Shown here one piece after another: positions 1 through 64,000 of a DNA stretch of 64,000 nucleotides. Positions within the stretch are counted from its first letter, which is position 1; every line of letters begins with the position of its first letter. Source of the stretch: an uncultured archaeon (GTDB lineage: Archaea > Asgardarchaeota > Lokiarchaeia > Sigyniarchaeales > SOKP01); assembly GCA_964508365.1 (NCBI GenBank), contig CAZDTP010000012.1, positions 1 to 64,000 of the forward strand, read 5' to 3'. Both the position numbers and the translations under genes were made by a program. The notes under the pieces were generated by a model that saw nothing but the letters and a program-made list of their open reading frames with translations, was not told the origin of the DNA and made no database searches.

Positions 1-1
1 T

Positions 2-822
2 GTTAAATAAGGAGAGGATATCACTATCCTCTTCCTCTTTTAGGAACCCCGCGTGCGAGTTTCCCCGCACGGGGCTCGCGCCTCAACTCGAAAGATTCGT
101 TCTTGAAACCGTCTTACGTGTCGTCTGGGAATATCCCATTGGATACTATCCCAATCTACCACACGCCCTTTGTTCTGTTCAATGCTTTCACACATCGTCT
201 AACTTCACCTCCAGTTAAGATTTTTCAATATGTTTCTTTCGTTGAGACCTGCTTAGGAAGTCAGCACCCTTTCAAGTTGGGTATCTCGGTAGTTTAATCA
301 AGACTGCAGCCCTATCCATACCATTACAGCATGGCATTCGCTTTTTCCAGCATCCTCTGCCCACTAAGTCTTCCCCTTTCCTCACGGTCAGGATACCATA
401 ACGCATACATATATGGGACTTATTGGGTTTACCAAGTTCCTTATGTCCGACTTTCAACAGAGCCCTTAGAGAGGCACTTTCCCCCGGTTGCACAATGGAT
501 AACAAAGAAATGAGAAAAAACCATTTCTACCTGACAACTCACCATTTTGGTCTCGGCGTATCAGCTATATTTCGCCGATTTATAATAACGAGGTTTATCG
601 CACCTTCACGTTAATTTCCCATAGGCTCCTTGGCTAGCCCCTCAGACCATTCTATAGCTAAATGCTGAAGGTACATTCTCCCCAAAGCTTCACACACCAT
701 CATTACTAACGATGCATGTTTGGGTAGCCATTATCGGTCATCTCGATATTAGTTTTTGAAAATCACCTTTATGTTTCTTTCTTTTCAAGTCCTATATTCG
801 GACATAAAACTTCTTGTCGCAC
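2..822 (-). mobile_element. ORF-less (RT-deleted) group IIB intron, chloroplast-like (CL) type
   Basis: On the minus strand the element starts GTGCGACAAGAAGTT at 822. DV is GAGCCCCGTGCGGGGAAACTCGCACGCGGGGTTC (77..44), with AGC triad, GAAA loop and CG bulge. DVI has a GUGA tetraloop and a bulged A at position 8, and the intron ends ...AUUUAAC at position 2. The d3 hairpin GAAATG/CATTTC carries loop GTTTTTTCT (EBS1, 520..513), which pairs with 5' exon AGAAAAAA (830..823). Two loops pair over 9 bp (661..653 with 569..561). Confidence 0.95.
40..195 (-). pseudogene. Remnant N-terminus of the intron-encoded reverse transcriptase (RVT_N / RT0 region)
   Basis: SD GGAGGTGA precedes an ATG at 195. Translation: MCESIEQNKGRVVDWDSIQWDIPRRHVRRFQERIFRVEAR..., matching the W-x-S-I-x-W...V-R-R-x-Q-x-R-I motif at the start of CL-type intron RTs. 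The frame then runs into the DIV 3' arm and DV and stops at 42..40. Confidence 0.85.
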
Positions 823-888
823 TTTTTTCTTTATATAGATTCGTTGTATAGTTAGAGTTATCAATATTATATAGTTACAACGAAAAAA

Positions 889-2124
889 ATGATTACACAA
901 GAAGCAATACCATGTCCAATTATTCCCTACAAGAAGTTAAATCCGAAATCAGTAGATGAGTTCTTAGACATTTTTGAAGATGTTTTAGATCTAGATCTGG
1001 AGAAAGGTATGGAGTTAGATTTTACCATAGATAGCAGTTTAGGTTCGGACAAGATTAGCCCCACGCTATTTTTAGCAAAGCCTAAAGACGCGTTTGAGAT
1101 TGCAAATATATGCAAGGAAGTATACGAAGGTTCTTACCCGTACAAAGAGATAGAAGACCCGCGGGAAGTGAAGAAAATGATCGAAAGCTCCGAGCACCAC
1201 TTTATTCTCTTCAAGATTGAGGATGATGTTGTCGGGTGCTTTCGGTGTGCGTTGGATTTTGAGCACCGTAAGGGTTACACGGGTGGATTTATGATCCGGA
1301 AAGAATATCAAGGAATTATCGACGTTACCAAAGCGATTATCGGATCGTACGCGTGGATGTGGAGCACCTACAAGGACGAAATATTAATGTGGTATTGCGA
1401 GAACAGAACCGCACATGCAGCCTCCCAGTACATAACTTCTGTATGCGGGATAAACACCGTGGCATTCTTTCCTAACAAAGATGTCTTTTTCGATCAAGTA
1501 GAATCGGATGTAATGGGCGTGGTTTTCAGAGAGAAAGCGCTTAAGGAATATCGAGATTCTCAAACGCCCCAATTAATTAGAAACGCGCTCGATAGCTTTC
1601 TCCACTGCGATAACATTTACAGACTTGGCGGATTTAACTTAATTTGTCCAGATATTCAGCTTAATTACGAAAAGATCGAAGTGTTTCAGAAATCCTTTCG
1701 AAAAGATGTGATCAAGGACAAGTACGGTTACCAATATTACCAGTTTTTTATCAAAGGAACAAAATCATATTTTTCGTTTCTTCACACGCCCTGTATACAG
1801 AACCTCGAAAAAACCAAGTATCACATAGAATCTTTAGAAGAACTATATGTGTACTTAGAAGAGTTTTTAAAAGTGATCAAAGAAAGCTCAATACGATACA
1901 GCGAAGCGTTTGTGTCTGCGCTTAATCCTGAACATCAACAACTATTTTACGAATTTGGTTTTAGGGCGAGGGGATATGTACCATGCTGGAATTTCAAAAA
2001 AGACGACAAATCGTTCGAGGATTATGTGGTGTTTAATTATTTCGAGGGAAAGGTTCCACAAGCTGAATTTCTTCCGGTAGGTCAAGATTTAGTAAATATG
2101 TTAAATCTACAAATCAATCTTTAA
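889..2124 (+). CDS. Tandem GNAT-fold protein, function unknown
   Basis: 411-aa ORF with GNAT-like strands (GFMIRKEYQG; FYEFGFRARGYVP) in both halves. Confidence 0.6.
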   Translation: MITQEAIPCPIIPYKKLNPKSVDEFLDIFEDVLDLDLEKGMELDFTIDSSLGSDKISPTLFLAKPKDAFEIANICKEVYEGSYPYKEIEDPREVKKMIESSEHHFILFKIEDDVVGCFRCALDFEHRKGYTGGFMIRKEYQGIIDVTKAIIGSYAWMWSTYKDEILMWYCENRTAHAASQYITSVCGINTVAFFPNKDVFFDQVESDVMGVVFREKALKEYRDSQTPQLIRNALDSFLHCDNIYRLGGFNLICPDIQLNYEKIEVFQKSFRKDVIKDKYGYQYYQFFIKGTKSYFSFLHTPCIQNLEKTKYHIESLEELYVYLEEFLKVIKESSIRYSEAFVSALNPEHQQLFYEFGFRARGYVPCWNFKKDDKSFEDYVVFNYFEGKVPQAEFLPVGQDLVNMLNLQINL

Positions 2125-2159
2125 CTTAACTAACAACATTTATATATCGAATTCGATAG

Positions 2160-2744
2160 TTGAAATATATGAATGATCTTCCAAGAGATAAATATGAAAT
2201 TCTAGATATAGTTTTTACATTCCTCCACACACTATGTATGTCCTTAACTGCTATCTTTCTTTTATACAATTGGATAGTTTCTTTAATATTTATCATTGTA
2301 GTAGTTCTTTTTGCGTTTGTTGTTTTTTTCTTGTGGAAATCACGGAACCCATTTAATATCTATCTCATTAGAGCATTTGCTTTTAATAATCTCTTCTTTT
2401 CAATTATCGCACTCATGATTTTCTATTCTATGCTTTCTACTATAGCTGCTCATCCAGTAGCTTACGCTTTACTTCTTTTCCCTTCTGTTGTTTATCTTAT
2501 AAAATCGTATAAATTTTCTGCTGTTACTACTCCTAGCGATAAAAAAGAGGGTGCAATGTTAGCATATGCTGGAAAAACTGAGGCTTCACGGCAAAGGTTA
2601 TTTAGAGATAACATGGAGGACCGAATAAAACGAAAAGAATTAATTGCCAAACAGAAAGAAGTATACAGATATAAAATAATTATTGTTTTAACTATAGCAT
2701 TAACTTTAAATAGTTTTGTAGCTCTTATCTTTGGATTTTCCTAA
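2160..2744 (+). CDS. Hypothetical membrane protein (about 5 TM)
   Basis: 194-aa ORF with several hydrophobic segments. The real start may be the ATG at 2169. Confidence 0.7.
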   Translation: MKYMNDLPRDKYEILDIVFTFLHTLCMSLTAIFLLYNWIVSLIFIIVVVLFAFVVFFLWKSRNPFNIYLIRAFAFNNLFFSIIALMIFYSMLSTIAAHPVAYALLLFPSVVYLIKSYKFSAVTTPSDKKEGAMLAYAGKTEASRQRLFRDNMEDRIKRKELIAKQKEVYRYKIIIVLTIALTLNSFVALIFGFS

Positions 2745-2869
2745 TTATTTTTTGAATTTAGTGGAACGAGTTACAAAGTTAGCGAATTTTGATTTTTTTC
2801 TTTAAATATATCCTTCTTTTTAAGAATATTAACATCTTAAATCTAAAAAAATTAAAAAAATGATGAAAA

Positions 2870-4042
2870 ATGGAAATTAGTTTAGAAAAAACGATTGCAA
2901 AAGAGCTTATTGTCGCTTCAACTCGAATCATTTCGGAAATTCAGTTTGTTTTAACTGAGCTTTTATACATTCCTGACGAAAGGCTAAGACTTGTGGTTAT
3001 TTTAGAACTTTTAGATTATATTACAGAAAAATTTTCGAGACCAGACTATAACATTAGATTTTTTTATACTACTCAGAACGGAATCTTAACGGGATTCGTA
3101 ATTTGTCAAATAGACAGTGAGTACAAAAGTTACGGAATGTCATGCCCGACTTTTGGGTGGCTTCATGCTAAAAACTTTCTTTCATGCAAAAAGCTCATGA
3201 ATGAGTGTGAAAATTTCGTTCGACAGAACAATTTTCGAAAGCTTCGAGGTCCTGTGAATTATCCCAAAATTATTGGGGGAATTGGCTGGCAGACCGAAGG
3301 GTTTTCTTCTCCAATGATGAGTGGAGTTGCATATAACGATCCAGGTTCAAATGTTCTTGTTTATCTAAAGGAATTAGGATACAAGATTGACTCCAAATAC
3401 TCATGCGTAGACGCGTTCGTGAAAGTCTGGGAGAAAGGAAAAGAATTAGACGACGACATTATAATTCGCTTTTTACCGCTCGATGAAATAAAAGCATTAA
3501 AAGGGGAAATATTGAATTTAGCTCAGCAGTCTTTTTATTCTGTGTTAGCTGACGCTGTAGGAGGTCAATCTCGGTTTGAAGAAATGATGGAGATATTTTA
3601 CCAAGCCGCTAAAAAAGTTCATATTCTGAATCCTAATTTTGATCCTCAAACTTTCGCTGATATACCTGGCTTTTTGGAAACCTGGAAAGCAGCTGATCTC
3701 GAGAATATCGTCTCTACATGCATTTTCGCGTTTGACAGACTCTCTGGGGACCTTGTTGGACTATTGATGGCCCAACCTAACCTTTTTCAGTTGTGGGCTG
3801 GAGAACCGCTTACGCACATGAACGTTGATACGGTTATCATCAAAAAGGAGTACGCTGGAAAAGGCATATTCTCTGCGCTTCACAATATTGGGAAAACTTT
3901 ATCTTCTGCTGTGTATGGATATAATTACTTCGAAGGCACTACGATATGGGCAAACAACGATCGCGCAATCAAGTCGATCTTTCCCCATAGTTCCCCGTTA
4001 AGAACTCACTATGTGGTCCAGAAGCGAATCTTAAAAAAATAA
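2870..4042 (+). CDS. GNAT-family protein, YghO / bacterial ceramide synthase-like
   Basis: Motifs TFGWLH...LRGPVNY...GWQTEGFSSPMM..AYNDP...LGY, plus a C-terminal acyl-CoA-binding-like segment (VIIKKEYAGKGI, TTIWANN). Confidence 0.65.
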   Translation: MEISLEKTIAKELIVASTRIISEIQFVLTELLYIPDERLRLVVILELLDYITEKFSRPDYNIRFFYTTQNGILTGFVICQIDSEYKSYGMSCPTFGWLHAKNFLSCKKLMNECENFVRQNNFRKLRGPVNYPKIIGGIGWQTEGFSSPMMSGVAYNDPGSNVLVYLKELGYKIDSKYSCVDAFVKVWEKGKELDDDIIIRFLPLDEIKALKGEILNLAQQSFYSVLADAVGGQSRFEEMMEIFYQAAKKVHILNPNFDPQTFADIPGFLETWKAADLENIVSTCIFAFDRLSGDLVGLLMAQPNLFQLWAGEPLTHMNVDTVIIKKEYAGKGIFSALHNIGKTLSSAVYGYNYFEGTTIWANNDRAIKSIFPHSSPLRTHYVVQKRILKK

Positions 4043-4157
4043 AATTTATTAATTTTTTTCCTTTTTGATAAACACTCAACAACATTTAAATAATCTATTC
4101 CTTCAATGGAAATTATAACTCACTTGAGTAAATTATTAAAATTCAATGTAAGTTATC

Positions 4158-5510
4158 ATGCTTTCTAAAATTTCATTTAATAAGTTCTCTTTAGGATATG
4201 CTATAAGTTCTTTTTTAATCACTTTCGGTACTATGACTCTTCTTAAATCTGTTACCACTAATTTGTTTCTTATAGGAGCAACAGGTTTCGATCTCATTCT
4301 TTATCTAGCATCAATTGCGGGATTTTCGTTAATCTTAGCATTTCTAGCTCCATTATTAGGATATCTCTCCGATAAAAAAAAACCTGGTTCTAGAAGAAGA
4401 CATTACTTGATAATTGGCATAGTAGGGATGTCCGTGGTGACATTACTTTATTACTTTTCTCCCTTACATTTTGGTTTTACTGACCTTTTTCTAAACATTT
4501 TATACTTCGTTATTATACATTGTATTTACTCTTTCAGTTCTATAATCTTTAATATCAATTTTATAAGCCTTTATCCTGAAATGTTTCAAGATACAAATTC
4601 AAGATCTAAGATTATTGTTTTACTGTTGGGATTTTCGGCTTTAGCATCATTAATCATAGTTATCCTTGAAGTATTTTTTGTACTTGAAGAAATATATTTT
4701 GGTATTATTTTTAGCTTGCTCATTATTCTTGGGGGAATAATACTATTTAGGTATGGATACGATGAACCGTACTTACGATTATTAGAGAAACCAAAACCTA
4801 ATGAACACTCTTCTTATAAGATTTTATCATCAAGTAATAGATTATTCAAGTGGTTTCTGATAGCATTTTTCTTCATTACAATTTTAGAACTGTTAATTGA
4901 AAGCGCTTTAGTTAATATATGGTCAATCAGTTTAGAAAATATAACCCCTTCTTTAGTTGAAATTATTGTATTCTTTAAGGATATCATTCCCAGCGTATCT
5001 ATCATTATGTTTCTTCTTTACTGGAGAAAATTATCCCTTTCAATTGGAATTAAAAAACTCCTCAATATCCTGATGCTAGCTCTTTTAATATTTACCCTTG
5101 GTCTACTCCTTTTGTTTGATCTTGTTTCTGGATTAATTCTTACATTTTTATTTAATGCAAGCTTATCTGGGTTAAGTTTTGTTAAATTGCTATTTTTAGC
5201 TATTATTATTGATCATTATTTTTTAAATAATGGCAAAAGGTGTGAAGCAACCTACTTTGGTCTCAATTATACATTTAATTCTATATCGGGTTTTATTGGG
5301 GTTTTTCTAGGACAGATGATTACCAATTTCTCAGCAATTTTCATCAACCCTCTCGATGGATTGCAAGATTACTATTTCTTAAATAAAATCGGGCTTTCCT
5401 TGATTGCTTTAATTTTTATTGGAATTAGCATGGTTTTGATTAGAAAAATCCCTCTTGATAGAGAAAAATACAATACCATTGAAAAAGAAATAACTGAAAT
5501 GAACACATAA
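4158..5510 (+). CDS. MFS transporter, GPH/MelB-like
   Basis: About 12 TM segments, GYLSDK..GxRR loop motif and EATYFG motif. Confidence 0.85.
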   Translation: MLSKISFNKFSLGYAISSFLITFGTMTLLKSVTTNLFLIGATGFDLILYLASIAGFSLILAFLAPLLGYLSDKKKPGSRRRHYLIIGIVGMSVVTLLYYFSPLHFGFTDLFLNILYFVIIHCIYSFSSIIFNINFISLYPEMFQDTNSRSKIIVLLLGFSALASLIIVILEVFFVLEEIYFGIIFSLLIILGGIILFRYGYDEPYLRLLEKPKPNEHSSYKILSSSNRLFKWFLIAFFFITILELLIESALVNIWSISLENITPSLVEIIVFFKDIIPSVSIIMFLLYWRKLSLSIGIKKLLNILMLALLIFTLGLLLLFDLVSGLILTFLFNASLSGLSFVKLLFLAIIIDHYFLNNGKRCEATYFGLNYTFNSISGFIGVFLGQMITNFSAIFINPLDGLQDYYFLNKIGLSLIALIFIGISMVLIRKIPLDREKYNTIEKEITEMNT

Positions 5511-5659
5511 AGATTCCTTCTGCAATTATTTAATCTAATTTTATTGCTTTTTTTTTCCTTCCTTCGATTTTTCATATGCCTTAATTTTTCCTTTTTATAT
5601 ATCTACTCATTTTCGTTGTAAACTAATAAAAAATCAAAGATAAAGAGAAAATAAATATT

Positions 5660-7348
5660 ATGACAATTGCATTAGTAAAAGTATCGTGTATCAACGACCG
5701 TTTAATTCCGCTCGGACTTGCCTGTTTACAAGCTTTTCTCAAACAAAACTCTATTCCTGTAGAAGTATTTAATTTTAGAACTACTGGTTACACCCTACCT
5801 AAAGTGGTTTTCGATCCTCTTATCCAATTGAACCTAACCGATTTTATCGTGAACCATCAAGATTTACCGCTATTACTCCCAATAATAAACGATATATTAA
5901 ATAATCGGGAAATAAAATTAAGTGATGGTGTGTATCCAGATATTTTAAACGACTATTCCTCGAGGATGTTCGAAAATCCCGAGACAACAAAAAAGCGTTT
6001 TGAAAACATGATAGATTATTGCAAAAACACAGTTCTAGAGTCGTTAAAAGAGTTTGATACTCTTGGTTTCTCGCTGAATTACCTAAACATTTCTGAAACT
6101 GTTATTTCATCTTGCTACCTAAAGCTACACAATCCAGAATGTAAAATAATTTGGGGCGGTCCCACTATCACGCAATCTTTTAAAGCATTTAAAATATTCC
6201 TTGATAAGGAAGTTTGCGATGGCTTAGTTATTGGAGAAGGTGAAAAAACATTATTGGATATTGCGCGTGGAAATGATTTAAAGGAGATTATAGGACTAAT
6301 GAGTATAAATGAGAAAGGTTTAGTTCAGTTTACTAAGGGAGAACAGATCGATATAGATTTGCTACCGACACCCGACTATACCGATATTCCGTTGGATACA
6401 TATTATCAAATCGCTTCGACATATAGATCACGCGGATGTACTAATCGGTGTAAGTTCTGTGCAGAGTGGAATCTCTTTGGACCTCGATTCAGAACGCGTT
6501 CGATTGAAAATGTAATTCGAGATGTAGAAGAAATCGTACAAAAACACAAACCTAGTTTCATGCTTTTTGGAGAATCTTTAATAAACGATGATTTAAACTA
6601 TTTCGAAAAGTTATGCGATGCCTTAATTAAAAAAAAATTAGAAATTAAATTTGGTACCCACTTTAGAGCAAATATAACTCCAGAACTCGCTAAAAAAGCG
6701 AAATTGGCGGGGTTTGAAGACGCATGGGTTGGTTTTGAAGCCTTTTCTGATGTAGAGCTTAAAGAAATGAACAAAGGTACGAGCGTTAACCAGAATATGA
6801 AGACAATCGAAAATTTAACTCAAGCTGGGATAAATGTAATTGCGATGTTAGTAGTTGGATTTAGTGATCTTGAGACGGAAACTAATAATTGTGATAGTAT
6901 TGTTAGCACGATTGAACATTTTTCTTTTAAAAAATGCCTAGATAAAAGTGGTGAAGAAAATCCGTTACCTATTCAATGGCGTCCAGCCCCAATGTATATA
7001 GTTCCAGGTTCTTTTGATTATAGCGAAAAACTTGAAAAACATACTTGTTCCTGGAAATGTAAATTTAGATCCGAAAAGAATGAGCAAGAGCTTGAAAAAC
7101 TTGAATTAGCCCTAAAAAATATCCCTTACACCTTTAAACGACCAATCCCAGACGCAATCATTGTAAATTTTCTTAAACAAATTCAAGAAGCTGATCGTAA
7201 TGCGGGTTTTTCGATCGGGGGTGTAATGAAATATGTAATAGATTACACTATGGAAGAAAGACGAAAAAGCATTCAAAAGCGAAAAACTGAGAGAATTGGA
7301 GTGTCTGCTCAAAGATTCAAGGTAAAAATCGAACAATCAATTAATTAA
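5660..7348 (+). CDS. B12-binding domain / radical SAM protein
   Basis: PLGLACL, IWGGP and GEGE cobalamin-domain motifs; RGCTNRCKFC (CxxxCxxC); GFE motif. Confidence 0.9.
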   Translation: MTIALVKVSCINDRLIPLGLACLQAFLKQNSIPVEVFNFRTTGYTLPKVVFDPLIQLNLTDFIVNHQDLPLLLPIINDILNNREIKLSDGVYPDILNDYSSRMFENPETTKKRFENMIDYCKNTVLESLKEFDTLGFSLNYLNISETVISSCYLKLHNPECKIIWGGPTITQSFKAFKIFLDKEVCDGLVIGEGEKTLLDIARGNDLKEIIGLMSINEKGLVQFTKGEQIDIDLLPTPDYTDIPLDTYYQIASTYRSRGCTNRCKFCAEWNLFGPRFRTRSIENVIRDVEEIVQKHKPSFMLFGESLINDDLNYFEKLCDALIKKKLEIKFGTHFRANITPELAKKAKLAGFEDAWVGFEAFSDVELKEMNKGTSVNQNMKTIENLTQAGINVIAMLVVGFSDLETETNNCDSIVSTIEHFSFKKCLDKSGEENPLPIQWRPAPMYIVPGSFDYSEKLEKHTCSWKCKFRSEKNEQELEKLELALKNIPYTFKRPIPDAIIVNFLKQIQEADRNAGFSIGGVMKYVIDYTMEERRKSIQKRKTERIGVSAQRFKVKIEQSIN

Positions 7349-7404
7349 ATTTATTAATCGCTTTTTTTTTTCAATTATAAGAGTATTTTAAGTGAATTTA
7401 CTAA

Positions 7405-7542
7405 ATGGATGAAATTAGTGGGATACTTTTTGCTGAAATAGCGGGAAAAGGAACCAAATCTGAAGGGCTTAAATATTTTATTAAACCGCTGGATGATTAC
7501 GCTAAAAGATGGTCAACAATTCTCGTGAGAAAATTAGATTGA
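7405..7542 (+). pseudogene. Short ORF or truncated gene remnant (45 aa)
   Basis: MDEISGILFAEIAGKGTKSEGLKYFIKPLDDYAKRWSTILVRKLD* has protein-like composition but ends abruptly. It is below the ORF-track cutoff. Confidence 0.35.
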
Positions 7543-7564
7543 GTTAGGGAATTTCATTCAAAAT

Positions 7565-7852
7565 TTAAACCTTTAACTTTTCTAGCTTATAATATCTATC
7601 AGATAAGTCATACTTGCGAGTGAAATATTGTTTGGATTTTCGTTCTCTTAAAATTTCATTCACTACTCCTACGCTACCGCTCTTTAAAAACATTCTAATG
7701 AATTTCAGTTCGTTCACGCTGAAATTGAGTGATCGTAAGAATTCTGGATGCCTATAATTTCCCCAATCCCGATTTCGGATTTTTTTCATTATGTAGACCT
7801 CTTTTTTATGTATGTCCGTATCATAATATCCCAATTTTTTGGGTGAAAACAC
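7565..7852 (-). CDS. Small basic hypothetical protein
   Basis: 95-aa ORF; the second Met (MKKIRNRDW) may be the real start. Confidence 0.5.
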   Translation of the reverse strand: MFSPKKLGYYDTDIHKKEVYIMKKIRNRDWGNYRHPEFLRSLNFSVNELKFIRMFLKSGSVGVVNEILRERKSKQYFTRKYDLSDRYYKLEKLKV

Positions 7853-8137
7853 CCAATATCAATGTTTTTCTCATATAGATGGGATTTGTATTCAAAATCC
7901 CTCTTCAAATTAAAGCCATCCTTAAAGTTAGTTTTTCTTTTCAATTTAAGATCGTAAATTTTCAAGCACCATTATTGTATTTATGATTAAAAAAATCACT
8001 GTGAGTATATAAAAGAAAATTCGGATGTGTTATGTTTTTAATTTTCTACAAGAATTTTTCTTTTAAATAAAGGTGCGGCTTTTAAGTGGTATAACTTAAA
8101 TTTCAAAGAATTAATATTAATTATTCCCTGAATAAAG

Positions 8138-8482
8138 ATGATTTGTGAATACTGCGGCGATTCACTAAGGAATCCTGAAAAGAAAATACTCGAGCATGTA
8201 AATATATCTCAACCTCGACAAACCCATCACTTTTGCTCACAAATTTGTAAAGATAAATGGTGTTTACAACTCCAAAAGAAAAAATCTCGACTTCTTGTCA
8301 TGTGGTCAGTTGGTTCTTACATAGGAAGGTACTTCTTTGTAAAAAAATTTATAAAAGTTCATAGTCCATCATTATTAGGGTCAGAAACAAATAAATCTTA
8401 CTTTATATCCAATTTTCAAGAGATTGAAACTTTGGAATTGGTGGAACTAAACGGTAAAAGATTTTTAAAGATAAAAACTTGA
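8138..8482 (+). CDS. TRASH/YHS-like zinc-finger protein
   Basis: CEYCG...HHFCSQICK metal-binding pattern. Confidence 0.65.
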   Translation: MICEYCGDSLRNPEKKILEHVNISQPRQTHHFCSQICKDKWCLQLQKKKSRLLVMWSVGSYIGRYFFVKKFIKVHSPSLLGSETNKSYFISNFQEIETLELVELNGKRFLKIKT

Positions 8483-8501
8483 ATATTTAGATAAATGAAA
8501 A

Positions 8502-8792
8502 CTATTTTCGTGGTTCGATATGTTCAAGAGACGATAAATAGCTCATTGAAAAATCGTGATAACCATCATTGGCGGGTGATTTAATTCCTTCGGCACGGAT
8601 AAAGTGTCCAACGCGAGGCAAAAATCCATAGGAATTTATTTTTGAGGCACTAACTAATACGGAATACATTTCTATTCCCACCCGAACGGTTAATGACATA
8701 TATCCATAAGTGTAGGCTCGAGTAATGCGCTTCTCTCCCCCCCTAATTTCAACAATTCTTCCTTCAATCGTAGTTTTTCCCTTAAATGTCAT
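8502..8792 (-). CDS. Small OB-fold-like protein
   Basis: Beta-rich pattern IEGRIVEI...LPRVGHFIRAEG. Confidence 0.55.
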   Translation of the reverse strand: MTFKGKTTIEGRIVEIRGGEKRITRAYTYGYMSLTVRVGIEMYSVLVSASKINSYGFLPRVGHFIRAEGIKSPANDGYHDFSMSYLSSLEHIEPRK

Positions 8793-8915
8793 CGATATTC
8801 ATTCTTATCTCTCTCAAACATGTGTATTTCTTACTGCCACAAAACACTCAAAGCTTTCACTAATAATATTAGTTCAAATTTAGATAATTACCATGTAATC
8901 CTATTAAATTAAATC

Positions 8916-9317
8916 TCAGAAAAAGGGTCCAAATTTTTCATAGACACGAATTAAATTATCGCGATAAAATTGTATTTTTTCGTCGTTAGGATTTAGTTCA
9001 GCAGCAGTTTTCATTATTTCTTGCGCTTTATCGAGTTTACCTTTATCTAAATATGTAATTGTCAGAAGTCCCCACGCTTCTATGAGAGTGTTGTTTAATT
9101 CTGTAGCTGTTTCAAAACTCTTAATGGCAACATCCAATTTGCCCATACGTCGGTTAACAATACCTAAGTATAGCCAAGCTTGATCGTTCGAAGGATCTCT
9201 ATCCAACAGCTTATTTACGGCTGATAACGCTTGATCATTATCCTGCTCAGCCAAATATTTATTAACGAGCTCAATAACTTCGCCGTTTTTAATTTCATCT
9301 AGTGCCATGCTATTCAA
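8916..9317 (-). CDS. TPR-repeat protein
   Basis: AWLYLG...A...FETATELN and AWGLL...AAELNP repeats. Confidence 0.85.
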   Translation of the reverse strand: MNSMALDEIKNGEVIELVNKYLAEQDNDQALSAVNKLLDRDPSNDQAWLYLGIVNRRMGKLDVAIKSFETATELNNTLIEAWGLLTITYLDKGKLDKAQEIMKTAAELNPNDEKIQFYRDNLIRVYEKFGPFF

Positions 9318-9431
9318 AGCTTTTTTTAATTAATTGTAACTAACTTATATATATTTATAAAGATATGATATTAAATCTTTTTAAAAAAAAAGTATACCAT
9401 TAGAATAACACATTAAGTAGGTAAAATTAAC

Positions 9432-9695
9432 TTAAAACAGCTCAGGATGCTTTTTCTCGATATTATTTAGAGTAGTGACTAGGTTGTAGAGAAGTTTTTC
9501 ATCCTGACATTGGTTAATTGACTCAGATAGCTTATTGAGGAGAGAGTTCGCTAAATTTTTTTCAAATTCGGTTAGACTTTCGGATTTATTTTGAAATATC
9601 TCGTCAAATTCTGTTTCAAACCAATATAAGTGTTGTTGAAATTCTTCCTTTTGCAGATTTTCACTATTATAGTTAAGAAACATGCGTCTCCTCAA
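9432..9695 (-). CDS. Hypothetical helical protein
   Basis: 87-aa ORF with protein-like composition. Confidence 0.55.
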   Translation of the reverse strand: MRRRMFLNYNSENLQKEEFQQHLYWFETEFDEIFQNKSESLTEFEKNLANSLLNKLSESINQCQDEKLLYNLVTTLNNIEKKHPELF

Positions 9696-9995
9696 TTAAT
9701 ATTTTTAACTACTATCTTAAACTACAATAATAGTTATATAACTTATTTAAAAACTTAAGTATCTCTGCGGGTTTTCTAATATGTCCTAAGACAAAAGGGA
9801 AAAATAGCTCTAATAAAAATCAGATAAATGAGTCGGATTTTGATTCGCTAATAACAAAAAAGTTAATGCGCTAATTAAGAACTGAAGATATCGTAATAGA
9901 ATAATTCTTTTTTTGTCGGAGCTTCTATTAGAGAATAAAAAAAAATTCTCATCAGTTAATAGAAAAAACATTTTTCGCATTACCAAAAATAAAGT

Positions 9996-10421
9996 TTAAC
10001 CCAATACAACAAGTGCGATTAATCCGTTAAAGATATATCCAAATATTATTGCAATTATGAATAGAATTATCTGAAGCACTAGAACAAAATGAATCGATTC
10101 TCCAGGGGCCTTCTTATAAAGCTTCATAACCATAATAATTCCAACTACCGTATTAATCCCAAACCTAATGATATCGATTAACGCATTATCTCCAGCAAAA
10201 ATACTGATTGAAATACCAACAATAAGGCTTGAAACCAACCATATTATATTTATTTCCAAAGCTAATTTATACGAATCATCCCAAGTTTTCGATTTTGCAT
10301 ACATTTGCATCATGAAAGTCCCGGCTATAAATAGAATAAATGATGTGCCTATAGCAGCAAGCACCACTAGAAATATCGTTAGTGTTAAAAGATCTAGCTG
10401 AAACAACATATTTTTCCTCAC
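9996..10421 (-). CDS. Hypothetical membrane protein (4 TM)
   Basis: Four hydrophobic segments. Confidence 0.7.
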   Translation of the reverse strand: MRKNMLFQLDLLTLTIFLVVLAAIGTSFILFIAGTFMMQMYAKSKTWDDSYKLALEINIIWLVSSLIVGISISIFAGDNALIDIIRFGINTVVGIIMVMKLYKKAPGESIHFVLVLQIILFIIAIIFGYIFNGLIALVVLG

Positions 10422-10561
10422 TTTTTAAGTTTTTACTATTATCCAATTGAAAATTACAAACAATTTATATTTTTAATTTATAAAAAGTTAAAAAATTTGA
10501 TTTAAGCTTTGAATAAGCCGCCATACTAGGAAAAATAGCTCGGAAAAAAAAATTGACAATA

Positions 10562-11332
10562 TTATTTATCTTGAAAAAATTCGGCATTAAACTCCTCTAA
10601 CTTATCAGGTGGCCACGCACGAGGCGTTTTGTAATTTTTTACAAATCTATGAGTGCAAAGAGGAGCACCAAATCCAAGAGCTTGAGTCCGAGAAAAACCA
10701 AAACCTAACCCTTCAGCTTCGTAGTGATCTCCTAAGCAAATAAACGGAAGGTACTTCTCATTACCCAATTTTTTGTAAGCTTTTTGAACTCCACACTCCT
10801 GTATGTCCCAACCCCATTCAAACGTTATTCCATCTCCCTCTACGAAATCCATTACCCAATCGTCTGGATAAAGCTTCTTTTGGGTTTCTTCAGTTAATTT
10901 TTTTTGGTAGTCCATATATACAGAATCGAAAGGGTATTCGGATGGATCTCTACCCGCTTCTTCTAAAGCTTCCTTTCTAATTTTATGGGCTGCTATTACA
11001 TAATTATAGTGAAATTCCCCAATCTCTCGAAATGAAAATCCTGCTTTCTCTAATATTCGAAAAATTGCGAGATCAGACACGCATTTAACAAGGACTAGAG
11101 TGGTAGGATTCTTTTGTCCACCAATATAGGGAATATCAGGTAGAATTTTCTCGAATTCTGCTTTCATTTGGCTAATTAACTCCTCGGACTTCTTGTTATC
11201 AAATTTCTTGTAAAGTTCCTCATTTACGACAGCTAAACGTTCCTCAAAAGTTCCCATGAATTTTGATTTCTTTCTAACATAAAAATCTTCTATTATTTTT
11301 GCTACCATAATTATTATTTTAGGATCACACAT
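10562..11332 (-). CDS. L-2-amino-thiazoline-4-carboxylate hydrolase-like family protein
   Basis: ECGVQK...ICLGD...FSRTQALGFGAPLCTHRF three-Cys pattern. The start may be the downstream MVAKII. Confidence 0.75.
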   Translation of the reverse strand: MCDPKIIIMVAKIIEDFYVRKKSKFMGTFEERLAVVNEELYKKFDNKKSEELISQMKAEFEKILPDIPYIGGQKNPTTLVLVKCVSDLAIFRILEKAGFSFREIGEFHYNYVIAAHKIRKEALEEAGRDPSEYPFDSVYMDYQKKLTEETQKKLYPDDWVMDFVEGDGITFEWGWDIQECGVQKAYKKLGNEKYLPFICLGDHYEAEGLGFGFSRTQALGFGAPLCTHRFVKNYKTPRAWPPDKLEEFNAEFFQDK

Positions 11333-11346
11333 TATAAACTATCACA

Positions 11347-12336
11347 TTGACGAGTAATAAAATAGTGAATTCGACCATTGGTGCTAATAGAAAGCAGGAA
11401 ATCGTAGCATATGTGTTATTGATCTTAACTACGATTATCTGGGGAGGTACGTGGCCATTAGGGCGATGGTTAGTCTCAGAGGAAGTTGGCGGAGCTACTA
11501 TCCCTCCATTCATGATTGCGGTGATTCGTTATTTCCTAGCTGTTATTTGTTTTTTTCTTATTCTTAGATTCAAGGAAGGAACTTTAAACTGGCAATTTGC
11601 AAAAAAGAACTGGAAGATTTTAGCGTTAATGGGACTGTTATCGGTGACGATCTATCAAGCAGGTTATTTAATAGGAGAACTTCTTACCAGCGCGAGCGAT
11701 GCCAGTATCATGGTCGCAACAAATGCGGTTTGGGTCGTAATCATTTCAAGCGCTTTTTTAAAAACTGAGCGATTTGCATGGAAAAAGATGGTTGGCTCAT
11801 TGTTAGCATTCACAGCAATAGTCATTGTTGTTGGGTTTTCTCCGAATCTCAATGTGTTAAATAGAATATTTGGAGATATTTTAATACTATTAGCAGCATT
11901 TGCTTATGCCACATATACAGTTATTTCACGGTTTTTCATAAATAAGACTCGCGAAAACACTAAAGCTTATCAACCAAGCTCTATCTGGATCATGACTTAT
12001 GTTTCCCTGTTTGGATTTTTGATAACCACTCCGATAGCGTTAATTTTTAGTCCAGAGTACTTAATTCCAGCAACTTATTTAACTATTCCCCCCCGAGTAT
12101 GGATTGGTATCTCTTATCTAGCATTTATATCTACGATCGGAGCATACACATTCTACTTAGAAGGAGTAAAACGTTTAAATGCTAGTAGAGCAGCAATATT
12201 TCAGGCTTTGGTTCCATTATTTGGGGTAGTTTTCTCTGCAATATTTTTGCAGGAAGAATTTGATGTAATTGTTTATCCTTTTGCCCTATTATTAGTAATC
12301 GTGGGAATTACTTTAGTGAATCTAAAAAAAAATTAA
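11347..12336 (+). CDS. DMT/EamA family transporter
   Basis: IWGGTW motif, about 10 TM, duplicated EamA halves. The TTG start is uncertain because it lies only 14 bp from the divergent gene's start. Confidence 0.9.
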   Translation: MTSNKIVNSTIGANRKQEIVAYVLLILTTIIWGGTWPLGRWLVSEEVGGATIPPFMIAVIRYFLAVICFFLILRFKEGTLNWQFAKKNWKILALMGLLSVTIYQAGYLIGELLTSASDASIMVATNAVWVVIISSAFLKTERFAWKKMVGSLLAFTAIVIVVGFSPNLNVLNRIFGDILILLAAFAYATYTVISRFFINKTRENTKAYQPSSIWIMTYVSLFGFLITTPIALIFSPEYLIPATYLTIPPRVWIGISYLAFISTIGAYTFYLEGVKRLNASRAAIFQALVPLFGVVFSAIFLQEEFDVIVYPFALLLVIVGITLVNLKKN

Positions 12337-12371
12337 AATAAACAGACTATTAACAGGGTTGGTTATAAAAA

Positions 12372-12836
12372 GTGAGAATTCCTATACAAGTATTAATTTA
12401 TCCGGTTAGGAAAACCAATGAAGATTGGGAATATTTAATGCTTAAAAGGGTTAAAAAGCGAGGAGGCTTCTGGCAAGGAGTAACAGGTGCCCCTGAAATT
12501 GGGGAATCTCTTTATGAGGGCGCAAAAAGAGAATTATATGAGGAGACTGGCTATAATTCGGCTGATTTAACAAAAACAGAAATCTCCTATATAATTCCAA
12601 TGGAAGATAGATGGAAAGATATATATCCTAATGGCACTAGAGAAATCCCTGAATATCTTTTTATTGCTATGGTACATCAACAAGGTCCACCTAAAATAGA
12701 CCCTATTGAACACAACGATTGGAAATGGTGCTCATACGAAGAGGCCATGAATCTTCTATCATTGGAAGATAATAAGAGAGCTCTCGAGTATGTTCAAGAG
12801 CTTTTAAAAGAAGATTTAAGTAGAGAAAAAAAGTAA
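12372..12836 (+). CDS. NUDIX hydrolase (NudB-like)
   Basis: WQGVTG and Nudix box GAPEIGESLYEGAKRELYEETG. Confidence 0.9.
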   Translation: MRIPIQVLIYPVRKTNEDWEYLMLKRVKKRGGFWQGVTGAPEIGESLYEGAKRELYEETGYNSADLTKTEISYIIPMEDRWKDIYPNGTREIPEYLFIAMVHQQGPPKIDPIEHNDWKWCSYEEAMNLLSLEDNKRALEYVQELLKEDLSREKK

Positions 12837-12901
12837 ATTTACTATTTTTTAATTAGGTTACCTAACTTGACATTTGGAATAATCGCATAGTTAGCCTTCT
12901 C

Positions 12902-14017
12902 TTATTTGAGTATTTTAACCTCATTTTTTCCCTTCAATTCTACTACTTTTTTCCCAATGTTAGCTATCCTGCGTGATAATTCGGAAATCTTCCATTTTTC
13001 GTGCCCCTTTACATATGTAGAAAAAGTATTTTGTAGTGGGTCTTTCCATTTTGAAGGGATATTATCAGCACCTAATCTAGCTCCAAGTATCGCACCAATA
13101 TTTCCACAATTACAATCAGTATCGTATCCCATCATAGCAGCGACGCAGATGGATCTCCCAATGGGATCTATTTTGTCTTGAGCACCATATAGAAGAGATA
13201 GAATAATAATTCCTATATTAGGAAGAACATGCACTTTTGACTCCCTTCCTTTCAATATTAATGCTCTTTCCGTTTCAGAAGTAGGTTCATTATTGATTAT
13301 TTCTTCCTTTATCTTTCTCCAATACTCGTTTATTAAAAGTTCTCTCGCCTTTCTAAAGTCATCGGTATTCTGTTCATACAGACTTATTGTTTCTTTTACA
13401 GTTTTTGTGTATAAACTCTCATTTTCATTAGGTAAAAAGGAGAGAGCCTGATCTATATTTTTTCTAATGTCATTTTCAAAGAAAGCGTTAGAAATAAGGA
13501 GAGCAACAAAAATTTCACCTTCTATACCAATCCCCGCATGGGAGATAGATCCATCCATTACACAATAATATTTGACGATATCTGAACATCCTGGGGCAAT
13601 TTGACCCCAAATATCTGCTCTCATTTGAGCACCTATAAAATCAAAATACGGATTATTATGTATCCCAGATTTCGGAGGGAAAATGTTTGATCTTATGTTA
13701 TTTAAAGCCACTTTTTCAGCAGTAAAAACTGCTTTATCGTATTTTAGGAGATTTACCCATTCTATCGCAAGATCCTTCGCTGTAAGGTCTAATCCATATT
13801 TTTCTAAAGCGATTAGCGCGATGATTTCGTACATCTCATCGTCATTGACATAATTTAGATCAATTTTTTTTGGATAATCATTAATTTCACCGTATCTTCG
13901 TTGAATAGTTTTAATAGGTCTTAATTCTAACGGCGCTCCAACGAAATCACCCGCAACTCTACCTATCCAGGAGCCAAAAACTTTATTGTAATAATATTTA
14001 AATCTTATTTCTTTCAT
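12902..14017 (-). CDS. ADP-ribosylglycohydrolase family protein
   Basis: GDFVGAPLE, NDDEMY and GYDTDCNCGNIGAILGA motifs. Confidence 0.9.
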   Translation of the reverse strand: MKEIRFKYYYNKVFGSWIGRVAGDFVGAPLELRPIKTIQRRYGEINDYPKKIDLNYVNDDEMYEIIALIALEKYGLDLTAKDLAIEWVNLLKYDKAVFTAEKVALNNIRSNIFPPKSGIHNNPYFDFIGAQMRADIWGQIAPGCSDIVKYYCVMDGSISHAGIGIEGEIFVALLISNAFFENDIRKNIDQALSFLPNENESLYTKTVKETISLYEQNTDDFRKARELLINEYWRKIKEEIINNEPTSETERALILKGRESKVHVLPNIGIIILSLLYGAQDKIDPIGRSICVAAMMGYDTDCNCGNIGAILGARLGADNIPSKWKDPLQNTFSTYVKGHEKWKISELSRRIANIGKKVVELKGKNEVKILK

Positions 14018-14290
14018 GAGTCTTTTTAACTCTAATTTTTATTTTCGTAAATTTCATTCTTTTGTATAAAGCAAACAGGAGATTCAATCCTAGGTCAGCA
14101 ATACGTATTATTCCTAAAATGATAAAACCTACTGAATTTTTTGGCCTAAATTTGATCACACACTTCAAGTTGGATTATTTATTATAGATTAGATTATAGT
14201 AATTTATAAAGATGTCGACCAAACCTGGCTACACTATTGAATAAAGAGGAGATTCGTTCTCAACAATCTTCACATCATTTTACAACCGTT

Positions 14291-14322
14291 TTTAGAAAAT
14301 TCTATATTTAGAAAATTCTATA
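14291..14322. repeat. 16-bp perfect tandem duplication (TTTAGAAAATTCTATA x2)
   Basis: Read directly at 14291..14306 and 14307..14322, upstream of the 14391 ORF. Confidence 0.8.
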
Positions 14323-14390
14323 TTTATAATAATCCTAAATTAATTTATGAAAATCTTTTATTAAAGCTAAATTAAAATTCGGATTGCCTT

Positions 14391-14660
14391 ATGACTGACT
14401 CCTCAAAAGCCAATTTGGTTAATAAAATTCAGGTCGAATACCATAAAAAGTTAAAAGAACTAGAACAAAAACTCGCAGCAAAGCATAAAGAATTAAACCT
14501 AATCGAACAAGGAATAAAACATGAATCAAAAAAAATTTATGACTCAAACCTTTCTTCATTAAAGGCTAAAAGAACGGAGTTGAATGCTTCCATTTTAAAG
14601 TTAAAGAAGGATATAAGACATATCAATAAAGAAAAAATTAAAAAGTTGAGAAAGCTATAA
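14391..14660 (+). CDS. Small coiled-coil protein
   Basis: K/E/L-rich heptad pattern. Confidence 0.6.
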   Translation: MTDSSKANLVNKIQVEYHKKLKELEQKLAAKHKELNLIEQGIKHESKKIYDSNLSSLKAKRTELNASILKLKKDIRHINKEKIKKLRKL

Positions 14661-14731
14661 ATTATCTTTATAATGATGTCGTCTAATCTTAACAGAAGAT
14701 TGTATCATTGAACTTTTAAATCTTTTTGATT

Positions 14732-14806
14732 TCAAACTCCAACAACTCTACCTATACAAGAGCCATAAACTTTTTTATAATATTCCTTAAATGTTATTTC
14801 TTTCAT
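14732..14806 (-). pseudogene. Truncated 5' copy of the ADP-ribosylglycohydrolase gene
   Basis: MKEITFKEYYKKVYGSCIGRVVGV* versus MKEIRFKYYYNKVFGSWIGRVAGD (17/24 aa identical, 13 nt differences in 72). Confidence 0.85.
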
Positions 14807-14832
14807 GATTTTTTTGATTATTTATTTGAAAA

Positions 14833-15690
14833 TTAACGTAAGGGAAATTTTGGGTCTCGTTTCTCGATGTAAGCATTAAATGCTTCCCACACATCTGCAG
14901 AACTACCTCCTAAAACTTGCCCGCGGTTTTCTAATTGGATCATTGTTTCTAAACTCGGAGAATCAAGGGATAGATTAATCGCTTGTTTTGTCATCCGTAA
15001 GCCCAAAGGGCTTTTTGTGAGCATTTCTCTCGCCATTTCCATCGCTGAATCAAACAATTTCTCTTCCTCGACAATCTTCAAAACAAAACCTATTTTGGTA
15101 GCTTCTTCAGCGCCGAAAAACCTTCCTGTATATAATAATTCGGATGCTCTCGACAATCCTATGAGACGCGGTAGAAAATAACTACTCCCCATATCCGCCC
15201 CTGTTAACCCGATATTTATATAACCCGCGTTGAATTTCGCATTCTTTCCAACTATCCGAATATCAGCAGCCATTGCGATAGAAAAACCCGCTCCCATTGC
15301 AGCACCTTGGATTACAGCAATAATCGGTTGCGAAATCTTTCGCATCTTAATGATAAGATCAGAAATTCTCCATTGGTAATACATAAAGCTTTTAACCACT
15401 TCGGGAATATCTAAGAAATAAAATTTCTTGAGATGATCCGGCTTCTTTTTTGATTTCAATACGCTGGCATCGCTCAAATCTTGACCGGCATTAAAGACCT
15501 TTCCTTCTGCTTTCATAATCAGGACCCGACAATCAAGATTTGTCATTAATGCATCTAATAATGAATGAAGGTCCTCAACCATCTGAAAAGATATAGCATT
15601 AGCTTTTTCTGGTCTGTTGAATGTTAAAATTCCAATACCGTTTTCTTCCAATTCGAACTTTATCGTTTCAAATTCCATACTCTTACACAT
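14833..15690 (-). CDS. Enoyl-CoA hydratase/isomerase family protein
   Basis: LTFNRPEKANA, FNAGQDL, IAVIQGAAMGAG and GADMG motifs. Confidence 0.92.
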   Translation of the reverse strand: MCKSMEFETIKFELEENGIGILTFNRPEKANAISFQMVEDLHSLLDALMTNLDCRVLIMKAEGKVFNAGQDLSDASVLKSKKKPDHLKKFYFLDIPEVVKSFMYYQWRISDLIIKMRKISQPIIAVIQGAAMGAGFSIAMAADIRIVGKNAKFNAGYINIGLTGADMGSSYFLPRLIGLSRASELLYTGRFFGAEEATKIGFVLKIVEEEKLFDSAMEMAREMLTKSPLGLRMTKQAINLSLDSPSLETMIQLENRGQVLGGSSADVWEAFNAYIEKRDPKFPLR

Positions 15691-15782
15691 AAAAGATCAA
15701 ATAAAAAGATGTTATGATAACGAAATGGTCATTTCAATAAAAAGTTTAAATCATATTATAATATTTCTTCAAAAGTTTCAAA

Positions 15783-15938
15783 TTATTTTGAGTTATTTTC
15801 TTTATTAAAAGACCAGAAATATACAACAACAATACAAAATATTAGTAATATTGGAATTGAAATCATAATTGAAATATAATTCTCTCCCTCCGAACTAAGA
15901 AGTAATACACCTGGAATGGAAATCAACAACGAAATCAT
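15783..15938 (-). CDS. Putative small membrane protein (51 aa), not in the ORF track
   Basis: MISLLISIPGVLLLSSEGENYISIMISIPILLIFCIVVVYFWSFNKENNSK*: two hydrophobic stretches. Confidence 0.4.
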   Translation of the reverse strand: MISLLISIPGVLLLSSEGENYISIMISIPILLIFCIVVVYFWSFNKENNSK

Positions 15939-15973
15939 TTCAGAATAATTAAAAAAAAGGATTTCATAAGAAG

Positions 15974-16031
15974 CTGGTATGGTCTAAAGCTTAAGAATTA
16001 TAGAATAAATCAGAAATATAATAAAAAAAAA
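15974..16031. repeat. 58-bp direct repeat, copy 1 (copy 2 at 19061..19118)
   Basis: CTGGTATGGTCTAAAGCTTAAGAATTATAGAATAAATCAGAAATATAATAAAAAAAAA versus CTGATATGTTCTAAAGCCTTAGAATTATAGAAAAAATCATAAATATAATAAAAAAAAA; 6 mismatches. Confidence 0.85.
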
Positions 16032-16049
16032 GATTTAATTAATTAAACC

Positions 16050-18917
16050 TTATTCTGGTGTCGCTCGTTTTTTCATAAATATGTAGAGACCAGCTATGAC
16101 TGCAACTCCTCCGACTACAGAAACAACAATAATAACGATAAGAATAGTTAGATCATCCCCAGCAGGGGGGATGCTTTTCGTTATCGTTAATTCTTCAAAA
16201 GATAGATTTCCTATAGTATCATTCGCATAGAAAGTAATAGTTATTGAGCCTTCAGATAAAGCCGACCATGCTGTTTGGTCAATGGTAGCATTCGTAGTAA
16301 TAGCATGAGTGGTCACACCTCCATCAAGAGAATACCATATCGAGTCTAAATGGTCATCTGTAATCGTAATAATGAAAGCAGGAGCACTAACACCAAATTC
16401 ACTCCCGGAAGAAGGTGAATTGACAACGATAACTGGCCCTATAGCATCTTTTACGATAATTACATCCTCAGATGTTTCATGTCCTAACATATCATTCGCA
16501 TAGAAAGTAATAGTTATTAAGCCTTCAGATAAAGCCGACCATGCTGTTTGGTCAATGGTAGCATTCGTAGTAATAGCATGAGTGGTCACACCTCCATCAA
16601 GAGAATACCATATCGAGTCTAAATGGTCATCTGTAATCGTAATAATGAAAGCAGGAGCACTAACACCAAATTCACTCCCGGAAGAAGGTGAATTGATTAT
16701 GATAATTGGACCTGTAATATCTTTTACGATATTTACATCAGCAAATCCAATATATCCTGGTATATCAGAAGCATAGAAGATTAATGTAATCGTACCATCA
16801 GATAAGGCATCCCACGCAGATTGATCAATCGTTCCGTTATCTGTAAAGGTGTAATTATTTAATCCCCCATCAATAGTATACCACATTTCATCTATATAAT
16901 CGTCTGTAATTCTCACATTAAAAGAGGGGGCAGTAGTACCAAATACACCACCGGGATCAGGTGAATTAATCGCTATCGATGGGGCACCGTCTTCTGCTAT
17001 GGGTAAATAATCTATACTTCCAGCAGAACCACCTATATATATGTATGGATCATCTACAATTCCATCTTGTGGGGTTGTATCTGGACTAGTCCAATTATCC
17101 CAGTAATTACCAATTGCGGTGCTATTCCAATTGTTATCGGTTCCATCATCAATAGCATGTTTTTCATTTTTCAGAAAGAAATTTCCATAGATGGAGTTAT
17201 TATTACTAGAGTCTAAATATATCCCGCTTTGGGTATTGTTACATGCGGTGTTTCCTGTAATGTTATTGTAATGAGAAGTTTGTAAAGATATCCCATCACC
17301 GTTATAGTTTGCGGTGTTTTTAGAAACCGCGTTGTAATCACTATTAAATAAATATATCCCTATATCCCCAGCATGGTCATTTGCAGTGTTTCCTATAATA
17401 TTATTATAATCGCAAAACCATAAAACAATCCCATGACCATTATCGTTTGCGGTGTTTCCCGAGATACTATTATCATCGCAATTATCATTTAACCATATTC
17501 CATAATCGCCATTACCATTTGCGGTGTTTCCCGAGATCGTATTATTATTGCAACTATTTTCTAAATATATCCCATAATAGGTATTATTGCTTGCGGTGTT
17601 TCCCGTAATATTATTATAATCACAATCGTATAAATGTATCCCGTGCAGATTATTGTCATTTGCAGTGTTTTTTGTTATAGTATTGTATTCACAATCTTCT
17701 AAATATATTCCAAATTCGGTATTATTGTATGCAGTATTTTCAGAGATAGTGTTATTTTTGGCATGTTCATGTATATACATTCCATAAGCGGTGTTATTAT
17801 TTAATGTATTTCCTGTAACTGTGTTATTATTACTTCCCTCTAAGCGTATTCCGTAATAATTATTATCGTTTGCTGTATTTCCGATGATACTATTGAAATC
17901 ATCGTAGAATACTTCTATACCAACATTATTTCTATTTACAATATTTTTCACGACAATGTTATTATCACAATCACTTTCTAAGAAAATCCCATCAATATTA
18001 CCACTTCCAGTATTTTCCGTAATATTATTGTAATCACTGAAAGTTAAATATATTCCCGCAATATTATTGTCGTTCGCAATATTTCCTGAAATTGTGTTGT
18101 AATGTCCATTATTAATTTCAATTCCATCATTGTTATTATCATTCAAATTGTTTTCCGTTATAGTATTATTATCACTAAACCACAATAAAATACCATTATC
18201 GTTGTTATTATTTGCTTTATTTCTATAAATTTCGTTGAATTTGCTATTACTTACTTTTATCCCGTTTGTATTGCTATATACGGTGTTGTTGTAGATAATA
18301 TTATTATCACTAATTGATAAACTGACTCCAATTACAGAACTATATGCAGTATTATCTATTACTTCACTATAATTACTCTGAATTAAATATATAGCGTTCA
18401 TAGTATTATAGACTGTGTTATTAGCAATAATTATATCTTCACATTCGTTTAAATAGACCCCAGTACCCATTCCATTAATAGCAATATTATTATCACTTAC
18501 TAAACCATTTGTAGTATTATCTAAGGTTATCGCTTTTTCTGAGCCTATTGAGATGGATCCGTCCCAGAAGAATGTGCAGTTTTTAATTATGAAAGATATA
18601 TTATTTGAATTGCTTATCTTAATACCATCTGCCAAACTATCTATCCCTAATGTGTGATCTTGAATTATATAAGGATTTTCTAAAGTTCCTAATCCAGAAC
18701 ACCACACTTGATTTTCTGCCCATGTCCAATTATTCCAACTTCCAGGCAGATTGTCAATTGTGATATTTTCATACGTTCCAGAAGTTCTTATCTTAGGTTG
18801 CACATAAATGTTAGAATTAGTATTACTTAAATATCCAGAATTTTGTATAAAGAAAAATCCTACAATGAACATCAATGCAATAATACTAGTAATAAACTTT
18901 CGTTGATTCGGTTTCAT
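16050..18917 (-). CDS. Membrane-anchored NosD/PbH1 beta-helix surface protein with C-terminal Ig-like repeats
   Basis: N-terminal signal/TM, many N.I..N.A..N...GI.L repeats, three SxWYSLDGG modules, C-terminal TM and basic tail. Confidence 0.9.
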   Translation of the reverse strand: MKPNQRKFITSIIALMFIVGFFFIQNSGYLSNTNSNIYVQPKIRTSGTYENITIDNLPGSWNNWTWAENQVWCSGLGTLENPYIIQDHTLGIDSLADGIKISNSNNISFIIKNCTFFWDGSISIGSEKAITLDNTTNGLVSDNNIAINGMGTGVYLNECEDIIIANNTVYNTMNAIYLIQSNYSEVIDNTAYSSVIGVSLSISDNNIIYNNTVYSNTNGIKVSNSKFNEIYRNKANNNNDNGILLWFSDNNTITENNLNDNNNDGIEINNGHYNTISGNIANDNNIAGIYLTFSDYNNITENTGSGNIDGIFLESDCDNNIVVKNIVNRNNVGIEVFYDDFNSIIGNTANDNNYYGIRLEGSNNNTVTGNTLNNNTAYGMYIHEHAKNNTISENTAYNNTEFGIYLEDCEYNTITKNTANDNNLHGIHLYDCDYNNITGNTASNNTYYGIYLENSCNNNTISGNTANGNGDYGIWLNDNCDDNSISGNTANDNGHGIVLWFCDYNNIIGNTANDHAGDIGIYLFNSDYNAVSKNTANYNGDGISLQTSHYNNITGNTACNNTQSGIYLDSSNNNSIYGNFFLKNEKHAIDDGTDNNWNSTAIGNYWDNWTSPDTTPQDGIVDDPYIYIGGSAGSIDYLPIAEDGAPSIAINSPDPGGVFGTTAPSFNVRITDDYIDEMWYTIDGGLNNYTFTDNGTIDQSAWDALSDGTITLIFYASDIPGYIGFADVNIVKDITGPIIIINSPSSGSEFGVSAPAFIITITDDHLDSIWYSLDGGVTTHAITTNATIDQTAWSALSEGLITITFYANDMLGHETSEDVIIVKDAIGPVIVVNSPSSGSEFGVSAPAFIITITDDHLDSIWYSLDGGVTTHAITTNATIDQTAWSALSEGSITITFYANDTIGNLSFEELTITKSIPPAGDDLTILIVIIVVSVVGGVAVIAGLYIFMKKRATPE
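16217..16696. repeat. Near-perfect intragenic duplication (207 bp x2, 273-bp period)
   Basis: 16217..16423 versus 16490..16696; I found one substitution. Confidence 0.9.
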
Positions 18918-19060
18918 TCTTAAGACCTTTTTATAAAAAGTATGTGGATTGATATTATTTCTTCTAATTTAAATATTATTAAAGACCTTTAAATTTAGGT
19001 TTCACTAGGAACCTTACTTCTTTTAGTCTAAATGATTAAAAAAAGAGATTTAATTAGAAA

Positions 19061-19118
19061 CTGATATGTTCTAAAGCCTTAGAATTATAGAAAAAATCAT
19101 AAATATAATAAAAAAAAA
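19061..19118. repeat. 58-bp direct repeat, copy 2
   Basis: Matches 15974..16031. On the minus strand both copies begin with a T9 tract just after a gene stop. Confidence 0.85.
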
Positions 19119-19144
19119 ATTTTGTTTTAAAATTTATAATACCC

Positions 19145-20602
19145 TTAGTTTTTATTAGATAGTGTACAATACAACGCAAAAACGAAGTAAGCTCCCATAG
19201 GAATCAATAGAATCCAAAATTCGCTTGGCAAGAAAATTTCGACTTGAAGAATCATCGAGATAAAGCTTATAATTAGAAAGCCCGTCCATATACTTAATAT
19301 ACGTGTATTTAGTGGTCTTTTAATGACAAAATGGTATATTATCGCAGCGATTGCATAAAGTATAATCACCATAAGCGGTATTGGAATCCAGAGTCCTTGT
19401 AACCAGAAGGTTAAAAACAACCCGCAAGGAAATAGAATGAAAAAATTGAGGTAATATAATATCCTTCTTGTTAAATCTTCTTGATGATCAATTTTATACC
19501 AGATTATTCCTAACCAAATAAATAGAATCCATGCAGTTACTAAATCGATTAGATCAAAAGGATCGAATGGAACATCCATTCCATAGTGAGTCCCCCAGTA
19601 AGCCGTGATCATCGCATATCCCAATATCTGGGTGAGCAAAATGTGATATGTCGATTTTCCGATTAAAGAAATTGTTCTCGAGATTTTTGCATTAGATGTA
19701 TTGCGTAAATAGTTAAGTGCAAGCAAGACTAGGAATGCGGAGTACGGAAAGACCAAAAAATGATAGTCTCCTCTTAGGAGAGGTGTGCCATTAAGCCTGA
19801 ATCGAAAGTCAAAAAATTGATAAGCAATTAGGTATACCAAGCTAATTGGAAATAATATCCACATGAAGCAATTTCTTTTTTCAGTAAGCTTATGACCAAA
19901 AGAAAACCACATTCCCAAACCTACTGCAGAAAGATAAAATAAGACGCTATTCATGAACAAGCTTAAGTAATGTGCTTCTTCCCAAGTTGTTATATCACCT
20001 ATAATGAAAAAAACAGTAATTTGCAGTACAATTTCCACGACAAAGGTTAAAATTAACGTTATTACTGGTTTTTTAGTAAAACCCCAATATAGTAATGGTA
20101 CGACGAGAATTGATTGCAATAAAACGGGGATGAACCAATTACCCGGTCCCCAAAAAGGCAGTATCAAATAAAACAGGTTAATAATTCCGTGTTCTGGGGA
20201 ATATTGAGTATCATACATTGCTATAAAATCGAATCCATACATAAATAAACCAATAAATGTTGATGCGGCATACAGAATAAGAAAAGGGACAATATAGCGT
20301 AAGATTTTCTTCTTAAAATAACTCCAAGAATATAATTGTTTTAATGATAAATCACCTTGTCCTCTAAAAGAATGCCCCATATTAAATCCAAGTATTACTA
20401 AAAAAACGGGTATGGAAATTCTTTCCCAGAGAGCGACCCCAATATCACTTTTGATGTTCCAAGAAACCATGTGATCAAAAATGACCAGAAATATCATTAC
20501 CGCTTTTAGAAAATCAATCTGAAAGAAAGGGGTTCGTTCTTCAAATCCTCTTGAAGAGGATAGTTCTTCTTGCTCAGCACTCTGAAATTTGAGATCATTC
20601 AT
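19145..20602 (-). CDS. Acyltransferase-3 (OafA-like) membrane protein
   Basis: IDFLKAVMIFLVIFDH, IPVFLVILG, WFIP, IGKSTYHILLTQ; many TM segments. Confidence 0.88.
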   Translation of the reverse strand: MNDLKFQSAEQEELSSSRGFEERTPFFQIDFLKAVMIFLVIFDHMVSWNIKSDIGVALWERISIPVFLVILGFNMGHSFRGQGDLSLKQLYSWSYFKKKILRYIVPFLILYAASTFIGLFMYGFDFIAMYDTQYSPEHGIINLFYLILPFWGPGNWFIPVLLQSILVVPLLYWGFTKKPVITLILTFVVEIVLQITVFFIIGDITTWEEAHYLSLFMNSVLFYLSAVGLGMWFSFGHKLTEKRNCFMWILFPISLVYLIAYQFFDFRFRLNGTPLLRGDYHFLVFPYSAFLVLLALNYLRNTSNAKISRTISLIGKSTYHILLTQILGYAMITAYWGTHYGMDVPFDPFDLIDLVTAWILFIWLGIIWYKIDHQEDLTRRILYYLNFFILFPCGLFLTFWLQGLWIPIPLMVIILYAIAAIIYHFVIKRPLNTRILSIWTGFLIISFISMILQVEIFLPSEFWILLIPMGAYFVFALYCTLSNKN

Positions 20603-20753
20603 CCTTTACATCATTAATTTTTCATTAGAAATTTTGTTAGAAATTTTATAATAACTTTTAACTACACCTAATTATTAACACTAAAGGAGTCCGATTTTTA
20701 GAATTTAAGAATATTTTAAAAAAAAAAAGATTGGATAAAAAATTAAATTGTTC

Positions 20754-21086
20754 TTAATAGATTCCAGCCGAACTTGAAGGAATCAAAAGAATGTCGTCGC
20801 CATTATGAAGATGATAATCACTTAATTGGTCAGCCTCGTCCATCGTAACACCACCAGAACTGAGGTGAAATTCGTCGGGATCAAGCCCGAATAGATTTCC
20901 AAGGGTTCTTTTTACATCACTCACCCGATTAGAGTCATTCACGGTCAACTTTTCCTTCTTTTCTCCCGGTCCTATAGTTGACATGAAGTAAAGGGTCGAC
21001 TTTTTACCTGTAGACGGTGTCTTGGAAGCAGGAGTTTTTGATTTAACGGGTTCATATTCATCATCTAAATCTTCTTCAAAACTCAT
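20754..21086 (-). CDS. Ubiquitin-like (beta-grasp) protein with acidic N-terminal extension
   Basis: LTVNDSNRVSDVKRTL...HLSSGGVTMDEADQLSDYHLHNGDDILLIPSSSAG-IY follows the ubiquitin pattern (LSDY..G..I.L..G). Confidence 0.8.
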   Translation of the reverse strand: MSFEEDLDDEYEPVKSKTPASKTPSTGKKSTLYFMSTIGPGEKKEKLTVNDSNRVSDVKRTLGNLFGLDPDEFHLSSGGVTMDEADQLSDYHLHNGDDILLIPSSSAGIY

Positions 21087-21255
21087 TCATATCACTCATT
21101 ATTTTATTTTGAGATTAATTCTATAGCGTTTGCTAACTAATATAAAACCCTTTGGAATGATTTTGAAGTATTTAACAAAAGTCTGTTATTAGCCTGGAAT
21201 ATTTTTAGCTATGAACTCTATTAAATCTTAAAAAAAATAAAAAAAAAAGGAAAGA

Positions 21256-22674
21256 TTAGAGCCCTAATTCTTTCAACCGATTTTTATTGGTTAAGGCTTG
21301 TTCTTTAGTTATCTTGTAAGTAAAGTAAATAATTAATGTGGCAAAAATATTTATCACCAAAGGAATTAAAGACATTTGAAGATTGAGCCCTTGTTTCACG
21401 ACAGGATCAGTAGCAGGAATAATACTGGCATCAAAACCAGTAATCGCTCCTACAATGGTAAATAATGCTACTTGGAAGAAATATGTAAAAGCAGTAAAAA
21501 CGCGTAATATTCCTAAGAAAGATCCTTCTTCACGCTTATTTGTATTGACAACAGTATTGTCAATCGCTTCTGCTCTTGCGAGAGTTGCAATAACGCCAAA
21601 ATTTGCAGCCGTAGGAATCCCAGCAATTGAAGTTACGAGGAATAACCCCTCAAAACTGGTAACAAAGAAAAACATTACATAAATGAATGTGTGTAAGGTT
21701 AAACTTATCAGATATGTTTTTCTGATGCCAATTTTCTTTGCAAACGTAGTCCATATCGGAGCAAATATAACGGTTAACACACCATATCCTAAACTTGGTA
21801 ATGCACCATATTCAATTGGCAAATTCAAATAATATATGATAAAATAATTCATGCCATAAAGCATGCAAGCTCCTGCAGTCCCCCATAATAGAAATGAGAA
21901 TATTAAACCGACCCATACTTTATCTTTAAACATTTTTTTTAGAACTTCCTTAAATGGAGAAGAGGTTCTTCCTGTTCGGTCTAATTCTGCTCTGAATTCT
22001 TTCCTTGCTTTACTTTCACGTATGCTTCTTATGTATGGAATAAATATCAAATATGCTATAATGACGAAGATAATAGTTCTTATTAAGTATGCCGGTTGGT
22101 TTAAAGCACCTCCAAAAATCGCTAGTAATATCGGGGAAATGACTGAAAAACTAATTGTTACTAAACCCCCAATCACAGCTCCATAAGCACTAGCTTTTCT
22201 TCGAGAAGAGTCTTCTCGGAATAAATCAGGATATAGTGAAACGTGATTTACTTCGAGGAGTGTTAGGAAACTTTCGTAAATTACCATCATAATTATTAAC
22301 CATATAGCATTCGTTACTACGGCTGATATATCTGCAACTTGAACAAAGGATAAGATTAAGAATATTGGTCCTATCAGTCCTCCAACTAGTATCCATAAAA
22401 AACGCTTACCAAATCTGGCAGTAAATTTTTTTGATCTATCAGCAAAATATCCAATAATTGGGTCATTAAAAGCATCTACGAGAGAATAAACCAAAAAAAT
22501 GAGAGTTACGATAATTTGAGGAATAAATAGCACAGAAGTCGCATAAAACTGCAGATTTCCCCACATCATGAATAATAGAGTCGTTACAGGTGCTTGCAGC
22601 GAAAAACCAATGACTTTTTTAATTGATATTTCTCCAAATCGTGTATCTGGTAAATCATCTGACATATAGTTCAC
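21256..22674 (-). CDS. MFS transporter, GPH (glycoside-pentoside-hexuronide) family
   Basis: DAFNDPIIGYFADR..RFGKR, REEGSF motifs; about 12 TM. Confidence 0.9.
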   Translation of the reverse strand: MNYMSDDLPDTRFGEISIKKVIGFSLQAPVTTLLFMMWGNLQFYATSVLFIPQIIVTLIFLVYSLVDAFNDPIIGYFADRSKKFTARFGKRFLWILVGGLIGPIFLILSFVQVADISAVVTNAIWLIIMMVIYESFLTLLEVNHVSLYPDLFREDSSRRKASAYGAVIGGLVTISFSVISPILLAIFGGALNQPAYLIRTIIFVIIAYLIFIPYIRSIRESKARKEFRAELDRTGRTSSPFKEVLKKMFKDKVWVGLIFSFLLWGTAGACMLYGMNYFIIYYLNLPIEYGALPSLGYGVLTVIFAPIWTTFAKKIGIRKTYLISLTLHTFIYVMFFFVTSFEGLFLVTSIAGIPTAANFGVIATLARAEAIDNTVVNTNKREEGSFLGILRVFTAFTYFFQVALFTIVGAITGFDASIIPATDPVVKQGLNLQMSLIPLVINIFATLIIYFTYKITKEQALTNKNRLKELGL

Positions 22675-22786
22675 TTTTTAAATATTTAAAATATTTTTTA
22701 GTTAAAAATTAGATAAACTAATATATAAAGTTTAAATTTCCAGAAAGTTTTAAATGAAAGAATTCTATTGGAATTAACTTTTGGTT

Positions 22787-22939
22787 TTAATCAGGGATAT
22801 GTATTGAATGATCTTCTTTGATATAATATAGAAAGATCTTAGTCTTAGCCTCCTCAACTCCAGGCATATTACGGCGTTTTTCAATAAGATTCATAGAATC
22901 ATGATGATTTAGATATTTTGCCATAGAGAATATTGGATA
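22787..22939 (-). pseudogene. Orphan 3' end of an Lrp/AsnC gene, diverged copy
   Basis: YPIFSMAKYLNHHDSMNLIEKRRNMPGVEEAKTKIFLYYIKEDHSIHIPD*: 33/50 aa identical to the C-terminus of 28073..28558. Confidence 0.88.
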
Positions 22940-23085
22940 TTATAAAGATACGATAATTTTAAAAAAAATATATCGAGTGTTAAACATTTGGTTTTATTGA
23001 TTAAAATGATTCACCTATATTACTAATTTCAACAAAAAGACTCCTTCTTTAAGAAATTTTCTTAGCCATATAAGGTAATTTTACC

Positions 23086-24018
23086 TTACAATGGAAAATA
23101 AAGTTTAGATAATGGATGATCCTCAGAATCGAATTTGTTTTTAAAGTTCATTTTTGAGTTTCTACGTATCATTGCGTCCACTATCGCAGTTGAAGGAAAT
23201 ATATACTCTGCTTTTTCTAAAGTGCCATAAATAATGAAATCAGTACCCATAGCTAATGCTAAAGAAACCCCAGCCGCTTCACAAGCTCCTTTAAAATTTC
23301 CCTTGAAAATCTCATTTTTAATACACCATCTCCCTATTACTCCCACTGGAGCTGTTCCCGTAGGTAACCCAAATTCTTCCTTTAATCTATAAATATTTCT
23401 TGAAGCGACCCCTATAGTGGGAATTTCAAACACACTAGTGAAGAGTAGCAATTTTTTTAAGCCAGCTCTTTGAGCTTTTTCGATTAAACCCTCCTCTTTA
23501 TCCTTTCCTTTAAGTATATCGATTAAACCTGCAATTCGGGGATTTCTTGGATTAAATGATTGAATTATCGCGGATTCAACATTACATTCTAAGATGCCAT
23601 TAAGTTCTTCTTCTGTAAGTGTGTAATTAATTGAGGTGTAGATCGCTCTATTATTTAAACCAATTTCCCTAATAAATTTCATTAGGTTTATTCTTATTTC
23701 CGAAGAAACAGCATTCAATAAAAATGGGTCCGTTGATATTTCTGCAACAAATTGGACATATTTCTGGAGAGCGAGTTCACTTGTTCCGGCTATATCGAGC
23801 ATACATGGATTTCCAGATTGATCGGAGAGTTCCTTTTGCATATATATTAACTCTTCAGTTTTTTTCTTATCAAATAAACCTTTCTTCTCATCTTTTACCT
23901 TTTTATCTCCTTGATGAAATATACTCCCAATCAATACGGTGGGATTTTCTCCAACTGTTCCTCCAAGTTTAATTCCGTCTATATCTAACACTTGCTGTTC
24001 TTTTCTAAAATTTATCAT
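23086..24018 (-). CDS. mtrH: MtrH-family methyltransferase (H4MPT/THF), stand-alone
   Basis: GGTVGENPTVLIGSIFHQG, NPCMLD, MGTDFIIYG motifs. Confidence 0.8.
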   Translation of the reverse strand: MINFRKEQQVLDIDGIKLGGTVGENPTVLIGSIFHQGDKKVKDEKKGLFDKKKTEELIYMQKELSDQSGNPCMLDIAGTSELALQKYVQFVAEISTDPFLLNAVSSEIRINLMKFIREIGLNNRAIYTSINYTLTEEELNGILECNVESAIIQSFNPRNPRIAGLIDILKGKDKEEGLIEKAQRAGLKKLLLFTSVFEIPTIGVASRNIYRLKEEFGLPTGTAPVGVIGRWCIKNEIFKGNFKGACEAAGVSLALAMGTDFIIYGTLEKAEYIFPSTAIVDAMIRRNSKMNFKNKFDSEDHPLSKLYFPL

Positions 24019-24117
24019 TTTACTGACCTAATACGAAATTGTAATTTCAAATATAAAAATATCATAATATTAATTAATTTTATTCAATCCTTTGAATATC
24101 TATTGATATGATCGGAA

Positions 24118-24408
24118 TTAAGTTTTAAAGTCTATAATTCTCGAGCCGTGAAATAATCTTACTATTTGAATTTTTTTTCCTAAAATTCTATAAATGATAC
24201 GATAATTTCTTAAGATTAATTTTCGAATATTAGGTTCATCGAGCTCGGGCATTATTTTTCCCATTTTCGGAAACTAAATTAAATTTTCAACTTTCTCACG
24301 TACTTGTTCATAAAACGAAAGAGCATATTCAAGTGAGTCTTGAACAATATTATCAATAATCTCAATCAAATCATTTTCTGCTTTTAATGACCATTCTATT
24401 TCAGCCAT
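24118..24408 (-). pseudogene. RelE/ParE toxin interrupted by an in-frame TAG (codon 45, 24276..24274)
   Basis: MAEIEWSLKAENDLIEIIDNI...ENLI*FPKMGKIMPELDEPNIRKLILRNYRIIYRI...IVRLFHGSR. The start overlaps the antitoxin end. Confidence 0.9.
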
Positions 24409-24596
24409 TGTTCCAATCTCTTTTTAGCATTTTCCATGACTTGTTCGTGAGGAAGTACTCTACTTTGCTCAATATCTTCAATACCGGAGATGATCTTTTT
24501 TTTTACATAAAGATGATACATAATATCATCAATTTTAGCATTTTCTGGCAATTTTTTTATCAATTCTATAATCTCTTCCTTAAGATTAGAAGTCAT
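24396..24596 (-). CDS. Putative type II antitoxin
   Basis: 66 aa (LPENAKIDDIMYHLYV..I..GIEDIEQSRVLPHEQV), directly upstream of and overlapping the RelE/ParE pseudogene. Confidence 0.85.
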   Translation of the reverse strand: MTSNLKEEIIELIKKLPENAKIDDIMYHLYVKKKIISGIEDIEQSRVLPHEQVMENAKKRLEQWLK

Positions 24597-24697
24597 AGTT
24601 TCTCACTATCTAAATAACTATTTTCCCTTTTATAATTTCTCTAAAGCTGAATAGGTTCATTAAATTGAACTCAAACTCTACAAATTACCAAACTATA

Positions 24698-24868
24698 TTA
24701 GGATTTTTGCTCTGGAATTATAATCGTGTGATCTTCTTTTATGCTATCCAAGACCAATTGAGTTTTTACCTCCTCTACTTCTGGAAGATTACGAAGGTTC
24801 TCGATAAGATTCATTCAATCATTGTGATCTAAACATTTAGCCATTATAAATATGGGATAATCTCCCGT
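24698..24868 (-). pseudogene. Orphan 3' end of an Lrp/AsnC gene, close copy
   Basis: TGDYPIFIMAKCLDHND*MNLIENLRNLPEVEEVKTQLVLDSIKEDHTIIIPEQKS*: 25 nt differences in 171 versus 28073..28243. Confidence 0.95.
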
Positions 24869-25022
24869 GAGTAAAAAAGATAGTTAAAGTTGTTAATGTT
24901 AACAGTACTATAGATTTTTATCCCCCTGATTTAGGAATGAAGATATAAAAGTCATCATAAAATGAAAAAAAAAATAAAGAAGTTATTATGGACTGAGTTG
25001 TTGCTCCATGAAGAATCAAAGT

Positions 25023-27761
25023 TTATTCCGTCCTTTTTTTTAAAAAGAACATTATTACTGCGATAATGATCAGGGAAACCACGCTAACCAAACTGATTAT
25101 CAAGCCGAGCATAAAGACAGGATCTAAAGCACCATCTTGCGGTATTTTTCCGGGATAATCGTTCGGATTCAGGGGATCGGTTCCTGATGCCAGCTCAATA
25201 CCATCATAGTGCCCATCATCGTCCGAATCGTCATCGAGTGGATCCGTGCCGTACTTGATTTCAAACGCATCATTCAGGTTATCTAAATCGGTATCAATCA
25301 TCGTTGGGTCGGTTCCATGGCTGAGTTCATCGAGATCATCAAGCCCGTCATAATCGCAATCTCCAATGGTTATACCTAATAAATCAATGACCGCTTGGAT
25401 GGCATCAATATCACCTGTAAGGGTGTCATTAATTTGACTTAAATAAACCTCATTTTGCTGGGCCAACGCAAGAACGGTCTGAATGAGAGTGGCATTTCCT
25501 TCCACGTAGGAAATGATATCCATTAACTGGGTGGCATTTCCTTTGATATAGGTGAAGAGGAGATTGATTTCGCTATTAGCCTCTCCAAGCCACCCGATCA
25601 CTTGCTGTAGTAGCGTGGCATTCTGCTTTAACTGAAAAATGATGTTATCAAGTAGAGTGGTATTTCCTTCTGTCCATTCAATCAAGTTTTGGATTAAAGT
25701 CCAGTTCCCAGCCAAGTCTGTTACCACATCCATGAGGATCGTCGCATTTCCTTCAAGGTATGTGAAGAGTAGGTCAATCTCGTCATTGGCATCTCCAAGC
25801 CAACCGATCACTTGTTGAAGTAAAGTGGCATTTTGCTCTAACTGATATATAATGGTATCGATGAGACTTGCATTTCCATTGGTCCAATCTATTACTTTTT
25901 GGAGAAGCGTCCAGTTGCCTTCTAGATATAGCATGAGAGCATCAAAATCGTTCTTCCAAATCTTCGGAAAATCATCGGAATTTGTCGCACTGCTGCCATA
26001 CTCAAGTTCATAGCCATCTAAGAAATTATCACCATCAGTATCTACTGAAAAAGGATTAGTGCCCAATAATAATTCAATGCTATCCAGTAATCCATCCCCG
26101 TCCCAATCAAAGTCTTCGGGAGAAATAAAAAAGTTTTCAAAAATGTAGTTATCAGTTGTATTACCTTCAAATTCTTTATCATTATCCCATATCCAATTTC
26201 TATAGAGAATATTATGTTCTGAATCTTGAAAATCCACAGCAATTTGATTATTGGCTAAAATATTTCTAGTTATGGTACTATAATTGCTGTATTCCAAGAA
26301 AATACCTTTATCCCCATTCGAACTGCAATTATTCTCCAAAACCGTGTTATATTCTGAAGTATATAAGTAAATGCCATGCTCTCCATTCGAAGTGCAGTCA
26401 TTATTCGAGAACATGTTATAATTACTCGACGAATAGAAACAAATCCCGTAACATCCAATTGAGGAGCAATTATTCCTTGAGATCGTATTATTGTTAGATG
26501 AGTATGCGGAAATCCCGTGATCTTTTGAAGAACAGTTGTTCCCCGAAATCTTATTGTTGTCCGAGAGAATTAATCTAATCCCGACATTATTATTCGAAGT
26601 ACAGTCATTTTTCGAAACCGTATTATAATTACTCGAGGAATACATATGAATCCCACAAATTTCGTTTGAAGTACAATCGTTTCCCGAAACCGTGTTATTG
26701 TTCGAAGAATCTAAGTAAATTCCTTCATCATTCGAAGTGCATATGTTCTCTGAGATCGTGTTATTACTCGAGGAATGAACATAAATTCCCTGATAATTCG
26801 AGGAGCAGTTATTCTCCGAGATCATGTTATTATTACTCGACAGGGGGTAAATTCCCCTGTAATTCGAAGAGCAGTTATTTCTCGAGACTTCGTTATCGCT
26901 CGCGCTTTGAAAGAGAATACCATTTTCACTATTTGATGAGCAAGTGTTCATTGAGATCTCGTTATTGGTCGACCCATCTACTGCAATCCCAGTATGTCCA
27001 TTCAAGGAGAATATGTTCCTTGAGATCGTGTTATTGCTGGATCCAGATACCACGATTCCCCAATTCAAATTCAAGGAGCAGTTGTTCCCCAATATGTATA
27101 TTTTATTCGAGGTATATACATAAATTGCATGACTATCATTCGAAGTGCATTTGTTCTCTGAGATCGTGTTATTGCTCGAAGATTGTAATAAAATCCCAAC
27201 ACTATTTGAAGTGCATGTGTTCTCTGAGATCGTATTATCATAGCTTGAATTCCTCAGATAAATTCCTAAGTAATTCGATGAGCAGTTATTTCCCGAGATC
27301 ACTATATTAGTCGAAGCTTGCAAGTAAATCCCATCTTGATTATCATGAATGGTATTATTATAGATTATAGCATTTCTACTATTTTGTAGATGAATTCCCG
27401 CATCATAAATATCCGTTCCAGAGTTGAAAAGCGTGCAGTTTTTAATTACAAAATATACCGTTGTTCCAGAAATATATAAACACGATCCCATCCCTTCCGC
27501 GTCAATCGTCCAGTTGGCGATGATATACGGATCATTCTCCGATCCATCTCCCCCTACAACACCGTTTTCAGTGGTAAATCCAGAATTGCTCGAGATTAGT
27601 ATGGGAGCGTGGGTAAGACCACTGATTTTCAGATTGCGATTAAAAGGCAAGGAGTAAGTATCTATAGTTTCTCTTGTAATATCATTCCCAAAGTCCCAGA
27701 TGAAGGTAAGTAAACCGAAAAAGATTAATCCACCGAGTAAAATGATTTTCATTTTTTTCAT
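25023..27761 (-). CDS. Surface protein: PbH1 beta-helix, DxDxDG Ca-binding repeats, 14-residue-repeat stalk, C-terminal TM
   Basis: 22-aa N.CSSN..GI repeats; DWDGDG/DTDGDN/DSDDDG motifs; twelve 14-aa units with a 210-bp higher-order repeat. Confidence 0.88.
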   Translation of the reverse strand: MKKMKIILLGGLIFFGLLTFIWDFGNDITRETIDTYSLPFNRNLKISGLTHAPILISSNSGFTTENGVVGGDGSENDPYIIANWTIDAEGMGSCLYISGTTVYFVIKNCTLFNSGTDIYDAGIHLQNSRNAIIYNNTIHDNQDGIYLQASTNIVISGNNCSSNYLGIYLRNSSYDNTISENTCTSNSVGILLQSSSNNTISENKCTSNDSHAIYVYTSNKIYILGNNCSLNLNWGIVVSGSSNNTISRNIFSLNGHTGIAVDGSTNNEISMNTCSSNSENGILFQSASDNEVSRNNCSSNYRGIYPLSSNNNMISENNCSSNYQGIYVHSSSNNTISENICTSNDEGIYLDSSNNNTVSGNDCTSNEICGIHMYSSSNYNTVSKNDCTSNNNVGIRLILSDNNKISGNNCSSKDHGISAYSSNNNTISRNNCSSIGCYGICFYSSSNYNMFSNNDCTSNGEHGIYLYTSEYNTVLENNCSSNGDKGIFLEYSNYSTITRNILANNQIAVDFQDSEHNILYRNWIWDNDKEFEGNTTDNYIFENFFISPEDFDWDGDGLLDSIELLLGTNPFSVDTDGDNFLDGYELEYGSSATNSDDFPKIWKNDFDALMLYLEGNWTLLQKVIDWTNGNASLIDTIIYQLEQNATLLQQVIGWLGDANDEIDLLFTYLEGNATILMDVVTDLAGNWTLIQNLIEWTEGNTTLLDNIIFQLKQNATLLQQVIGWLGEANSEINLLFTYIKGNATQLMDIISYVEGNATLIQTVLALAQQNEVYLSQINDTLTGDIDAIQAVIDLLGITIGDCDYDGLDDLDELSHGTDPTMIDTDLDNLNDAFEIKYGTDPLDDDSDDDGHYDGIELASGTDPLNPNDYPGKIPQDGALDPVFMLGLIISLVSVVSLIIIAVIMFFLKKRTE

Positions 27762-28072
27762 TTTTTCATCTCATTTTTCCATTGTTGTTTAATTTTCTAA
27801 TTCTTGAGAAGAATTATTCTTACATACTATTTAACTTCTTGAGGAAATCAAAATTCATTACGGGTAATGTAAATGTTAAAAAAAGACAGATCAGAAATGT
27901 TTTTGCATATTTCTTCCTTAAGAGATTAATTAGTTTAATTTTTAGCACCAGTTAATTGTTTGATTTTTGTCAAAAAATCTAAATGAAATTAAGAAAGTAT
28001 TGTATATAAATAGTAACTAATCTTACTTTGACAATCAAGACTGCAAATTATCTATTAAAATTTAGATGTGAT

Positions 28073-28558
28073 TTATGATTTTTGCTCAGGAATGATTATA
28101 GTGTGGTCTTCTTTAATTCTATCCAAGACAAGTTGAGTCTTTACTTCTTCTACTTCTGGAAGATTGCGAAGATTTTCTATAAGATTCATTGAATCATTAT
28201 GGTCTAAGCATTTAGCCATAATAAAGATAGGATAGTCTCCCGTAATAATATAAGCGTATTTAATTTGATTCATTCGTTCGATTTCTTCTTTAATTTGCTC
28301 AAGAGGTCGCCTTGAATTAACTCTGAGCGATGCCATCACCATTTCACGATATCCTAATTTTCGACAATCAATGATAGCCATGTATTTTTTAATTAGAGTT
28401 TCTTCTAATTTTTGAATTCTAGTTCGAATAGCTGTTTGACTCATATCTGTCTTTTCAGCTACTTCCCGAATGGTCATTTTACCATCTTCTTGTAATAATT
28501 CTAAAATTCGTTTATCAACATTATCTATGTTACCATTTGTCAAGCTTACTGATACCAT
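28073..28558 (-). CDS. Lrp/AsnC family transcriptional regulator
   Basis: DNVDKRILELLQEDGKMTIREVAEKTDMS..AIRTRIQKLE HTH, followed by a RAM domain (ITGDYP). Confidence 0.92.
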   Translation of the reverse strand: MVSVSLTNGNIDNVDKRILELLQEDGKMTIREVAEKTDMSQTAIRTRIQKLEETLIKKYMAIIDCRKLGYREMVMASLRVNSRRPLEQIKEEIERMNQIKYAYIITGDYPIFIMAKCLDHNDSMNLIENLRNLPEVEEVKTQLVLDRIKEDHTIIIPEQKS

Positions 28559-28807
28559 TTAATTTTCACTTTAAATCTGTTCTTAATCTTGTTCTCTAAT
28601 ACTTAAATTAGTTTAACTTTTATAAAAATTTTTTCACTAATAATTCTAATTCTGTTAGTTTTTTTAATAACTTAAATACGATTCTTTTAAATTAAAAAAC
28701 TATGATTTAAATAACAAGTTATATTTTTATTTAGTAAAGAATACCAGAATAGTTTTTTTATGGTATTAAAACAAGAAAAACAAAAAAAAAAACTAAAGTG
28801 AAAAAAA
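28559..28807. promoter_or_regulatory. Divergent promoter region between lrp and the tusA-dsr-hdr operon
   Basis: 249-bp AT-rich gap between divergent starts, with TATA-like boxes such as TTTTATAAAA near 28617. Exact elements not resolved. Confidence 0.45.
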
Positions 28808-29032
28808 ATGGCTGATAAAACATTAAATGCAATCGGTTTAAAATGTCCCATGCCAGTTTTAAAAACGAAGAAGGAACTGAAAGGAATGACTTCAGGGCAG
28901 GTCTTAGAGCTTATTGTCGATGATAAAGGAGCTTTAAAAGACATTCCAGCCTTATTAGGGAAAACTGGGGATGAATTACTCGAAACTAATGAATCTGATG
29001 ATCAAGTAGTTTTCTTGATTAAAAAAGCATGA
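28808..29032 (+). CDS. tusA: TusA/SirA sulfur-carrier protein
   Basis: LNAIGLKCPMP (CPxP motif). Confidence 0.92.
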   Translation: MADKTLNAIGLKCPMPVLKTKKELKGMTSGQVLELIVDDKGALKDIPALLGKTGDELLETNESDDQVVFLIKKA

Positions 29033-29060
29033 ACTTGATAATTTATTTGAGGGACGAGCG

Positions 29061-29429
29061 ATGACGACATATACATTCTTTATTAGTACAGAACCTTATA
29101 AATTTGAGGTTACAGATTCGCTAATTGAACTTTGTAAGGCTATCATAAAAAAGGGAAACTCCATCAAGGGATTATTCTTTTTTGGATCGGGTGTCTACAA
29201 CTTAAAGGGAGACATTAGTGCTGGAGCAACGATACGCAATTTACCTAAAAAGTTACAAGATTTTGCTCTTGAGAACAATATTCCTGTATCGGGTTGTAGT
29301 ACATGGGTAAGTTTAACTGGTCTAAAGGAAGAGGAATTTATTGAAGGTGCTACTGAAGAAGGGTTAGGTGACTTTTCAAATTGGTCAGTAGAATCTGATA
29401 AAATAATAGTTTTTGGAACGGGGGGATAA
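29061..29429 (+). CDS. dsrE: DsrE/TusD-like sulfurtransferase subunit
   Basis: STEPY...GLFFFGSGVY...GCSTW; Cys at the expected active-site position. Confidence 0.75.
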   Translation: MTTYTFFISTEPYKFEVTDSLIELCKAIIKKGNSIKGLFFFGSGVYNLKGDISAGATIRNLPKKLQDFALENNIPVSGCSTWVSLTGLKEEEFIEGATEEGLGDFSNWSVESDKIIVFGTGG

Positions 29430-29431
29430 TA

Positions 29432-29800
29432 ATGGTGGAATCAGTAGTAATTATAACAGACCAATCACCCGTAGGTAAGAATTCTGCAGCAGAAGCAATT
29501 AGGATTGGATCTGGTTTTGTGGCGTTAGGAGAATATATCAATTGTCAAGTGGTATTTATGGGTGATGCGTTATACTTGTTGAATAAAAATGCAGTTCCTA
29601 ATGCTATTGACATGGATTCTAATGATGAGGTACTTGAAATCGCAGATTTATCAGATTTAGAGTTGTACATAATAGATACAGACTTGAAGAATGCTGGCAT
29701 GACAGAAGATGATCTAATTGAATATGAGAGTTTAAAGATAATATCTATTGAGGAATTATCTGATTTAATAGATCAAGCAGATACATGCTTTAGATTCTAA
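29432..29800 (+). CDS. dsrF: DsrF/TusC-like subunit
   Basis: QSPVG..SAAEAIR...VFMGDALY motif; position after dsrE. Confidence 0.75.
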   Translation: MVESVVIITDQSPVGKNSAAEAIRIGSGFVALGEYINCQVVFMGDALYLLNKNAVPNAIDMDSNDEVLEIADLSDLELYIIDTDLKNAGMTEDDLIEYESLKIISIEELSDLIDQADTCFRF

Positions 29801-29813
29801 TGGAGGGAAAAAG

Positions 29814-30143
29814 ATGGAAATAGTATACTTATTCGGATTTAGTGAAAGGACAGGGAACCATTTAGAAAGGCTATTGCCCTTATTAAAAGTGCAAATTCAG
29901 AAAGGAGCAAATGTCGGTTTAGTCTTTATACACGATGGAGTGATTGGATTAAACACCAATGGATCAATTCCAAGCAAATTGGAAGAATTATTAAACTCTA
30001 ATATTACATTAAAAGCCATGGTTCCAGATATGAAAGCACGAGGAATACCCATTGAGAGCTTGCATGATAAAATAAAACCAATTGAATATGATGAGTTAGT
30101 AGAAATATTAGATAATACTCAAAAAATAATTTCATGGATGTAA
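29814..30143 (+). CDS. dsrH: DsrH/TusB-like subunit
   Basis: VFIHDGV...DMKARG...YDELVE...ISW motif. Confidence 0.8.
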   Translation: MEIVYLFGFSERTGNHLERLLPLLKVQIQKGANVGLVFIHDGVIGLNTNGSIPSKLEELLNSNITLKAMVPDMKARGIPIESLHDKIKPIEYDELVEILDNTQKIISWM

Positions 30144-30267
30144 AATAATCAAAAATTAAAAATTTTTTAATAATTAATAAATCAAAAATAACGGTCATAG
30201 ATTTGACGTCAATAATTAAGAACAACAAAAAAATTAAAAATAAAATAAAAAATAGAAGTGAAAAAAT

Positions 30268-30684
30268 ATGGGAGAAACAATAAACTATATAGTAAAGGAC
30301 AAATCATTCGAAAAGTTCGCAATGATGATGCTCCTAGGTACCACAGCAGACGCTATGGAAACAAAATCCAACTTTTTCTTCACCTTTTGGGGTTTGAACT
30401 TATTAACCAAAAAGTTTAAACCTAAAGTTGCTGGAATGCCTACACCTATGAAGGGTATGGGTGCAAAGATTTTTAGAAAAAGGATGGCAAAGTTTGGAAT
30501 TGAAGATCCATGGGGTATGATTAAAGACGCTGTCGAAAATGGTAATATGAAATTATTTCCATGCCAAATGACAATGGATTTAATGGGAATTAAGCGAGAA
30601 GATATGCTTGATTTTGTTGAAGATCCTGTAGGTGCCGCAACATTCTTAGAAATGTGTGAAGGCGGAAAAATGGTCTCACTATAA
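30268..30684 (+). CDS. DsrE2/DsrE3-family sulfur-carrier protein
   Basis: FFFTFWGL...PCQMTMDLMGI...VGAATFL motif. Confidence 0.88.
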   Translation: MGETINYIVKDKSFEKFAMMMLLGTTADAMETKSNFFFTFWGLNLLTKKFKPKVAGMPTPMKGMGAKIFRKRMAKFGIEDPWGMIKDAVENGNMKLFPCQMTMDLMGIKREDMLDFVEDPVGAATFLEMCEGGKMVSL

Positions 30685-30728
30685 ATAAATTTTTAAAAAT
30701 TTTTTTTTTAATTCAAATTAATGAAATA

Positions 30729-31295
30729 GTGGAAAAAATGTCAGAAACAAAAGAAGAACACCGAGAATTTAAGACAGATGAAGATTTCGATAAAGATTAT
30801 TTTAAAAATATTGAAAGAAAGTCAAATATTTGGCAATGTATTCAGTGTGGAACGTGCACGGCCAGCTGTGAGTCTGGACGTTGGACTGCACTTAAAACAA
30901 GATTAATCATTAGAAAAGTATGTTTAGGAGATCTTAGTGTTCTTAAAGACCCCGATATTTGGCTTTGTACAACTTGTTATCAATGTTATGAACGCTGTCC
31001 TCGTGATGTAAGGCCAACTGATGTAATAATGGAATTAAGAAATTACGCTACTAAATTAGGAAATATTTCGCCATCTCACCGAGCGGTTGTTGGCTATTTA
31101 AAGAATTTTGGACATGCCGTACCTATAAATGACGAGATTAGAAAACGAAGGGTCGAATTAGGATTAGAAGAACTCCCTCCAACTGCGTTTAAATATAAAC
31201 AAGAGGGAGATGATAAAGATTTAAAGAAATTTGAAGAACATTTGTTTGATCTTCCTCCAGTTAAGGAGGAAAAAAAGAAGGAAGAGGAGAAGTAA
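30729..31295 (+). CDS. hdrC: Heterodisulfide reductase subunit C
   Basis: CIQCGTCTASC and WLCTTCYQCYERCP. Confidence 0.93.
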   Translation: MEKMSETKEEHREFKTDEDFDKDYFKNIERKSNIWQCIQCGTCTASCESGRWTALKTRLIIRKVCLGDLSVLKDPDIWLCTTCYQCYERCPRDVRPTDVIMELRNYATKLGNISPSHRAVVGYLKNFGHAVPINDEIRKRRVELGLEELPPTAFKYKQEGDDKDLKKFEEHLFDLPPVKEEKKKEEEK

Positions 31296-31298
31296 GAA

Positions 31299-32216
31299 AT
31301 GGTAAAAGAACATACATTTTCATTTTTTCTCGGCTGTCTCATGCCAAATAGATATCCCGCAATTGAAAAAGCAACAAAGTTTGTAATGGGGAAACTTGGA
31401 TACGAGCTTTTGGACATGGAACGTGCTAGTTGCTGTCCGGCTCCAGGAGTATTTCGATCATTTAATAAATTTGATTGGATGGTAGCAGGTGCTAGAAATC
31501 TCTGCATTGCTGAAAAACTCGATGCAGACATTCTTACGGTTTGTAATGGATGTTTTGGAACATTACAAGAGATTAACAAACACTTGAAAGAAAACGAAGA
31601 TCACAGAGAATTAGTAAATGAAAAATTAAAACTGCTCGGAGATTACGAGTTTAAAGGTACGATTGATGTCCGGCACATTGCTGAAGTATTAGGGTACGAA
31701 GTAGGCCCATGGGGCATAGAAGATCTAATTACACGAAAAGTAAACGCGCATGCTGCTGTACATTATGGGTGTCATTTTCTAAAACCTACAAGAATTCGAG
31801 AGATTGAAAGCTCAGAAGGACCTACCATCATCGAAGATTTTATTGAGGTATTAGGAGTAGAATCTGTTAGATTTAAGGAGCAGTTAACTTGTTGTGGTGC
31901 TGGTGGAGGTGTAAAAGCGTATTCTGGTGATACCAGTATGACGATTTTTGGAGAAAAAATGAAAAATATTGACGAAGTTGAGCCAGATTTTATTTTGGAT
32001 ATATGTCCTTTCTGTCATTTACAATTTGAGACGGGACAAGATTATCTAAATAAAAATAAGGGTTGTAATTACGATTATCCAGTTATTCATCTTTCCCAAC
32101 TCGTTGCTTATTGTATGGGTATGGACCAAGAATTTGTTGGTCTTCAATATCAAATGATGGGAAAGGATTACATTTTTGGTGGAGAAGAAGTAAAAAAAGA
32201 AGAGGGGTCGATTTAG
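31299..32216 (+). CDS. hdrB: Heterodisulfide reductase subunit B
   Basis: Two CCG domains: GC...CCPAPG...CNGC and HYGCH...CCGAGGG...CPFCHLQF. Confidence 0.95.
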   Translation: MVKEHTFSFFLGCLMPNRYPAIEKATKFVMGKLGYELLDMERASCCPAPGVFRSFNKFDWMVAGARNLCIAEKLDADILTVCNGCFGTLQEINKHLKENEDHRELVNEKLKLLGDYEFKGTIDVRHIAEVLGYEVGPWGIEDLITRKVNAHAAVHYGCHFLKPTRIREIESSEGPTIIEDFIEVLGVESVRFKEQLTCCGAGGGVKAYSGDTSMTIFGEKMKNIDEVEPDFILDICPFCHLQFETGQDYLNKNKGCNYDYPVIHLSQLVAYCMGMDQEFVGLQYQMMGKDYIFGGEEVKKEEGSI

Positions 32217-34232
32217 ATGGCCGTTAAAGAAGATAAAATGGAAAAAAGCAAAACTGAATCGGGAGACTTTGAAGAACCCAGAATTGGCGTTTTTGTATGT
32301 CATTGTGGTCATAACATTGCTGGAACTGTGGATGTCGCAAAAGTGGCAAATTACGCAAAAGAGTTACCAAATGTTGTAAAAGCGGAGCATTATATGTTTA
32401 TGTGTTCAAAACCAGGCGTTCAGATGGTCAAAGATTCGATTAGAGAATTAGGGGTTAATAGAACTGTTGTAGCAAGCTGTTCAAAAAATCAACATGGTTT
32501 GACTTTTGCGAAAGCTATTGCTGAAGAGGGTATTAATAAACACAAACACCAACAAGTAAACATAAGAGAGTATTGTAGTTGGGTTCATAAAAAAGACGAG
32601 GAAAAAGCAACTGCAAAAGCACTTCGATTGGTCGAAGCTGGAGTAAATCGAGCTCGAAAACTTGAAGATGTAGAAACTAGACGAGTATCGACGACTAAAG
32701 CAGCTTTAGTTATTGGTGGGGGTATCGCTGGCCTTAGATCCGCTCATGATTTGGCAGAATTAGGAATACCCGTGTTTTTGGTAGAAAAAAATTCTACAAT
32801 TGGAGGGCACATGACACAATTAAATAAAACATTTCCAACTTTAGAATGTCCCCAATGCTCGATTTCACCTTTAACTAATGGAGTAGCGAATCATCCTTTA
32901 ATTGAACTTTATACAAACGCCCAAATTAAGAGCGTTGAGGGTTCATTAGGAAATTTTGAAGTTGAGATTGAAATAAAGCCTCGCTATGTTAAAGATAACT
33001 GTACTTCTTGTGGCGAATGTTCTTTACACTGTCCAGTAGAAGTGCCTAGTGAATGGGACAAAGGAATGTCTATGCGAAACGCTATTTACAAAGCATATCC
33101 GCAAGCAATTCCCGCAACATTCGTAAGGGACAAAAAATCTTGTATTGAGTGTAATACATGTATTAACATATGTCCAGTCCAAGCGATTGATTTTTCGATG
33201 GAAACTGAGACTAAAACGGTGAAAGTTGGTTCGATTGTAGTTGCTGTGGGATATGATGAATACGATCCTACGGAAATAGAACCATATCATTATGGAAAAG
33301 AGGGATATGAAGATGTTATTACTCAATTAAAATTAGAACGAATGTTATCACCAACATCTCTTACTAATTCTGAAGTGTTGCGACCATCTGACGGAAAACT
33401 ACCAAAGAGTATTGTAATGATTCAATGCGTGGGTAGTAGAAACGATCAAGTTGGCAATCAGTATTGTACTGGTGTATGCTGCAAATTTGCGATAAAAAAC
33501 GCTCGAATTGTAAAAGAAATGTATCCTGATACCGATGTGACGATTTGTTATATAGATATACGAACTCCAGGATTAAATTTCGAAGAGTTATATAAATCTG
33601 CTCAAGAAGTTGGAGTCAGATTCATCCGAGGTAGACCTTCGGAAATTATTAAAGACCCTATAAATGGAGAATTAAAAGTTATAGTAGAGGACACCTTAAG
33701 CATGACACCTTTACAATTAAAAGCTGATTTGGTTGTGTTGTCAGCAGCGATGGTGCCACCCGAAGGAATAGGACCACTTGGTTCTAAGCTTAAAGTTTTA
33801 CGTTCCAAGGAAGGTTTTTTAAAAGAATTTCATATTAAGATGAACCCTACATTGAGTAGTAAAGGAGGAATTTTCTTAGCGGGTGCGATACAAGGACCAA
33901 AAGACATTTCTGAAACCGTAGCGCACGCGGGGAGTGCTGCTGCTTTAGCTGCTGCACCTCTAGTTAAAGGTTATATAGAAAAGGAAATGTTGGTACCAGT
34001 TATAGATTATGATTTATGCGTTAATTGTGGAATTTGTAAGACCATTTGCGCACCAGCCGCAATCGATATTGATGATAATGGAAGACCATCAGTCAATGAG
34101 ATAGCGTGTAGATCATGTGGAATGTGTATGCCAAGTTGTCCGACAATGGCGATTCAACTGATTAATTTTACAGAGGATCAAATGCATGATGAAATAATTG
34201 CCGTATCGGGCGGAGGTGCCGTGTGCGAATGA
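32217..34232 (+). CDS. hdrA: Heterodisulfide reductase subunit A (methanogen-type, inserted and C-terminal ferredoxin domains)
   Basis: VFVCHCG, NIREYCSWVH, GGGIAG, QCVGSR, VCCKFAIK, four CxxCxxCxxxC motifs. Confidence 0.96.
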   Translation: MAVKEDKMEKSKTESGDFEEPRIGVFVCHCGHNIAGTVDVAKVANYAKELPNVVKAEHYMFMCSKPGVQMVKDSIRELGVNRTVVASCSKNQHGLTFAKAIAEEGINKHKHQQVNIREYCSWVHKKDEEKATAKALRLVEAGVNRARKLEDVETRRVSTTKAALVIGGGIAGLRSAHDLAELGIPVFLVEKNSTIGGHMTQLNKTFPTLECPQCSISPLTNGVANHPLIELYTNAQIKSVEGSLGNFEVEIEIKPRYVKDNCTSCGECSLHCPVEVPSEWDKGMSMRNAIYKAYPQAIPATFVRDKKSCIECNTCINICPVQAIDFSMETETKTVKVGSIVVAVGYDEYDPTEIEPYHYGKEGYEDVITQLKLERMLSPTSLTNSEVLRPSDGKLPKSIVMIQCVGSRNDQVGNQYCTGVCCKFAIKNARIVKEMYPDTDVTICYIDIRTPGLNFEELYKSAQEVGVRFIRGRPSEIIKDPINGELKVIVEDTLSMTPLQLKADLVVLSAAMVPPEGIGPLGSKLKVLRSKEGFLKEFHIKMNPTLSSKGGIFLAGAIQGPKDISETVAHAGSAAALAAAPLVKGYIEKEMLVPVIDYDLCVNCGICKTICAPAAIDIDDNGRPSVNEIACRSCGMCMPSCPTMAIQLINFTEDQMHDEIIAVSGGGAVCE

Positions 34233-34681
34233 GTGATTGCGAAACTCCTGATGAATATGTTCAAGAAAGGATTCAAAATGTTGTTGTATTCATGTGCAAC
34301 GAATGTGGTCAAGGAAGCGCAAATACTGCGGGTGTCGCTCGAATGTCGTACGATGCTGCAATTAGAATAATTAGAGTTCAATGCACGGGTCAAGTCGGAC
34401 CGATTCAGATTATGGAAGCGTTAAATAACGGTGCTGATGCAGTCGCTTGCGTAGGATGTTGTTTAGGCGCCTGTCATTTTTTTAATGGTAATATAATTTC
34501 GATGCACAGAATTAAATTGATGAAAAAACTCTTTAAAGAGTTAGGTTATAGCGATCAATTTGTAAACCAATACACTTCGAGAGCTGCGGAGGGTGAAACT
34601 GCTGTTGGCGATTTCGAAGATATTATAGACCGATTAACAACTGCAATTCTAGATAAGGGGACGATAAAAGATGGATGTTAA
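34229..34681 (+). CDS. mvhD: MvhD/FlpD [2Fe-2S] subunit
   Basis: FMCNEC...IRVQCTG...GADAV..VGCCLGACHF. The ATG at 34229 overlaps the hdrA stop (ATGA). Confidence 0.88.
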   Translation: MSDCETPDEYVQERIQNVVVFMCNECGQGSANTAGVARMSYDAAIRIIRVQCTGQVGPIQIMEALNNGADAVACVGCCLGACHFFNGNIISMHRIKLMKKLFKELGYSDQFVNQYTSRAAEGETAVGDFEDIIDRLTTAILDKGTIKDGC

Positions 34682-35912
34682 AGTATTCCAATTTAACGGT
34701 TGTAATAAGTGCTTCAATGAGACTGTATTACTTAAACAAGACGCTAAATATAAAGTCGAGTTTGTCTCTGATCCAAAGAATTGGAAAGGAGAAAAAGTTG
34801 ACATATCAGTTATTACAGGGTATTTACTTCCTAACGATTTGGAGCACGTGGAACGTATAAAGAACAATTCAAATAAAGTAATTGCTTATGGAGACTGTCC
34901 AGCTACAGGTGGAGTATTTGCTTTAGCAAATCAAAAAGGGCACGACGTTAAACCTTTAGCAACCTTAATTGAAGGTTCAAGTAGTGTATATGGATGTTTA
35001 GGCGAAATTGAAGAATTAAAATTAGCGATTGACGGAAGAGATGTTCCAATATTAAAAAATTTATGTCAAATTTGCTCCAGAAAAGCAACATGTGACTATT
35101 TAGAAAAAATTAATAGACAAATTGAATTAGAGGATTCTGAAACATGTTTTAACGACTTAGGTTTTCTCTGTAGTGGCTTTACTGCGACTGAGTGTAAAGA
35201 AAAATGTATTGATTACAATACTCCTTGTAGAGGTTGTAAACCAAGCATAGATCGTTCTGGAATTCGCATGTTAGCAATGTTCGGCACATTAGCAGGGAAC
35301 ATTGAAATTGCTACCGAACATTCAGTAAAGGGAGCAACTGACAAATTAGGCGACGCTGACGACGATCTAACAGACAGCTTACCTGATATCGTCGGCAATT
35401 TTTTCAGATTTACATTACCTACTTCTGGTTTGCCAAAAGGTAAAATCTCTTCCTCAGGAACTTTATTAGAAGATGTTTTCATTGGTAGGCTGATTGAGGA
35501 GATCCCTTTGATAACCGGACTTATAGGGGGGGCTAAATCAATATCTTTTACGCTTAAATTCATAAAGGCATACGAGGAAGCAAATCAAATAGAAGTAAGC
35601 GAACAAACGAAAAAATACCGGAACGAGCTCCTACAATTAGAAAAAGACCTACAAGATGCTATAATTAAAGAAGATGCATCGAAATACAAAGAGATTACAA
35701 ATAAAATCCGATTTATTGCTGGAAATATGAACTTATCAAACGTATTTTTTGGTGGATTCAAGTCAATTATCGATCCTAACGATGACTTTAACAATTATAA
35801 AACCCATGTTTTTGATGTGGTGGATGGAACCTATAAAAATGGTTCGATAGAATATACCATTAATCCAGATGGTATTATAAAAGAAATTAAAATTAACGAG
35901 GAATTATTATGA
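34671..35912 (+). CDS. MvhG/FrhG-like hydrogenase small-subunit homolog with extra C-terminal helical domain
   Basis: GCNKC, YGDCPATGG, CQIC...CF...LCSG...C...C...PCRGC, followed by about 150 additional residues. Confidence 0.75.
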   Translation: MDVKVFQFNGCNKCFNETVLLKQDAKYKVEFVSDPKNWKGEKVDISVITGYLLPNDLEHVERIKNNSNKVIAYGDCPATGGVFALANQKGHDVKPLATLIEGSSSVYGCLGEIEELKLAIDGRDVPILKNLCQICSRKATCDYLEKINRQIELEDSETCFNDLGFLCSGFTATECKEKCIDYNTPCRGCKPSIDRSGIRMLAMFGTLAGNIEIATEHSVKGATDKLGDADDDLTDSLPDIVGNFFRFTLPTSGLPKGKISSSGTLLEDVFIGRLIEEIPLITGLIGGAKSISFTLKFIKAYEEANQIEVSEQTKKYRNELLQLEKDLQDAIIKEDASKYKEITNKIRFIAGNMNLSNVFFGGFKSIIDPNDDFNNYKTHVFDVVDGTYKNGSIEYTINPDGIIKEIKINEELL

Positions 35913-38374
35913 GTTTTGAACTATTAAAAAGTGAGATTATTGACGCGGGTTTATGCCAAGGCTGTGGTTTATGTTCAGGGTACTGCAAACATATTGAAAT
36001 GGAGACGCTAAGACCAATTTTAAAAGATTATTGTATCCTTGAAAGAGAAGGACAGGATTGCGGTAAGTGTTACCAAAACTGCCCTCAAGTATTGCAGAAA
36101 AAATTTAAGGAGCTACAACCCTTAGGAATTTATTCCTTAAGAAGTAAAGACTCTAAAATATTAGAAAAAGCGTCAAGTGGAGGATTTGTTACTGCAATCG
36201 CAAAGCATCTCCTCGAGGAAAAGGTTTTATCCGAAATTGTAATGGTGCAAAACATTGACGATTTACCTAAGGCAAGCAGTGTAACTAATCCTGAAGATGT
36301 AATTCAAAGGGCAGGGATCGTATATGGGCGATCTGGGGTTTTAGAAAAGTTAGTAGAAGTTTCTGGAGACAATTTAGAACCTTTAGGCATCGTGGGAGTT
36401 CCATGTGAGATCAGAGGAGCTGCTGAAATGGGCGTAGAAATGAACCGGGAAATCCTTAAAATAGGGTTATTCTGTAATTCAAGTATCAGAACGGAAGAAA
36501 CAGATAGAGGTTTAGTTTGTTCACCATGTTGTGGAGGTTGTCCTTCAGGTGTTAATGCACAAGGTTATATATCGTTAATACGAGAACATAAATACTTAGA
36601 AGCTGTAGAATTAATCCGCAAAGACAATCCATTGCCTTCTATTTGCGGAAGAATCTGTACGCATGAATGCGAACACGGTTGCACGTTAATCGGCTCAGAT
36701 CATCCAGTGGCGATAAGAGAACTAAAAAAATTTATAACAGAGTACGAAATTAAGCAAGGGAAACAAAAAACTGTAAAGACTAAGAAAAAGCTAGGAAAGA
36801 AAGTAGCAATAATAGGTGCTGGACCAGCAGGTTTGACAGCAGGATATTATTTATCGCTTAAAGGATATTCCCCAACGATTTTTGAAAAAACCGATCATAC
36901 TGGCGGAATGCTTCGATTTGGAGTGCCTCAATTCAGATTACCTAACTACGTACTAGATTACGATATAGAGACGATAAAAAATGCTGGCGTGGAAATTATA
37001 TTCAACAAACCATTAGGTCCTGACATGACTATTGAAGACCTAAAAAACGACGGATTTAAAGCCATTTTTATCGCGACGGGTCAATATAAACCAAGAACAT
37101 TACACTTAGAAGGAGAGGAACTTCCGAACGTACATGTTGCTATTAATTTCCTTATCGATAGAAAATATCGCGATTGGCAGAAACAGCAAGAGTTTAAAGG
37201 TAAAACCATAGGAATAATAGGAGGTGGAGCGGTAGCCGTTGATGTTGCACAGACAGCACTGAGGTTAGGCGCAGAAAAAATAGATCTTGTTGATGTCATG
37301 ACTGAAAAGGATCTTGAACTCGTAATACGAGAGATTCCTGAAGAAGAATTAAAATTCATGGAATATCATTTTAATACTTCCGTATCAAAAATTACTGAAG
37401 GAGAAGGAGAGGAACTATTATTAAATAGTTATAAAATTCAATGGAGCAATGCAGATGATACTGGCAGAAGGTCAATTAATAAAATCGAGGGTTCTGATTT
37501 TGAGATCAATGCAGACGCTATAGTTATCGCTGTTGGTCAAGCCGTTGATTTTAATTTAATAGATATCGCAACTGATAATAAACTCAAAAAAGAGCGAAAT
37601 AAAATTGAGATCAATCCAATAACATTTGAGACTAATATTCCAGGAATATTTGCTGGTGGAGATACAATTACAAACTCAAAAGCTGTTGCAATTGCCGCAA
37701 TCGCTCACGGTAAAGAAACAGCTATCTCAATAGATCGATATTTAAATGGAGAAGACCTTTCAGCGGGTCGTTATCAACAAAACAAAATGTTTTTCGAAGG
37801 AATTTCGAAAACTCCAAAAGACTATTCATTAAAACCAGAATCATTAGAAGAAGCTACTGAAGATGTCCAATGGAATTTTGAGGAGATCGAAGCAAAATTT
37901 AGCGAAGAAATGGCGCTAGCAGAGGCTAGACGTTGTTTAAGTTGTAATCATTACTGCTCGCATTGCCAAGATTTTCCTGCAATTTATTCAGACTTTACAG
38001 CTGGAGAGGTTGGTTCCAAACCAGGCTTCACAACCGTCGTAGTTTGGACAGAAAGAGGTAAAGAAATCATTGAAAAAGCCTTAAACCAAGGATTATTTGA
38101 AGAAGGCAGCGTTAACAAGGACGAATTGAAGAAAGCAATCACTCTAAAATCAAAACGAGAAATGGAAGTTTTAGAAAAAACTCCAAGGCAACAAGTTTTA
38201 GACTACATCACTCTTCAAGGTCCAACCACAATTAGCAACATGTCTGAAACCTTAAATTTAGAAACTAAAAAAGTACGCTACGAAGCTTTACGATTGGTTC
38301 AATTGAATCAAATTGAGATGAATATTGAACCGGGCTTCGAAGAACCAATGTTTTCACCTATATGTGAAGATTAA
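35909..38374 (+). CDS. Fusion oxidoreductase: ferredoxin + FrhB/FdhB split by a GltD/NfnB-like module + C-terminal wHTH
   Basis: CQGCGLC; SSGGFVT, GVPCE, IGLFC (FrhB N-half); CPSGVNAQGY..CGRIC..CE..C, GAGPAG, GGGAVA, FAGGD (GltD); CSHCQDF..DFTAGEVGS..GFTTVVVWTERG (FrhB C-half); helix-turn-helix-like tail. Confidence 0.85.
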   Translation: MSFELLKSEIIDAGLCQGCGLCSGYCKHIEMETLRPILKDYCILEREGQDCGKCYQNCPQVLQKKFKELQPLGIYSLRSKDSKILEKASSGGFVTAIAKHLLEEKVLSEIVMVQNIDDLPKASSVTNPEDVIQRAGIVYGRSGVLEKLVEVSGDNLEPLGIVGVPCEIRGAAEMGVEMNREILKIGLFCNSSIRTEETDRGLVCSPCCGGCPSGVNAQGYISLIREHKYLEAVELIRKDNPLPSICGRICTHECEHGCTLIGSDHPVAIRELKKFITEYEIKQGKQKTVKTKKKLGKKVAIIGAGPAGLTAGYYLSLKGYSPTIFEKTDHTGGMLRFGVPQFRLPNYVLDYDIETIKNAGVEIIFNKPLGPDMTIEDLKNDGFKAIFIATGQYKPRTLHLEGEELPNVHVAINFLIDRKYRDWQKQQEFKGKTIGIIGGGAVAVDVAQTALRLGAEKIDLVDVMTEKDLELVIREIPEEELKFMEYHFNTSVSKITEGEGEELLLNSYKIQWSNADDTGRRSINKIEGSDFEINADAIVIAVGQAVDFNLIDIATDNKLKKERNKIEINPITFETNIPGIFAGGDTITNSKAVAIAAIAHGKETAISIDRYLNGEDLSAGRYQQNKMFFEGISKTPKDYSLKPESLEEATEDVQWNFEEIEAKFSEEMALAEARRCLSCNHYCSHCQDFPAIYSDFTAGEVGSKPGFTTVVVWTERGKEIIEKALNQGLFEEGSVNKDELKKAITLKSKREMEVLEKTPRQQVLDYITLQGPTTISNMSETLNLETKKVRYEALRLVQLNQIEMNIEPGFEEPMFSPICED

Positions 38375-38415
38375 CTAATCAAAAAAAAATATTAAAAAAT
38401 AACGAGGTAAAAATT

Positions 38416-38652
38416 ATGAATTTCGACCAAGAATTAAACGTGTGTGGCTTAGTTTGTCCCGTACCTGCATTGAAAACCAAGAAACAACTCATGAAGATGC
38501 GACCAGGTACAGTGTTAAAAGTAATAACAGACTATAAACCAGCATCAGAATCAGTTCCACGTGATTTAGCAAAAACTAAGCACAAGCACTTAGGAACTGA
38601 TTTTCTCGACGATGATGAGCTATGGCACATCTATTTTGAAGCAGTAAAATAA
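38416..38652 (+). CDS. tusA: Second TusA/SirA sulfur carrier
   Basis: LNVCGLVCPVP (CPxP motif). Confidence 0.9.
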   Translation: MNFDQELNVCGLVCPVPALKTKKQLMKMRPGTVLKVITDYKPASESVPRDLAKTKHKHLGTDFLDDDELWHIYFEAVK

Positions 38653-38996
38653 CAATATATAACTAGTTTTCTTTATATTTTTTTTCTTACTTATTTTTAA
38701 ATTTTCAGCACTTCAATTTAATTTTCGTATATGTGTTTAATTGATTTTGCTGATCCAAATTTAATCGTATAATTAACCTAGGTTCATATCTATATTAAGT
38801 TATGCTCTTAGAAAAAAATTAAATTAAGAAACTTTTAGAGTATTAGCAAAGAGCTAATCAATTTGTTTACTTATTATGTTTAGATATGTATTTACTCATG
38901 ATGTATGCAACTACTATATATATTGGCGTAGTAGGAAAAATATAGAAAAAAAAAAGAAAAATTTTTTGATGAAAATTACACTTTTTTCTTATTTAC

Positions 38997-41705
38997 TTAA
39001 CTTTTGGTTAATTTCTTAGTCCTCTTTCTCATCAATATTATAGAAATTCCAATGAGAGATATAATAAGAACACTCAAGTTATATCCCGGTATACCACCAT
39101 CGCCATTGGTAACTGCGGAAGTTATCTCAAAATATGCAGCACTATCATCATAGGTTGAGGGATTAGAGGAATCTTCAATGTGAATTTGATAAGAATCTGC
39201 GTAGTTTGTATAACTAGAAGCTAGCGTCCAGGAATAATTCCCATCATTCGAAGTACTTGAAGCAATAGTGCTATTATAAACTCCTAAATAATAGAGGTCA
39301 ATGTCCACATTAGCAATACTTCCCGTAGAAGTCCATGTTATGGAGTGCGTTGAACCTGCCTGCCAAGAACTTGATGCTGTAGGACTCGTAACTGTTAAGG
39401 AATCTGGTACTGTTATCTCGAAATAGTTAGCACTATAATCATAGGTTGAGGGAGTAGAGGAATCTTCAATACGAATGGTATAAGAATCTGCATAGTTTGC
39501 ATAACTAGAAGCTAGCGTCCAAGAATATGACCCGTCGTTCGAAGTACTTGAAGCAATGCTGCTATGAAAAACTCCTAAATAATAGAGGTCAATGTCCACA
39601 TTGGTAATGCTTCCCGTAGAAGTCCATGTAATTGATTGCGTTGAACCTGCCTGCCAAGAACTTGATGCTGTAGGACTCGTAACTGTTAAGGAATCTGGTA
39701 CGAGATCATCCCACCATAAATTATAGAGGTTCCCTGCATTAGCACCATAAACCCTAAGGTAATACGTTCCACTTGATGGAAGAATATAATCGATATATTC
39801 ATTATCGGTAGTGGAATAACTCCCTGTAACAAGGGTAGTACCATCGCTAGCGAAAACAGCAACATCAATATTACCAGATGCGTGACTGAAAATACAGCTT
39901 ACTATCAAATTTTCATAACCTGGGGTAATCGAGATTTGATAATAATCGTAATCTGCTTGAATTCCTGCCCCATCAACCGCAGATAACCAATCTTGCTCAT
40001 CGAATGAGATATCATAAGCAGTTAGATAACCATCATTTTCCTCGTAGTTGTCATCACTCGGTCGAGCTAAGTCATCCCACCATAAATTATATAGGTTTCC
40101 AGCGTTATCTCCATAAACTCTTAAGTAATACGTTCCACTTGACGGAAGAAGAGTATCGATGTATTCATTATCACTAGTTGAGTAGCTCCCTGCGACAAGG
40201 GTAGTACCATCACTGGCGTATATCTGAACATTAATATTTCCATCTGCATCTGTGAATTGAAGATCTACGACTAAATTCTCATAACCTCCAGTTATCGAGA
40301 TTTGGTACCAATCGTCATCTGCTTGAATTCCTGCACCATCAACCTCAGTTAACCAATCCGCTTCGCGCGATGCGATATTATATGCCGATGAATAGACATC
40401 GTTTTCCTCGTAGTTATCATCAATTGGTGGAGCTAAGTCATCCCACCATAAATCATATAGGTTCCCTGCGTTATCTCCATAAATCCTTAGGTAATACGTT
40501 CCACTTGATGCGAGTAATAAATCGATGTATTCATCATTCGTCGTTGAAATGCTAGATGTAAGAAAATTCCCTACGCTATCATAAACAGCAATGTTAATAT
40601 TACCAGCTGCGTCGCTGAAAGTAAGGGAAACAGCTAAAAGTTCTTCACCGGGGCTAATAAAGATTTCGAACCAATCATCATCGCTCTGAACACCTAATCC
40701 CAATGTCATACTACTCAACCATGTATTCTCCATTGAGGAAAGACCATAAGCAGTTGTACGAAGGTCATTCTCCTCATACCGATCATCACCAGTGGGTAAA
40801 TCATCCCACCATAGATCGTATGTATTCCCGCCATTGCCCCAATAGACTTGTATATAATAAGTCCCAGCTGAGGAAGCTGTATAATCAATAACTTCGTTGT
40901 TAGTCGTAGACCAGCTATATGTTAAGAGAGTAGTACGATCAGAATTCCAAAGATCAATATCAATATTTCCTGATACATCGTTAAAAAGACAAAATATAAG
41001 GATACGTAATGCATCAGAAGTAATAGAGATTCGATACCAGTCAGAATCCGATTGAATTCCTAATCCATTAATCGAACTTAACCATACTCGTTCATTAGTA
41101 GAAATATCAGTTGCTGTTGTATAGAGATCATTTTGTTCATAGAGATCATCTGTTGCCGCCGTACCAATATCATCCCATAGTAAATCATAAGTATTTCCTG
41201 CATTATCTCCATAAATCCAGAGGTAATAAGTTCCACTTGACGGAAGAACATAATCGATGTATTCATTATCCGTAGTTGTCGAAACTCCAGTTACATATGT
41301 CCCAACGCTATTGTAAACAGCAAGATTAATATTGCCTTCAACATCATAAAAAAGGAGGTGTACGACCAATCGTAGAAATCCTGAGGTAATATCGATTTCA
41401 AACCAGTCACTATCTTTTTGGACTCCAAAACCACCGATGTTGCTCAGCCATGTTCTCTCCATTACGGAAAGATCATAAGCTGAAGTACGAATATCATTCT
41501 CTTCATAAACATCTTCGGCTTGACTCGTTTGAAGTTTATCAAAAAGAATATCCTGTTTATAGTTCACGTCCGATTCTTCGTGTGTTTCCAATTTGGAATT
41601 TAATGCAATATTATTAACAACCATTGTGGTAGCGCTGAATAAAAGTACTAAAGTCAAAACGGTAAAAATCAATATATGTTTTTTATTAAATTTCATAATA
41701 ATCAT
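38997..41705 (-). CDS. Surface protein with five PPC-like repeats, two Ser/Thr-rich Ig-like domains and an IPGY sorting tail
   Basis: Five D.YE.ND...D.DW...SGTYYL.IYG repeats; 97-aa duplicated domain; GIPGY followed by TM and basic tail. Confidence 0.88.
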   Translation of the reverse strand: MIIMKFNKKHILIFTVLTLVLLFSATTMVVNNIALNSKLETHEESDVNYKQDILFDKLQTSQAEDVYEENDIRTSAYDLSVMERTWLSNIGGFGVQKDSDWFEIDITSGFLRLVVHLLFYDVEGNINLAVYNSVGTYVTGVSTTTDNEYIDYVLPSSGTYYLWIYGDNAGNTYDLLWDDIGTAATDDLYEQNDLYTTATDISTNERVWLSSINGLGIQSDSDWYRISITSDALRILIFCLFNDVSGNIDIDLWNSDRTTLLTYSWSTTNNEVIDYTASSAGTYYIQVYWGNGGNTYDLWWDDLPTGDDRYEENDLRTTAYGLSSMENTWLSSMTLGLGVQSDDDWFEIFISPGEELLAVSLTFSDAAGNINIAVYDSVGNFLTSSISTTNDEYIDLLLASSGTYYLRIYGDNAGNLYDLWWDDLAPPIDDNYEENDVYSSAYNIASREADWLTEVDGAGIQADDDWYQISITGGYENLVVDLQFTDADGNINVQIYASDGTTLVAGSYSTSDNEYIDTLLPSSGTYYLRVYGDNAGNLYNLWWDDLARPSDDNYEENDGYLTAYDISFDEQDWLSAVDGAGIQADYDYYQISITPGYENLIVSCIFSHASGNIDVAVFASDGTTLVTGSYSTTDNEYIDYILPSSGTYYLRVYGANAGNLYNLWWDDLVPDSLTVTSPTASSSWQAGSTQSITWTSTGSITNVDIDLYYLGVFHSSIASSTSNDGSYSWTLASSYANYADSYTIRIEDSSTPSTYDYSANYFEITVPDSLTVTSPTASSSWQAGSTHSITWTSTGSIANVDIDLYYLGVYNSTIASSTSNDGNYSWTLASSYTNYADSYQIHIEDSSNPSTYDDSAAYFEITSAVTNGDGGIPGYNLSVLIISLIGISIILMRKRTKKLTKS
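39121..39702. repeat. Tandem 291-bp intragenic duplication (97-aa Ser/Thr-rich domain)
   Basis: 39121..39411 versus 39412..39702, with long identical stretches. Confidence 0.85.
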
Positions 41706-41822
41706 TAATACCCTTATTTATTTAAACTTAACATAACATAATTATCAAAATAATCTGTTAAAATTCTTTCATTATAAAAATCTGAGAATATAATTAAAGA
41801 TGCTCAAATTCGCTTATTACTA

Positions 41823-42005
41823 TTAAAAATAGCCTACTATTGAGACATAATACTTCAAACTAACAAATATTACATAAATTAAGGTGATAAGTGGGATATC
41901 TACAAGGAGATAAGAACGATGGGAACCGGTTACTTTGTATCTTCTCGCACAGTAATAGGTCAAAAGAAACATAAACAATCCGTAATATAGTAATCTTGCG
42001 CTCAA
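41823..42005 (-). CDS. Possible small membrane protein or remnant
   Basis: Hydrophobic ORF. The open frame extends upstream to about 42088 without an ATG. Confidence 0.3.
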   Translation of the reverse strand: MSARLLYYGLFMFLLTYYCARRYKVTGSHRSYLLVDIPLITLIYVIFVSLKYYVSIVGYF

Positions 42006-42168
42006 TTTATCTATATCAGGTGTATTAAGTAAAAAAAAGCTAGTTACACTATTAAGTATCCAAAGAATTATCTTTTTGATTTTAATTCAATTATAAATTA
42101 AACTTTTATATTGAATATTACTTCATATAACTTACACATAGTATTTTTTAAAAACAATGTGATTTAAT

Positions 42169-42399
42169 ATGGCATGGACACCACCAACTAAATTTATAGT
42201 TATTCTAAGCTTCCTTTTAATGGCATTTGGTGTATTTATTATACTTGACCAATCTCTTATACTTTGGAGCCCGTGTTTTTTACCGATTTTTAATCTTGCC
42301 GATTTTAACTCTTTCGAATCATGGATAGTGATTGCGGCAATAGTTGTCTTTTTATCCTGGTTTATTTTTTTCCTTGGAGTTTGGTTTAAAGGCTTATAA
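42169..42399 (+). CDS. Small two-TM membrane protein
   Basis: MAWTPPTK followed by two hydrophobic helices. Confidence 0.7.
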   Translation: MAWTPPTKFIVILSFLLMAFGVFIILDQSLILWSPCFLPIFNLADFNSFESWIVIAAIVVFLSWFIFFLGVWFKGL

Positions 42400-42487
42400 A
42401 TTCTAATTTTTCAACATTTTTTTTTATACTTTATTTCTGAGGTGGACTAACTTCTTTATTGTTGAACATGCAAAAAGAATTCCTATA

Positions 42488-42634
42488 ATGGCAAAAACAG
42501 ATGTTTAGATTGTTGGTGGGGGACCTGCGGGACTTGTTGCTGCAATTTCGATTAAAGACAAAATTAGTTGCAGAGATGTCGATATTTTTAAAGTCCAGAA
42601 AACCCTTGAAAATCAAGGTATACGAATAAATTAA
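42488..42634 (+). pseudogene. N-terminal remnant of an FAD-dependent oxidoreductase
   Basis: MAKTDV*IVGGGPAGLVAAISIK...: GxGxxG Rossmann start with a TAG at 42506..42508, truncated at 49 codons. Confidence 0.8.
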
Positions 42635-42656
42635 ATAATTCAAAAATGTGAAATTT

Positions 42657-43412
42657 TTAACTTAATTCTTTAAAATAACATACTAATCCTCCAAATTTAT
42701 CTACGATAGCACCAGCCTCAGATTCTTTACTGACGATTTTAGTTTTAATCTCAAGATTTTTTGCGATTTGCAAAATTCGATGGGTTTTGCTTCTATTTTT
42801 TGGATTTTTTAGATATTCTTCAGTTAGAATTATATAATTTGGCTTAGGTAAATTAGGATTTTGCTTAATAAGTTTTAGTTCATGATCGATTTCTCTCCAT
42901 GTATAAAGAATCTTTGAAAACTTTTCATTTTTATTAATGACCTCAGTCAGTTCTTCTATTATCAACAAACCCTCTTGATTTGAAGTTTCATTAACGATGT
43001 CTTTAAAATAATCCTGAGTTTTTAGGTAATATACATCCTTTTGATTCTTCGCTTGATTACCTATGATCTTAGAAAAGACAACCTGTTTATCTCCTTTTTT
43101 TAACAACCATGAATGATGCTTATTAATATGATTGAGAAACTCATCTGAATATTTTTCTTTTGGTGGGGAGAGCAGTATTACACTTCTGATACCTTCATTA
43201 AACATAGGTCTTAATATGTTAATGATTTCCTCATGAAAATGATATAGTTGCTTTTCATTTTGGTTTCTTCTCTTCCTTCCACGATTTATTTTGACGTGTA
43301 GCCTAATAGTCTCACTGAATATCCTCCAAAATACCGCATCAGTATCATGCAGGCCAATAAGAATTGCAATTGGATGACCGCGTTTTGTACGTTTTATTCT
43401 TTTTTTAGCCAT
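42657..43412 (-). CDS. Pelota/aRF1-like protein (domains 2-3 only)
   Basis: C-terminal SKESEAGAIVDKFGGLVCYF resembles the eRF1/pelota domain-3 end; no N-terminal domain 1. Confidence 0.6.
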   Translation of the reverse strand: MAKKRIKRTKRGHPIAILIGLHDTDAVFWRIFSETIRLHVKINRGRKRRNQNEKQLYHFHEEIINILRPMFNEGIRSVILLSPPKEKYSDEFLNHINKHHSWLLKKGDKQVVFSKIIGNQAKNQKDVYYLKTQDYFKDIVNETSNQEGLLIIEELTEVINKNEKFSKILYTWREIDHELKLIKQNPNLPKPNYIILTEEYLKNPKNRSKTHRILQIAKNLEIKTKIVSKESEAGAIVDKFGGLVCYFKELS

Positions 43413-43582
43413 GATAAAATAGTAAATTTAATGTTTCCTAACTTTTTTAAATTCTGAATTAGCAAAGAAAAAGAGAAATATGGACTTCTTTAATTTACAT
43501 AAATTTAAACAGGTAGTACTTTAAAATTCAAATTCTGAGTATTATGGATCCAGATTTTTTAAAAAAAAAAATTAGTTTATAT

Positions 43583-46500
43583 TTATACTTCTACTCCAGC
43601 TTTTCGTCTTCTAAGTAATAAAACAACAGTTACAACAGCTACTCCGGCAACGATTGATATAACGATTATAATTATAACAACGAAATTATCTTCAGGTGGT
43701 GGAAGACTCTTAACTACATCCACGCTTTCAGAAGCAAGATTGCCTAGCGTATCGTTAGCATAGAACGTAATGGTAACGGTCCCCTCTGCTAAAGCAGTCC
43801 ATGCTGCTTGGTTAATAGTGCTGTTGTCAGTAAACAAGAAATTAGTTGTTCCACCGTCAAGAGAATACCACATGGAATCTAAATCGTCGTCTGAAATTTC
43901 AACTACGAAACTTGGAGCGCTAGCGCTAAAAATGTCGGCTGTTTGAGGAGAAATGATAACTATAAGTGGTGCTTGGCTATTTTTTTCAATTGAAACTTCA
44001 GCAGTGCCCATATTTCCAGGTATATCTGACGCATAGAATTTTAATGTGATTAATCCATCTGACATTGCATCCCAAGCAGATTGATCAATAGTTCCAGTAG
44101 ATCCAGTGAAGGAGTAGTTATGTAATCCTCCATCAATTGTATACCACATTACATCTAAAAATGTATCGGTAATCGTAACGCTAAAACTAGGAGCGTTAAC
44201 ACCAAAAATGTCGTCTGTATTAGGAGAATTAATAGTAATAATTGGTTCTTGACTGTCTTTATCTATACTCGCGCTTTCAGACGCAAGATTGCCTACCGTA
44301 TCGTTTGCATAGAAGAAGATAGTAATAGGCCCATCCGATAAAGCGCTCCATACTGCTTGGTCAATAGTGCCATTGGTCGTAAACAAGAAATTGGTTATTC
44401 CACCGTCGAGAGAATACCACATGGAGTCTAAATTAGCATCTGAGATTTCAACGACGAAACTGGGAGCGCTTGCACCAAAGGTATCATCCGTATGAGGAGA
44501 ATTAATTACTATAATAGGTGCTAGACTATCTTTTTCTATATTCACGCTTTCAGACGCAAGATTGCCTACCGTATCGTTTGCATAGAAGAAGATAGTAATA
44601 GGCCCATCCGATAAAGCGCTCCATACTGCTTGGTCAATAGTGCCATTGGTGACAAATAAGAAGGTAGTTGTTCCACCGTCAAGAGAATACCACATGGAGT
44701 CTAAATTGTCGTCTGAGATTTCAACTATGAAACTTGGAGCAGTTACACCAAAGGTATCATCCGTATGAGGAGAATTGACAACAATGAGAGGTCCCTGAGT
44801 ATCCTTTTCTATATTAACGGTAGCAGAGCCTACATTTCCGGGAAGGTCTAATGCGTAGAAGGTTAATACAATCGCACCATTTGGCATAGCACCCCACACA
44901 GATTGATCAATAGTTCCAGTAGATCCAGTAAAGGTGTAGTTATGTAATCCTCCGTCAATTGTATACCACATATCGTCTAGAAAAGTATCGGTAATCGTAA
45001 CGCTAAAACTGGGAGCGCTAGTACCAAAAACATCATCTTCAGAAGGAGAATTTATCACTATTGAAGGCGGTCCATCTTCAGCTATTGGCAAGTAATCTAT
45101 ACTACCTGCACCACCCGCAATAAATGTATAGGGGTTATCTACGATTCCGTCATTAGGGCTTGTATCCGGTCCAGTATGATTACTCCAGTAATTACCTATC
45201 GTTGTAGAATTCCAGTCATTATTAGCTCCATCATCAAATGCATGTCTATTGTTACCACTAAAGTAATTTCTATAAATTAAATTATTGGAAGATCCTGAAT
45301 CTACATGGAGTCCATCCATAACATTATCAAGTAAATAATTATCATAGATGGTAGCATAATCACTAATCCAAATAGATATACCGTGTTCATAATTACCTTC
45401 TGCAACTGATCCCTCGATTGTATTATACATACTATTGTATACGACAATCCCGCTCAAGGTGTTGTTAACGACTATATTTCCTAAAAGGATGTTATCATCG
45501 CTGCTATCTGCTATTGCAATACCAAATTGCAGATTTTTTAAGGCGGTATTACCCGAAATAGTGTTATTATCCGCTCCAGAGATATATATCCCTTGCCAAC
45601 AATTTTCTATTATATTCCCATGAATAGTATTGTTAGTAAAACTACCCTGCATTGCAACCCCCGAACCTGTTCCATCACCATAAATTCTATTCCCTAATAT
45701 TTCGTTGTAAGAACCGTACATATAAATTCCATATTGGTGGCCATTAAGGATGTTACCAGAAACTACATTGTGATCACTTAATGTTGCATAGATGGCAGCA
45801 AATCCATGGTCATTTAGAGCATTATTCATTATATTCCCATTAGTAACATTGAGTAGGCGAATTCCCCCGCTAGAAAAGAGCGACTTATTAAGGGTACAAC
45901 CTTGAATTATAAAGTATTTCTCAGAATTAGAAATTGAGATACAACCATCTGTAAAATTTGCATCGATTTTCAAATTTTCAATTATATAAGGATCTAATTC
46001 AGTCCCAGAACCGCTACACCACGCTTGACTTGCTGCCCAAGTCCAGTTATTTAAACTCCCTGGAAGGTCATTGATTGCAATAGGTCCTTGTAGATTCCAA
46101 ATCGGCAAGTAATCTAAGCTCCCACCAGAGGGAGGAACATCATATGGAGTATCTCCGATGCCATCTAAATCCATGTCATATCCAATATAATCGTCCCAAT
46201 AATTTCCAATCAAGGTATTGTTCCAATCGTTATTTGCACCATTATCAACAGCACTATCAGTATTATTTATGAAATAATTCTGATAAAGTAAATTTCCGTC
46301 AGAGTTTAAGCTTACATAGATTCCAGTATTATCGTTTTCCCTTAGTTCATTATCATAGATAATGCTATCATCACTATTTTCTAAATTTATTCCATGTAGC
46401 ATATTATCAGTTGCAATATTACCTTCAATTGTACTTTCATGGCTCGAAATTGTATAAATTCCACTCAATACGTTATTTTCTACTTTATTCCCTGATAGAA

Positions 46501-48517
46501 CAGTATAATAACTACCTTGCAATACAATGATTCCGTTTTGTAAATTATCGGATGCTTCGTTTCCAAAAAGAGTGGTATTTTGAGCGCCTAATACCCCAAT
46601 TCCTTGCCAACAGTCTTTTATAGTATTTTCAGTAATAATGTTGTAATCAAAGTCCCAAATTACAATACCCGTCCCTGTACCATCTCCATATATTTCGTTA
46701 TCAATAAATTCGTTGTAAGAACCTGTAGTGTATATTCCATGTCGGCTATTAGTAAGTAAATTTCCTGAGACTATATTATGATCACTTGAAGATAAAAGCA
46801 TTGCTGAATCTCGATGGTTATCAAAAGAGTTATCGACTATATTTCCATTTGTAACATTAAAAAGATAAATGCCTGCATCAGTACCAGATAAGACCGAGTT
46901 ATTGAGTGTACAATGCTGAATTGTAAAGTAAGCCTCAGAATTTGAAATCGAAATGCAACTATCAATAAGATTGCCATCTACAATTAAATCTTCTAAAATA
47001 TAAGGATCTAATTCAGTTCCAGAGCCACTACACCAAGCTTGACTTTCTGCCCAAGTCCAATTATTTAGACTGCCAGGAAAGTCATTAATTGTTATTGGCC
47101 CTTTTATGTCCCAAATTGGTAAATAATCGAAATTTCCAGCGCTCCCGGCAATACTATATGGATCATCACCGATTCCATCTAAATCTAAATCGTATCCAGT
47201 ATAATCATCCCAATAATTTCCAATAACAGTATTGTTCCAATCATTATTATTCCCACTATCATAAGCATGCCCGAGATTTGGATTTGTAAAGTAATTATTA
47301 TAGAGAAGATTATTATCACCATATATTTCTACTCCATACCAACCATTATTATCAAAGATATTTCCGGTAAACGTGTTGTTTTCACTAGTTGAAGTTGAAT
47401 ATATTCCTCTCCAACTATTATTGTATATTTCATTACTTGAAAAAAGTATTCCATCAGCGTCCGATAACTGTATACCATCAGTATCACTATTCAAAATAGA
47501 ACTATTGAGAACTTGTCCATTAGTGACATTACTTAAAAAAAGCCCTACAGCACCTAATTTTGAATTTCTAATTGTACAATTATCAATGATAAAATGTCTT
47601 CTGGAATTTAAAATACTAAAGCAGGCTAATCCCGCTAGAGATTTAAATGTCTGGTCTTCAATAATGTATGGGGCTCCTGGCGTACCAGATCCGCCTCCAA
47701 ACCAAGGTTGAGTAGCAGCCCATGACCAATTCGTCAAACTTCCTGGAAGATCATCAATTACAATATCGTAAAATACTCCATAAGGTTGTTCATAAGTAAA
47801 TAATATTGTAAAATCATCAGTTAAATTGTTTAAGCCTTGATACGAATTATAATATTGTACGTCCGCGCCCAAATTTAATCCACATGTATATCCACCTTCT
47901 GTATAGTTAAGATAATCGTAGTTAAAGATTATTTCTCCCGATTCATGCAATACCACTTCAAACGTTCCAACTAAGGGACCTGATGGGTAGTGTATTATAT
48001 TTCGCCATTCAGCAACCCAATAAGTGCCAAAAGATTGCACAGTAATATTTCCACTTCCTCCGCCAGAATAAGGGATTAGATCATCCCAAAATGGAGCGAT
48101 TAAATAATAATTTTCAAGGTCTCCCGATGGAATTGGATCGTTACTAAAATCACTGGGAGAAGAATCATTGAAACTAAGATACCCGTTTGCTCCTAGATAG
48201 ATTGTTGAAAAGGTTTCATTGTAGAATCGAAAATCAAAAGGTAAAGATTGGGTCGAAAAACCATCATCAGTTAAAAAAAGTTCTGTTCCCCCTGAAACAT
48301 CGATCCAATTATATGCATAACCTGTCGTCATTGTATAATTTTGTAGAGAGCTAATTGACGCCGTTGCGAGATTATTTTCTATATTGAATTCGTCAGGGAT
48401 AGGAGGAGCATAAGCAGTGAAATTATTGGCCCCATATTCAATTGAAGTCCACATAAAGACAATGATCAATGAAGTTAAAATAATTTTTTTAGTTGTTTTT
48501 GTTTTTAAATAACTCAT
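43583..48517 (-). CDS. Giant surface protein: NIDO-like domain, three PbH1/NosD modules, five Ig-like repeats, TM anchor
   Basis: LPFDFRFY...IYLGANGYLSF...IAPFWDDL; three GNYWDDY/NYWSN-terminated beta-helix blocks; 273-bp SMWYSLDGG repeats. Confidence 0.9.
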   Translation of the reverse strand: MSYLKTKTTKKIILTSLIIVFMWTSIEYGANNFTAYAPPIPDEFNIENNLATASISSLQNYTMTTGYAYNWIDVSGGTELFLTDDGFSTQSLPFDFRFYNETFSTIYLGANGYLSFNDSSPSDFSNDPIPSGDLENYYLIAPFWDDLIPYSGGGSGNITVQSFGTYWVAEWRNIIHYPSGPLVGTFEVVLHESGEIIFNYDYLNYTEGGYTCGLNLGADVQYYNSYQGLNNLTDDFTILFTYEQPYGVFYDIVIDDLPGSLTNWSWAATQPWFGGGSGTPGAPYIIEDQTFKSLAGLACFSILNSRRHFIIDNCTIRNSKLGAVGLFLSNVTNGQVLNSSILNSDTDGIQLSDADGILFSSNEIYNNSWRGIYSTSTSENNTFTGNIFDNNGWYGVEIYGDNNLLYNNYFTNPNLGHAYDSGNNNDWNNTVIGNYWDDYTGYDLDLDGIGDDPYSIAGSAGNFDYLPIWDIKGPITINDFPGSLNNWTWAESQAWCSGSGTELDPYILEDLIVDGNLIDSCISISNSEAYFTIQHCTLNNSVLSGTDAGIYLFNVTNGNIVDNSFDNHRDSAMLLSSSDHNIVSGNLLTNSRHGIYTTGSYNEFIDNEIYGDGTGTGIVIWDFDYNIITENTIKDCWQGIGVLGAQNTTLFGNEASDNLQNGIIVLQGSYYTVLSGNKVENNVLSGIYTISSHESTIEGNIATDNMLHGINLENSDDSIIYDNELRENDNTGIYVSLNSDGNLLYQNYFINNTDSAVDNGANNDWNNTLIGNYWDDYIGYDMDLDGIGDTPYDVPPSGGSLDYLPIWNLQGPIAINDLPGSLNNWTWAASQAWCSGSGTELDPYIIENLKIDANFTDGCISISNSEKYFIIQGCTLNKSLFSSGGIRLLNVTNGNIMNNALNDHGFAAIYATLSDHNVVSGNILNGHQYGIYMYGSYNEILGNRIYGDGTGSGVAMQGSFTNNTIHGNIIENCWQGIYISGADNNTISGNTALKNLQFGIAIADSSDDNILLGNIVVNNTLSGIVVYNSMYNTIEGSVAEGNYEHGISIWISDYATIYDNYLLDNVMDGLHVDSGSSNNLIYRNYFSGNNRHAFDDGANNDWNSTTIGNYWSNHTGPDTSPNDGIVDNPYTFIAGGAGSIDYLPIAEDGPPSIVINSPSEDDVFGTSAPSFSVTITDTFLDDMWYTIDGGLHNYTFTGSTGTIDQSVWGAMPNGAIVLTFYALDLPGNVGSATVNIEKDTQGPLIVVNSPHTDDTFGVTAPSFIVEISDDNLDSMWYSLDGGTTTFLFVTNGTIDQAVWSALSDGPITIFFYANDTVGNLASESVNIEKDSLAPIIVINSPHTDDTFGASAPSFVVEISDANLDSMWYSLDGGITNFLFTTNGTIDQAVWSALSDGPITIFFYANDTVGNLASESASIDKDSQEPIITINSPNTDDIFGVNAPSFSVTITDTFLDVMWYTIDGGLHNYSFTGSTGTIDQSAWDAMSDGLITLKFYASDIPGNMGTAEVSIEKNSQAPLIVIISPQTADIFSASAPSFVVEISDDDLDSMWYSLDGGTTNFLFTDNSTINQAAWTALAEGTVTITFYANDTLGNLASESVDVVKSLPPPEDNFVVIIIIVISIVAGVAVVTVVLLLRRRKAGVEV
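44272..44650. repeat. Identical intragenic repeat (about 105 bp, 273-bp period)
   Basis: CGCTTTCAGACGCAAGATTGCC...ATAGTGCCATTGGT at 44272 and 44545. Confidence 0.85.
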
Positions 48518-48700
48518 TTTTTATTTCGCACTCTTTTGTGATTAAAAATGATTTTTTTTAGATTATCGTTGAGTTATCTTAATTATTAGCAGTATAAAAA
48601 GTTGAGTGAACTAATTATTATTATAAAATGATTAGAGATTTTTAGGAAAAGGGAAGGAACTTAATATTACAAGTTGTAAAAGCATACCTTCAGCTTATTT

Positions 48701-49480
48701 TTGATTGAAATAAGCTTTAAATACATCGGATTTATTTTTCATATTATGAACGAGTTTAGAGACAATTTTGGGGATGGATTCCAACAGAAGTCTAAATACA
48801 TTAGGAATAAGTTACCTCGACACGCTTTAGATTGGTCAAGAAAGCCAAAGACATTTAAAACTTATCCTGATGCTGTTAAAAAGATCAATCTACCTGACCC
48901 GAAATTTGACGAAACAATCCAATTCTGGAGCGTAATTAAAAATAGACATTCGACTAGAAAATTCACCGAAGAACCTTTAACTTTGATGGAAATTAGCCTA
49001 CTATTATTTGGAATGTCTGGTTTAAATAGAATTTTTCCACAATTTTCGTTTAGAACAGTACCCTCAGCTGGAGGTTTGTATCCAATTGAAATTTATCCAG
49101 TTGTCAATAGCGTAACGAATTTACAAGAAGGATTGTATCACTACGATATTCAGAACCATTCAATAGAGCTATTAAAAGAAGGAGATTTTCGAAGAAAAGT
49201 AGCAGAAGGGTGTCTTGATCAAAACATAGCATACAACTCCGCTGTAAACTTCATTTGGACAGCTATGATTGAGCGATCTCAATGGAAATATCTTCAAAGA
49301 TGTTACAGATACATTTATTTAGATGCGGGGCATATTGGTCAAAACTTTTACCTAGTAGCAGAAGCTCTCAATCTGGGCGCATGTACGATAGGAGCTATAT
49401 ATGACGATGAGTTAAATCAATTTCTCGAAATCGATGGAATAAATGAAACTACTATATATGTTGGAGTCGTAGGTAAATAG
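48701..49480 (+). CDS. SagB/ThcOx-family nitroreductase-like protein
   Basis: RHSTRKF, RTVPSAGGLYPIEIY, YLDAGHIGQN..L.AEALNLG.C.IG. The start is probably the ATG at 48746. Confidence 0.92.
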   Translation: MIEISFKYIGFIFHIMNEFRDNFGDGFQQKSKYIRNKLPRHALDWSRKPKTFKTYPDAVKKINLPDPKFDETIQFWSVIKNRHSTRKFTEEPLTLMEISLLLFGMSGLNRIFPQFSFRTVPSAGGLYPIEIYPVVNSVTNLQEGLYHYDIQNHSIELLKEGDFRRKVAEGCLDQNIAYNSAVNFIWTAMIERSQWKYLQRCYRYIYLDAGHIGQNFYLVAEALNLGACTIGAIYDDELNQFLEIDGINETTIYVGVVGK

Positions 49481-49525
49481 AATAAATTAATTAAAAATAA
49501 AAAAAAGGATTAAGTTAAGGTTATT

Positions 49526-49732
49526 TTACTTTCTAAGCTTATTTCGTTTACTTAGAACTAAAGTTAATACGCCTGTAATTATAAGCATTGTTGAAATTAG
49601 AGATATTAATTCATAACCGCGTATCCCTACCAAAGAAGGCTTGGGCTCAGGAGGGCTAGGAGGTATCTCGACTGTGATTTCGATACAATTTGATAAAGCT
49701 TTTCCGTAACATCCATCTCCTAAGAAGCTCAT
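49526..49732 (-). pseudogene. Orphan C-terminal fragment of a surface protein (Pro linker, GIRGY, TM, basic tail)
   Basis: IEITVEIPPSPPEPKPSLVGIRGYELISLISTMLIITGVLTLVLSKRNKLRK, with no signal peptide or ectodomain. Confidence 0.55.
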
Positions 49733-49817
49733 CGAAATAGAATTGTATTATTAATATTTAACATGATATAAATAGAATGATGACTTCATTAGATTATATA
49801 TTGGAGGGTATAAAGTT

Positions 49818-51191
49818 ATGAATGAAACTAGCAAGTTTTCAAAGATAACAGAGAGATTAAGCAAATTATTTCATAAAATATTTGAACCAAGTCATATTTT
49901 TTATACAATTACATTTTTTATTGTAGTTATAATGATTTCTTTACTTAGTTTTATCGCAAATCCAATTATTGGAAATGTGTTACTATTTATTGCATCAACT
50001 TTCTCATTAGCATTTATATTTTTAATGATTTTTGGAGTAGTTCCAAAAATGAAATCATTTTTATTTTCACCTGATAAAAAATTTGATCGAAAGAAGATTT
50101 TAAGTTTAATAATCGCATTTGGAATTAGCGTAGTTATCATGGCAATATACTTTATTTTTACTTCTCTTCCTGGATTCCCGATTCAATTCTTAAGATGGGA
50201 TTACATTCTTCCATATTTTGTTGTTGTTATATATTTTGGTTGGAATGTAATTCAAATATTTTTTATTAGAACAGGATTTGAACAATATTCTATAAAAGCT
50301 GACGGTTGGATATTGAAAGATAAAGAAGATTTTAAGCAGAATCTCTTCTTAAGCTCGATATTTCTAATTTTAGCCTTAGCAGTACCTGTTTTAATCCAAT
50401 TAGGCACATATTTTGGATTTATTGATTATTTTCAGGCTGATCCGGGTAATTTTTTAGATCCATTGTTATGGTTTAATGGTTGGAATATTGTTATGTTTGT
50501 AGTTATTGCTGTTACATCTTGGCGTTTAATTACTATATTCATTAAAAGCAAAAGAAATGAAACTCCAAATGTATTTTCATCAATATTTTACATTTTAATT
50601 TGGATTATAATTTGGTATAGATCCTTTAGTTTTATAAATTCGTTTAGAAGCGTGACTCAAGCTGTTGGAATTGATATTTTCAGAATATTAATGGATGTTC
50701 TTTTAATGATCTTTACTGCGATAATGGTTTTAAGAGGATTAGGAGCAAAAGTTACTAGGCTAAGAATTTTAAATGAAGACAATTTAGCTTTTTTACTTTT
50801 TGCTTTTACCATTTTATATATTGAAGGCCAAATTGTTATGATAACTGGAGCTGGTGCATTAACAGGATCTTTTACTGATAGAAAACAGATAAGTATGCTA
50901 AATAACTTTTTGATTTTAATAGTGACTATAAGCTTTTACTGGTGGTATTCAGAATATACATTAGAAAGAAAAGGTCTAATTCTTAGGAAAGCCTTTAAAC
51001 CAGAGGAAGTTATCGTTGTTGTTAGAGATTTTAAACAATACTTAATTAATAGTGGTGCTTTAGGCTCAGATAAAATAAGTGAAATGGAATTCCAGAACTT
51101 TCTCAGAAAAGAAAAGTTAAACATTGAAGAAAAAAAGGTATCTGAAAATAATACACTCGACAATCTAACTAAAAATAAGACTGATATTTAG
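49818..51191 (+). CDS. Multi-pass membrane protein of unknown function
   Basis: 457 aa with about 10 TM segments. Confidence 0.8.
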   Translation: MNETSKFSKITERLSKLFHKIFEPSHIFYTITFFIVVIMISLLSFIANPIIGNVLLFIASTFSLAFIFLMIFGVVPKMKSFLFSPDKKFDRKKILSLIIAFGISVVIMAIYFIFTSLPGFPIQFLRWDYILPYFVVVIYFGWNVIQIFFIRTGFEQYSIKADGWILKDKEDFKQNLFLSSIFLILALAVPVLIQLGTYFGFIDYFQADPGNFLDPLLWFNGWNIVMFVVIAVTSWRLITIFIKSKRNETPNVFSSIFYILIWIIIWYRSFSFINSFRSVTQAVGIDIFRILMDVLLMIFTAIMVLRGLGAKVTRLRILNEDNLAFLLFAFTILYIEGQIVMITGAGALTGSFTDRKQISMLNNFLILIVTISFYWWYSEYTLERKGLILRKAFKPEEVIVVVRDFKQYLINSGALGSDKISEMEFQNFLRKEKLNIEEKKVSENNTLDNLTKNKTDI

Positions 51192-51201
51192 TTTTATTTA
51201 A

Positions 51202-52431
51202 TTATTTAGTATTTTCGTAATTTTTAAGAATTGCATCAATACATTCGTTTGAATATATTATCTCGTTGAAAATTTTAATTAATAATTTTATAATCGCTCT
51301 TGGATTACCTTCAGCTCTTTCAAATATATTCTTTAAAATACGCTTATTTAAGGGGTAATAAGGATTTTGGAACGCATTGGCAAATTCGCTAGTATTAATG
51401 CTTTCATAGAACTTACTCATTGTACTACTATATAACTCGTAAACATCTTCTTCTTTGAATTCCAAAAGATAAAACGGTTCCATTATAAATGATAACAGTT
51501 CGGGGATTTTTTCACTATATTTTTTCCTAATATCTACTAGAGATTCCTTCGATTTCAAGGTGAAAATAATACGCAAACCCTTAATATTTTGAAGTTGAAC
51601 TATTTTATCAAATAGTTTATCAGCAGCAATATCATTTGGAGTCACTTCGGTTCCATATAACCAGCTAGGATCGAAAATCTCTTCAGCTCGTTCAGATTGA
51701 GGGCTTGTAATTGAAATTATCTTTTCAAAATCGTCTATAAATAGAATTGTTCCCGATTTAGAGTTTTCAATAAGAAGTTTTAGCATTAAATAGGCGTTTT
51801 TCCCTTTGCGAAGATCGTGAATGAGATTTAATGTTGATAATTCCTTCGCATCCATTATTTCGCCGAGTAACCATCTCTCTGCCTCGATTTTCCTATAAGG
51901 GTCTAATTGATGGATTGTAATTCCATTTATCACATCTTTTAACGTTTCAGGTTCTACTTCTTTATATTTATTTGATAGCTGTTCGAAGGCGTATTTTTGC
52001 ACTTTTTCGATATCCACAACATGAAAGAATCCAAATTTTCGTTCTAATGCACCCCATTTGTCACACAATTGATTTACGATAAATTTCAAGGGTTCCATTT
52101 CAAGATTTTCTATAAATTCGGAATAAATATTAGAAAAAAGTTTTTTATAGACATATTCAAGCGAAATATAAATACTATTATAATAATAAAGATTATTTCT
52201 TAAAGCCCAAAATAGGTGTGTTTTTCCAGACCCTACACCTCCAATGATAGGCAGAACGAAGTTAGTCTCATTTTCTACTAGTTCTTTAATTTTTTGAATT
52301 AAATTTATTCTCGAATTAACTAAATCGATATCCTCCTTAATCTCACCAGTACTAACAAATTTTTTAAAAGGGTTATTCCCCCATTTGATTATGTTGAGTA
52401 ATAATTCTTTTCTGTTTTCGTATAGTATCAT
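51202..52431 (-). CDS. AAA+/P-loop ATPase
   Basis: Walker A GGVGSGKT, Walker B ILFIDDFE, lid motif GNPRAII. Confidence 0.82.
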   Translation of the reverse strand: MILYENRKELLLNIIKWGNNPFKKFVSTGEIKEDIDLVNSRINLIQKIKELVENETNFVLPIIGGVGSGKTHLFWALRNNLYYYNSIYISLEYVYKKLFSNIYSEFIENLEMEPLKFIVNQLCDKWGALERKFGFFHVVDIEKVQKYAFEQLSNKYKEVEPETLKDVINGITIHQLDPYRKIEAERWLLGEIMDAKELSTLNLIHDLRKGKNAYLMLKLLIENSKSGTILFIDDFEKIISITSPQSERAEEIFDPSWLYGTEVTPNDIAADKLFDKIVQLQNIKGLRIIFTLKSKESLVDIRKKYSEKIPELLSFIMEPFYLLEFKEEDVYELYSSTMSKFYESINTSEFANAFQNPYYPLNKRILKNIFERAEGNPRAIIKLLIKIFNEIIYSNECIDAILKNYENTK

Positions 52432-52445
52432 GTTTACAAAAAAAC

Positions 52446-53093
52446 TTATAGCTTTAATTCTTCAATCCCGAGTATTATAATATATTTCACATCAGTTAAC
52501 GATTTTTTAACATTTATATACGGCTCAAAAGAAACGAGAAGATCTCCATTCTCATCGCGTCCTACGATCAAACAATCGTAAAATACCGGATCAATTCTCT
52601 CATCAATTACTACTCTATCAGCTATGATGACTCCATTTCCTACTAATGACACCGGATTCCTGAGCATTTCTTCTCTAAAAAATTCTAGATGATTGATTCC
52701 ATATTCTTCATCGTTTAAATACAGGGCGGCAGTGTTTAACTTGTTTAAAGTGTAAGGAAAAGCGTCAGAGAACTGACCTTCATCGTAAACTTGCATTATA
52801 TCTTCTGATATTAGAATTGAATATTCAATCGACTCAAAATCCTCGTACCACTGCGCCTCTATCTTTCTAGAAAATGCTAACTTTTTATTATAAATTAATT
52901 CGAATCCTACTCTAAGGCCATTAGTAATGAAAATACCCTCTGAAGCAGTTATTTTTAAGTTGTCTGAGAAAATAATAGAATCGTTCTCATCCTTGCATCG
53001 AGTAATTATCGATCCTTGGAACTCTCCTTCTAAATTTATGCCTTTTGTAGAATCGAATATAATAATGTTATCGCTATTATTCATAATTAGCAT
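52446..53093 (-). CDS. Hypothetical protein
   Basis: 215-aa acidic ORF, 14 bp upstream of the ATPase. Confidence 0.7.
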   Translation of the reverse strand: MLIMNNSDNIIIFDSTKGINLEGEFQGSIITRCKDENDSIIFSDNLKITASEGIFITNGLRVGFELIYNKKLAFSRKIEAQWYEDFESIEYSILISEDIMQVYDEGQFSDAFPYTLNKLNTAALYLNDEEYGINHLEFFREEMLRNPVSLVGNGVIIADRVVIDERIDPVFYDCLIVGRDENGDLLVSFEPYINVKKSLTDVKYIIILGIEELKL

Positions 53094-53170
53094 TGAATCA
53101 AGTTTGCTTTCCCTTAATACTAAAGATAGGATTGTATATATAAGTATAAGTATAATACTATATAATTAGT

Positions 53171-54415
53171 ATGGGTTCAATTAGTCTATCCAATAAAATA
53201 TGTGAACTGTCAAAGGAAGATTTACTTCAGAGAGCAAAAAAATATATCTTTTCTTCGGGATTGAATGATGGCGCTTCGAAATTGTGCAAAGCAAATATGA
53301 AATATGGCTTAGCTCAATTCCATCTTATTCAAGAGAAATATGGTTTTGAACCTAAAGCAACCTTTATTTCATCCCCTGATGAAACGATTTCAAGAAATAA
53401 TTTCCGTTGGAATTCTGGATTAGGATATGGTGGAAGATTAAATTGGGGAAATGGGGATGATAAATTAATATTTCTAAACATTAAGCCTAATTGTTGTGGA
53501 TTACTAGTCGGAGGATTAGAAGAGTTACCTGATCCTTACGATATCATAAAAAAAATTGACAATGTAAAGAGTACCGAATTATATTACGATAACATTCAAC
53601 TCAATTGGGATTATGACATTTCTAATCATTTTATTAATTGTTTTAAAATGAAAAACCTATCTGATACCAACTTTCCTCCTTATATGTTCATGATTCATGG
53701 ATCCGCCCCGGAATTTCGCGACGATAAGCATGGAATTGGTTTGTACATTGATATTTCGAAGACATTAAAAGAACTTGCTATTGAAGAACAAACGATGTTT
53801 GGAAAGCAATATATTTTATTAGACTCTGATGCGAGAGAATATCTTGAATTTAATAAAAAAGCACTTCTTTTTTCGAATAAGAAGAGAGAAATGATAGCTC
53901 GCAATATTTTTAATCCTGATTACAAAATAATATGTAATACTCCACACCAATTCTTAAAAGATTTTAATAATATGTATTTAGGGAGTAATTGCACTGATAT
54001 TAATACTAATACTCATCAAACTAATATTTTCCCTACTGCCCTTCGAGCTGATTTAGCTTGTTATCTCTTTCGAGGTAAAAAAAGTTTTTCAAGAACGGCA
54101 CTTGTAAACAACAACTTCTTTGCAAGAGCCGAAGATTTAGAGCTTCTAAACTTACTGAGCAATGCGGATATACTGCCCCACGGTGGAGGTTATATGCTAC
54201 CTGATATAAAGAGAGTTCAGAAAGTTTTGGAATACAAATATCAAAGATATTTTGCATGCGAACTAGTAAAAGACCAAAAAAAATTAAAAATTGTGAGAAA
54301 TGTAAAGGAGTTACAATTCGAATACAGAGGACGAGATGTTATACTCAAATCGATTCAGTTAGAACTTGGCGAAGTTATAGCCCGATTAAATCCAATTTTT
54401 TCTTTGAAGTTATAA
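53171..54415 (+). CDS. Divergent RtcB-like (RNA ligase fold) protein
   Basis: Motifs in RtcB order: SPD, PNCCG, SNHF, IHGS, PHQ, PHGGG. Confidence 0.65.
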   Translation: MGSISLSNKICELSKEDLLQRAKKYIFSSGLNDGASKLCKANMKYGLAQFHLIQEKYGFEPKATFISSPDETISRNNFRWNSGLGYGGRLNWGNGDDKLIFLNIKPNCCGLLVGGLEELPDPYDIIKKIDNVKSTELYYDNIQLNWDYDISNHFINCFKMKNLSDTNFPPYMFMIHGSAPEFRDDKHGIGLYIDISKTLKELAIEEQTMFGKQYILLDSDAREYLEFNKKALLFSNKKREMIARNIFNPDYKIICNTPHQFLKDFNNMYLGSNCTDINTNTHQTNIFPTALRADLACYLFRGKKSFSRTALVNNNFFARAEDLELLNLLSNADILPHGGGYMLPDIKRVQKVLEYKYQRYFACELVKDQKKLKIVRNVKELQFEYRGRDVILKSIQLELGEVIARLNPIFSLKL

Positions 54416-54416
54416 A

Positions 54417-56468
54417 TTATTCTACTTTTGCGCCTGAGGGGATTTCTTTATCAGGTGTTAATACAGATACGATATCTCCATCAACAGCAGCAAGAAGCAT
54501 ACCTTCGCTTAGAATCCCTTTAAGTTTTCTCGGTTCCAAGTTTGCAAGTATTGCGATTTTTTTACCTTTTAGTTCGTCTGCTTTATATTGTTCAGCTAAA
54601 CCCGCAACTAATGTCCTCTTTTCGCCTCCTAAAGCAATAGATAGTTTATATAATTTGTCAGCTTTCGGAACCTTTTCTACATTCTCAATGAGTGCTACTC
54701 GTATATCGAGCTTCTTAAATTCTTCGTAGGAAACCAATTCTTTACCACCTTTTTTAGGTTTTTCTTCTTTTAAGTTTTTATATTCTTTTTTAATTTCCTC
54801 AATCTCTAATTTTTGAAAAAGAGGTTGAGGTTTCTTGATTTTCTGTCCTGCTTTTAATGCGTTACTATTGATACTATCCCATGACAATTCGCTTAATTTT
54901 GGAGCATTTAAAGAAGAGAGAATCTTTTCAGAAGTATTTGGTATAAATGGACCTAATAGAATAGCTAACGCATACACTGCTTGAGCACATATATTAAATA
55001 CATGTCCGGCAGCTTTTTTATCTTCTTTGATCAAATGCCAAGGGGCTCTTTCATTCAAAAATATATTCCCCTCTTTTCCAAAATTGACGATATCTCTTAT
55101 TGCTTTTCTTATTTTAAAGTTTAGTAAACTTTCTCCCACCTGTAAGCTTATTGTATTTATTTTCTCTATAAACTTTCTATCGGGTTCAATAGATTCTACT
55201 TTCTCGGGAATAATATTATTAAATTGCTTTTCAATAAATGTTAACGTACGATGGATGAAATTACCAATATTATCATTAAGAGTTTTTATATTATTTTCAA
55301 ATTCGGACCATAAAAACGATGTATCACTAGTTTCTGGGCGATTAAATAACAAATTAAATCTCCAATAATCAAGAGGAGCTAATTTTAGCGCCTCATCAAT
55401 CCATATCCCAATTCCTCTAGATTTAGAAAGTTTCTCATTCTCATACAATAACCATTCTGTTGAGGAGACATTATATGGTAACACAAGTTTTTCACTATCT
55501 CCTTTATCTTCGTTATATGCAATTAACAAACCTGGAAAAACTATTAAGTGAAATATAATGTTATCCTTCCCGATAAAAAACACTGTTTTCGTATTAGGAT
55601 CTTTCCAAAAGGAATTAAATCTACCAGGTTCTTTGATTATTTTATCTGCCCATTCTTTCACTGCGGTGATATATCCCAATACAGCTTCAAACCATACATA
55701 AATCGTCTTATGTTCAGCACCTTTGAAAGGTGCAGGAATCCCCCATTCAAGATCTCGTGTAATTGCTCGTTCTGGTAATCCCTCTTCAATACTATTTAAG
55801 CACATTTTTCGTGCATTAGGGGGGATTATTTCATTTTCATCAATCAATTTTTTCAATCGGTCTTGTAATTTAGGTAAATTCAAGTACCAGTGTTTTGTTT
55901 TCTTATTTACAGGCGTGTTTCCACATATTGCACATCTTGGTTTTATCAATTCTAATGGTGTGAGGATTTTTTGGCACTTATCACACTGATCTCCTCTGGC
56001 GCCATCATCTTTGCAGTTAGGACAAGTACCTTCTACAAATCTATCAGGCAAGAACAAGTTATCATTTTCACAATAGAGAGATTCAATTTCTTTTTCTTTT
56101 ACATATCCATTTTTTTGAATATCCAAATACATCTTTTTTACATATTCAATATGAGTAGGATTATGAGTTATTGTATAATTATCAAAAGAGATCTGCCATT
56201 TCTCGTGTAATTCTTTAATAATATTATGATATTTCAAAGCTAATTCTTTGGCAGGAACTTTAGATCTTTTTGCTTCCACAGAAATGGGCGTTCCATGAGA
56301 ATCCGATCCTGAAACAAAAACCACATCTTCACCCTTCATTCTCAAAAATCTTGCAAACACATCCGCTGATAGTGTACTTCCAATTAAATTGCCCAAATGT
56401 GGTGTAGCATTTACATAAGGCCATGCTGAAGTAATTACCCATTTATCTTTTTTAGTGTTGGACATCAT
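54417..56468 (-). CDS. metG: Methionyl-tRNA synthetase with C-terminal tRNA-binding domain
   Basis: PYVNATPHLGN, GSDSHG, two CxxC knuckles, YVWFEA, GKDNIIFH, KLSKS, C-terminal Trbp111-like domain. Confidence 0.97.
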   Translation of the reverse strand: MMSNTKKDKWVITSAWPYVNATPHLGNLIGSTLSADVFARFLRMKGEDVVFVSGSDSHGTPISVEAKRSKVPAKELALKYHNIIKELHEKWQISFDNYTITHNPTHIEYVKKMYLDIQKNGYVKEKEIESLYCENDNLFLPDRFVEGTCPNCKDDGARGDQCDKCQKILTPLELIKPRCAICGNTPVNKKTKHWYLNLPKLQDRLKKLIDENEIIPPNARKMCLNSIEEGLPERAITRDLEWGIPAPFKGAEHKTIYVWFEAVLGYITAVKEWADKIIKEPGRFNSFWKDPNTKTVFFIGKDNIIFHLIVFPGLLIAYNEDKGDSEKLVLPYNVSSTEWLLYENEKLSKSRGIGIWIDEALKLAPLDYWRFNLLFNRPETSDTSFLWSEFENNIKTLNDNIGNFIHRTLTFIEKQFNNIIPEKVESIEPDRKFIEKINTISLQVGESLLNFKIRKAIRDIVNFGKEGNIFLNERAPWHLIKEDKKAAGHVFNICAQAVYALAILLGPFIPNTSEKILSSLNAPKLSELSWDSINSNALKAGQKIKKPQPLFQKLEIEEIKKEYKNLKEEKPKKGGKELVSYEEFKKLDIRVALIENVEKVPKADKLYKLSIALGGEKRTLVAGLAEQYKADELKGKKIAILANLEPRKLKGILSEGMLLAAVDGDIVSVLTPDKEIPSGAKVE

Positions 56469-56594
56469 AGAACTCCAAATTGGATTATACCAGTTTATTC
56501 TTAACTAACAATTACATTGATACTACTTTTAATGATTGTATAAGTAATTTACTTTCTTATTTCAACTTTATGAGAGAAATCTGATTACTAACAC

Positions 56595-57770
56595 TTATAT
56601 GATTTGCGCTCCACAAGCTCTACAAGCTTTAATTTCAGAATGCATTTTCTTTAAACAAGGTTCGTGGTAATACGCTCCACATTTTTGGCATTGAAATACC
56701 TGATAATCACCTAAAAAAATACTGTGGCAATAAGTACAAGATGAATTGATATCTTCAATATCATTTTCTGGAATTGAAGCCATTTTAGTAGTGTTAATAC
56801 CACTTTCATCGATTAATTTGATTTTTGGTTCTTCCTCAGTTTTCTCTTCTATTAACTTTGCTGCTGCCGATGGAAGTTCTAACAAAAAAAAACAAAATGG
56901 ACATCTGAACACATTTTCTTTATATTCAGTTTTCTTTGCCCACATAGCCACACACGATAGGTGCATTGGTCGTTCACATGAAGGACAATATCGTCCTTCA
57001 CTAAAAAAATCAGAACTCGTTATTGGTGCTTTTACGGAGTGACAGATTTGACATTTTTCTTGACCTCTCTCTCTACTGCTCATCATGAGCCTTATATCCA
57101 AAACGCTAGGTCTTCTCAGTTGTAGTGCTATTTCACTTATTAATGGCGCCAAGTCGCTTTTTTTGTCTGGAGAAAAATAATCTGTTGAAGTCTTAAGTTC
57201 TTTTTTTGATGCAAACGACATTCCAGCATTTAATAATGCTTTTGAATTGTTAAAGAATCCAAATTGCCCTCCAGTCAGTCTTACAATTTTCTTTAAGATG
57301 CTTTGAGAATAATCTTGGGTTTTCCCCAATTGACAAGCATCAATATAAATTCCCAAACCTTTAGCAACATCCATTGTCTTTTGGATTTTTTCTTTATATT
57401 CCAATTTATTGTCTGATATAATAAAAATTCTACTGGTTTTACCTCCTAATTTTCGCATTTCACCAACTAGAAATTGAATTGCAAAAGCTAATCCTTCATC
57501 AAGCAGACCATTACCAGAAACTTGGATTTTTTCTAAAGATTTAACCAATTGTTCTTCATCATTACTAAATGAAAAAAGTTTCTTGATCGTAGCACCAAAA
57601 GATAGAATTGCTATTCTATCCTTCGGGTCTAGTATAAATTTCTCGTGAATAAAGTTTTTTGCTGTTTCCAGTGCAGTTAATAGACGACTAGGTTTAAAAT
57701 CTTTCCTAACCATAGATCTCGAAGAATCTATAAGAACTACGCAATCTTCTATTTTTATTAAATCTTGCAT
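56595..57770 (-). CDS. vWA domain with two C-terminal zinc fingers; Ssl1/p44 (TFIIH)-like or Rpn10-like
   Basis: IDSSRSMVRKDFKPSRL...FIHEKFILDP; CQICH...CPSC...HLSC...CPFC and CTYC...CQKC...HEPC...CRAC. Confidence 0.75.
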   Translation of the reverse strand: MQDLIKIEDCVVLIDSSRSMVRKDFKPSRLLTALETAKNFIHEKFILDPKDRIAILSFGATIKKLFSFSNDEEQLVKSLEKIQVSGNGLLDEGLAFAIQFLVGEMRKLGGKTSRIFIISDNKLEYKEKIQKTMDVAKGLGIYIDACQLGKTQDYSQSILKKIVRLTGGQFGFFNNSKALLNAGMSFASKKELKTSTDYFSPDKKSDLAPLISEIALQLRRPSVLDIRLMMSSRERGQEKCQICHSVKAPITSSDFFSEGRYCPSCERPMHLSCVAMWAKKTEYKENVFRCPFCFFLLELPSAAAKLIEEKTEEEPKIKLIDESGINTTKMASIPENDIEDINSSCTYCHSIFLGDYQVFQCQKCGAYYHEPCLKKMHSEIKACRACGAQII

Positions 57771-57807
57771 TATTAGAAAATTTGTTGATATTTTTATTTC
57801 AATTAAA

Positions 57808-59166
57808 TCATTTCTTACTTAGAAAATTGTATGCAAAAATCGCATAAACCTTTATCGCTCTAATGAAATCTAAAATTTCTATATTTTCATCAATTGCATG
57901 AGCGGTTCTTCCTTTTCCAGGTCCGAATAAGATGGTTTGTGGACAGTATCCGTCGTTGCGTATAAAATGCGCATCAGCAGAAGCGGGTAGAAGAAAAAAT
58001 AATGGTTTTTTTTCGTAGATCTTTTCAACAAGCTCATAAAAATTATTTAATTCCTCTGATTCTTCCCAATTTTCCCAATAAGAGCCTTCAGAAGCCGTTA
58101 TTATTTCAATCTCAACAAAAACTTTTTCCGAAGGACTAGTTGAAATATCCTTCACTAAATATCCTATATCATTAGTAATTAGTTTCTTTAAAGCTTCTAT
58201 AATGGGTTCGACTTGTTGTCCCGGTAAAAGTCTAACATCAAGAATAGCCTCACAAGAGTCGGGAATTACATTCTCTTTAATTCCCCCCTTTATCATGGTA
58301 AGCGCTTTTGAATAACTAACAAGAGATTGGAGCAAGCTTTCTAGTTCAGGTTGTTCGTTAAAAATCCTGTTAAAAATATCTTCAGTTGGAAAGGCAACGG
58401 CTAATAATTTTTTTAGTTTTTCTAATTTAATCGGTGGTTCACTTTTAGGGATATATCCATCGATTTTTTCAAGGTTTTCAATGATCTCACTCATCATATA
58501 AATTGCGTTTTTACTCATTGCTGGCATTGAAGAATGACCTGAAATCCCATTTGTTCTTATTTTTATGATAAGATGCCCCTTTTCCCCTACGAGAATTGCT
58601 TTAGGTAGTGGACTTAGACCTGTTGATTCACCTATCACTGCAAAATCAAACTTTATAGGCTTTAATGGATTCTCAACGCACCAACCTGTTCCAAACATCC
58701 CACCTGTTTCTTCATCTGCGACAGCATTCAAAATTAAATTTCCAGTAAAATCTAACTCTAACTCTTTTAAAACTTTTAAAGCAATAGCCATAGCTGCTAA
58801 CCCGCTCTTCATATCAGAACTTCCTCTACCATATATAATTTTATTACGCTTAACTAGCGCCGAGAAGGGGGGATATTTCCAATCTGTTTCGGATCCTGGA
58901 GGAACGACATCCATGTGCCCGTTGTATAACAGATTTTTTACTTCAAAATTTTCGTTTAAATAAGCTATTAGATTTGCACGATTATTTCCAAAGGGAAAAA
59001 TTTCAGTTTTAATGTTTACATCTTTTAAGAAATCTTCAATAATCAATGCTACATTTTTTTCATTACCAGGTGGGTTGACAGAATCGCTTTGAATAAGTTT
59101 CCTTAAAAATTCAACATAAATCTCTTTATTTTGCTCAATTTTGGATATAATTGATTCTATACTCAT
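57808..59166 (-). CDS. M20 family metallopeptidase (ArgE/DapE-like)
   Basis: NGHMDVVP, GRGSSDMKSG, ADEETGG, GHSS, ADAHF, AHAIDE. Confidence 0.93.
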   Translation of the reverse strand: MSIESIISKIEQNKEIYVEFLRKLIQSDSVNPPGNEKNVALIIEDFLKDVNIKTEIFPFGNNRANLIAYLNENFEVKNLLYNGHMDVVPPGSETDWKYPPFSALVKRNKIIYGRGSSDMKSGLAAMAIALKVLKELELDFTGNLILNAVADEETGGMFGTGWCVENPLKPIKFDFAVIGESTGLSPLPKAILVGEKGHLIIKIRTNGISGHSSMPAMSKNAIYMMSEIIENLEKIDGYIPKSEPPIKLEKLKKLLAVAFPTEDIFNRIFNEQPELESLLQSLVSYSKALTMIKGGIKENVIPDSCEAILDVRLLPGQQVEPIIEALKKLITNDIGYLVKDISTSPSEKVFVEIEIITASEGSYWENWEESEELNNFYELVEKIYEKKPLFFLLPASADAHFIRNDGYCPQTILFGPGKGRTAHAIDENIEILDFIRAIKVYAIFAYNFLSKK

Positions 59167-59319
59167 TTAATCTTTCGACCTTATATATATTTTAATTCTC
59201 TAATCATACTTATTATCTTAATATCCCACCATTAAGTAATCTATCGAATAAATTTAATATAAATTAGCAAATTTTAATATTCTTAGATTATTTAATAACT
59301 AAAATATTGACAATTACGG

Positions 59320-62300
59320 TTGGTATATTTGATTTTGCGACGAACAAAGAAGGTTAAAAGAATTTTATTGGCGATTATATTCATCTTTTCAATGTTAGTA
59401 CTAAATACTTGGATAGTGAGTGACTTTAATATAGACATGAACAATAGCCAACAACATAATTGGTTAAATGATGAAAATCATATTCTAACTTCTGATGCCG
59501 ACCCGTATTTGACAGATTATTACATATCAGGCACAGGAGATAATCGAGATGTAAGAATTTACGTTTTAAATAATTCCTTTTCAAATGATAACAATCAAAA
59601 TTCTTTTAATATTCCATCTATGTCAACTACAGAATCAACTTATTTGACATATGGAAATTTTAATTTCACATTTCAGAATAATTTCACAACCGATTATATT
59701 ATGGAAGATACAAACGCTTTAGAAGCAGATGGTTTTATTGAATTTGTATATAACGAGGGTACCTCTTCTATGAAGATTAATACTGGTGAAAACCTTACTT
59801 TAATAGATTTTGGTAATCTAGTGGACGGACTCTCATCTAATATAGAATTGAATTCGTCTAGTGGCGTATTAAATTTCACAATAGCATCAAACTTTGCAAG
59901 TACGATTTATGATGGATCATTGTTTGATGTCAATTTTGATAGATCGACAATATTAGGGTTGATTTCGCAATTTTCAGGTAGTATCACCAAAAATGTTACC
60001 TTAACGCTTAGAATGTTTGATGTATCAAGCTCATCTTGGAAAAGCGTAGTTGACCCTTTTTTCATAGATAGTAATTTAGGTACACAAGTATTTAAGAATA
60101 AGTTCATTAATGAAAATTTAAATTATATTAATGCGTCAGATATAAGCCAAATACAGTTTTATTTCAATAGATCTGATACAACTGATTTTATCCTTACATT
60201 AAGAGAATTCGAATTGGCGTCCACATATGGATTTGATTTACCAATCACCGATAGCAAGCAAGTGGCTTTAGAGTTTGATTTAAAGGGGGAAAGCTCAAGT
60301 GTAAACGGATTTTATGCCTGGATAAGAACTTTGAACCTCACCCAAGCTTTAAATGCAGAATTAAATATAACCCTATATGAAGCAAATGCAACTATAACTA
60401 GAACACCATCAAATCTAATAGCTGAAAATTTAGAACCTGACACTTCGAAATTAATAGATTCTCAAATATTTGACTATAACGATTATCATGGCGATTCTTT
60501 ATCATATTTTGAATTTAATCTTTCAAATACACAAGACTTAGGTCTCAAAAACTATTTTATTGTTATTAAATCAAACCGCTCAGAACAGATTTTTAGTTTA
60601 GTTACATTACCTAAGCAAACCTTTGGGGATCCTGATTCGAAAGTAGATCATCAATTAAGAACAAGCAGTAACAATGGAACAACATGGAATGTAGCGAAAA
60701 AACAAATACCTTCCATACCTATCTACACCTCTGAAATACTTGACGCAGCAGCTTTTAAATTGAATGTCACTAGAGCATATATGCCCTCAGATTTTACGAA
60801 TCCTTACGATAGTCAAGATACATTAAAGATTCAAGATATTCCTATTATTAACCAGATCAACAATGATCCTCCTTACGATACAAGTTCGTCCTTAACCTGG
60901 GGTTTAGGTCAATGGGATTATAATTTTACTACTTCAATTACAAACAATTCTTTGAATAATTTCCAAATAGACTTAACATGGAATAATAGCATAATTCAAG
61001 GATTTAATTTTAATGTTACCTATAGGGTAAAGGCATATTGGATAGAACAAGCTAATAGTGTATATCGAGTGTCTTATGATACTACTCCGATATGGGAGTT
61101 AAACTATACTATGAACACGGGTTATAAAAACTTCGATAACTGGAATTTGCTCGAATTTTGGTATTTATTTCCGAGCGATTATACTGCAAAAAATTTAACA
61201 AATCCAAACTTCGTCGAGATTTACGAAGACATAGTAAACAAGACGGGCGGAGAACAGATACTGCCCAATCAACCTTCATACGAATATGTATCAGTCCCAA
61301 ACGATATTATAAGTGGTATAAGCGGTATTTACTCACTTAACCTTACTAGTAGCAACCTCATATATGATATGAATAGTTACATTAATTACAAAAACATTCT
61401 TTGGGAAACTAACGGTTTTATGTACGGGGATAATGTATCAATAAAACTCGATATAAGAGATCCTAATTCTAATGCTCCTATTAGTGGTAACGCTAATGTG
61501 GTTCTTTTTTATCCAAATAATGCAACAAAAGTACCAGGAGCCGAATTAAATTCAGGATCAGGAGTAATAAATGGAAATTCTCTCGTTTACGATTTTAATA
61601 ATCAATCCATTTACGAAGTGACAAACGCTATACCTGTTCTTGGTAATTATTATTTAGGATTCTTCTGGGAAAATGGCTCTGCTATAGGATGTCAAAAACT
61701 TAAGCTTTATATTGATAAGTACGATGTTGAGATGAATAATTTAATCTTCGAACCAACATTAAACCAGAATATTCTTGATGGAATTGTTGATAAGGTATAT
61801 GAAGAATATTCGATACTGATTAGTACTGTTAATGTCACGGATGATAAATACTATCCTTCGTTTTATGCTGTAAATAAAACAGATGTTAATCAAGAGTTTA
61901 TTTATACTATTGGTAATGAAGAAATCCCGATTGAAATTGAAAATTTTCTTCAAAACGAGACAATTTTGAATCCTAATGAAGACATACGAATTACCACAAG
62001 AATTCAAAATAAACACAACTTTGTCGAGATTAAATTAAAGTTAAACGTTCAGCTTGTATCTTTAGCTAATGAAGAATGGGTTATCGCTGAAAAAATGACA
62101 GATCTTAAAACTTTAAAACCGAGTATTGATCCTAATGGCGAAGACACCCAAGAGTTTTCTGTTGATATCACAATGCCAACTCTTCTCGGAGATGGAATTT
62201 GGCATGGAGTGAATGCTCCAATAAGAAAAGGTGGAGCAAAAACAATATTTACAGTTTTTATAGAATATGGTGGCGAAAGCTTTGAGATTGATACTTTTGA

Positions 62301-63516
62301 AAGTAGTGAATATTCCTTAATTATCAATAGTACAGAAGATGTGTTTGAAGGTTATATCATCGCTTTAAAATCAAACAATGATATTACAGGAGGTTCAATT
62401 GTAAAGCCTTTTGAAAGAGATGAATGTCAATATCTCCCAAATCAAACTACTTTTGTAATAAATATTTACGATAAAAATTATGTAAGTAGCTACAATCAAT
62501 TTATTGAAAGTTTTTCTCTGAAAACTAATAGTGATTTTTCAGAAATTCAAACACAACCTCAAACACCGAATTATGGTCAATCATTCAATATAAGTTCTGT
62601 ATTAAAAACGGAGTTTGGAGATATACTTCCAAATAAGAATGTTTCTTGTCAATTTTATCATAGTGGAATATGGGAAACACTTTCAACTCAAATTTCGGAT
62701 ATGGATGGTGTTACAAATTTTGAAATTGATACATTAAACCTACCAAGCGATGATCAGTTTAAATTTCGCTTAACTTGGCAAGGAGATCAATATACTTTAG
62801 AAAACGCTCAAAATGTTACTGTTTTTATGAATCGCGCGTTCAATGCCATATCCTTAGCGCTTCGATCGAATGTAGTGCAGATTTATAGAAACGCTCAAAT
62901 CATCATCCAATTAACATTACATAATATAGGAGACTCGGAACTCAGAGTAATCGTTCCTAATATTTCTATAGGGATCACGCCCTCATTAACATATAGCGTT
63001 GTTGAAATTGATTATTTAGCGTTAGAACAATTTAAACCCGGAGATATTACAGTTATTTTGATGAGAATTGATGTTCCAGCAATCGAACAAATGAATGTAT
63101 CTGTTTCAATAGGCGTAAAAAATGATATAACCGATGAGGAACTTACTTTTCAAGTTTCAAAGTTGTTTGATATATATGATGTGCAACTTATTGATTATTT
63201 ACTAAACCTTTTTACCCTTATCATGGTCTCTATTTTTATTTTAATCTGGGGAATCATGTTCTTTTATGTGAGAAGGACTATAAAGAGAATTGAAACTCCT
63301 TATGAAGAACCTGACAAAACAAAACAACGAAAAGGAAGATATGTATCAGTAAGCGAATTACCGAAAGAAGAAATTCCAGAAGCACAACCAACAGAGGATA
63401 CCGAAAAAAAAACCAAGAAGAGATTTAAGAAGAAAAAACCAGAAGCCGAGAAAAAAGATGAATCTCCTGCTACAGATTTAGATTCGTTATTAGAAGAAAA
63501 AGGTCTTAAGGATTAA
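59320..63516 (+). CDS. Large membrane-anchored glycoprotein of unknown function
   Basis: N-terminal signal/TM, beta-rich ectodomain with many N-x-S/T sequons, TM near the C-terminus, charged tail. Confidence 0.85.
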   Translation: MVYLILRRTKKVKRILLAIIFIFSMLVLNTWIVSDFNIDMNNSQQHNWLNDENHILTSDADPYLTDYYISGTGDNRDVRIYVLNNSFSNDNNQNSFNIPSMSTTESTYLTYGNFNFTFQNNFTTDYIMEDTNALEADGFIEFVYNEGTSSMKINTGENLTLIDFGNLVDGLSSNIELNSSSGVLNFTIASNFASTIYDGSLFDVNFDRSTILGLISQFSGSITKNVTLTLRMFDVSSSSWKSVVDPFFIDSNLGTQVFKNKFINENLNYINASDISQIQFYFNRSDTTDFILTLREFELASTYGFDLPITDSKQVALEFDLKGESSSVNGFYAWIRTLNLTQALNAELNITLYEANATITRTPSNLIAENLEPDTSKLIDSQIFDYNDYHGDSLSYFEFNLSNTQDLGLKNYFIVIKSNRSEQIFSLVTLPKQTFGDPDSKVDHQLRTSSNNGTTWNVAKKQIPSIPIYTSEILDAAAFKLNVTRAYMPSDFTNPYDSQDTLKIQDIPIINQINNDPPYDTSSSLTWGLGQWDYNFTTSITNNSLNNFQIDLTWNNSIIQGFNFNVTYRVKAYWIEQANSVYRVSYDTTPIWELNYTMNTGYKNFDNWNLLEFWYLFPSDYTAKNLTNPNFVEIYEDIVNKTGGEQILPNQPSYEYVSVPNDIISGISGIYSLNLTSSNLIYDMNSYINYKNILWETNGFMYGDNVSIKLDIRDPNSNAPISGNANVVLFYPNNATKVPGAELNSGSGVINGNSLVYDFNNQSIYEVTNAIPVLGNYYLGFFWENGSAIGCQKLKLYIDKYDVEMNNLIFEPTLNQNILDGIVDKVYEEYSILISTVNVTDDKYYPSFYAVNKTDVNQEFIYTIGNEEIPIEIENFLQNETILNPNEDIRITTRIQNKHNFVEIKLKLNVQLVSLANEEWVIAEKMTDLKTLKPSIDPNGEDTQEFSVDITMPTLLGDGIWHGVNAPIRKGGAKTIFTVFIEYGGESFEIDTFESSEYSLIINSTEDVFEGYIIALKSNNDITGGSIVKPFERDECQYLPNQTTFVINIYDKNYVSSYNQFIESFSLKTNSDFSEIQTQPQTPNYGQSFNISSVLKTEFGDILPNKNVSCQFYHSGIWETLSTQISDMDGVTNFEIDTLNLPSDDQFKFRLTWQGDQYTLENAQNVTVFMNRAFNAISLALRSNVVQIYRNAQIIIQLTLHNIGDSELRVIVPNISIGITPSLTYSVVEIDYLALEQFKPGDITVILMRIDVPAIEQMNVSVSIGVKNDITDEELTFQVSKLFDIYDVQLIDYLLNLFTLIMVSIFILIWGIMFFYVRRTIKRIETPYEEPDKTKQRKGRYVSVSELPKEEIPEAQPTEDTEKKTKKRFKKKKPEAEKKDESPATDLDSLLEEKGLKD

Positions 63517-63572
63517 TTCTCAAAACTATTTACTTCCTATATTACTTTTTTTTAAAAAAAGAGGAAATAATT

Positions 63573-63926
63573 TTATAAGTTTGAAATTGAAATTAAGTTT
63601 CTTTTAAGAAGAGATAAAGACGCTTTACCATCTAATCCTGCTAAAGCGATTAAGATTCCCTTATCAGAGCTAACTATTACTCCATATCCGTCTTCTAATT
63701 CTAGAGTTGCTGATTTTACGCTTCCCTTACCTGTGTTTTCCCCTAAAGCATTAGAGTTTTTTATGAGTGTAGCGCATGATTTCGCGATTCCATTGAGGTC
63801 CATATCCGTAATAGTTTGTCCTACGATAACTTTTCCTTCCATATCAGAAGCTATTAAACCCTCAGTTTCAGGTACGACATCAAACAATTCTGCTAATTTC
63901 TTTTCAATAACTTCCTTGTCTACCAT
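63573..63926 (-). CDS. Roadblock/LC7 domain protein
   Basis: VPETEGLIASDMEGKVI...LELEDGYGVIV...ILIALA...SLSLL pattern. Confidence 0.82.
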   Translation of the reverse strand: MVDKEVIEKKLAELFDVVPETEGLIASDMEGKVIVGQTITDMDLNGIAKSCATLIKNSNALGENTGKGSVKSATLELEDGYGVIVSSDKGILIALAGLDGKASLSLLKRNLISISNL

Positions 63927-63967
63927 AGTTACACGACTCTTTATTTTTTTAGTAATAAGTTTGCATT

Positions 63968-64000
63968 CTAAATTAGCTTAGCTAAATCTTGTAGTTTAAT
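63968..64000 (-). CDS. Possible 3' end of a gene entering from beyond the window
   Basis: Open frame IKLQDLAKLI* to the window edge; too short to confirm. Confidence 0.3.
   Translation of the reverse strand: MKLQDLAKLI

Follow-up and report, generated by a model that had tools for sequence, protein, structure and literature searches.

The first 822 nucleotides of the window, by which we mean the whole 64-kb stretch of archaeal DNA analysed here, contain a complete group II intron, with all six domains but no IEP gene, read from position 822 to position 2 of the minus strand. The intron arose by a single deletion of 1400 bp, and it is ORF-less because this deletion, located in domain IV, removed the RT/maturase gene. 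Very probably, the element derives, as a non-autonomous (delta-ORF) form, from a IIB-type group II retroelement of the chloroplast-like (CL) lineage that circulates in Lokiarchaeia-type Asgard archaea; it is deletion-born and most likely dormant. The window opens contig C12 in a genome assembly of 4.07 Mb and 149 contigs, rated 100% complete, and the features of the locus are collected in table 1.

Two Rfam covariance models match inside the interval 2..822, namely RF00029 (Intron_gpII; 79..2 on the minus strand, 53.5 bits, E 1e-7, gathering score 40) and RF02012 (group-II-D1D4-7; 749..615 on the minus strand, 49.9 bits, gathering score 34). A scan of the entire 64 kb returned these two matches alone above gathering score. 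The G+C content of the intron stretch is 40-48%, compared with 31.8% for the genome, and the 821-nt RNA has a folding z of -5.3 relative to shuffled sequences. A preliminary description of this DNA had read the GC-richer stretch as a complete group II intron lacking an ORF, a reading with which base composition, both Rfam models and the paralogue comparison given below agree. The elements that it listed, which comprise the 5' end GUGCGACAAGAAGUU, the GUAA stem, the 9-bp pairing, the EBS1 hairpin, domains V and VI and the terminal AAC, are likewise all present in their proposed places. The bulged A of domain VI lies seven nucleotides from the 3' splice site, and the intron ends in AAC.

Table 1. 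Features of the ORF-less group II intron and its flanks (positions in the window)
Feature	Position	Strand	Basis or remark
First 3'-exon base (A), exon continuing as same-genome contig C131:1	1..1	-	L097 and L098, 100% identical across junction
Complete ORF-less group II intron RNA, 821 nt	2..822	-	Rfam matches, C28 paralogue, empty sites, bridging contigs
Intron 5' end, GUGCGACAAGAAGUU	822..808	-	Direct sequence reading
5' splice-site consensus GUGCG	818..822	-	Conserved in 15/17 aligned family introns; GUGCA and GUGUG in the other two
Domain I	433..816	-	Covariation-backed consensus structure; RF02012 at 749..615
GUAA tetraloop capping DI stem	706..703	-	Direct sequence reading
alpha (UUAGCUAUA), partner of alpha'	653..661	-	9-bp complementarity including one G-U; compensatory changes
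alpha' (UAUAGCUGA), loop of hairpin 578..553	561..569	-	9-bp complementarity to alpha
EBS2 (UUAUA)	585..581	-	Pairs with exon -9..-13; covaries with exon in C28, G021
EBS1 (UUUUUC), loop of hairpin 528..506, six bases after GGU	519..514	-	Pairs with exon -1..-6; covaries in C28, L008, L011, G021
Domain II	360..427	-	Helices 21-23 in covariation count
J2/3 and domain III, outer limits approximate	250..357	-	Consensus structure, covariation; includes peripheral stem 309..287
Domain IV remnant	80..248	-	Fold; DIVa stem covariation in G028d
DIV basal stem, GUCUCAA with UUGAGGC	248..242 with 86..80	-	Fold
DIVa closing stem, CGAAAGA with UCUUUCG	240..234 with 96..90	-	Fold, covariation
Remnant reading frame, 51 codons	40..195	-	First 37 IEP codons (RVT_N start), then out-of-context codons into DV
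Deletion junction	86..87	-	Alignment to C28; 1400 bp of DIVb and IEP gene absent (L004:3694-5093); 1 nt microhomology
Domain V, 34 nt, with AGC triad, AC bulge and GAAA tetraloop	44..77	-	RF00029 alignment and direct reading
Domain VI, bulged branch-point A at position 8	5..41	-	RF00029 alignment, fold
IBS1 (AAAAAA), last six 5'-exon bases	823..828	-	EBS1 pairing
IBS2 (UAUAA)	831..835	-	EBS2 pairing; part of plus-strand TATA-like TTTATATA
Divergent neighbouring gene, 411 aa	889..2124	+	Start 66 nt from intron 5' end

The integrity of the ribozyme was assessed in an alignment of domains I to III from 17 related introns of Lokiarchaeial genomes, which are 65-95% identical to the window copy. The scaffold of these three domains is backed by the alignment, since compensatory double changes are found in 111 of 167 pairs, compared with 62 +/- 4 in shuffles (0/500 reach 111) and 39-50 in controls with slid partners. 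Standard pairs fill 93.5% of the alignment cells, as against 78.9% in column shuffles and 39-46% when the partners are slid by one to three columns. The alpha-alpha' pairing covaries as well, with U>A matched by A>U in L008 and C>U matched by G>A in L009. Little covariation is seen in the outer DIII helices 24-26, and we judge these unreliable: on the truncated alignment RNAalifold folds part of the 5' strand of DIV into "DIII". In the window copy two of the 167 pairs are non-canonical, the corresponding number in close ORF-containing relatives being 0-3. Both broken pairs belong to the peripheral stem 309..287, which is missing from three family members (G028a-c), and four of the six substitutions private to the window copy in paired columns preserve the pairing. 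The peripheral stem is dispensable. The ribozyme core is structurally as intact as in the ORF-containing relatives, and splicing by the window intron is structurally plausible.

A search for other copies and for an RT-encoding parent had been suggested at the outset, and one further copy of the intron does exist in the genome (C28:40956-43177). It is 95% identical over the ribozyme and has 1400 extra bases in domain IV. This insert encodes a protein with RVT_N, RVT_1 and GIIM (group II maturase) domains, whose score is 353.6 bits against the NCBIfam model "group II intron reverse transcriptase/maturase" (TIGR04416); an HNH endonuclease domain was sought in the same protein and none was found. 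In the alignment of the two copies, the deletion runs from a point 3 nt past the DIVa closing stem (3' strand) to the 3' strand of the DIV basal stem. One event in this way took DIVb together with the RT/maturase gene, whereas the DIVa hairpin, the exon-binding sites and all six domains of the ribozyme were spared. The closing stem of DIVa has undergone a double compensatory change in G028d (CUGAAGA with UCUUCAG), and the hairpin surrounds a Shine-Dalgarno-like GGAGGUGA and the AUG at 195. The remnant reading frame is 86% identical to the IEP over 37 aa (tblastn), and "ORF-less" here denotes a 1.4-kb deletion derivative with 37 IEP codons retained. A separate ORF-less intron, independently derived, is found in a closed genome of the same order, G032 (L073:1412-2178, with Rfam matches to D1-D4 and DV); all three IEP matches in that genome carry stops.

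Both intron boundaries are proven, because bridging contigs provide the 3' exon and the joined exons align to an empty locus. Empty sites were located in genomes of the same genus through orthologues of the neighbouring gene at 889..2124, and the similarity of the window to seven such intron-free loci, in orthologous upstream regions, ends at positions 823-825. At the other end, similarity to the C28 paralogue stops exactly at position 2, and two metagenome contigs, L097 and L098, pass from the intron directly into position 1 of contig C131 with 100% identity. When the 5' exon of the window is joined to C131 (AAAAAA/ATAGAAAAT), an unbroken alignment across the junction is obtained with the intron-free locus of G008, the comparison showing besides the junction one 8-nt indel in the 5' exon. 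The junctions 822/823 and 1/2 of the preliminary description are thus upheld by the seven empty loci and the G008 alignment. A gap of ~7 nt between C12 and C131, proposed from synteny, was ruled out, given that in L097 the two contigs abut or overlap by one base.

The intron lies within a 212-bp spacer between two divergently transcribed genes. The product of the gene at 889..2124 matched no Pfam or NCBIfam family. On the opposite side a gene for a 365-aa 4Fe-4S protein begins 146 nt past the intron and has its own TATA-like box downstream of it. The intron is placed between back-to-back promoters, and no gene is interrupted. In G021, another species of the genus, the orthologous site holds an ORF-containing copy of the intron, the site being empty in seven other relatives. 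On the simplest reading, the site is occupied in two species because of site-specific homing, repeated into a conserved target.

The pairings between exon-binding sites and exons provide additional clues on this target. EBS1/IBS1 reads AUUUUU with AAAAAU in C28, GUUUUA with UAAGAC in L011 and UCUUUC with GAAAGA in G021; EBS2/IBS2 reads UUAUA with UAUAA in the window, UUAAA with UUUAA in C28 and UGAAA with UUUCA in G021. Both interactions covary across at least nine family members, and also between the window copy and C28. The window copy itself pairs at 5/5 positions of EBS2 and 5/6 of EBS1, the exception being a C.A mismatch at -6. The target of the family, T(A/T)TAAAG with an A-tract behind it, corresponds to an archaeal TATA-like box in reverse complement. 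This box reads TTTATATA in the window, where it lies at 830-837 of the plus strand, 51 nt upstream of the ATG at 889, and presumably serves as a promoter element; the intron starts 7 nt behind it. At four of 11 family sites, the nearest divergent ORF has its first start codon 66-79 nt upstream of the intron, and the orthologous G021 site, where the distance by first start codon is 32 nt, may be a fifth. We put forward, as a speculation with a rather low probability, that the exon-binding sites of this Lokiarchaeial CL/IIB family (EBS2 UUAWA, EBS1 U-rich) evolved for the reverse complement of the TATA box plus A-tract. Homing would in that case be directed to the untranscribed "back" of promoters, a safe harbour for the family, and one shared IEP would still splice and mobilise the ORF-less members in trans. 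If so, this IEP would amount to a rudimentary splicing apparatus used in common, in those prokaryotes that are most closely related to eukaryotes.

The affiliation of the intron was approached mainly through the protein encoded by its paralogue. Among solved structures the C28 IEP is most like TeI4h (6ME0, 352 bits), with 116-157 bits for IIC proteins and 147 bits for LtrA (IIA), and the TeI4 introns are CL/IIB1 (PMC2882425). A IIC intron is excluded because an EBS2 is present and DV has 34 nt. These observations support a IIB type, the class named in the preliminary description. The assignment comes mainly via the IEP lineage, since EBS3, the element of the coordination loop that pairs with the first 3'-exon base and has its counterpart in the delta-delta' pairing beside EBS1 of IIA introns, was not identified by covariation: when all DI columns were compared with the first 3'-exon base in seven introns, with and without wobble, no convincing covarying column was found. 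A literature search for a mapping of the Rfam D1D4-7 model to an intron class turned up nothing useful.

The seven closest IEPs (77-86% identity) all come from Promethearchaeota or archaeal MAGs, and the next-nearest (44-48% identity) from marine Gammaproteobacteria and a few other bacteria. PMC3552965 makes no mention of the gammaproteobacterial hosts of these bacterial IEPs. The host genome has seven eukaryote-like actin-family matches, with scores of up to 429 bits across the entire Pfam model, while the profilin profile (PF00235) had zero matches both in this genome and in the controls and is uninformative. The host is a Loki-type archaeon of the Promethearchaeota, the Asgard phylum in NCBI taxonomy; the Asgard host proposed earlier from gene content is in line with the actin-family matches and with the origin of the closest IEPs. 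IEP relatives (E <= 1e-40) occur in 14 of 300 genomes sampled across the phylum, and of the 13 IEP-bearing genomes other than the host's own, 12 belong to two families of one order. The distribution of the intron family in the phylum thus appears patchy and mobile-element-like.

Efficient splicing and mobility of group II introns in vivo require a maturase. If the window intron were transcribed together with its 5' exon, EBS1 and EBS2 would pair with IBS1 and IBS2, the bulged A at position 8 would provide the branch nucleophile and the AGC triad of DV would carry the catalysis. Efficient splicing, as well as endonuclease-independent retrohoming, would need a maturase supplied in trans and bound at DIVa. 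We infer that the window intron depends on such a protein, and by analogy with Ll.LtrB and TeI3 the retained DIVa would be its binding site. In the genome as assembled the window copy is most likely dormant at present, not active, because the only assembled IEP gene has a premature stop. This gene, the C28 IEP, is the sole RT gene found by tblastn in the 4.07-Mb assembly; its codon 19 is TAA instead of the CAA present there in the window copy and all close relatives, and its next possible start, a TTG, loses ~60 N-terminal residues. Elsewhere in the family the IEP ORF can be uninterrupted, as in L007. Transcription of the window copy is itself doubtful, since no promoter is evident upstream on the strand of the intron. 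An intact IEP copy may nevertheless be unassembled, because the MAG is in 149 contigs. In an alternative scenario the ORF-less intron is still active, either by self-splicing or through an IEP in trans (from an unassembled intact copy or as the TTG-restarted C28 protein) that splices and perhaps mobilises it, so that it would be a functioning non-autonomous element like TeI3. We regard this as possible but on the whole unlikely. The ribozyme core is as intact as that of ORF-containing relatives, with DIVa kept, four of six private substitutions in paired columns preserving the pair, EBS2 and EBS1 matched to its own exon and differences from C28 compensated. The C28 IEP has a single defect, and trans-mobilised ORF-less relatives are documented in T. 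elongatus (PMC2882425). These points have to be set against the stop in the lone assembled RT gene and the truncation that a TTG restart entails, the lack of proliferation implied by one ORF-less copy in the genome, the location between divergent promoters with none evident for the intron strand, and the stops in all three IEP matches of the closed relative G032.

Two further explanations bear on the locus itself. An assembly artefact, in which the site truly carries a full-length intron, as it does in G021, and mis-assembly at a repeat produced the ORF-less join or the contig end, is very improbable. It could draw on the position of the intron at the very start of C12, with the contig break 1 nt beyond the 3' splice site, and on the orthologous ORF-containing copy of G021, which is split between two contigs (the 5' part on C182 and the 3' part on C235, whose exon matches the empty-site flank). 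However, the deletion junction is not an assembly accident, because its exact 23-nt sequence recurs in L097 and L098, which are separate assemblies, possibly of sister samples of one population and not necessarily of independent populations. L097, moreover, is 100% identical from the 5' exon through the whole of the ORF-less intron into the 3' exon. The window copy also differs by 5% from the one other copy, and no repeat longer than 1 nt is common to the two deletion ends. The intron might otherwise be an exapted element, a structured, GC-richer RNA or DNA kept between the promoters because it serves the host, for instance by insulating or regulating the divergent genes. Its place 7 nt behind the TATA-like box of the gene at 889 and ~70 nt behind that of the Fe-S gene would suit such a role, as would the occupation of the site in a second species of the genus. 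Yet seven relatives of the same genus have the site empty, among them the closest two, whose neighbouring protein is 91% identical, its repeated occupation is accounted for by site-specific homing, and no feature sets the window copy apart from ordinary family members, which makes exaptation exceedingly improbable. A deletion-born, non-autonomous and probably dormant intron is therefore the reading that we retain.

Several known systems resemble this intron. In Thermosynechococcus elongatus the ORF-less TeI3 introns exist beside their TeI4 parents, all of CL/IIB1 (Mohr et al. 2010, PMC2882425; RNP structure of TeI4h, 6ME0), the protein of the C28 paralogue being closest to TeI4h as noted above. 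There too, the ORF-less form results from a deletion of ~1.4-1.5 kb in DIVb that spares ORF remnants and DIVa. Good EBS/IBS pairing at the flanks, a location of most copies outside genes, and twintrons within the same family are further points in common. In contrast to TeI3, the host is an archaeon, a lone ORF-less copy takes the place of a proliferated set of 17, an N-terminal ORF remnant alone is retained, the only resident IEP gene is interrupted and the target is a TATA-like box with an A-tract. Engineered delta-ORF targetrons (Ll.LtrB-deltaORF, EcI5-deltaORF and TeI4h-deltaORF; PMC3898094, PMC2882425) similarly lack DIVb and the ORF, retain DIVa and expect the IEP in trans, whereas the window intron is a natural element, for which function in trans is a prediction. 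The ORF-less and nested group II introns of Methanosarcina (Dai and Zimmerly 2003; Simon et al. 2008; both as cited in PMC3552965) share with the present family an archaeal host and the presence of ORF-less copies beside RT-encoding relatives. In both cases, family members home into other introns, including the IEP ORF. In the present family, L071 shows an insertion at the YADD codons of the IEP ORF. The Methanosarcina introns differ in belonging to another archaeal phylum, and the likeness is one of organisation.

Asgard group II introns, Lokiarchaeia included, have been surveyed before, with several IEP types, CL among them, and intact RNA structures (Vosseberg et al. 2023, PMC9887622; Mattick et al. 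2024, bioRxiv 10.1101/2024.12.10.627823); earlier reports are noted in PMC8919778. Unlike the present analysis, the two surveys begin from IEP proteins (PMC9887622; bioRxiv 10.1101/2024.12.10.627823). The term "ORF-less" is absent from the text of Mattick et al. 2024 (bioRxiv 10.1101/2024.12.10.627823), and the compared parts of Vosseberg 2023 and Mattick 2024 gave no description of an IEP-less derivative, its deletion anatomy or its target site. Asgard group II introns, ORF-less derivatives, twintrons and trans-mobilisation are thus already published, and the window intron is a good example of them that introduces no new principle. The preference for TATA-like targets and the deletion anatomy were not found in the literature compared, and that preference is the most useful lead to emerge.

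The preliminary description also attached to this intron a significance for the origin of introns, and here it went too far: group II introns were already known in Asgard archaea, the family is patchy, and its nearest non-archaeal relatives are bacterial. Because of this patchy and bacterial-like character, the family is more evidence of ongoing mobile-element traffic than of an ancestral intron stock. The locus nonetheless offers a fully resolved natural case, in which both junctions and the empty alleles are at hand, together with an ORF-containing allele that a sister species has at this very site and a copy resembling the parent elsewhere in the host genome. It shows a mobile group II intron of an Asgard archaeon becoming an IEP-less ribozyme that would rely on a protein supplied in trans, and it is this dependence that scenarios of how a common splicing machinery arose invoke as a step.

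The only intron-encoded reverse transcriptase/maturase (IEP) gene of a group II intron in the assembly belongs to the ORF-containing paralogue of the window intron on contig C28 (table). At codon 19 this gene reads TAA, where the remnant kept in the window intron and all close relatives have CAA. The TAA has the look of a nonsense mutation that arose recently.

The contig carrying the window intron (C12, at window position 1) meets the first base of C131, the contig with the 3' exon, exactly at the 3' splice site of the intron, with a 1-base overlap and no k-mers in common, and the break is bridged by two metagenome contigs (L097 and L098). Since the assembly breaks at precisely this point, there is a hint that the sampled population may hold mixed alleles, either empty, ORF-containing or ORF-less.

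G032, a closed genome of the same order, holds a second ORF-less intron, which belongs to the same broad family and scores 58.8 bits for Rfam D1-D4 and 46.3 bits for domains V and VI (DV/DVI); this intron is derived independently of the window intron. The same genome has six DV matches, and each of the three IEP matches there is interrupted by stop codons. Twintrons were found at three loci in related genomes. The outer intron of L012 holds a second intron (1488-3793) at its position 561, and in L010 the inner intron lies at position ~209. The inner intron of L071 directly follows the YADD codons of the outer IEP (LIRYADD, then GUGCGAC), a pattern of homing into intron ORFs like that in Methanosarcina. 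By BLAST coordinates, five members (L009 to L013) carry ~88 additional bases between the IEP stop and DV, relative to the C28 paralogue, L007 and L008.

Features of the group II intron family
Feature	Location	Remarks
Sole group II IEP gene of the assembly	L004:3585-5087 (C28:41584-43086)	YADD present, otherwise full length
5' flanks with divergent ORF start	window 823-888; L007, L008, L070, L084	
Twintron	L012:926-5496	related Promethearchaeota genome
Twintron	L010:961-5496	related Promethearchaeota genome
Twintron	L071:206-2399	related Promethearchaeota genome
ORF-less intron	L073:1412-2178 (G032:C1, 4.4 Mb)	~767 nt

The large ORFs adjoining the window intron (889-2124 and 2870-4042, both plus strand) match no Pfam family, and the former no NCBIfam family either; its protein is conserved genus-wide (75-91% aa) and has a ~40%-identical paralogue in most genomes. 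Elsewhere in the host genome there are seven actin-family (PF00022) matches (contigs C22, C60, C90, C23, C1, C15 and C103), four of which score 296-429 bits and cover nearly the full model; the actin/ARP complement is large and eukaryote-like.

At four of 11 family sites, a divergent ORF has its first start codon 66-79 nt upstream of the intron 5' end; at the orthologous G021 site (L084) the distance is 32 nt, as scored. In every case the IBS2 of the family introns is TATA-like (TWTAAA). The proximity of these divergent starts, together with the TATA-like IBS2, suggests that introns of this family may home just behind promoters.

Follow-up and report, generated by a model that had tools for sequence, protein, structure and literature searches.

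In the arrays formed by T6SS effector-immunity and Rhs genes (Jackson et al., 2009, as cited in PMC5361080), a conserved upstream anchor stays in place and each import shifts the previous downstream part, stacking orphans behind it; as these arrays are presented there, no integrase takes part, the orphans come from different lineages, and homologous recombination around the locus is frequent. Sequential displacement by a process like homology-facilitated illegitimate recombination (HFIR) was proposed for the T6SS arrays (Kirchberger et al., 2017; PMC5361080), and the only demonstrations of HFIR, which is summarised in PMC6382021, come from naturally transformable bacteria, in which it is a rare event (PMC6382021, PMC5361080). 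Site-specific elements can leave a similar picture: e14 and phage 21 integrate into the 3′ end of the Escherichia coli icd gene (Hill et al., 1989, as cited in PMC13626634), and in the e14 case, as far as that source outlines it, the replacement 3′ end brought by the insert differs mainly synonymously, the displaced C-terminal pseudogene lies on the far side, and the prophage has its own site-specific recombination system with one fixed crossover site. Insertion with long target duplication places small gene sets without a mobility gene between direct repeats of some tens up to hundreds of bases; the one target copy gives rise to both repeats, which are almost the same (44/46 positions in one example) (Furuta et al., 2010; PMC2853133). 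Replacement flexible genomic islands occupy the same position in all relatives, encode exposed cell-surface proteins, and have borders with raised, mostly synonymous divergence and recombination switches; their model is a clean swap by two homologous crossovers, after which no gene end is present twice (Lopez-Perez et al., 2014; PMC4033161).

The locus that we describe here, in a 64,000-nucleotide window of the genome of an uncultured archaeon of the Lokiarchaeia, has features of each. It shares the listed properties of the T6SS and Rhs arrays, but in those the tip of the gene is a variable payload (a toxin domain with its immunity gene), whereas here a highly conserved tip is swapped for an equivalent allele with unrelated genes behind it; moreover, the host is an archaeon, the anchor is a regulator, and numerous housekeeping genes, as well as 5′ ends, bear the same scars. 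It resembles the e14 insertion in its mainly synonymous replacement end and displaced pseudogene, but has no recombinase or phage genes, varying breakpoints, and short segments of 1.9–3.4 kb made up of ordinary genes. It resembles the target-duplicating insertions in its small gene sets, but its two closest copies differ by 15%, and it resembles the replacement islands in position, content and borders, but its stacked tails would require one non-homologous joint per event.

Three 3′ ends of one lrp gene

An earlier note on this DNA had proposed that the segment 22787..28558 of the window holds three 3′ ends of one lrp gene, and all three were confirmed where it had placed them (Table 1; flanks are described over 19145..32216). 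We call them F (the current lrp end), A (the near orphan) and B (the far orphan). The source genome is a 4.07-Mb metagenome-assembled genome (MAG) of 149 contigs with an estimated contamination of 3.65%, and related genomes carry codes such as G001 and G053. The target gene has both domains expected of Lrp/AsnC regulators, PF13404 (AsnC-type HTH, N-terminal; 1.5e-14) and PF01037 (AsnC_trans_reg/RAM, C-terminal; 1e-10), and the part displaced in the orphans corresponds to the latter half of the RAM domain. Its protein is 82–84% identical to the orthologues of G001, G023 and G018, and its DNA is 81–85% identical to that of G001/G023 over the whole length. In every genus genome examined that has lrp here, the gene is divergently paired with TusA-DsrEFH-HdrCB, which fits the suggestion that Lrp is the probable regulator of the Hdr operon.

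Table 1. Features of the lrp island and its flanks (positions in the window)
Feature	Position	Strand	Remark
TusA, DsrE/F/H-like genes, 138-aa gene, HdrC, HdrB	28808..32216	+	near flank, divergent from lrp
Intact lrp, Lrp/AsnC-family regulator, 161 aa	28073..28558	-	HTH_AsnC + AsnC_trans_reg
Tail F, last 171 nt of lrp	28073..28243	-	current gene end
Spacer, lrp stop to NosD-like gene	27762..28072	-	
NosD/right-handed beta-helix surface protein, 912 aa, TSP3 repeat	25023..27761	-	probable cargo of newest insertion
Orphan A, displaced lrp 3′ end, codons 106–161 + stop	24698..24868	-	171 nt
Antitoxin-like gene, 66 aa, no Pfam match	24396..24596	-	overlaps ParE start
ParE toxin gene, broken	24118..24408	-	N-terminal piece 24274..24408, C-terminal piece 24118..24264
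MtrH-family methyltransferase, 310 aa	23086..24018	-	PF02007, E 1e-77; second cargo gene of middle segment
Orphan B, older decayed lrp 3′ end, about codons 109–158	22787..22941 (approximate)	-	
MFS transporter gene	21256..22674	-	distal cargo
Ubiquitin-like gene 20754..21086, acyltransferase gene 19145..20602	19145..21086	-	far border, conserved

Orphan A aligns without gaps to lrp nt 316–486 at 85.4% identity, with homology that starts abruptly at ACGGGAGA and ends with the stop codon. Orphan B, at 67–75% identity, has accumulated numerous non-synonymous changes and has a premature stop; the lrp end of G005 matches it best (75%), and the two group weakly in the tree. In BLAST searches within the 4.07-Mb genome, A was found at E=2e-50 and B at E=6e-9, all other matches having E>=0.1, and thus the orphan copies are not chance matches. 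The near-coincidence of the two starts that the note had pointed out also holds, A and B beginning within ~10 nt of each other: homology in B sets in at TATCC or immediately before it, ~9 nt further 3′ than in A, a boundary accurate to only about ±10 nt given the decay of B. The joint sequence GGAnAnTnTCC is a weak, imperfect 11-nt palindrome, dif-like at most.

The 912-aa NosD-like protein has a hydrophobic N-terminal end resembling a signal peptide and a hydrophobic C-terminal end that is likely a membrane anchor; no close copy of its gene was found in 41 genus genomes or in collections of genome and metagenome contigs. In the spacer before it, a leader-like stretch (27841..28011) recurs twice in the G048 island (L070 2648-2782, 90%, and 6945-7077, 84%), each time just upstream of a large ORF, of which only the second was shown to be NosD-like; no repeat of it was found elsewhere in the source genome. 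At least seven other species have the toxin-antitoxin (TA) module, at 86–92% DNA identity, and in most of those whose context can be seen it lies between lrp and the acyltransferase gene; the two ParE pieces match positions 1–39 and 45–88 of the ParE_toxin profile, and the ParE ORF of G048 is intact (96 aa). The nearest DNA relatives of the MtrH gene are at other loci in G007, G049 and G024, and the MFS gene was not found at the lrp locus of any relative examined. At the far border, the ubiquitin-like gene adjoins lrp in G053 and lies 1.3 kb away in G024, and the acyltransferase gene is 80–84% identical in G002, G005 and G008.

The orphans as displaced alleles

From the T-G-D codons to the stop, A and F differ at 25 nt, 23 of them in synonymous codons, with one AGA>AGC (R>S) and one TCA>TGA (nonsense) change, exactly the counts given in the note. 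These correspond to pS 0.68 and pN 0.015, and the silent-site divergence matches the level between species. Because the 15% difference is nearly all silent, the two ends have had separate histories as working genes, which bears out the proposal that the orphan diverged as a functional allele: judged from these substitutions, A once terminated a functional lrp under purifying selection, and the comparisons support the view that the orphans are displaced ends of once-working lrp alleles.

A local origin would require either the loss of the 5′ halves from tandem lrp paralogues or, as in Nobusato/Furuta, a long target duplication upon insertion, followed in both cases by divergence in place. Such a duplication could have produced the 107-nt intergenic repeats (15944-16053 and 19031-19137) that flank a second NosD-like gene. 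Neutral differences are expected where both repeats derive from one copy, and 23 synonymous changes out of 25 between F and A contradict this. Duplication and decay in situ has P = 4e-4 in the most generous model, in which half of the changes fell in a constrained copy, and P = 1e-14 if all changes were neutral, refuting this origin for orphan A. The segments carry different cargo and B comes from another lrp clade than A and F. Tandem full-length lrp paralogues, an arrangement that the earlier note had set against its own reading, were found at the locus in none of the relatives examined. Altogether we regard a local duplication as very improbable.

In a three-way comparison with G001, the sites at which G001 matches F include a run of nine flanked by A-matching sites (permutation p = 0.03); this hints at mosaicism inside the repeat and is too weak to use.

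The same locus in related genomes

Downstream of orphan A, the sequence (10 nt beyond its stop codon and then the TA pair) has counterparts behind the full-length lrp of G023 (91.5% over 106 nt) and behind the orphan of G048 (80.8% over 739 nt). An empty site, which the note had suggested looking for, is present in G053, where lrp is followed by the ubiquitin-like gene after ~230 nt, and elsewhere the island measures ~1.3 kb (G024), ~7 kb (source genome) or ~16 kb (G048). Tails of lrp are present in most species of the genus, extra ones being seen in G001, G010, G012, G014 (two), G017, G020, G023, G042 and G048, and all of these extend into the stretch of the last ~20 codons. The tree unites F and A with G001/G023 in a single clade and places the G048 orphan in the clade to which G048 itself belongs; B belongs to a different lrp clade. 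This placement indicates that the donors were close relatives, as homology-dependent import demands. The orphans thus come from different lineages and are stacked by age (A at 85%, B at ~70% and from the other clade), as sequential displacement would have it.

The 5′ limits of the tails in ~20 species fall at no fewer than eight positions (nt ~118, ~262, 316, ~325, ~355, ~397, ~400–418 and ~432–440), with only A and B of the source window starting near the same place; had the joints been random, such closeness would have a chance of roughly 5–10%, by a rough estimate. Breakpoints that vary freely among genomes had been named in the note as an outcome that would count against it, and they are what was found. 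G010 has a full lrp and, beginning no more than ~5 nt from its stop codon, a second copy that is open from codon ~42, 79% identical and free of cargo; the junction shows AATAA-like similarity, which in AT-rich DNA decides little. Such a cargo-less copy makes no sense as a mobile element but does make sense as a misjoined allelic import.

Such stacks could also arise if contigs of co-existing strains had been joined at a shared lrp tail during assembly. The fragmentation and estimated contamination of the source MAG leave room for this, and the G009 and G019 contigs stop inside lrp, so the region is evidently hard for assemblers. However, the orphans start in mid-gene beside unrelated sequence, A with a nonsense change and B heavily decayed, the independently assembled G048 MAG, from another species, has the same order of lrp, NosD, orphan and TA with its own sequences, and scars are found in many other species; an assembly artefact is therefore most unlikely.

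Searches for a recombinase, an attachment site and a donor

The earlier note had read the locus as two tandem integrations into the 3′ end of lrp at a fixed core. Its first half, successive insertions that each brought a replacement end, is supported by the sequence comparisons above; its second half, an integrase acting at a fixed att core (ACGGGAGAYTATCC), is not supported, in view of the variable breakpoints, the lack of a linked recombinase or an attP copy in the collections searched, and the like scars at the 5′ and 3′ ends of many other genes. The ORFs between 19 and 29 kb encode no recombinase, in agreement with the note, which had seen none in either segment and had considered that one might act in trans. 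The genome-wide search yielded a single tyrosine recombinase, a conserved XerA-like gene on another contig (C17), and profile searches of the source genome found no Resolvase (serine recombinase), rve or Cas1; all of these searches are Pfam-based and a family outside Pfam would escape them. Three DDE (DDE_Tnp_1) and 3–4 TnpB (Zn-ribbon) genes are present, all on other contigs. Among 31 genus genomes, the Phage_integrase profile had no match on lrp contigs, the XerA-like gene occurring as a rule once per genome and never on the lrp contig, and no integrase remnant was seen in or near ~20 lrp islands or the other orphan-bearing loci described below. The note's suggestion that viruses or plasmids might carry the same core found no support either: with an lrp profile, IMG/VR contigs gave no relative and no attP-like copy, and PLSDB gave only distant full-length Lrp genes and no attP-like copy, an absence from these collections that is no proof of absence.

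We thus consider it unlikely that site-specific elements of the e14/phage 21-icd type integrated twice into an att core in lrp, with an integrase that acts in trans or has been lost. The architecture is indeed the same as that of e14 at icd (PMC13626634), where the intact gene continues into the insert and the C-terminal pseudogene lies on the opposite side: a replacement end is supplied, the displaced end is at the far junction, and homology stops at the stop codon. The nearly identical starts of A and B point the same way, as does the G009 contig, which starts 3 nt upstream of A's start point, in the same codon. Against this stand the scatter of breakpoints with no single fixed core, the lack of integrase remnants and of attP-like copies, cargo without any phage or plasmid hallmark gene, the cargo-less copy in G010, the orphan 5′ ends described below, and joints that by eye show no shared motif.

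The donor was sought as well. A DNA search with the newest cassette in the 41 genus genomes returned only a 135-nt leader-like match in G048, protein-pattern scans of genome and metagenome contigs returned partial relatives at most 72% identical and without lrp nearby, and the expected donor arrangement (lrp with the F tail, then NosD, with no orphan) was found in neither set.

Similar scars elsewhere in the genome

The lrp locus is not alone. In the source genome, at least eight further genes (rpS7, carB, RNase H, RadB-like, OB-fold, methyltransferase, enoyl-CoA hydratase and one more) have an orphan 3′ end behind them, and four genes, the RNase H gene again among them, have an orphan 5′ end in front. 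All of these ends have pN/pS <1, and ordinary cargo lies between them and the intact genes. Gene-end scars beyond the lrp locus thus number at least 12, with some scars also in intergenic DNA, and NosD-like cargo is recurrent, three cassettes in the genome being flanked by duplicated sequence.

It is this striking frequency, together with the tails in most species of the genus and the recurring NosD-like cargo, that would favour a dedicated cassette-capture system at conserved gene ends, integron-like and driven by a novel enzyme or a break-repair pathway particular to these archaea. We judge this improbable, since no gene, repeat or motif is common to the cassettes, scars occur at 5′ ends, at 3′ ends and in intergenic DNA, breakpoints are scattered, and the mosaic flank of lrp is explained by ordinary recombination. 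No shared cassette-end element was found, spacers and pre-orphan sequences being unique in the genome, and no common motif was apparent when the joints of seven genes were compared by eye. An integron proper was rejected: the contig has no tyrosine recombinase, the repeats are gene tails, and the cassettes lack a shared end element.

A mosaic flank and a probable route by homology-anchored import

As read from sliding-window identity, the near flank of lrp switches affinity at ~28600, 30180–30270 and 30750–31050. The lrp gene is G001/G023-like and the flank turns sharply G048/G014-like (88–96%) at ~30200, with a further patch of changed affinity at 30754–31048. This mosaic of species affinities shows that homologous recombination acts at the locus, where, as in sequential displacement, a conserved anchor stands beside a variable part. 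A single import tract from ~30200 through lrp to the joint was tried and rejected as the whole story, because A itself is G001/G023-like rather than G048/G014-like and because lrp and TusA-DsrEFH differ in affinity.

Our best reading is that the stretch from lrp to the ubiquitin-like and acyltransferase genes is a flexible genomic island, turned over by recombination with the DNA of relatives; most of its genes are for NosD-like surface proteins, a TA pair, and transport or methyl transfer. We consider it probable, with real room for doubt, that this turnover proceeded by sequential displacement through homology-anchored import, and most likely that it reflects ordinary recombination with the DNA of related species rather than a new mobile element. 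DNA would enter from a relative in which lrp, or its 3′ part, is joined to different downstream genes. Pairing with the resident lrp or with the Hdr-side flank would provide the homologous anchor, and the other end, having no homologue, would be closed by an illegitimate joint, here inside the resident lrp. Either a linear fragment (HFIR) or, equally, a single crossover of a re-circularised fragment could serve as the route. New cargo would thereby be placed behind lrp and the resident tail, cut at the illegitimate joint, would be shifted downstream as an orphan; lrp would remain intact because the gene now ends in the donor's tail. Repeated, the process would stack orphans with the oldest furthest away, B having been displaced first (with MFS), then the A tail having arrived with TA and MtrH, and the F tail with the NosD-like gene having come last. 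The process would need no dedicated recombinase.

Several points we count against our own reading, namely the closeness of the A and B starts, the fact that joints lie so often inside the anchor gene, the failure of the donor search, the restriction of demonstrated HFIR to transformable bacteria, and the reliance of the recombinase searches on Pfam families.

Significance

The genomes of Asgard archaea are large and rich in acquired genes, and few recognisable mobile elements are seen in genomes like this one. The lrp locus and the other scars offer a concrete route of gene gain that needs no integrase, in which genes would arrive behind a replacement gene end and the old end, left behind, would be a datable scar. 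At a cell-surface island such scars may give a readable order of events, and the turnover of this island probably takes place under virus pressure. For annotation, orphan tails of this kind would best be read as recombination scars and not as att sites of missing elements.

A broader proposal, which we regard as speculative and put forward as a long shot, is that archaea of the Loki group (Promethearchaeia) routinely gain genes without mobile-element enzymes, by break-repair or template-switch copying of the DNA of related cells. If that were true, copying into conserved gene ends would always restore the gene, stacks of gene-end scars would be the footprint of a main, lineage-typical route of acquisition rather than of rare accidents, and the route might be tied to cell fusion or polyploidy.

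The displaced ends of lrp

In the source assembly (a 4.07-Mb MAG in 149 contigs, with the window as the first 64 kb of its contig C12), a search with lrp gave, besides the gene itself, just two significant matches, both of them displaced 3' ends in the window: orphan A (E 2e-50), nearer the intact gene, and orphan B (E 6e-9), farther from it. Orphan A aligns without gaps to nt 316–486 of lrp at 85.4% identity, its homology starting abruptly at ACGGGAGA and ending at the stop codon, and its 25 nucleotide differences are, exactly as the earlier note counted them, 23 synonymous changes, one R>S and one TCA>TGA. In orphan B, which is 67–75% identical to lrp, replacements are numerous and there is a premature stop; its start lies about 9 nt 3' of A's, a figure uncertain by about 10 nt given the decay.

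Between orphan A and the current lrp 3' end (the last 171 nt of the gene, 28073..28243), pS is 0.68, pN is 0.015, and the longest identical run is 17 nt. Chance alone would make about 20% of changes here synonymous; a count of at least 23 silent changes in 25 has P = 4e-4 if half of the changes are assigned to a constrained copy and taken as silent throughout, and P of about 1e-14 if all were neutral. This excess indicates that orphan A ended a working lrp through nearly all of its divergence from the current end and that its displacement was recent. Duplication in place followed by decay is rejected for A by the same count, even on the more generous assumption. That the repeats differ so much at silent sites may in part be a matter of survivorship, in that recombination between near-identical repeats would soon remove the inserts they flank.

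All ORFs of at least 60 aa in the 19–29 kb region are accounted for, and none encodes a recombinase. The NosD-like gene contains an internal array (26300–27340) of 66–69-nt (22–23 codon) beta-helix repeat units of 60–89% identity. The ParE gene (24118–24408) is intact (96 aa) in the genus relative G048, and neither genome has a disrupted antitoxin-like gene; the whole TA module has 86–92% DNA identity in at least seven species, where neighbouring genes reach only 70–85%.

Features of the lrp locus in the window, and loci with displaced gene ends on contigs of the same genome (G000)
Feature	Position	Strand	Remarks
lrp, intact	28073..28558	minus	161-aa Lrp/AsnC regulator, AsnC-type HTH and RAM domain
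Spacer 3' of lrp	between lrp and NosD/beta-helix gene		311 nt
NosD/beta-helix surface protein	25023..27761	minus	912 aa
Orphan A, lrp 3' end	24698..24868	minus	
Antitoxin-like gene and ParE toxin gene	between orphan A and MtrH	minus	ParE gene in two pieces
MtrH	23086..24018	minus	
Orphan B, lrp 3' end	about 22787..22941	minus	
MFS transporter, ubiquitin-like gene, acyltransferase	beyond orphan B, in that order	minus	
Displaced-end loci	C2, C4, C5, C28, C30, C34, C51 (two cases), C56, C79		inserts 0.5–12 kb, no recombinase in any of them
Genes with displaced ends	G000 contigs		rpS7, methyltransferase, carB, CoA-transferase-like, RNase H (both ends)
Genes with displaced ends, further	G000 contigs		long ORF (C34), OB-fold, RadB-like, enoyl-CoA hydratase, kinase-like

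Counterparts in relatives

In G053 the site is empty, with the ubiquitin-like gene directly after lrp, about 230 nt away. G048 has the order found in the window (lrp, NosD-like gene, orphan lrp tail, TA pair); its NosD-like gene is a different one, 36% identical to ours, and its orphan and TA pair match the window at 80.8% over 739 nt, the orphan extending back to about codon 88. In G023, 10 nt and a TA remnant come after a full-length lrp, and together they match the DNA after orphan A at 91.5% over 106 nt. These three contexts bear out the structural part of the earlier reading, in which an insertion brings a new tail and pushes the old one downstream.

At the syntenic place in G008 (L075, G008:C20:297000-316000), TusA and a 138-aa gene are present, with NosD-like genes and a TA pair directly alongside, and neither lrp nor DsrEFH was detected there. 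G024 has a second, paralogous lrp, 60% identical, at a distance of 17 kb from the main locus; it forms a divergent pair with distant homologues of HdrC/HdrB (L046, G024:C39:22401-39500, 4927–7178).

Gene-end scars across the genome

Self-comparison of the genome for arrangements of intact gene, insert and orphan tail showed that orphan 3' tails also occur at rpS7, carB, RNase H, a RadB-like ATPase, an OB-fold gene, a methyltransferase, an enoyl-CoA hydratase and one more gene. Four intact genes have an orphan 5' end on their upstream side; one of these cases is in the window, where 14743..14815 copies 13954..14026 (73 nt, 85% identical). The copied stretch takes in the start codon and roughly the opening 20 codons of an ADP-ribosylglycohydrolase gene (12902..14017, minus strand); the copy sits some 0.7 kb upstream of the intact gene, and past it comes an enoyl-CoA hydratase gene (14833..15690). 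The RNase H gene with the orphan 3' tail is another of the four, and the orphan 5' end that precedes it includes its TATA-box region. In all orphan ends pN/pS is below 1, and most keep their reading frame and stop codon. The cargo of these scars includes ABC transporters, a JAB-like protein, membrane proteins, a PIN-type TA pair, a radical-SAM gene and a second NosD-like protein, and no recombinase. A further NosD-like gene in the window (16050..18917, 955 aa) has 107-nt intergenic direct repeats of 83% identity on either side (15944–16053 and 19031–19137), just past the stop codons of the NosD-like and acyltransferase genes; they look like the insertion of a surface-protein gene with its intergenic flank duplicated. 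So wide a spread over the genome is at odds with a mechanism bound to a single gene, gene end or core sequence.

Origin of the insertions

The earlier note had proposed a tandem integration hotspot. Additional lrp tails occur in G001, G010, G012, G014 (two), G017, G020, G023, G042 and G048, each of them extending into the stretch of the final ~20 codons. Their 5' limits lie at nt ~118, ~262, ~355, ~397, ~400–418 and ~432–440, some tails having perhaps been trimmed later, and those in the window at 316 and ~325. Breakpoints vary freely among genomes, the outcome which that note had itself named as refuting it, and a fixed core used by an integrase is not supported. In G010 (L050, G010:C98, 9570–10371) a second open lrp copy, 79% identical and starting at codon ~42, lies ~5 nt or less past the stop of the full gene, with zero cargo between the copies. 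Genomes of the genus as a rule have one conserved XerA-like tyrosine recombinase of ~315 aa each, never on the lrp contig; this genome lacks any serine recombinase, rve or Cas1, and its DDE transposase genes (three) and TnpB genes (three to four) are all on other contigs. No lrp tail was found on viral contigs in IMG/VR or on plasmids in PLSDB, where the matches are distant full-length Lrp genes only, and the cargo of the lrp island consists of ordinary cellular genes. The variable breakpoints, the cargo-less G010 copy, the missing linked recombinase, the ordinary cargo and the genome-wide spread argue against a site-specific element at lrp.

An unknown enzyme may lie behind the insertions. 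The near-coincidence of the A and B starts, with a contig of G009 starting at the same codon, is a mild oddity. Two MAG contigs begin inside lrp, L053 (G009:C526) at position 1–2 and L052 (G019:C83) at position 1, the G009 contig starting 3 nt ahead of orphan A's first codon; such starts fit an assembly break at the repeated tail and are not proof of it.

In the right flank, the closest relatives of the window are G048 (84–87%) and G014 (81%). In a sliding comparison, lrp is 81–85% identical to G001/G023 and only 62–76% to G048/G014, and TusA-DsrEFH is roughly equidistant from all relatives (64–77%). Inside the conserved Dsr/Hdr flank the closest relative switches sharply: at ~30180–30270 the identity, until then about 70% against every relative, rises to 88–96% with G048/G014, and a ~300-nt patch inside HdrC (30754–31048) is closest to G001/G023. 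On these alignments, homologous recombination acts at the lrp locus. In a tree of the tails, of moderate support given the short sequences, the current end and orphan A group with G001/G023 and the G048 orphan falls in G048's own lrp clade, placements which suggest that the donors were close relatives.

We suggest that homology-anchored import with an illegitimate second joint most likely produced the arrangement behind the lrp tails. DNA from a related lineage would enter via a homologous anchor, either as a linear fragment, by homology-facilitated illegitimate recombination (HFIR), or by single crossover of a re-circularised fragment; the second joint would be made illegitimately, inside the resident gene, and repeated imports would yield sequential displacement. 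Joints often fall within the anchor gene. The donor of the newest cassette was not found among 41 genus genomes or in collections of genome and metagenome contigs.

Relation to known systems

HFIR has been demonstrated experimentally in three transformable bacteria (PMC6382021), and an HFIR-like sequential displacement, the same mechanism as we propose here, was put forward for T6SS arrays by Kirchberger et al. (PMC5361080). The architecture of e14 in icd (PMC13626634) equals that of the lrp locus, but its defining integrase and fixed core are missing here. 'Insertion with long target duplication' (PMC2853133) is also similar, although the lrp repeats do not derive from one target copy. The lrp island fits the replacement flexible islands described for exposed structures (PMC4033161), with a single non-homologous joint added at each event. 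The Asgard elements that have been described, by contrast, integrate at tRNA genes, some of them, such as HeimV1, with integrases (PMC8813620). The lrp tails are most likely not a new mobile element; they are a real, well-preserved case of a known but little-studied recombination scar, and the value of the case lies in its documentation both genus-wide and genome-wide.

What the first reader, a model, noticed from the sequence alone, without database searches (positions are those of the whole stretch)
28808..38652. Persulfide-relay / methanogen-type Hdr operon: candidate undescribed sulfur-linked electron-bifurcating system
Twelve tightly spaced co-oriented genes: tusA, dsrE, dsrF, dsrH, dsrE2, hdrC, hdrB, hdrA, mvhD, MvhG-like, FrhB::GltD fusion, tusA. 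Established knowledge: TusA and DsrEFH/DsrE carry persulfide sulfur; HdrABC-MvhD bifurcates electrons to a disulfide and ferredoxin. The sulfur-oxidizing sHdr system also co-occurs with tusA and dsrE, but it uses two HdrCB pairs, a shorter HdrA and lipoate-binding proteins. Here there is one HdrCB, a full ferredoxin-containing HdrA, DsrEFH without dsrAB or dsrC in the window, and an F420/NAD(P)H input module. Inference: HdrB acts on protein-bound persulfides or polysulfide-derived sulfur rather than CoM-S-S-CoB, giving a sulfur-reducing or detoxifying electron sink in a lineage usually seen as fermentative and syntrophic.
Basis: partly seen in the sequence, partly recalled or inferred. Interest (0 to 1): 0.85.

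Follow-up and report, generated by a model that had tools for sequence, protein, structure and literature searches.

The report
Asgard Hdr operon with sulfur carriers
A Lokiarchaeon, which makes no methane, keeps a methanogen-type energy-splitting disulfide reductase that has lost its hydrogenase and is packaged with small sulfur-carrier proteins, so carrier-bound sulfur is a testable, still unproven candidate for the enzyme's unknown substrate.

Summary
Twelve co-oriented genes at 28808-38652, plus a divergent Lrp/AsnC regulator, encode TusA, DsrE/F/H-like proteins, a DrsE_2 protein, HdrC, HdrB, HdrA, MvhD, an MvhG-like protein, FrhB with an inserted GltD/NfnB module, and a second TusA. The genome is a Lokiarchaeial Asgard archaeon.

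- **Conservation:** 40 of 42 related loci with enough flanking DNA keep the gene order. These include cultured Promethearchaeum syntrophicum MK-D1, where all genes are transcribed, and Lokiarchaeum ossiferum. The linkage survives rearrangement in Thorarchaeota and in the methanogen Methermicoccus.
- **Enzyme type:** HdrABC is methanogen-type. The MvhG-like protein carries a cysteine-free relic of the hydrogenase large subunit.
- **Genome context:** McrA, ComA, DsrC and sulfite reductase were not found. A second, H2-linked MvhAG-HdrBC module sits beside its own TusA-TsuA-DsrEFH set.

Coupling between Hdr and the sulfur relay is strong. Persulfide as the HdrB substrate remains an inference, because the CoB-contacting residues are partly kept and the methanogen homologue also has carriers.

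It is not undescribed. Imachi 2020 lists the cluster, Kurth 2021 names FrhBG-HdrA2B2C2, and a 2025 preprint proposes Hdr reduction of TusA/DsrE persulfides. This scan has already followed up the same cluster in other Asgard genomes and analogues in bacteria.

The parts
28073..28558 (-). Lrp/AsnC-family regulator, divergent from the operon
   Evidence: Pfam HTH_AsnC-type plus AsnC_trans_reg. The same gene sits upstream in L001 and L115, and lies inside the cluster between the DrsE_2 gene and hdrC in MK-D1 (DSAG12_01144) and in L004.
28808..29032 (+). TusA-family sulfur carrier 1 (74 aa)
   Evidence: PF01206, 85.6 bits. The Cys of the CPxP motif is invariant in orthologues.
29061..29429 (+). DsrE/TusD-like subunit (122 aa)
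   Evidence: PF02635. TIGR03012 scores 45 bits, below the cut-off of 89. The Cys at the DsrE Cys78-type position is invariant.
29432..29800 (+). DsrF/TusC-like subunit (122 aa)
   Evidence: PF02635. TIGR03010 is below its cut-off. No invariant Cys.
29814..30143 (+). DsrH/TusB-like subunit (109 aa)
   Evidence: PF04077. There is no conserved Cys, unlike the DsrH Cys20 of DsrC-dependent systems.
30268..30684 (+).
   Evidence: PF13686, 79 bits. The DsrE2 equivalog NF047629 scores 50 bits against a cut-off of 210. One invariant Cys. No upstream extension or Sec codon. Thor-type and Methermicoccus loci have a PF02635 DsrE gene in this position.
30729..31295 (+). HdrC (188 aa)
   Evidence: TIGR03290, 175.9 bits, cut-off 160.
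31299..32216 (+). HdrB, catalytic subunit with two CCG motifs (305 aa)
   Evidence: TIGR03288, 362 bits, cut-off 345. It scores about 305 bits in near-gapless alignment to methanogen HdrB 5odc_B and 8rvv_B, and is 56% identical to a protein in the same 90%-identity cluster as Methermicoccus HdrB2.
32217..34232 (+). HdrA, bifurcating flavoprotein with inserted and C-terminal ferredoxin domains (671 aa)
   Evidence: 647 bits to 5odc_A over residues 19-660, against 137 bits to sHdrA 6tjr_A. Pfam FAD and Fer4 domains.
34223..34681 (+). MvhD-type [2Fe-2S] connector (152 aa)
   Evidence: PF02662 FlpD, 107 bits. VhuD-like, 93 bits.
34671..35912 (+). MvhG/FrhG-like Fe-S subunit fused to a cysteine-free relic of the [NiFe]-hydrogenase large subunit (413 aa)
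   Evidence: AF2 model. The N-domain matches MvhG 5odc_E (Foldseek E 2.8e-9; Z 12.5). Residues 263-413 match FrhA 6qgt_A (Z 13.2, rmsd 2.6, 150 residues aligned) and other large subunits. No conserved Cys lies after residue 189.
35909..38374 (+). FrhB-family flavoprotein split by an inserted GltD/NfnB-type NAD(P)H-FAD-2x[4Fe-4S] module, with a winged-helix-like tail (821 aa)
   Evidence: Pfam FrhB_N at 75-146, Fer4_20 plus Pyr_redox_2 at 194-601, FrhB_C at 637-736. The insert matches NfnA, NfnI and GltD; the flanks match FrhB and Fsr. Alignment with insert-free homologues shows clean insertion boundaries.
38416..38652 (+). TusA-family sulfur carrier 2 (78 aa)
   Evidence: PF01206, 67.9 bits. 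The CPxP Cys is invariant. It follows the FrhB-like gene in 58 of 60 loci, and also in Thorarchaeota and Methermicoccus.

Best explanation
The operon encodes a hydrogenase-free, flavin-based electron-bifurcating heterodisulfide-reductase complex. Its core is a methanogen-type HdrABC. Its donor arm is MvhD plus a fossil hydrogenase: the small subunit fused to a nickel-free relic of the large subunit, and an FrhB-type flavoprotein that in Lokiarchaeia carries an inserted NfnB/GltD NAD(P)H module. Electrons would enter from NAD(P)H and/or F420H2, pass along the Fe-S chain and MvhD to the HdrA flavin, and split towards ferredoxin and HdrBC. I infer that the S-S substrate cleaved at the HdrB non-cubane clusters is sulfane sulfur delivered by the co-encoded cysteine relay (TusA, then DsrEFH-like or DrsE_2, then HdrBC). 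The chemical form could be a persulfide, a thiosulfonate or a mixed disulfide. The products would be H2S and regenerated carrier thiols. This would serve as sulfur assimilation from thiosulfate, S0 or cysteine persulfide and/or as an extra electron sink for a fermenter. Shown here: gene content, domain architecture, conserved active-site cysteines, conserved linkage, and failure to find MCR, CoM synthesis, DsrC and sulfite reductase. Inferred: the substrate, the direction, the electron donor and the bifurcation itself.
For: (1) The linkage is kept in 40 of 42 and 58 of 60 Loki-type loci. It also survives three different rearrangements: Thor-type DsrE-HdrCBA-MvhD-MvhG*-FrhB-TusA-(DsrEFH); Harpocratesius, with Lrp, a ThiF-family gene and a cysteine desulfurase interleaved; and Methermicoccus-type DsrE-DsrE-HdrCBA-MvhD-MvhG*-FrhB-TusA. 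(2) There is an independent second case. The same genome has TusA-TsuA(YeeE)-DsrEFH divergent from MvhG-MvhA-HdrC-HdrB on contig C8. MK-D1 has these nine genes co-oriented and contiguous. About half of 20 sampled loci from four Asgard families show the adjacency. (3) The carrier cysteines are invariant in both TusA proteins, DsrE and DrsE_2. (4) A carrier gene always abuts hdrC. (5) No McrA, ComA, DsrC or NIR_SIR sulfite reductase was found in a genome estimated 100% complete. (6) One CoB-phosphate-binding Arg (Arg240 of 5ODR) is Thr, Gly or Ser in 60 of 60 Asgard operon HdrBs, but Arg in Methermicoccus HdrB2. (7) All 13 genes are transcribed at similar levels in MK-D1, RPKM 182-348. (8) Precedent exists: TusA/DsrE cascades feed sHdr, and a preprint proposes the same chemistry for an Asgard Mvh-Hdr.
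Against: No biochemical data exist. The HdrB pocket residues that contact CoM and CoB are mostly retained: the Arg14 equivalent in 60 of 60, Gly46 and Gly198 in 60 of 60, and Arg201 replaced by Lys in 58 of 60. The lost Arg240 is also Val in the genuine CoM-S-S-CoB reductase of M. marburgensis, so a small anionic disulfide cannot be excluded. A buried HdrB site built for a long aliphatic thiol may not admit a protein cysteine; this is inference from the 5ODC architecture. The methanogen homologue, presumed to reduce CoM-S-S-CoB, has carriers too. By established redox potentials, S0/H2S lies near -270 mV and NAD(P)H at -320 mV, which leaves little driving force to reduce ferredoxin. The operon is patchy: 24 of 41 genomes in the genus, and missing from congeners rated 100% complete, so it is accessory.
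Confidence: 0.45

Rival explanations
1. HdrB reduces a small-molecule disulfide, either CoM-S-S-CoB-like or an unknown Asgard thiol pair. The TusA/DsrE proteins are accessories. They could supply sulfur for making that thiol, for building or repairing the unusual non-cubane clusters, or for other biosynthesis.
For: HdrB is 52-56% identical, almost without gaps, to genuine CoM-S-S-CoB reductases and passes the TIGR03288 cut-off. The Arg14, Gly46 and Gly198 equivalents are invariant, and the Arg201 position stays basic. The orthologous Methermicoccus cluster, interpreted as an F420:CoB-S-S-CoM oxidoreductase, carries DsrE x2 and TusA as well. In Harpocratesius the carriers sit with a cysteine desulfurase and a ThiF-type E1, which are typical biosynthetic partners.
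Against: No McrA or ComA was found. The operon contains no biosynthetic enzyme in 40 of 42 loci. The second Hdr module is tied to a thiosulfate-type importer plus relay, which looks like substrate supply. Three DsrEFH-like sets and five TusA genes in one genome are more than housekeeping needs.
Confidence: 0.25
2. The complex runs the other way. It would oxidise carrier-bound sulfane sulfur or thiols, as sHdr does, or confurcate electrons from reduced ferredoxin and thiols onto NAD(P)+ or F420.
For: TusA/DsrE cascades are established feeders of the sulfur-oxidising sHdr complex. Imachi et al. regard the Asgard Mvh-Hdr as confurcating and reversible. NfnB-type modules are reversible by established knowledge.
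Against: The defining sHdr features are not met: one HdrCB pair, a full-length methanogen-type HdrA, and no lbpA in or near the cluster. No sulfite-handling enzyme or oxidant-linked partner is encoded nearby. The organism's relatives are strict fermenters.
Confidence: 0.1
3. The relay traffics selenium rather than sulfur. TusA/YedF-like and YedE-like proteins would feed selenide production for the many Asgard selenoproteins.
For: The second TusA scores best against the YedF selenium-metabolism models, though below their cut-offs. The GltD insert resembles YgfK and 'near-Sec' oxidoreductases, also below cut-off. Asgard HdrA and MvhD are often selenoproteins.
Against: Sec-containing SelD is present in 41 of 42 genomes of the genus, whereas the operon is in 24 of 41, so they do not co-vary. 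No gene of this operon contains an in-frame TGA. All scores to selenium-specific models are well under their cut-offs.
Confidence: 0.04
4. The adjacency reflects no functional link: two unrelated gene sets that happen to travel together.
For: Only that no experiment connects them.
Against: The linkage is kept across Lokiarchaeia, Thorarchaeota and Methermicoccaceae with different gene orders. The genes have overlapping or abutting reading frames. A second paralogous Hdr-relay pairing exists.
Confidence: 0.03

Closest known systems
FrhBG-HdrA2B2C2 of Methermicoccus shengliensis (named as a putative ferredoxin-dependent F420:CoB-S-S-CoM oxidoreductase in Kurth et al. 2021, PMC8630106)
   Same: It is the closest non-Asgard homologue. 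A locus whose HdrB lies in the same 90%-identity cluster as M. shengliensis HdrB2 (56% identical to the window HdrB) has the order HdrC-HdrB-HdrA-MvhD-MvhG/FrhG-like (402 aa)-FrhB-TusA, preceded by two DsrE-family genes. It has no hydrogenase large subunit. FrhB1 and FrhG carry values in the paper's expression table.
   Different: Its FrhB has no GltD/NfnB insert. It has two DsrE-type genes instead of TusA-DsrEFH-DrsE_2. The host makes methane and uses CoM/CoB. Its HdrB keeps all three CoB-binding Arg residues, whereas Asgard HdrBs have Arg, Lys and Thr/Gly/Ser. The complex is itself uncharacterised biochemically.
MvhAGD-HdrABC of hydrogenotrophic methanogens (PDB 5ODC, 8RVU)
   Same: HdrA, HdrB, HdrC and MvhD align over their full length: HdrA 647 bits and HdrB 305 bits. 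The MvhG-like N-domain matches MvhG.
   Different: There is no catalytic MvhA, only a 150-residue cysteine-free relic fused to the small subunit. An FrhB::GltD flavoprotein replaces H2 as the donor. The host has no MCR. Sulfur carriers are encoded in the operon.
Elp-Hdr of Methanothermobacter marburgensis (Nature 2025, PMC12350162)
   Same: The logic is the same. A hydrogenase-free donor arm is made of a degenerate catalytic-subunit scaffold, an FrhB/FdhB-type flavoprotein and an MvhD homologue, and it feeds HdrABC.
   Different: The Elp scaffold is a truncated FdhA and not a hydrogenase small-subunit/large-subunit relic. The Elp donor is F420H2 only, and its substrate is proven to be CoM-S-S-CoB. 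It has no NAD(P)H module and no sulfur carriers.
sHdr-LbpA sulfur-oxidising system with its TusA/DsrE3 cascade (Tanabe et al. 2024, PMC11094781; Cao et al. 2018, PMC6067878)
   Same: An Hdr-type enzyme is genetically and functionally fed by TusA and DsrE-family carriers.
   Different: sHdr has the shdrC1B1AHC2B2 or shdrC1B1AHB3-etfAB-emo layouts, a short HdrA, lipoate-binding proteins, and an oxidative direction. None of these is met here.
Asgard group 3c [NiFe]-hydrogenase-Hdr with TusA/DsrE persulfides (hypothesis in bioRxiv 10.1101/2025.07.22.663070)
   Same: The proposed chemistry is the same, Hdr reducing TusA- and DsrE-bound sulfur in an Asgard archaeon that lacks sulfite reductase. It matches the second, C8-type module of this genome: TusA-TsuA-DsrEFH beside MvhAG-HdrBC.
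   Different: That proposal uses H2 as donor and appears only in a figure legend and one paragraph. The window operon is the hydrogenase-free, HdrA/MvhD-containing paralogue with an NAD(P)H/F420 arm.
Bacterial TusA-DsrE-MvhD-HdrL-HdrA-HdrC-HdrB operons
   Same: The theme is the same: sulfur carriers, plus a GltD/NfnB-type NAD(P)H module, plus an Hdr core. These are AI notes that I did not check here.
   Different: In those operons the NAD(P)H module is fused to an HdrA-like protein (HdrL). Here it is inserted into FrhB and wired through a fossil hydrogenase. The lineages also differ.

Membership tests
Methanogen-type soluble HdrABC-MvhD | [quoted passage not shown] | tested here: met
   TIGR03288 scores 362 bits against a cut-off of 345. 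Both CCG motifs are intact, with about 305 bits to 5odc_B and 8rvv_B.
Methanogen-type soluble HdrABC-MvhD | Full-length HdrA (N-terminal domain, FAD domain, inserted and C-terminal ferredoxin domains), a separate or fused MvhD, and HdrC | tested here: met
   HdrA residues 19-660 align to 5odc_A residues 2-646 at 647 bits. FlpD scores 107 bits. HdrC TIGR03290 scores 176 bits against a cut-off of 160. The lineage-specific HdrA equivalogs (NF040770, NF041778) fall below their very high cut-offs.
Methanogen-type soluble HdrABC-MvhD | The substrate CoM-S-S-CoB is available in the organism (MCR, CoM synthesis) | tested here: not met
   No McrA (PF02249) and no ComA (PF02679) were found in a genome estimated 100% complete. 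CoB synthesis and the ComA-independent CoM route were not tested.
Methanogen-type soluble HdrABC-MvhD | HdrB residues contacting CoM and CoB (5ODR: Arg14, Gly46, Gly198, Arg201, Arg240) | tested here: inconclusive
   In 60 operon HdrBs the residues are Arg 60/60, Gly 60/60, Gly 60/60, Lys 58/60 and Thr/Gly/Ser 60/60. M. marburgensis has Val at the last site.
sHdr (sulfur-oxidising Hdr-like) system | Two HdrCB-type pairs (shdrC1B1AHC2B2) or shdrC1B1AHB3-etfAB-emo | tested here: not met
   The operon has a single hdrC-hdrB pair and no etfAB or emo.
sHdr (sulfur-oxidising Hdr-like) system | A short sHdrA without ferredoxin domains | tested here: not met
   The 671-aa HdrA has two ferredoxin domains. 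It scores only 137 bits to sHdrA 6tjr_A, over residues 334-582.
sHdr (sulfur-oxidising Hdr-like) system | Lipoate-binding protein LbpA encoded with the cluster | tested here: not met
   The genome has two GcvH-family genes (C2 and C35), neither near the operon. Whether either is an LbpA was not resolved.
DsrEFH / TusBCD sulfur-relay complex | Three paralogous subunits E, F and H, with the active-site Cys in DsrE/TusD | tested here: met
   Pfam gives DsrE, DsrE and DsrH in that order. The DsrE Cys is invariant. Scores are below the TusD, TusC and TusB equivalog cut-offs, so this is family-level membership only.
DsrEFH / TusBCD sulfur-relay complex | The acceptor DsrC/TusE is present, and DsrH has a conserved Cys | tested here: not met
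   No PF04358 match was found in the genome. DsrH-like orthologues have no conserved Cys.
DsrE2 sulfur carrier | Scores as the DsrE2 equivalog | tested here: not met
   NF047629 scores 49.7 bits against a cut-off of 210. The protein is a PF13686 DrsE_2 member (79 bits) with one invariant Cys.
[NiFe]-hydrogenase (group 3) | A large subunit with Ni-binding CxxC pairs | tested here: not met
   Only a 150-residue relic is present (Z 13.2 to FrhA 6qgt_A), with no conserved Cys. Genuine large subunits lie elsewhere in the genome, on C8 and C2.
Elp-Hdr / Fdh-Hdr type hydrogenase-free donor arms | An FrhB/FdhB-type flavoprotein, an MvhD homologue and a degenerate scaffold subunit | tested here: met
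   FrhB_N and FrhB_C domains, FlpD, and the MvhG-relic fusion are all present. The scaffold has a different origin from ElpA, so this is an analogue and not an orthologue.
NfnB/GltD-type NAD(P)H module | Fer4_20 (2x[4Fe-4S]) plus FAD and NAD(P)H Rossmann domains | tested here: met
   PF14691 scores 93 bits and PF07992 94 bits. The insert scores 289 bits to NfnA 9n5u_A and 216 bits to NfnI 5jca_L. Nucleotide specificity is not testable here.

The most novel reading that the evidence does not exclude
The Asgard cluster would encode a new class of flavin-based electron-bifurcating enzyme whose high-potential acceptor is protein-bound sulfane sulfur. It would be an NAD(P)H/F420H2:ferredoxin + carrier-persulfide oxidoreductase built on a fossil hydrogenase. 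That would give 'fermentative' Asgard archaea, including the cultured MK-D1 and L. ossiferum, a cryptic sulfur-reducing energy metabolism. It would also identify the long-sought substrate of HdrABC in non-methanogens.
Probability: 0.3. Interest if true: 0.85.

Novelty: new variant of a known kind. Interest (0 to 1): 0.6.

Why it matters
What HdrABC reduces in organisms without coenzymes M and B is an old open question. It bears directly on how Asgard archaea, the closest prokaryotic relatives of eukaryotes, balance electrons, and on hydrogen/sulfur syntrophy models of eukaryogenesis.

This operon offers concrete candidate substrates: two TusA proteins, a DsrEFH-like trimer and a DrsE_2 protein, each carrier type with one invariant cysteine. 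It also offers a defined donor arm.

It is present and transcribed in cultured strains (MK-D1; also L. ossiferum), and a homologue exists in the easily grown methanogen Methermicoccus. The hypothesis can therefore be tested at the bench.

The fossil hydrogenase (a small subunit fused to a nickel-free relic) and the NfnB module inserted into FrhB are clear examples of how bifurcating complexes swap donor modules.

Tried and rejected
- **Hidden N-terminal extension or Sec codon before the DrsE_2 gene:** the 124-nt gap holds stops of all three kinds, so this is rejected.
- **Selenium trafficking:** Sec-type SelD is in 41 of 42 genomes of the genus regardless of the operon, so this is downgraded.
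- **Foldseek on the whole MvhG-like model:** it found only small subunits. The large-subunit relic appeared only with the exhaustive VIA-align search.
- **'MvhG-like family is Asgard-only':** the pattern-based scan of species genomes returned 76 loci, all Asgard. This was an artefact of patterns drawn mostly from Asgard sequences. Cluster look-up showed that the Methermicoccaceae carry it too.
- **HdrB tree against canonical methanogen, sHdr and Flx-Hdr references:** not built. The homologue lists were saturated by Asgard sequences, and PDB sequences cannot be referenced. I used bit scores for the same query instead: 305 bits to methanogen HdrB against 249 bits to the best in-genome paralogue.
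- **CoM/CoB-contact residues as a discriminator:** inconclusive.
- **Docking of TusA or DsrE to HdrB:** not possible, because only single-chain prediction is available.
- **Archaeal promoters and terminators:** not scanned, because the tool covers sigma-70 types only.

Full report
**1. Observation**

Spacing runs from an 11-nt overlap to a 124-nt gap.

Pfam and NCBIfam identify them in this order:
- TusA
- DsrE-, DsrF- and DsrH-like proteins
- a DrsE_2-family protein
- HdrC
- HdrB
- HdrA
- MvhD
- a 413-aa protein with a hydrogenase small-subunit domain only at its N-terminus
- an 821-aa FrhB-family protein with a GltD/NfnB-type module inserted between FrhB_N and FrhB_C
- a second TusA

A divergent Lrp/AsnC regulator sits upstream at 28073-28558.

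HdrB and HdrC exceed the curated cut-offs of the CoB-CoM heterodisulfide reductase equivalogs. The DsrE/F/H-like genes score below the TusD/C/B equivalog cut-offs. The 'dsrE2' gene scores far below the DsrE2 model and is better called a DrsE_2-family carrier.

**2. Organism and genome context**

Homologues of the 821-aa fusion are named Lokiarchaeota/Promethearchaeota. The window lies on contig C12 of a 4.07-Mb genome estimated 100% complete.

The genome contains about 22 CCG-domain proteins and many HdrA paralogues. Other findings:

| Searched for | Result |
|---|---|
| McrA | not found |
| ComA | not found |
| DsrC/TusE | not found |
| NIR_SIR sulfite reductase | not found |
| CofH (deazaflavin synthesis) | present, above cut-off, so F420 is plausible |
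| [NiFe] large subunits | two, elsewhere in the genome |
| GcvH-family genes | two, not near the operon |
| Rhodanese | a rhodanese-NifU-IscS-TusA cluster on contig C3 |

**3. Conservation**

The full gene order TusA-DsrE-F-H-DrsE_2-HdrC-B-A-MvhD-MvhG*-FrhB::GltD-TusA recurs in metagenome-assembled genomes. It also recurs in the closed genomes of Lokiarchaeum ossiferum and Promethearchaeum syntrophicum MK-D1.

Across 76 loci from species-representative genomes, 40 of 42 Loki-type loci with enough upstream DNA have the entire carrier set plus HdrCBA-MvhD. Likewise, 58 of 60 with enough downstream DNA have the FrhB-like gene plus TusA.

The linkage survives rearrangement in several lineages:
- **Thorarchaeota:** DsrE-HdrCBA-MvhD-MvhG*-FrhB (no insert)-TusA-(DsrEFH).
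- **Harpocratesius:** the carriers are interleaved with Lrp, a ThiF-type E1 and a cysteine desulfurase, and the fusion is reduced to a ferredoxin stub.
- **Some Loki-family genomes:** they carry an FrhB-only form that keeps short remnants of the insert ends, which indicates secondary loss.

The operon is patchy. The MvhG-like marker is in 79 of 399 Asgard genomes and 24 of 41 genomes of the same genus.

**4. A methanogen homologue**

The closest non-Asgard HdrBs belong to Methermicoccus shengliensis and other Methermicoccaceae. One such protein, in the same 90%-identity cluster as M. shengliensis HdrB2, is 56% identical to the window protein.

Its locus reads DsrE-DsrE-HdrC-HdrB-HdrA-MvhD-MvhG/FrhG-like (402 aa)-FrhB (393 aa, with a winged-helix tail)-TusA. 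Kurth et al. 2021 named this cluster FrhBG-HdrA2B2C2, a putative ferredoxin-dependent F420:CoB-S-S-CoM oxidoreductase, and list FrhB1, FrhG, MvhD and HdrA2/B2/C2 in their expression table.

So the carrier link is older and wider than Asgard. It exists in an organism that does use CoM-S-S-CoB. My pattern-based scan that returned only Asgard loci was therefore biased.

**5. The donor arm**

An AlphaFold2 model of the 413-aa protein has two confident parts, residues 1-130 and 263-413. The N-domain matches MvhG of the Mvh-Hdr complex. The C-domain matches [NiFe]-hydrogenase large subunits, best with FrhA 6qgt_A at Z 13.2, rmsd 2.6 and 150 residues aligned. No cysteine is conserved after residue 189.

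The protein is thus a small subunit fused to a nickel-free relic of the large subunit. The family is tiny: 17 clusters at E below 1e-30 among 1.84 billion representatives.

The downstream flavoprotein has FrhB/Fsr-like flanks and an NfnA/NfnI/GltD-like insert, with clean insertion boundaries.

The arm resembles Elp-Hdr in logic: a degenerate scaffold, an FrhB-type flavoprotein and an MvhD homologue. It is built from an Frh/Mvh hydrogenase rather than a formate dehydrogenase.

**6. The Hdr core**

HdrA aligns over its full length to methanogen HdrA at 647 bits, and only weakly to sHdrA at 137 bits. HdrB is closer to methanogen HdrB (305 bits) than to any paralogue in its own genome (249 bits or less).

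I mapped the residues reported to contact CoM and CoB in 5ODR onto 60 operon HdrBs:

| 5ODR residue | In 60 Asgard operon HdrBs |
|---|---|
| Arg14 | Arg, 60/60 |
| Gly46 | Gly, 60/60 |
| Gly198 | Gly, 60/60 |
| Arg201 | Lys, 58/60 |
| Arg240 | Thr, Gly or Ser, 60/60 |

Methermicoccus HdrB2 keeps all three arginines, but M. marburgensis has Val at the last site. This hints at a changed anionic tail of the substrate. It does not discriminate between a small thiol and a carrier protein.

**7. A second, independent Hdr-relay pairing**

On contig C8 of the same genome, TusA-TsuA(YeeE-type transporter)-DsrE-DsrF-DsrH lies divergent from MvhG-MvhA-HdrC-HdrB. In MK-D1 the nine genes are contiguous and co-oriented.

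The five-gene TusA-TsuA-DsrEFH unit occurs in 53 of 399 Asgard genomes. In about half of 20 sampled loci, drawn from four families, it abuts Mvh/Hdr genes. This is the arrangement behind the hypothesis in the Nerearchaeum preprint.

**8. Carriers**

Both TusA proteins keep the CPxP cysteine. DsrE keeps the Cys78-type cysteine, and the DrsE_2 protein keeps a single cysteine. DsrF and DsrH have none, and no DsrC/TusE acceptor exists.

A monomeric DsrE-family gene always abuts hdrC. That makes it the most likely direct partner of HdrBC, though this is an inference.

**9. Mechanism and its limits**

The best-supported reading has these steps:
- NAD(P)H and/or F420H2 reduce the FrhB::GltD flavins.
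- Electrons pass through the small-subunit Fe-S chain and MvhD to the HdrA flavin.
- They bifurcate to ferredoxin and to HdrBC.
- HdrBC cleaves an S-S bond presented by the relay and releases sulfide.

The relay could be loaded from several sources encoded in this genome: thiosulfate (through the TsuA module), cysteine desulfurase or rhodanese.

Four points argue against this reading:
- The retained CoM/CoB-type pocket.
- The methanogen homologue, which also has carriers.
- Steric doubt about a protein cysteine reaching the buried clusters.
- The small driving force between NAD(P)H and the S0/H2S couple.

I put this reading at 0.45. A small-molecule disulfide with accessory carriers gets 0.25, and reverse or oxidative operation 0.10. 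Selenium trafficking gets 0.04, because SelD does not co-vary with the operon. Coincidental adjacency gets 0.03.

**10. Prior knowledge and novelty**

- Imachi et al. [quoted passage not shown] All of DSAG12_01139-01151 are transcribed at RPKM 182-348. They do not discuss the carriers.
- Kurth 2021 names the hydrogenase-free FrhBG-Hdr.
- The 2025 preprint proposes persulfide reduction by Hdr.
- Earlier notes of this scan describe the same cluster in other Asgard genomes, the relic fusion, and many bacterial TusA-DsrE-HdrL-Hdr analogues.
- Nothing has been tested biochemically.

I therefore class it as a new variant of a known kind. It is of good but not exceptional interest, mainly because it is now directly testable in cultured organisms.

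Noticed in passing
Own genome contig C8:44356-51534 (L012): A second Hdr-relay pairing. MvhG-MvhA-HdrC-HdrB on the minus strand lies divergent from TusA-TsuA(YeeE-type sulfur transporter)-DsrE-DsrF-DsrH. In MK-D1 (L093:3652-10508) the nine genes are contiguous on one strand.
   Followed up: yes
Own genome contig C82:2845-5607, minus strand (L014:2845-5607): A 920-aa single polypeptide joins an HdrC-like dicluster domain, a GltD/NfnB-type NAD(P)H module and two CCG (HdrB-like) domains. This would be a one-protein NAD(P)H:disulfide reductase design. A stand-alone 485-aa GltD/NfnB-like gene lies next to it.
   Followed up: partly
L020:1955-3154, L055:11239-12381, L039:6440-7582: Close relatives (MvhG-like protein 70-84% identical) carry an FrhB-only gene of 380-399 aa. 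It keeps short remnants of both ends of the GltD insert, so the insert was secondarily deleted. An extra HdrC-HdrB pair follows the downstream TusA.
   Followed up: partly
L004:14000-20000 (Candidatus Harpocratesius repetitus): The carrier genes are spread out and interleaved with an Lrp regulator, a ThiF-family E1 and an Aminotran_5 cysteine desulfurase. The FrhB::GltD gene is reduced to a 142-aa ferredoxin stub.
   Followed up: partly
Own genome contig C3:110266-115159 (L011): A cluster of a 796-aa double-rhodanese protein, a NifU-like scaffold fused to a Pyr_redox segment, an Aminotran_5 cysteine desulfurase and TusA. It is a likely loading point for the sulfur relay.
   Followed up: no
Own genome contig C44:20615-21716 (L010); L086:13647-14683: A third DsrEFH-like set stands alone in the genome. 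In a Thor-type locus, an extra inverted DsrEFH set directly follows the operon.
   Followed up: no
Own genome contig C139 (2163 bp, L013): A LysR-type regulator next to DsrE-like and TusA genes on a very short contig. LysR regulators are typically bacterial, so this contig may be contamination.
   Followed up: no
Own genome C6:91537-92388 and congeners: selD with one in-frame TGA (selenocysteine) occurs in 41 of 42 genomes of the genus, often as two tandem copies.
   Followed up: no
window 25023-27761 (-) and 38997-41705 (-): The operon is flanked by two large surface-type proteins: a NosD/beta-helix protein with TSP3 repeats, and a PPC plus Ig-like repeat protein. Neither is conserved next to the operon in other genomes.
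   Followed up: no
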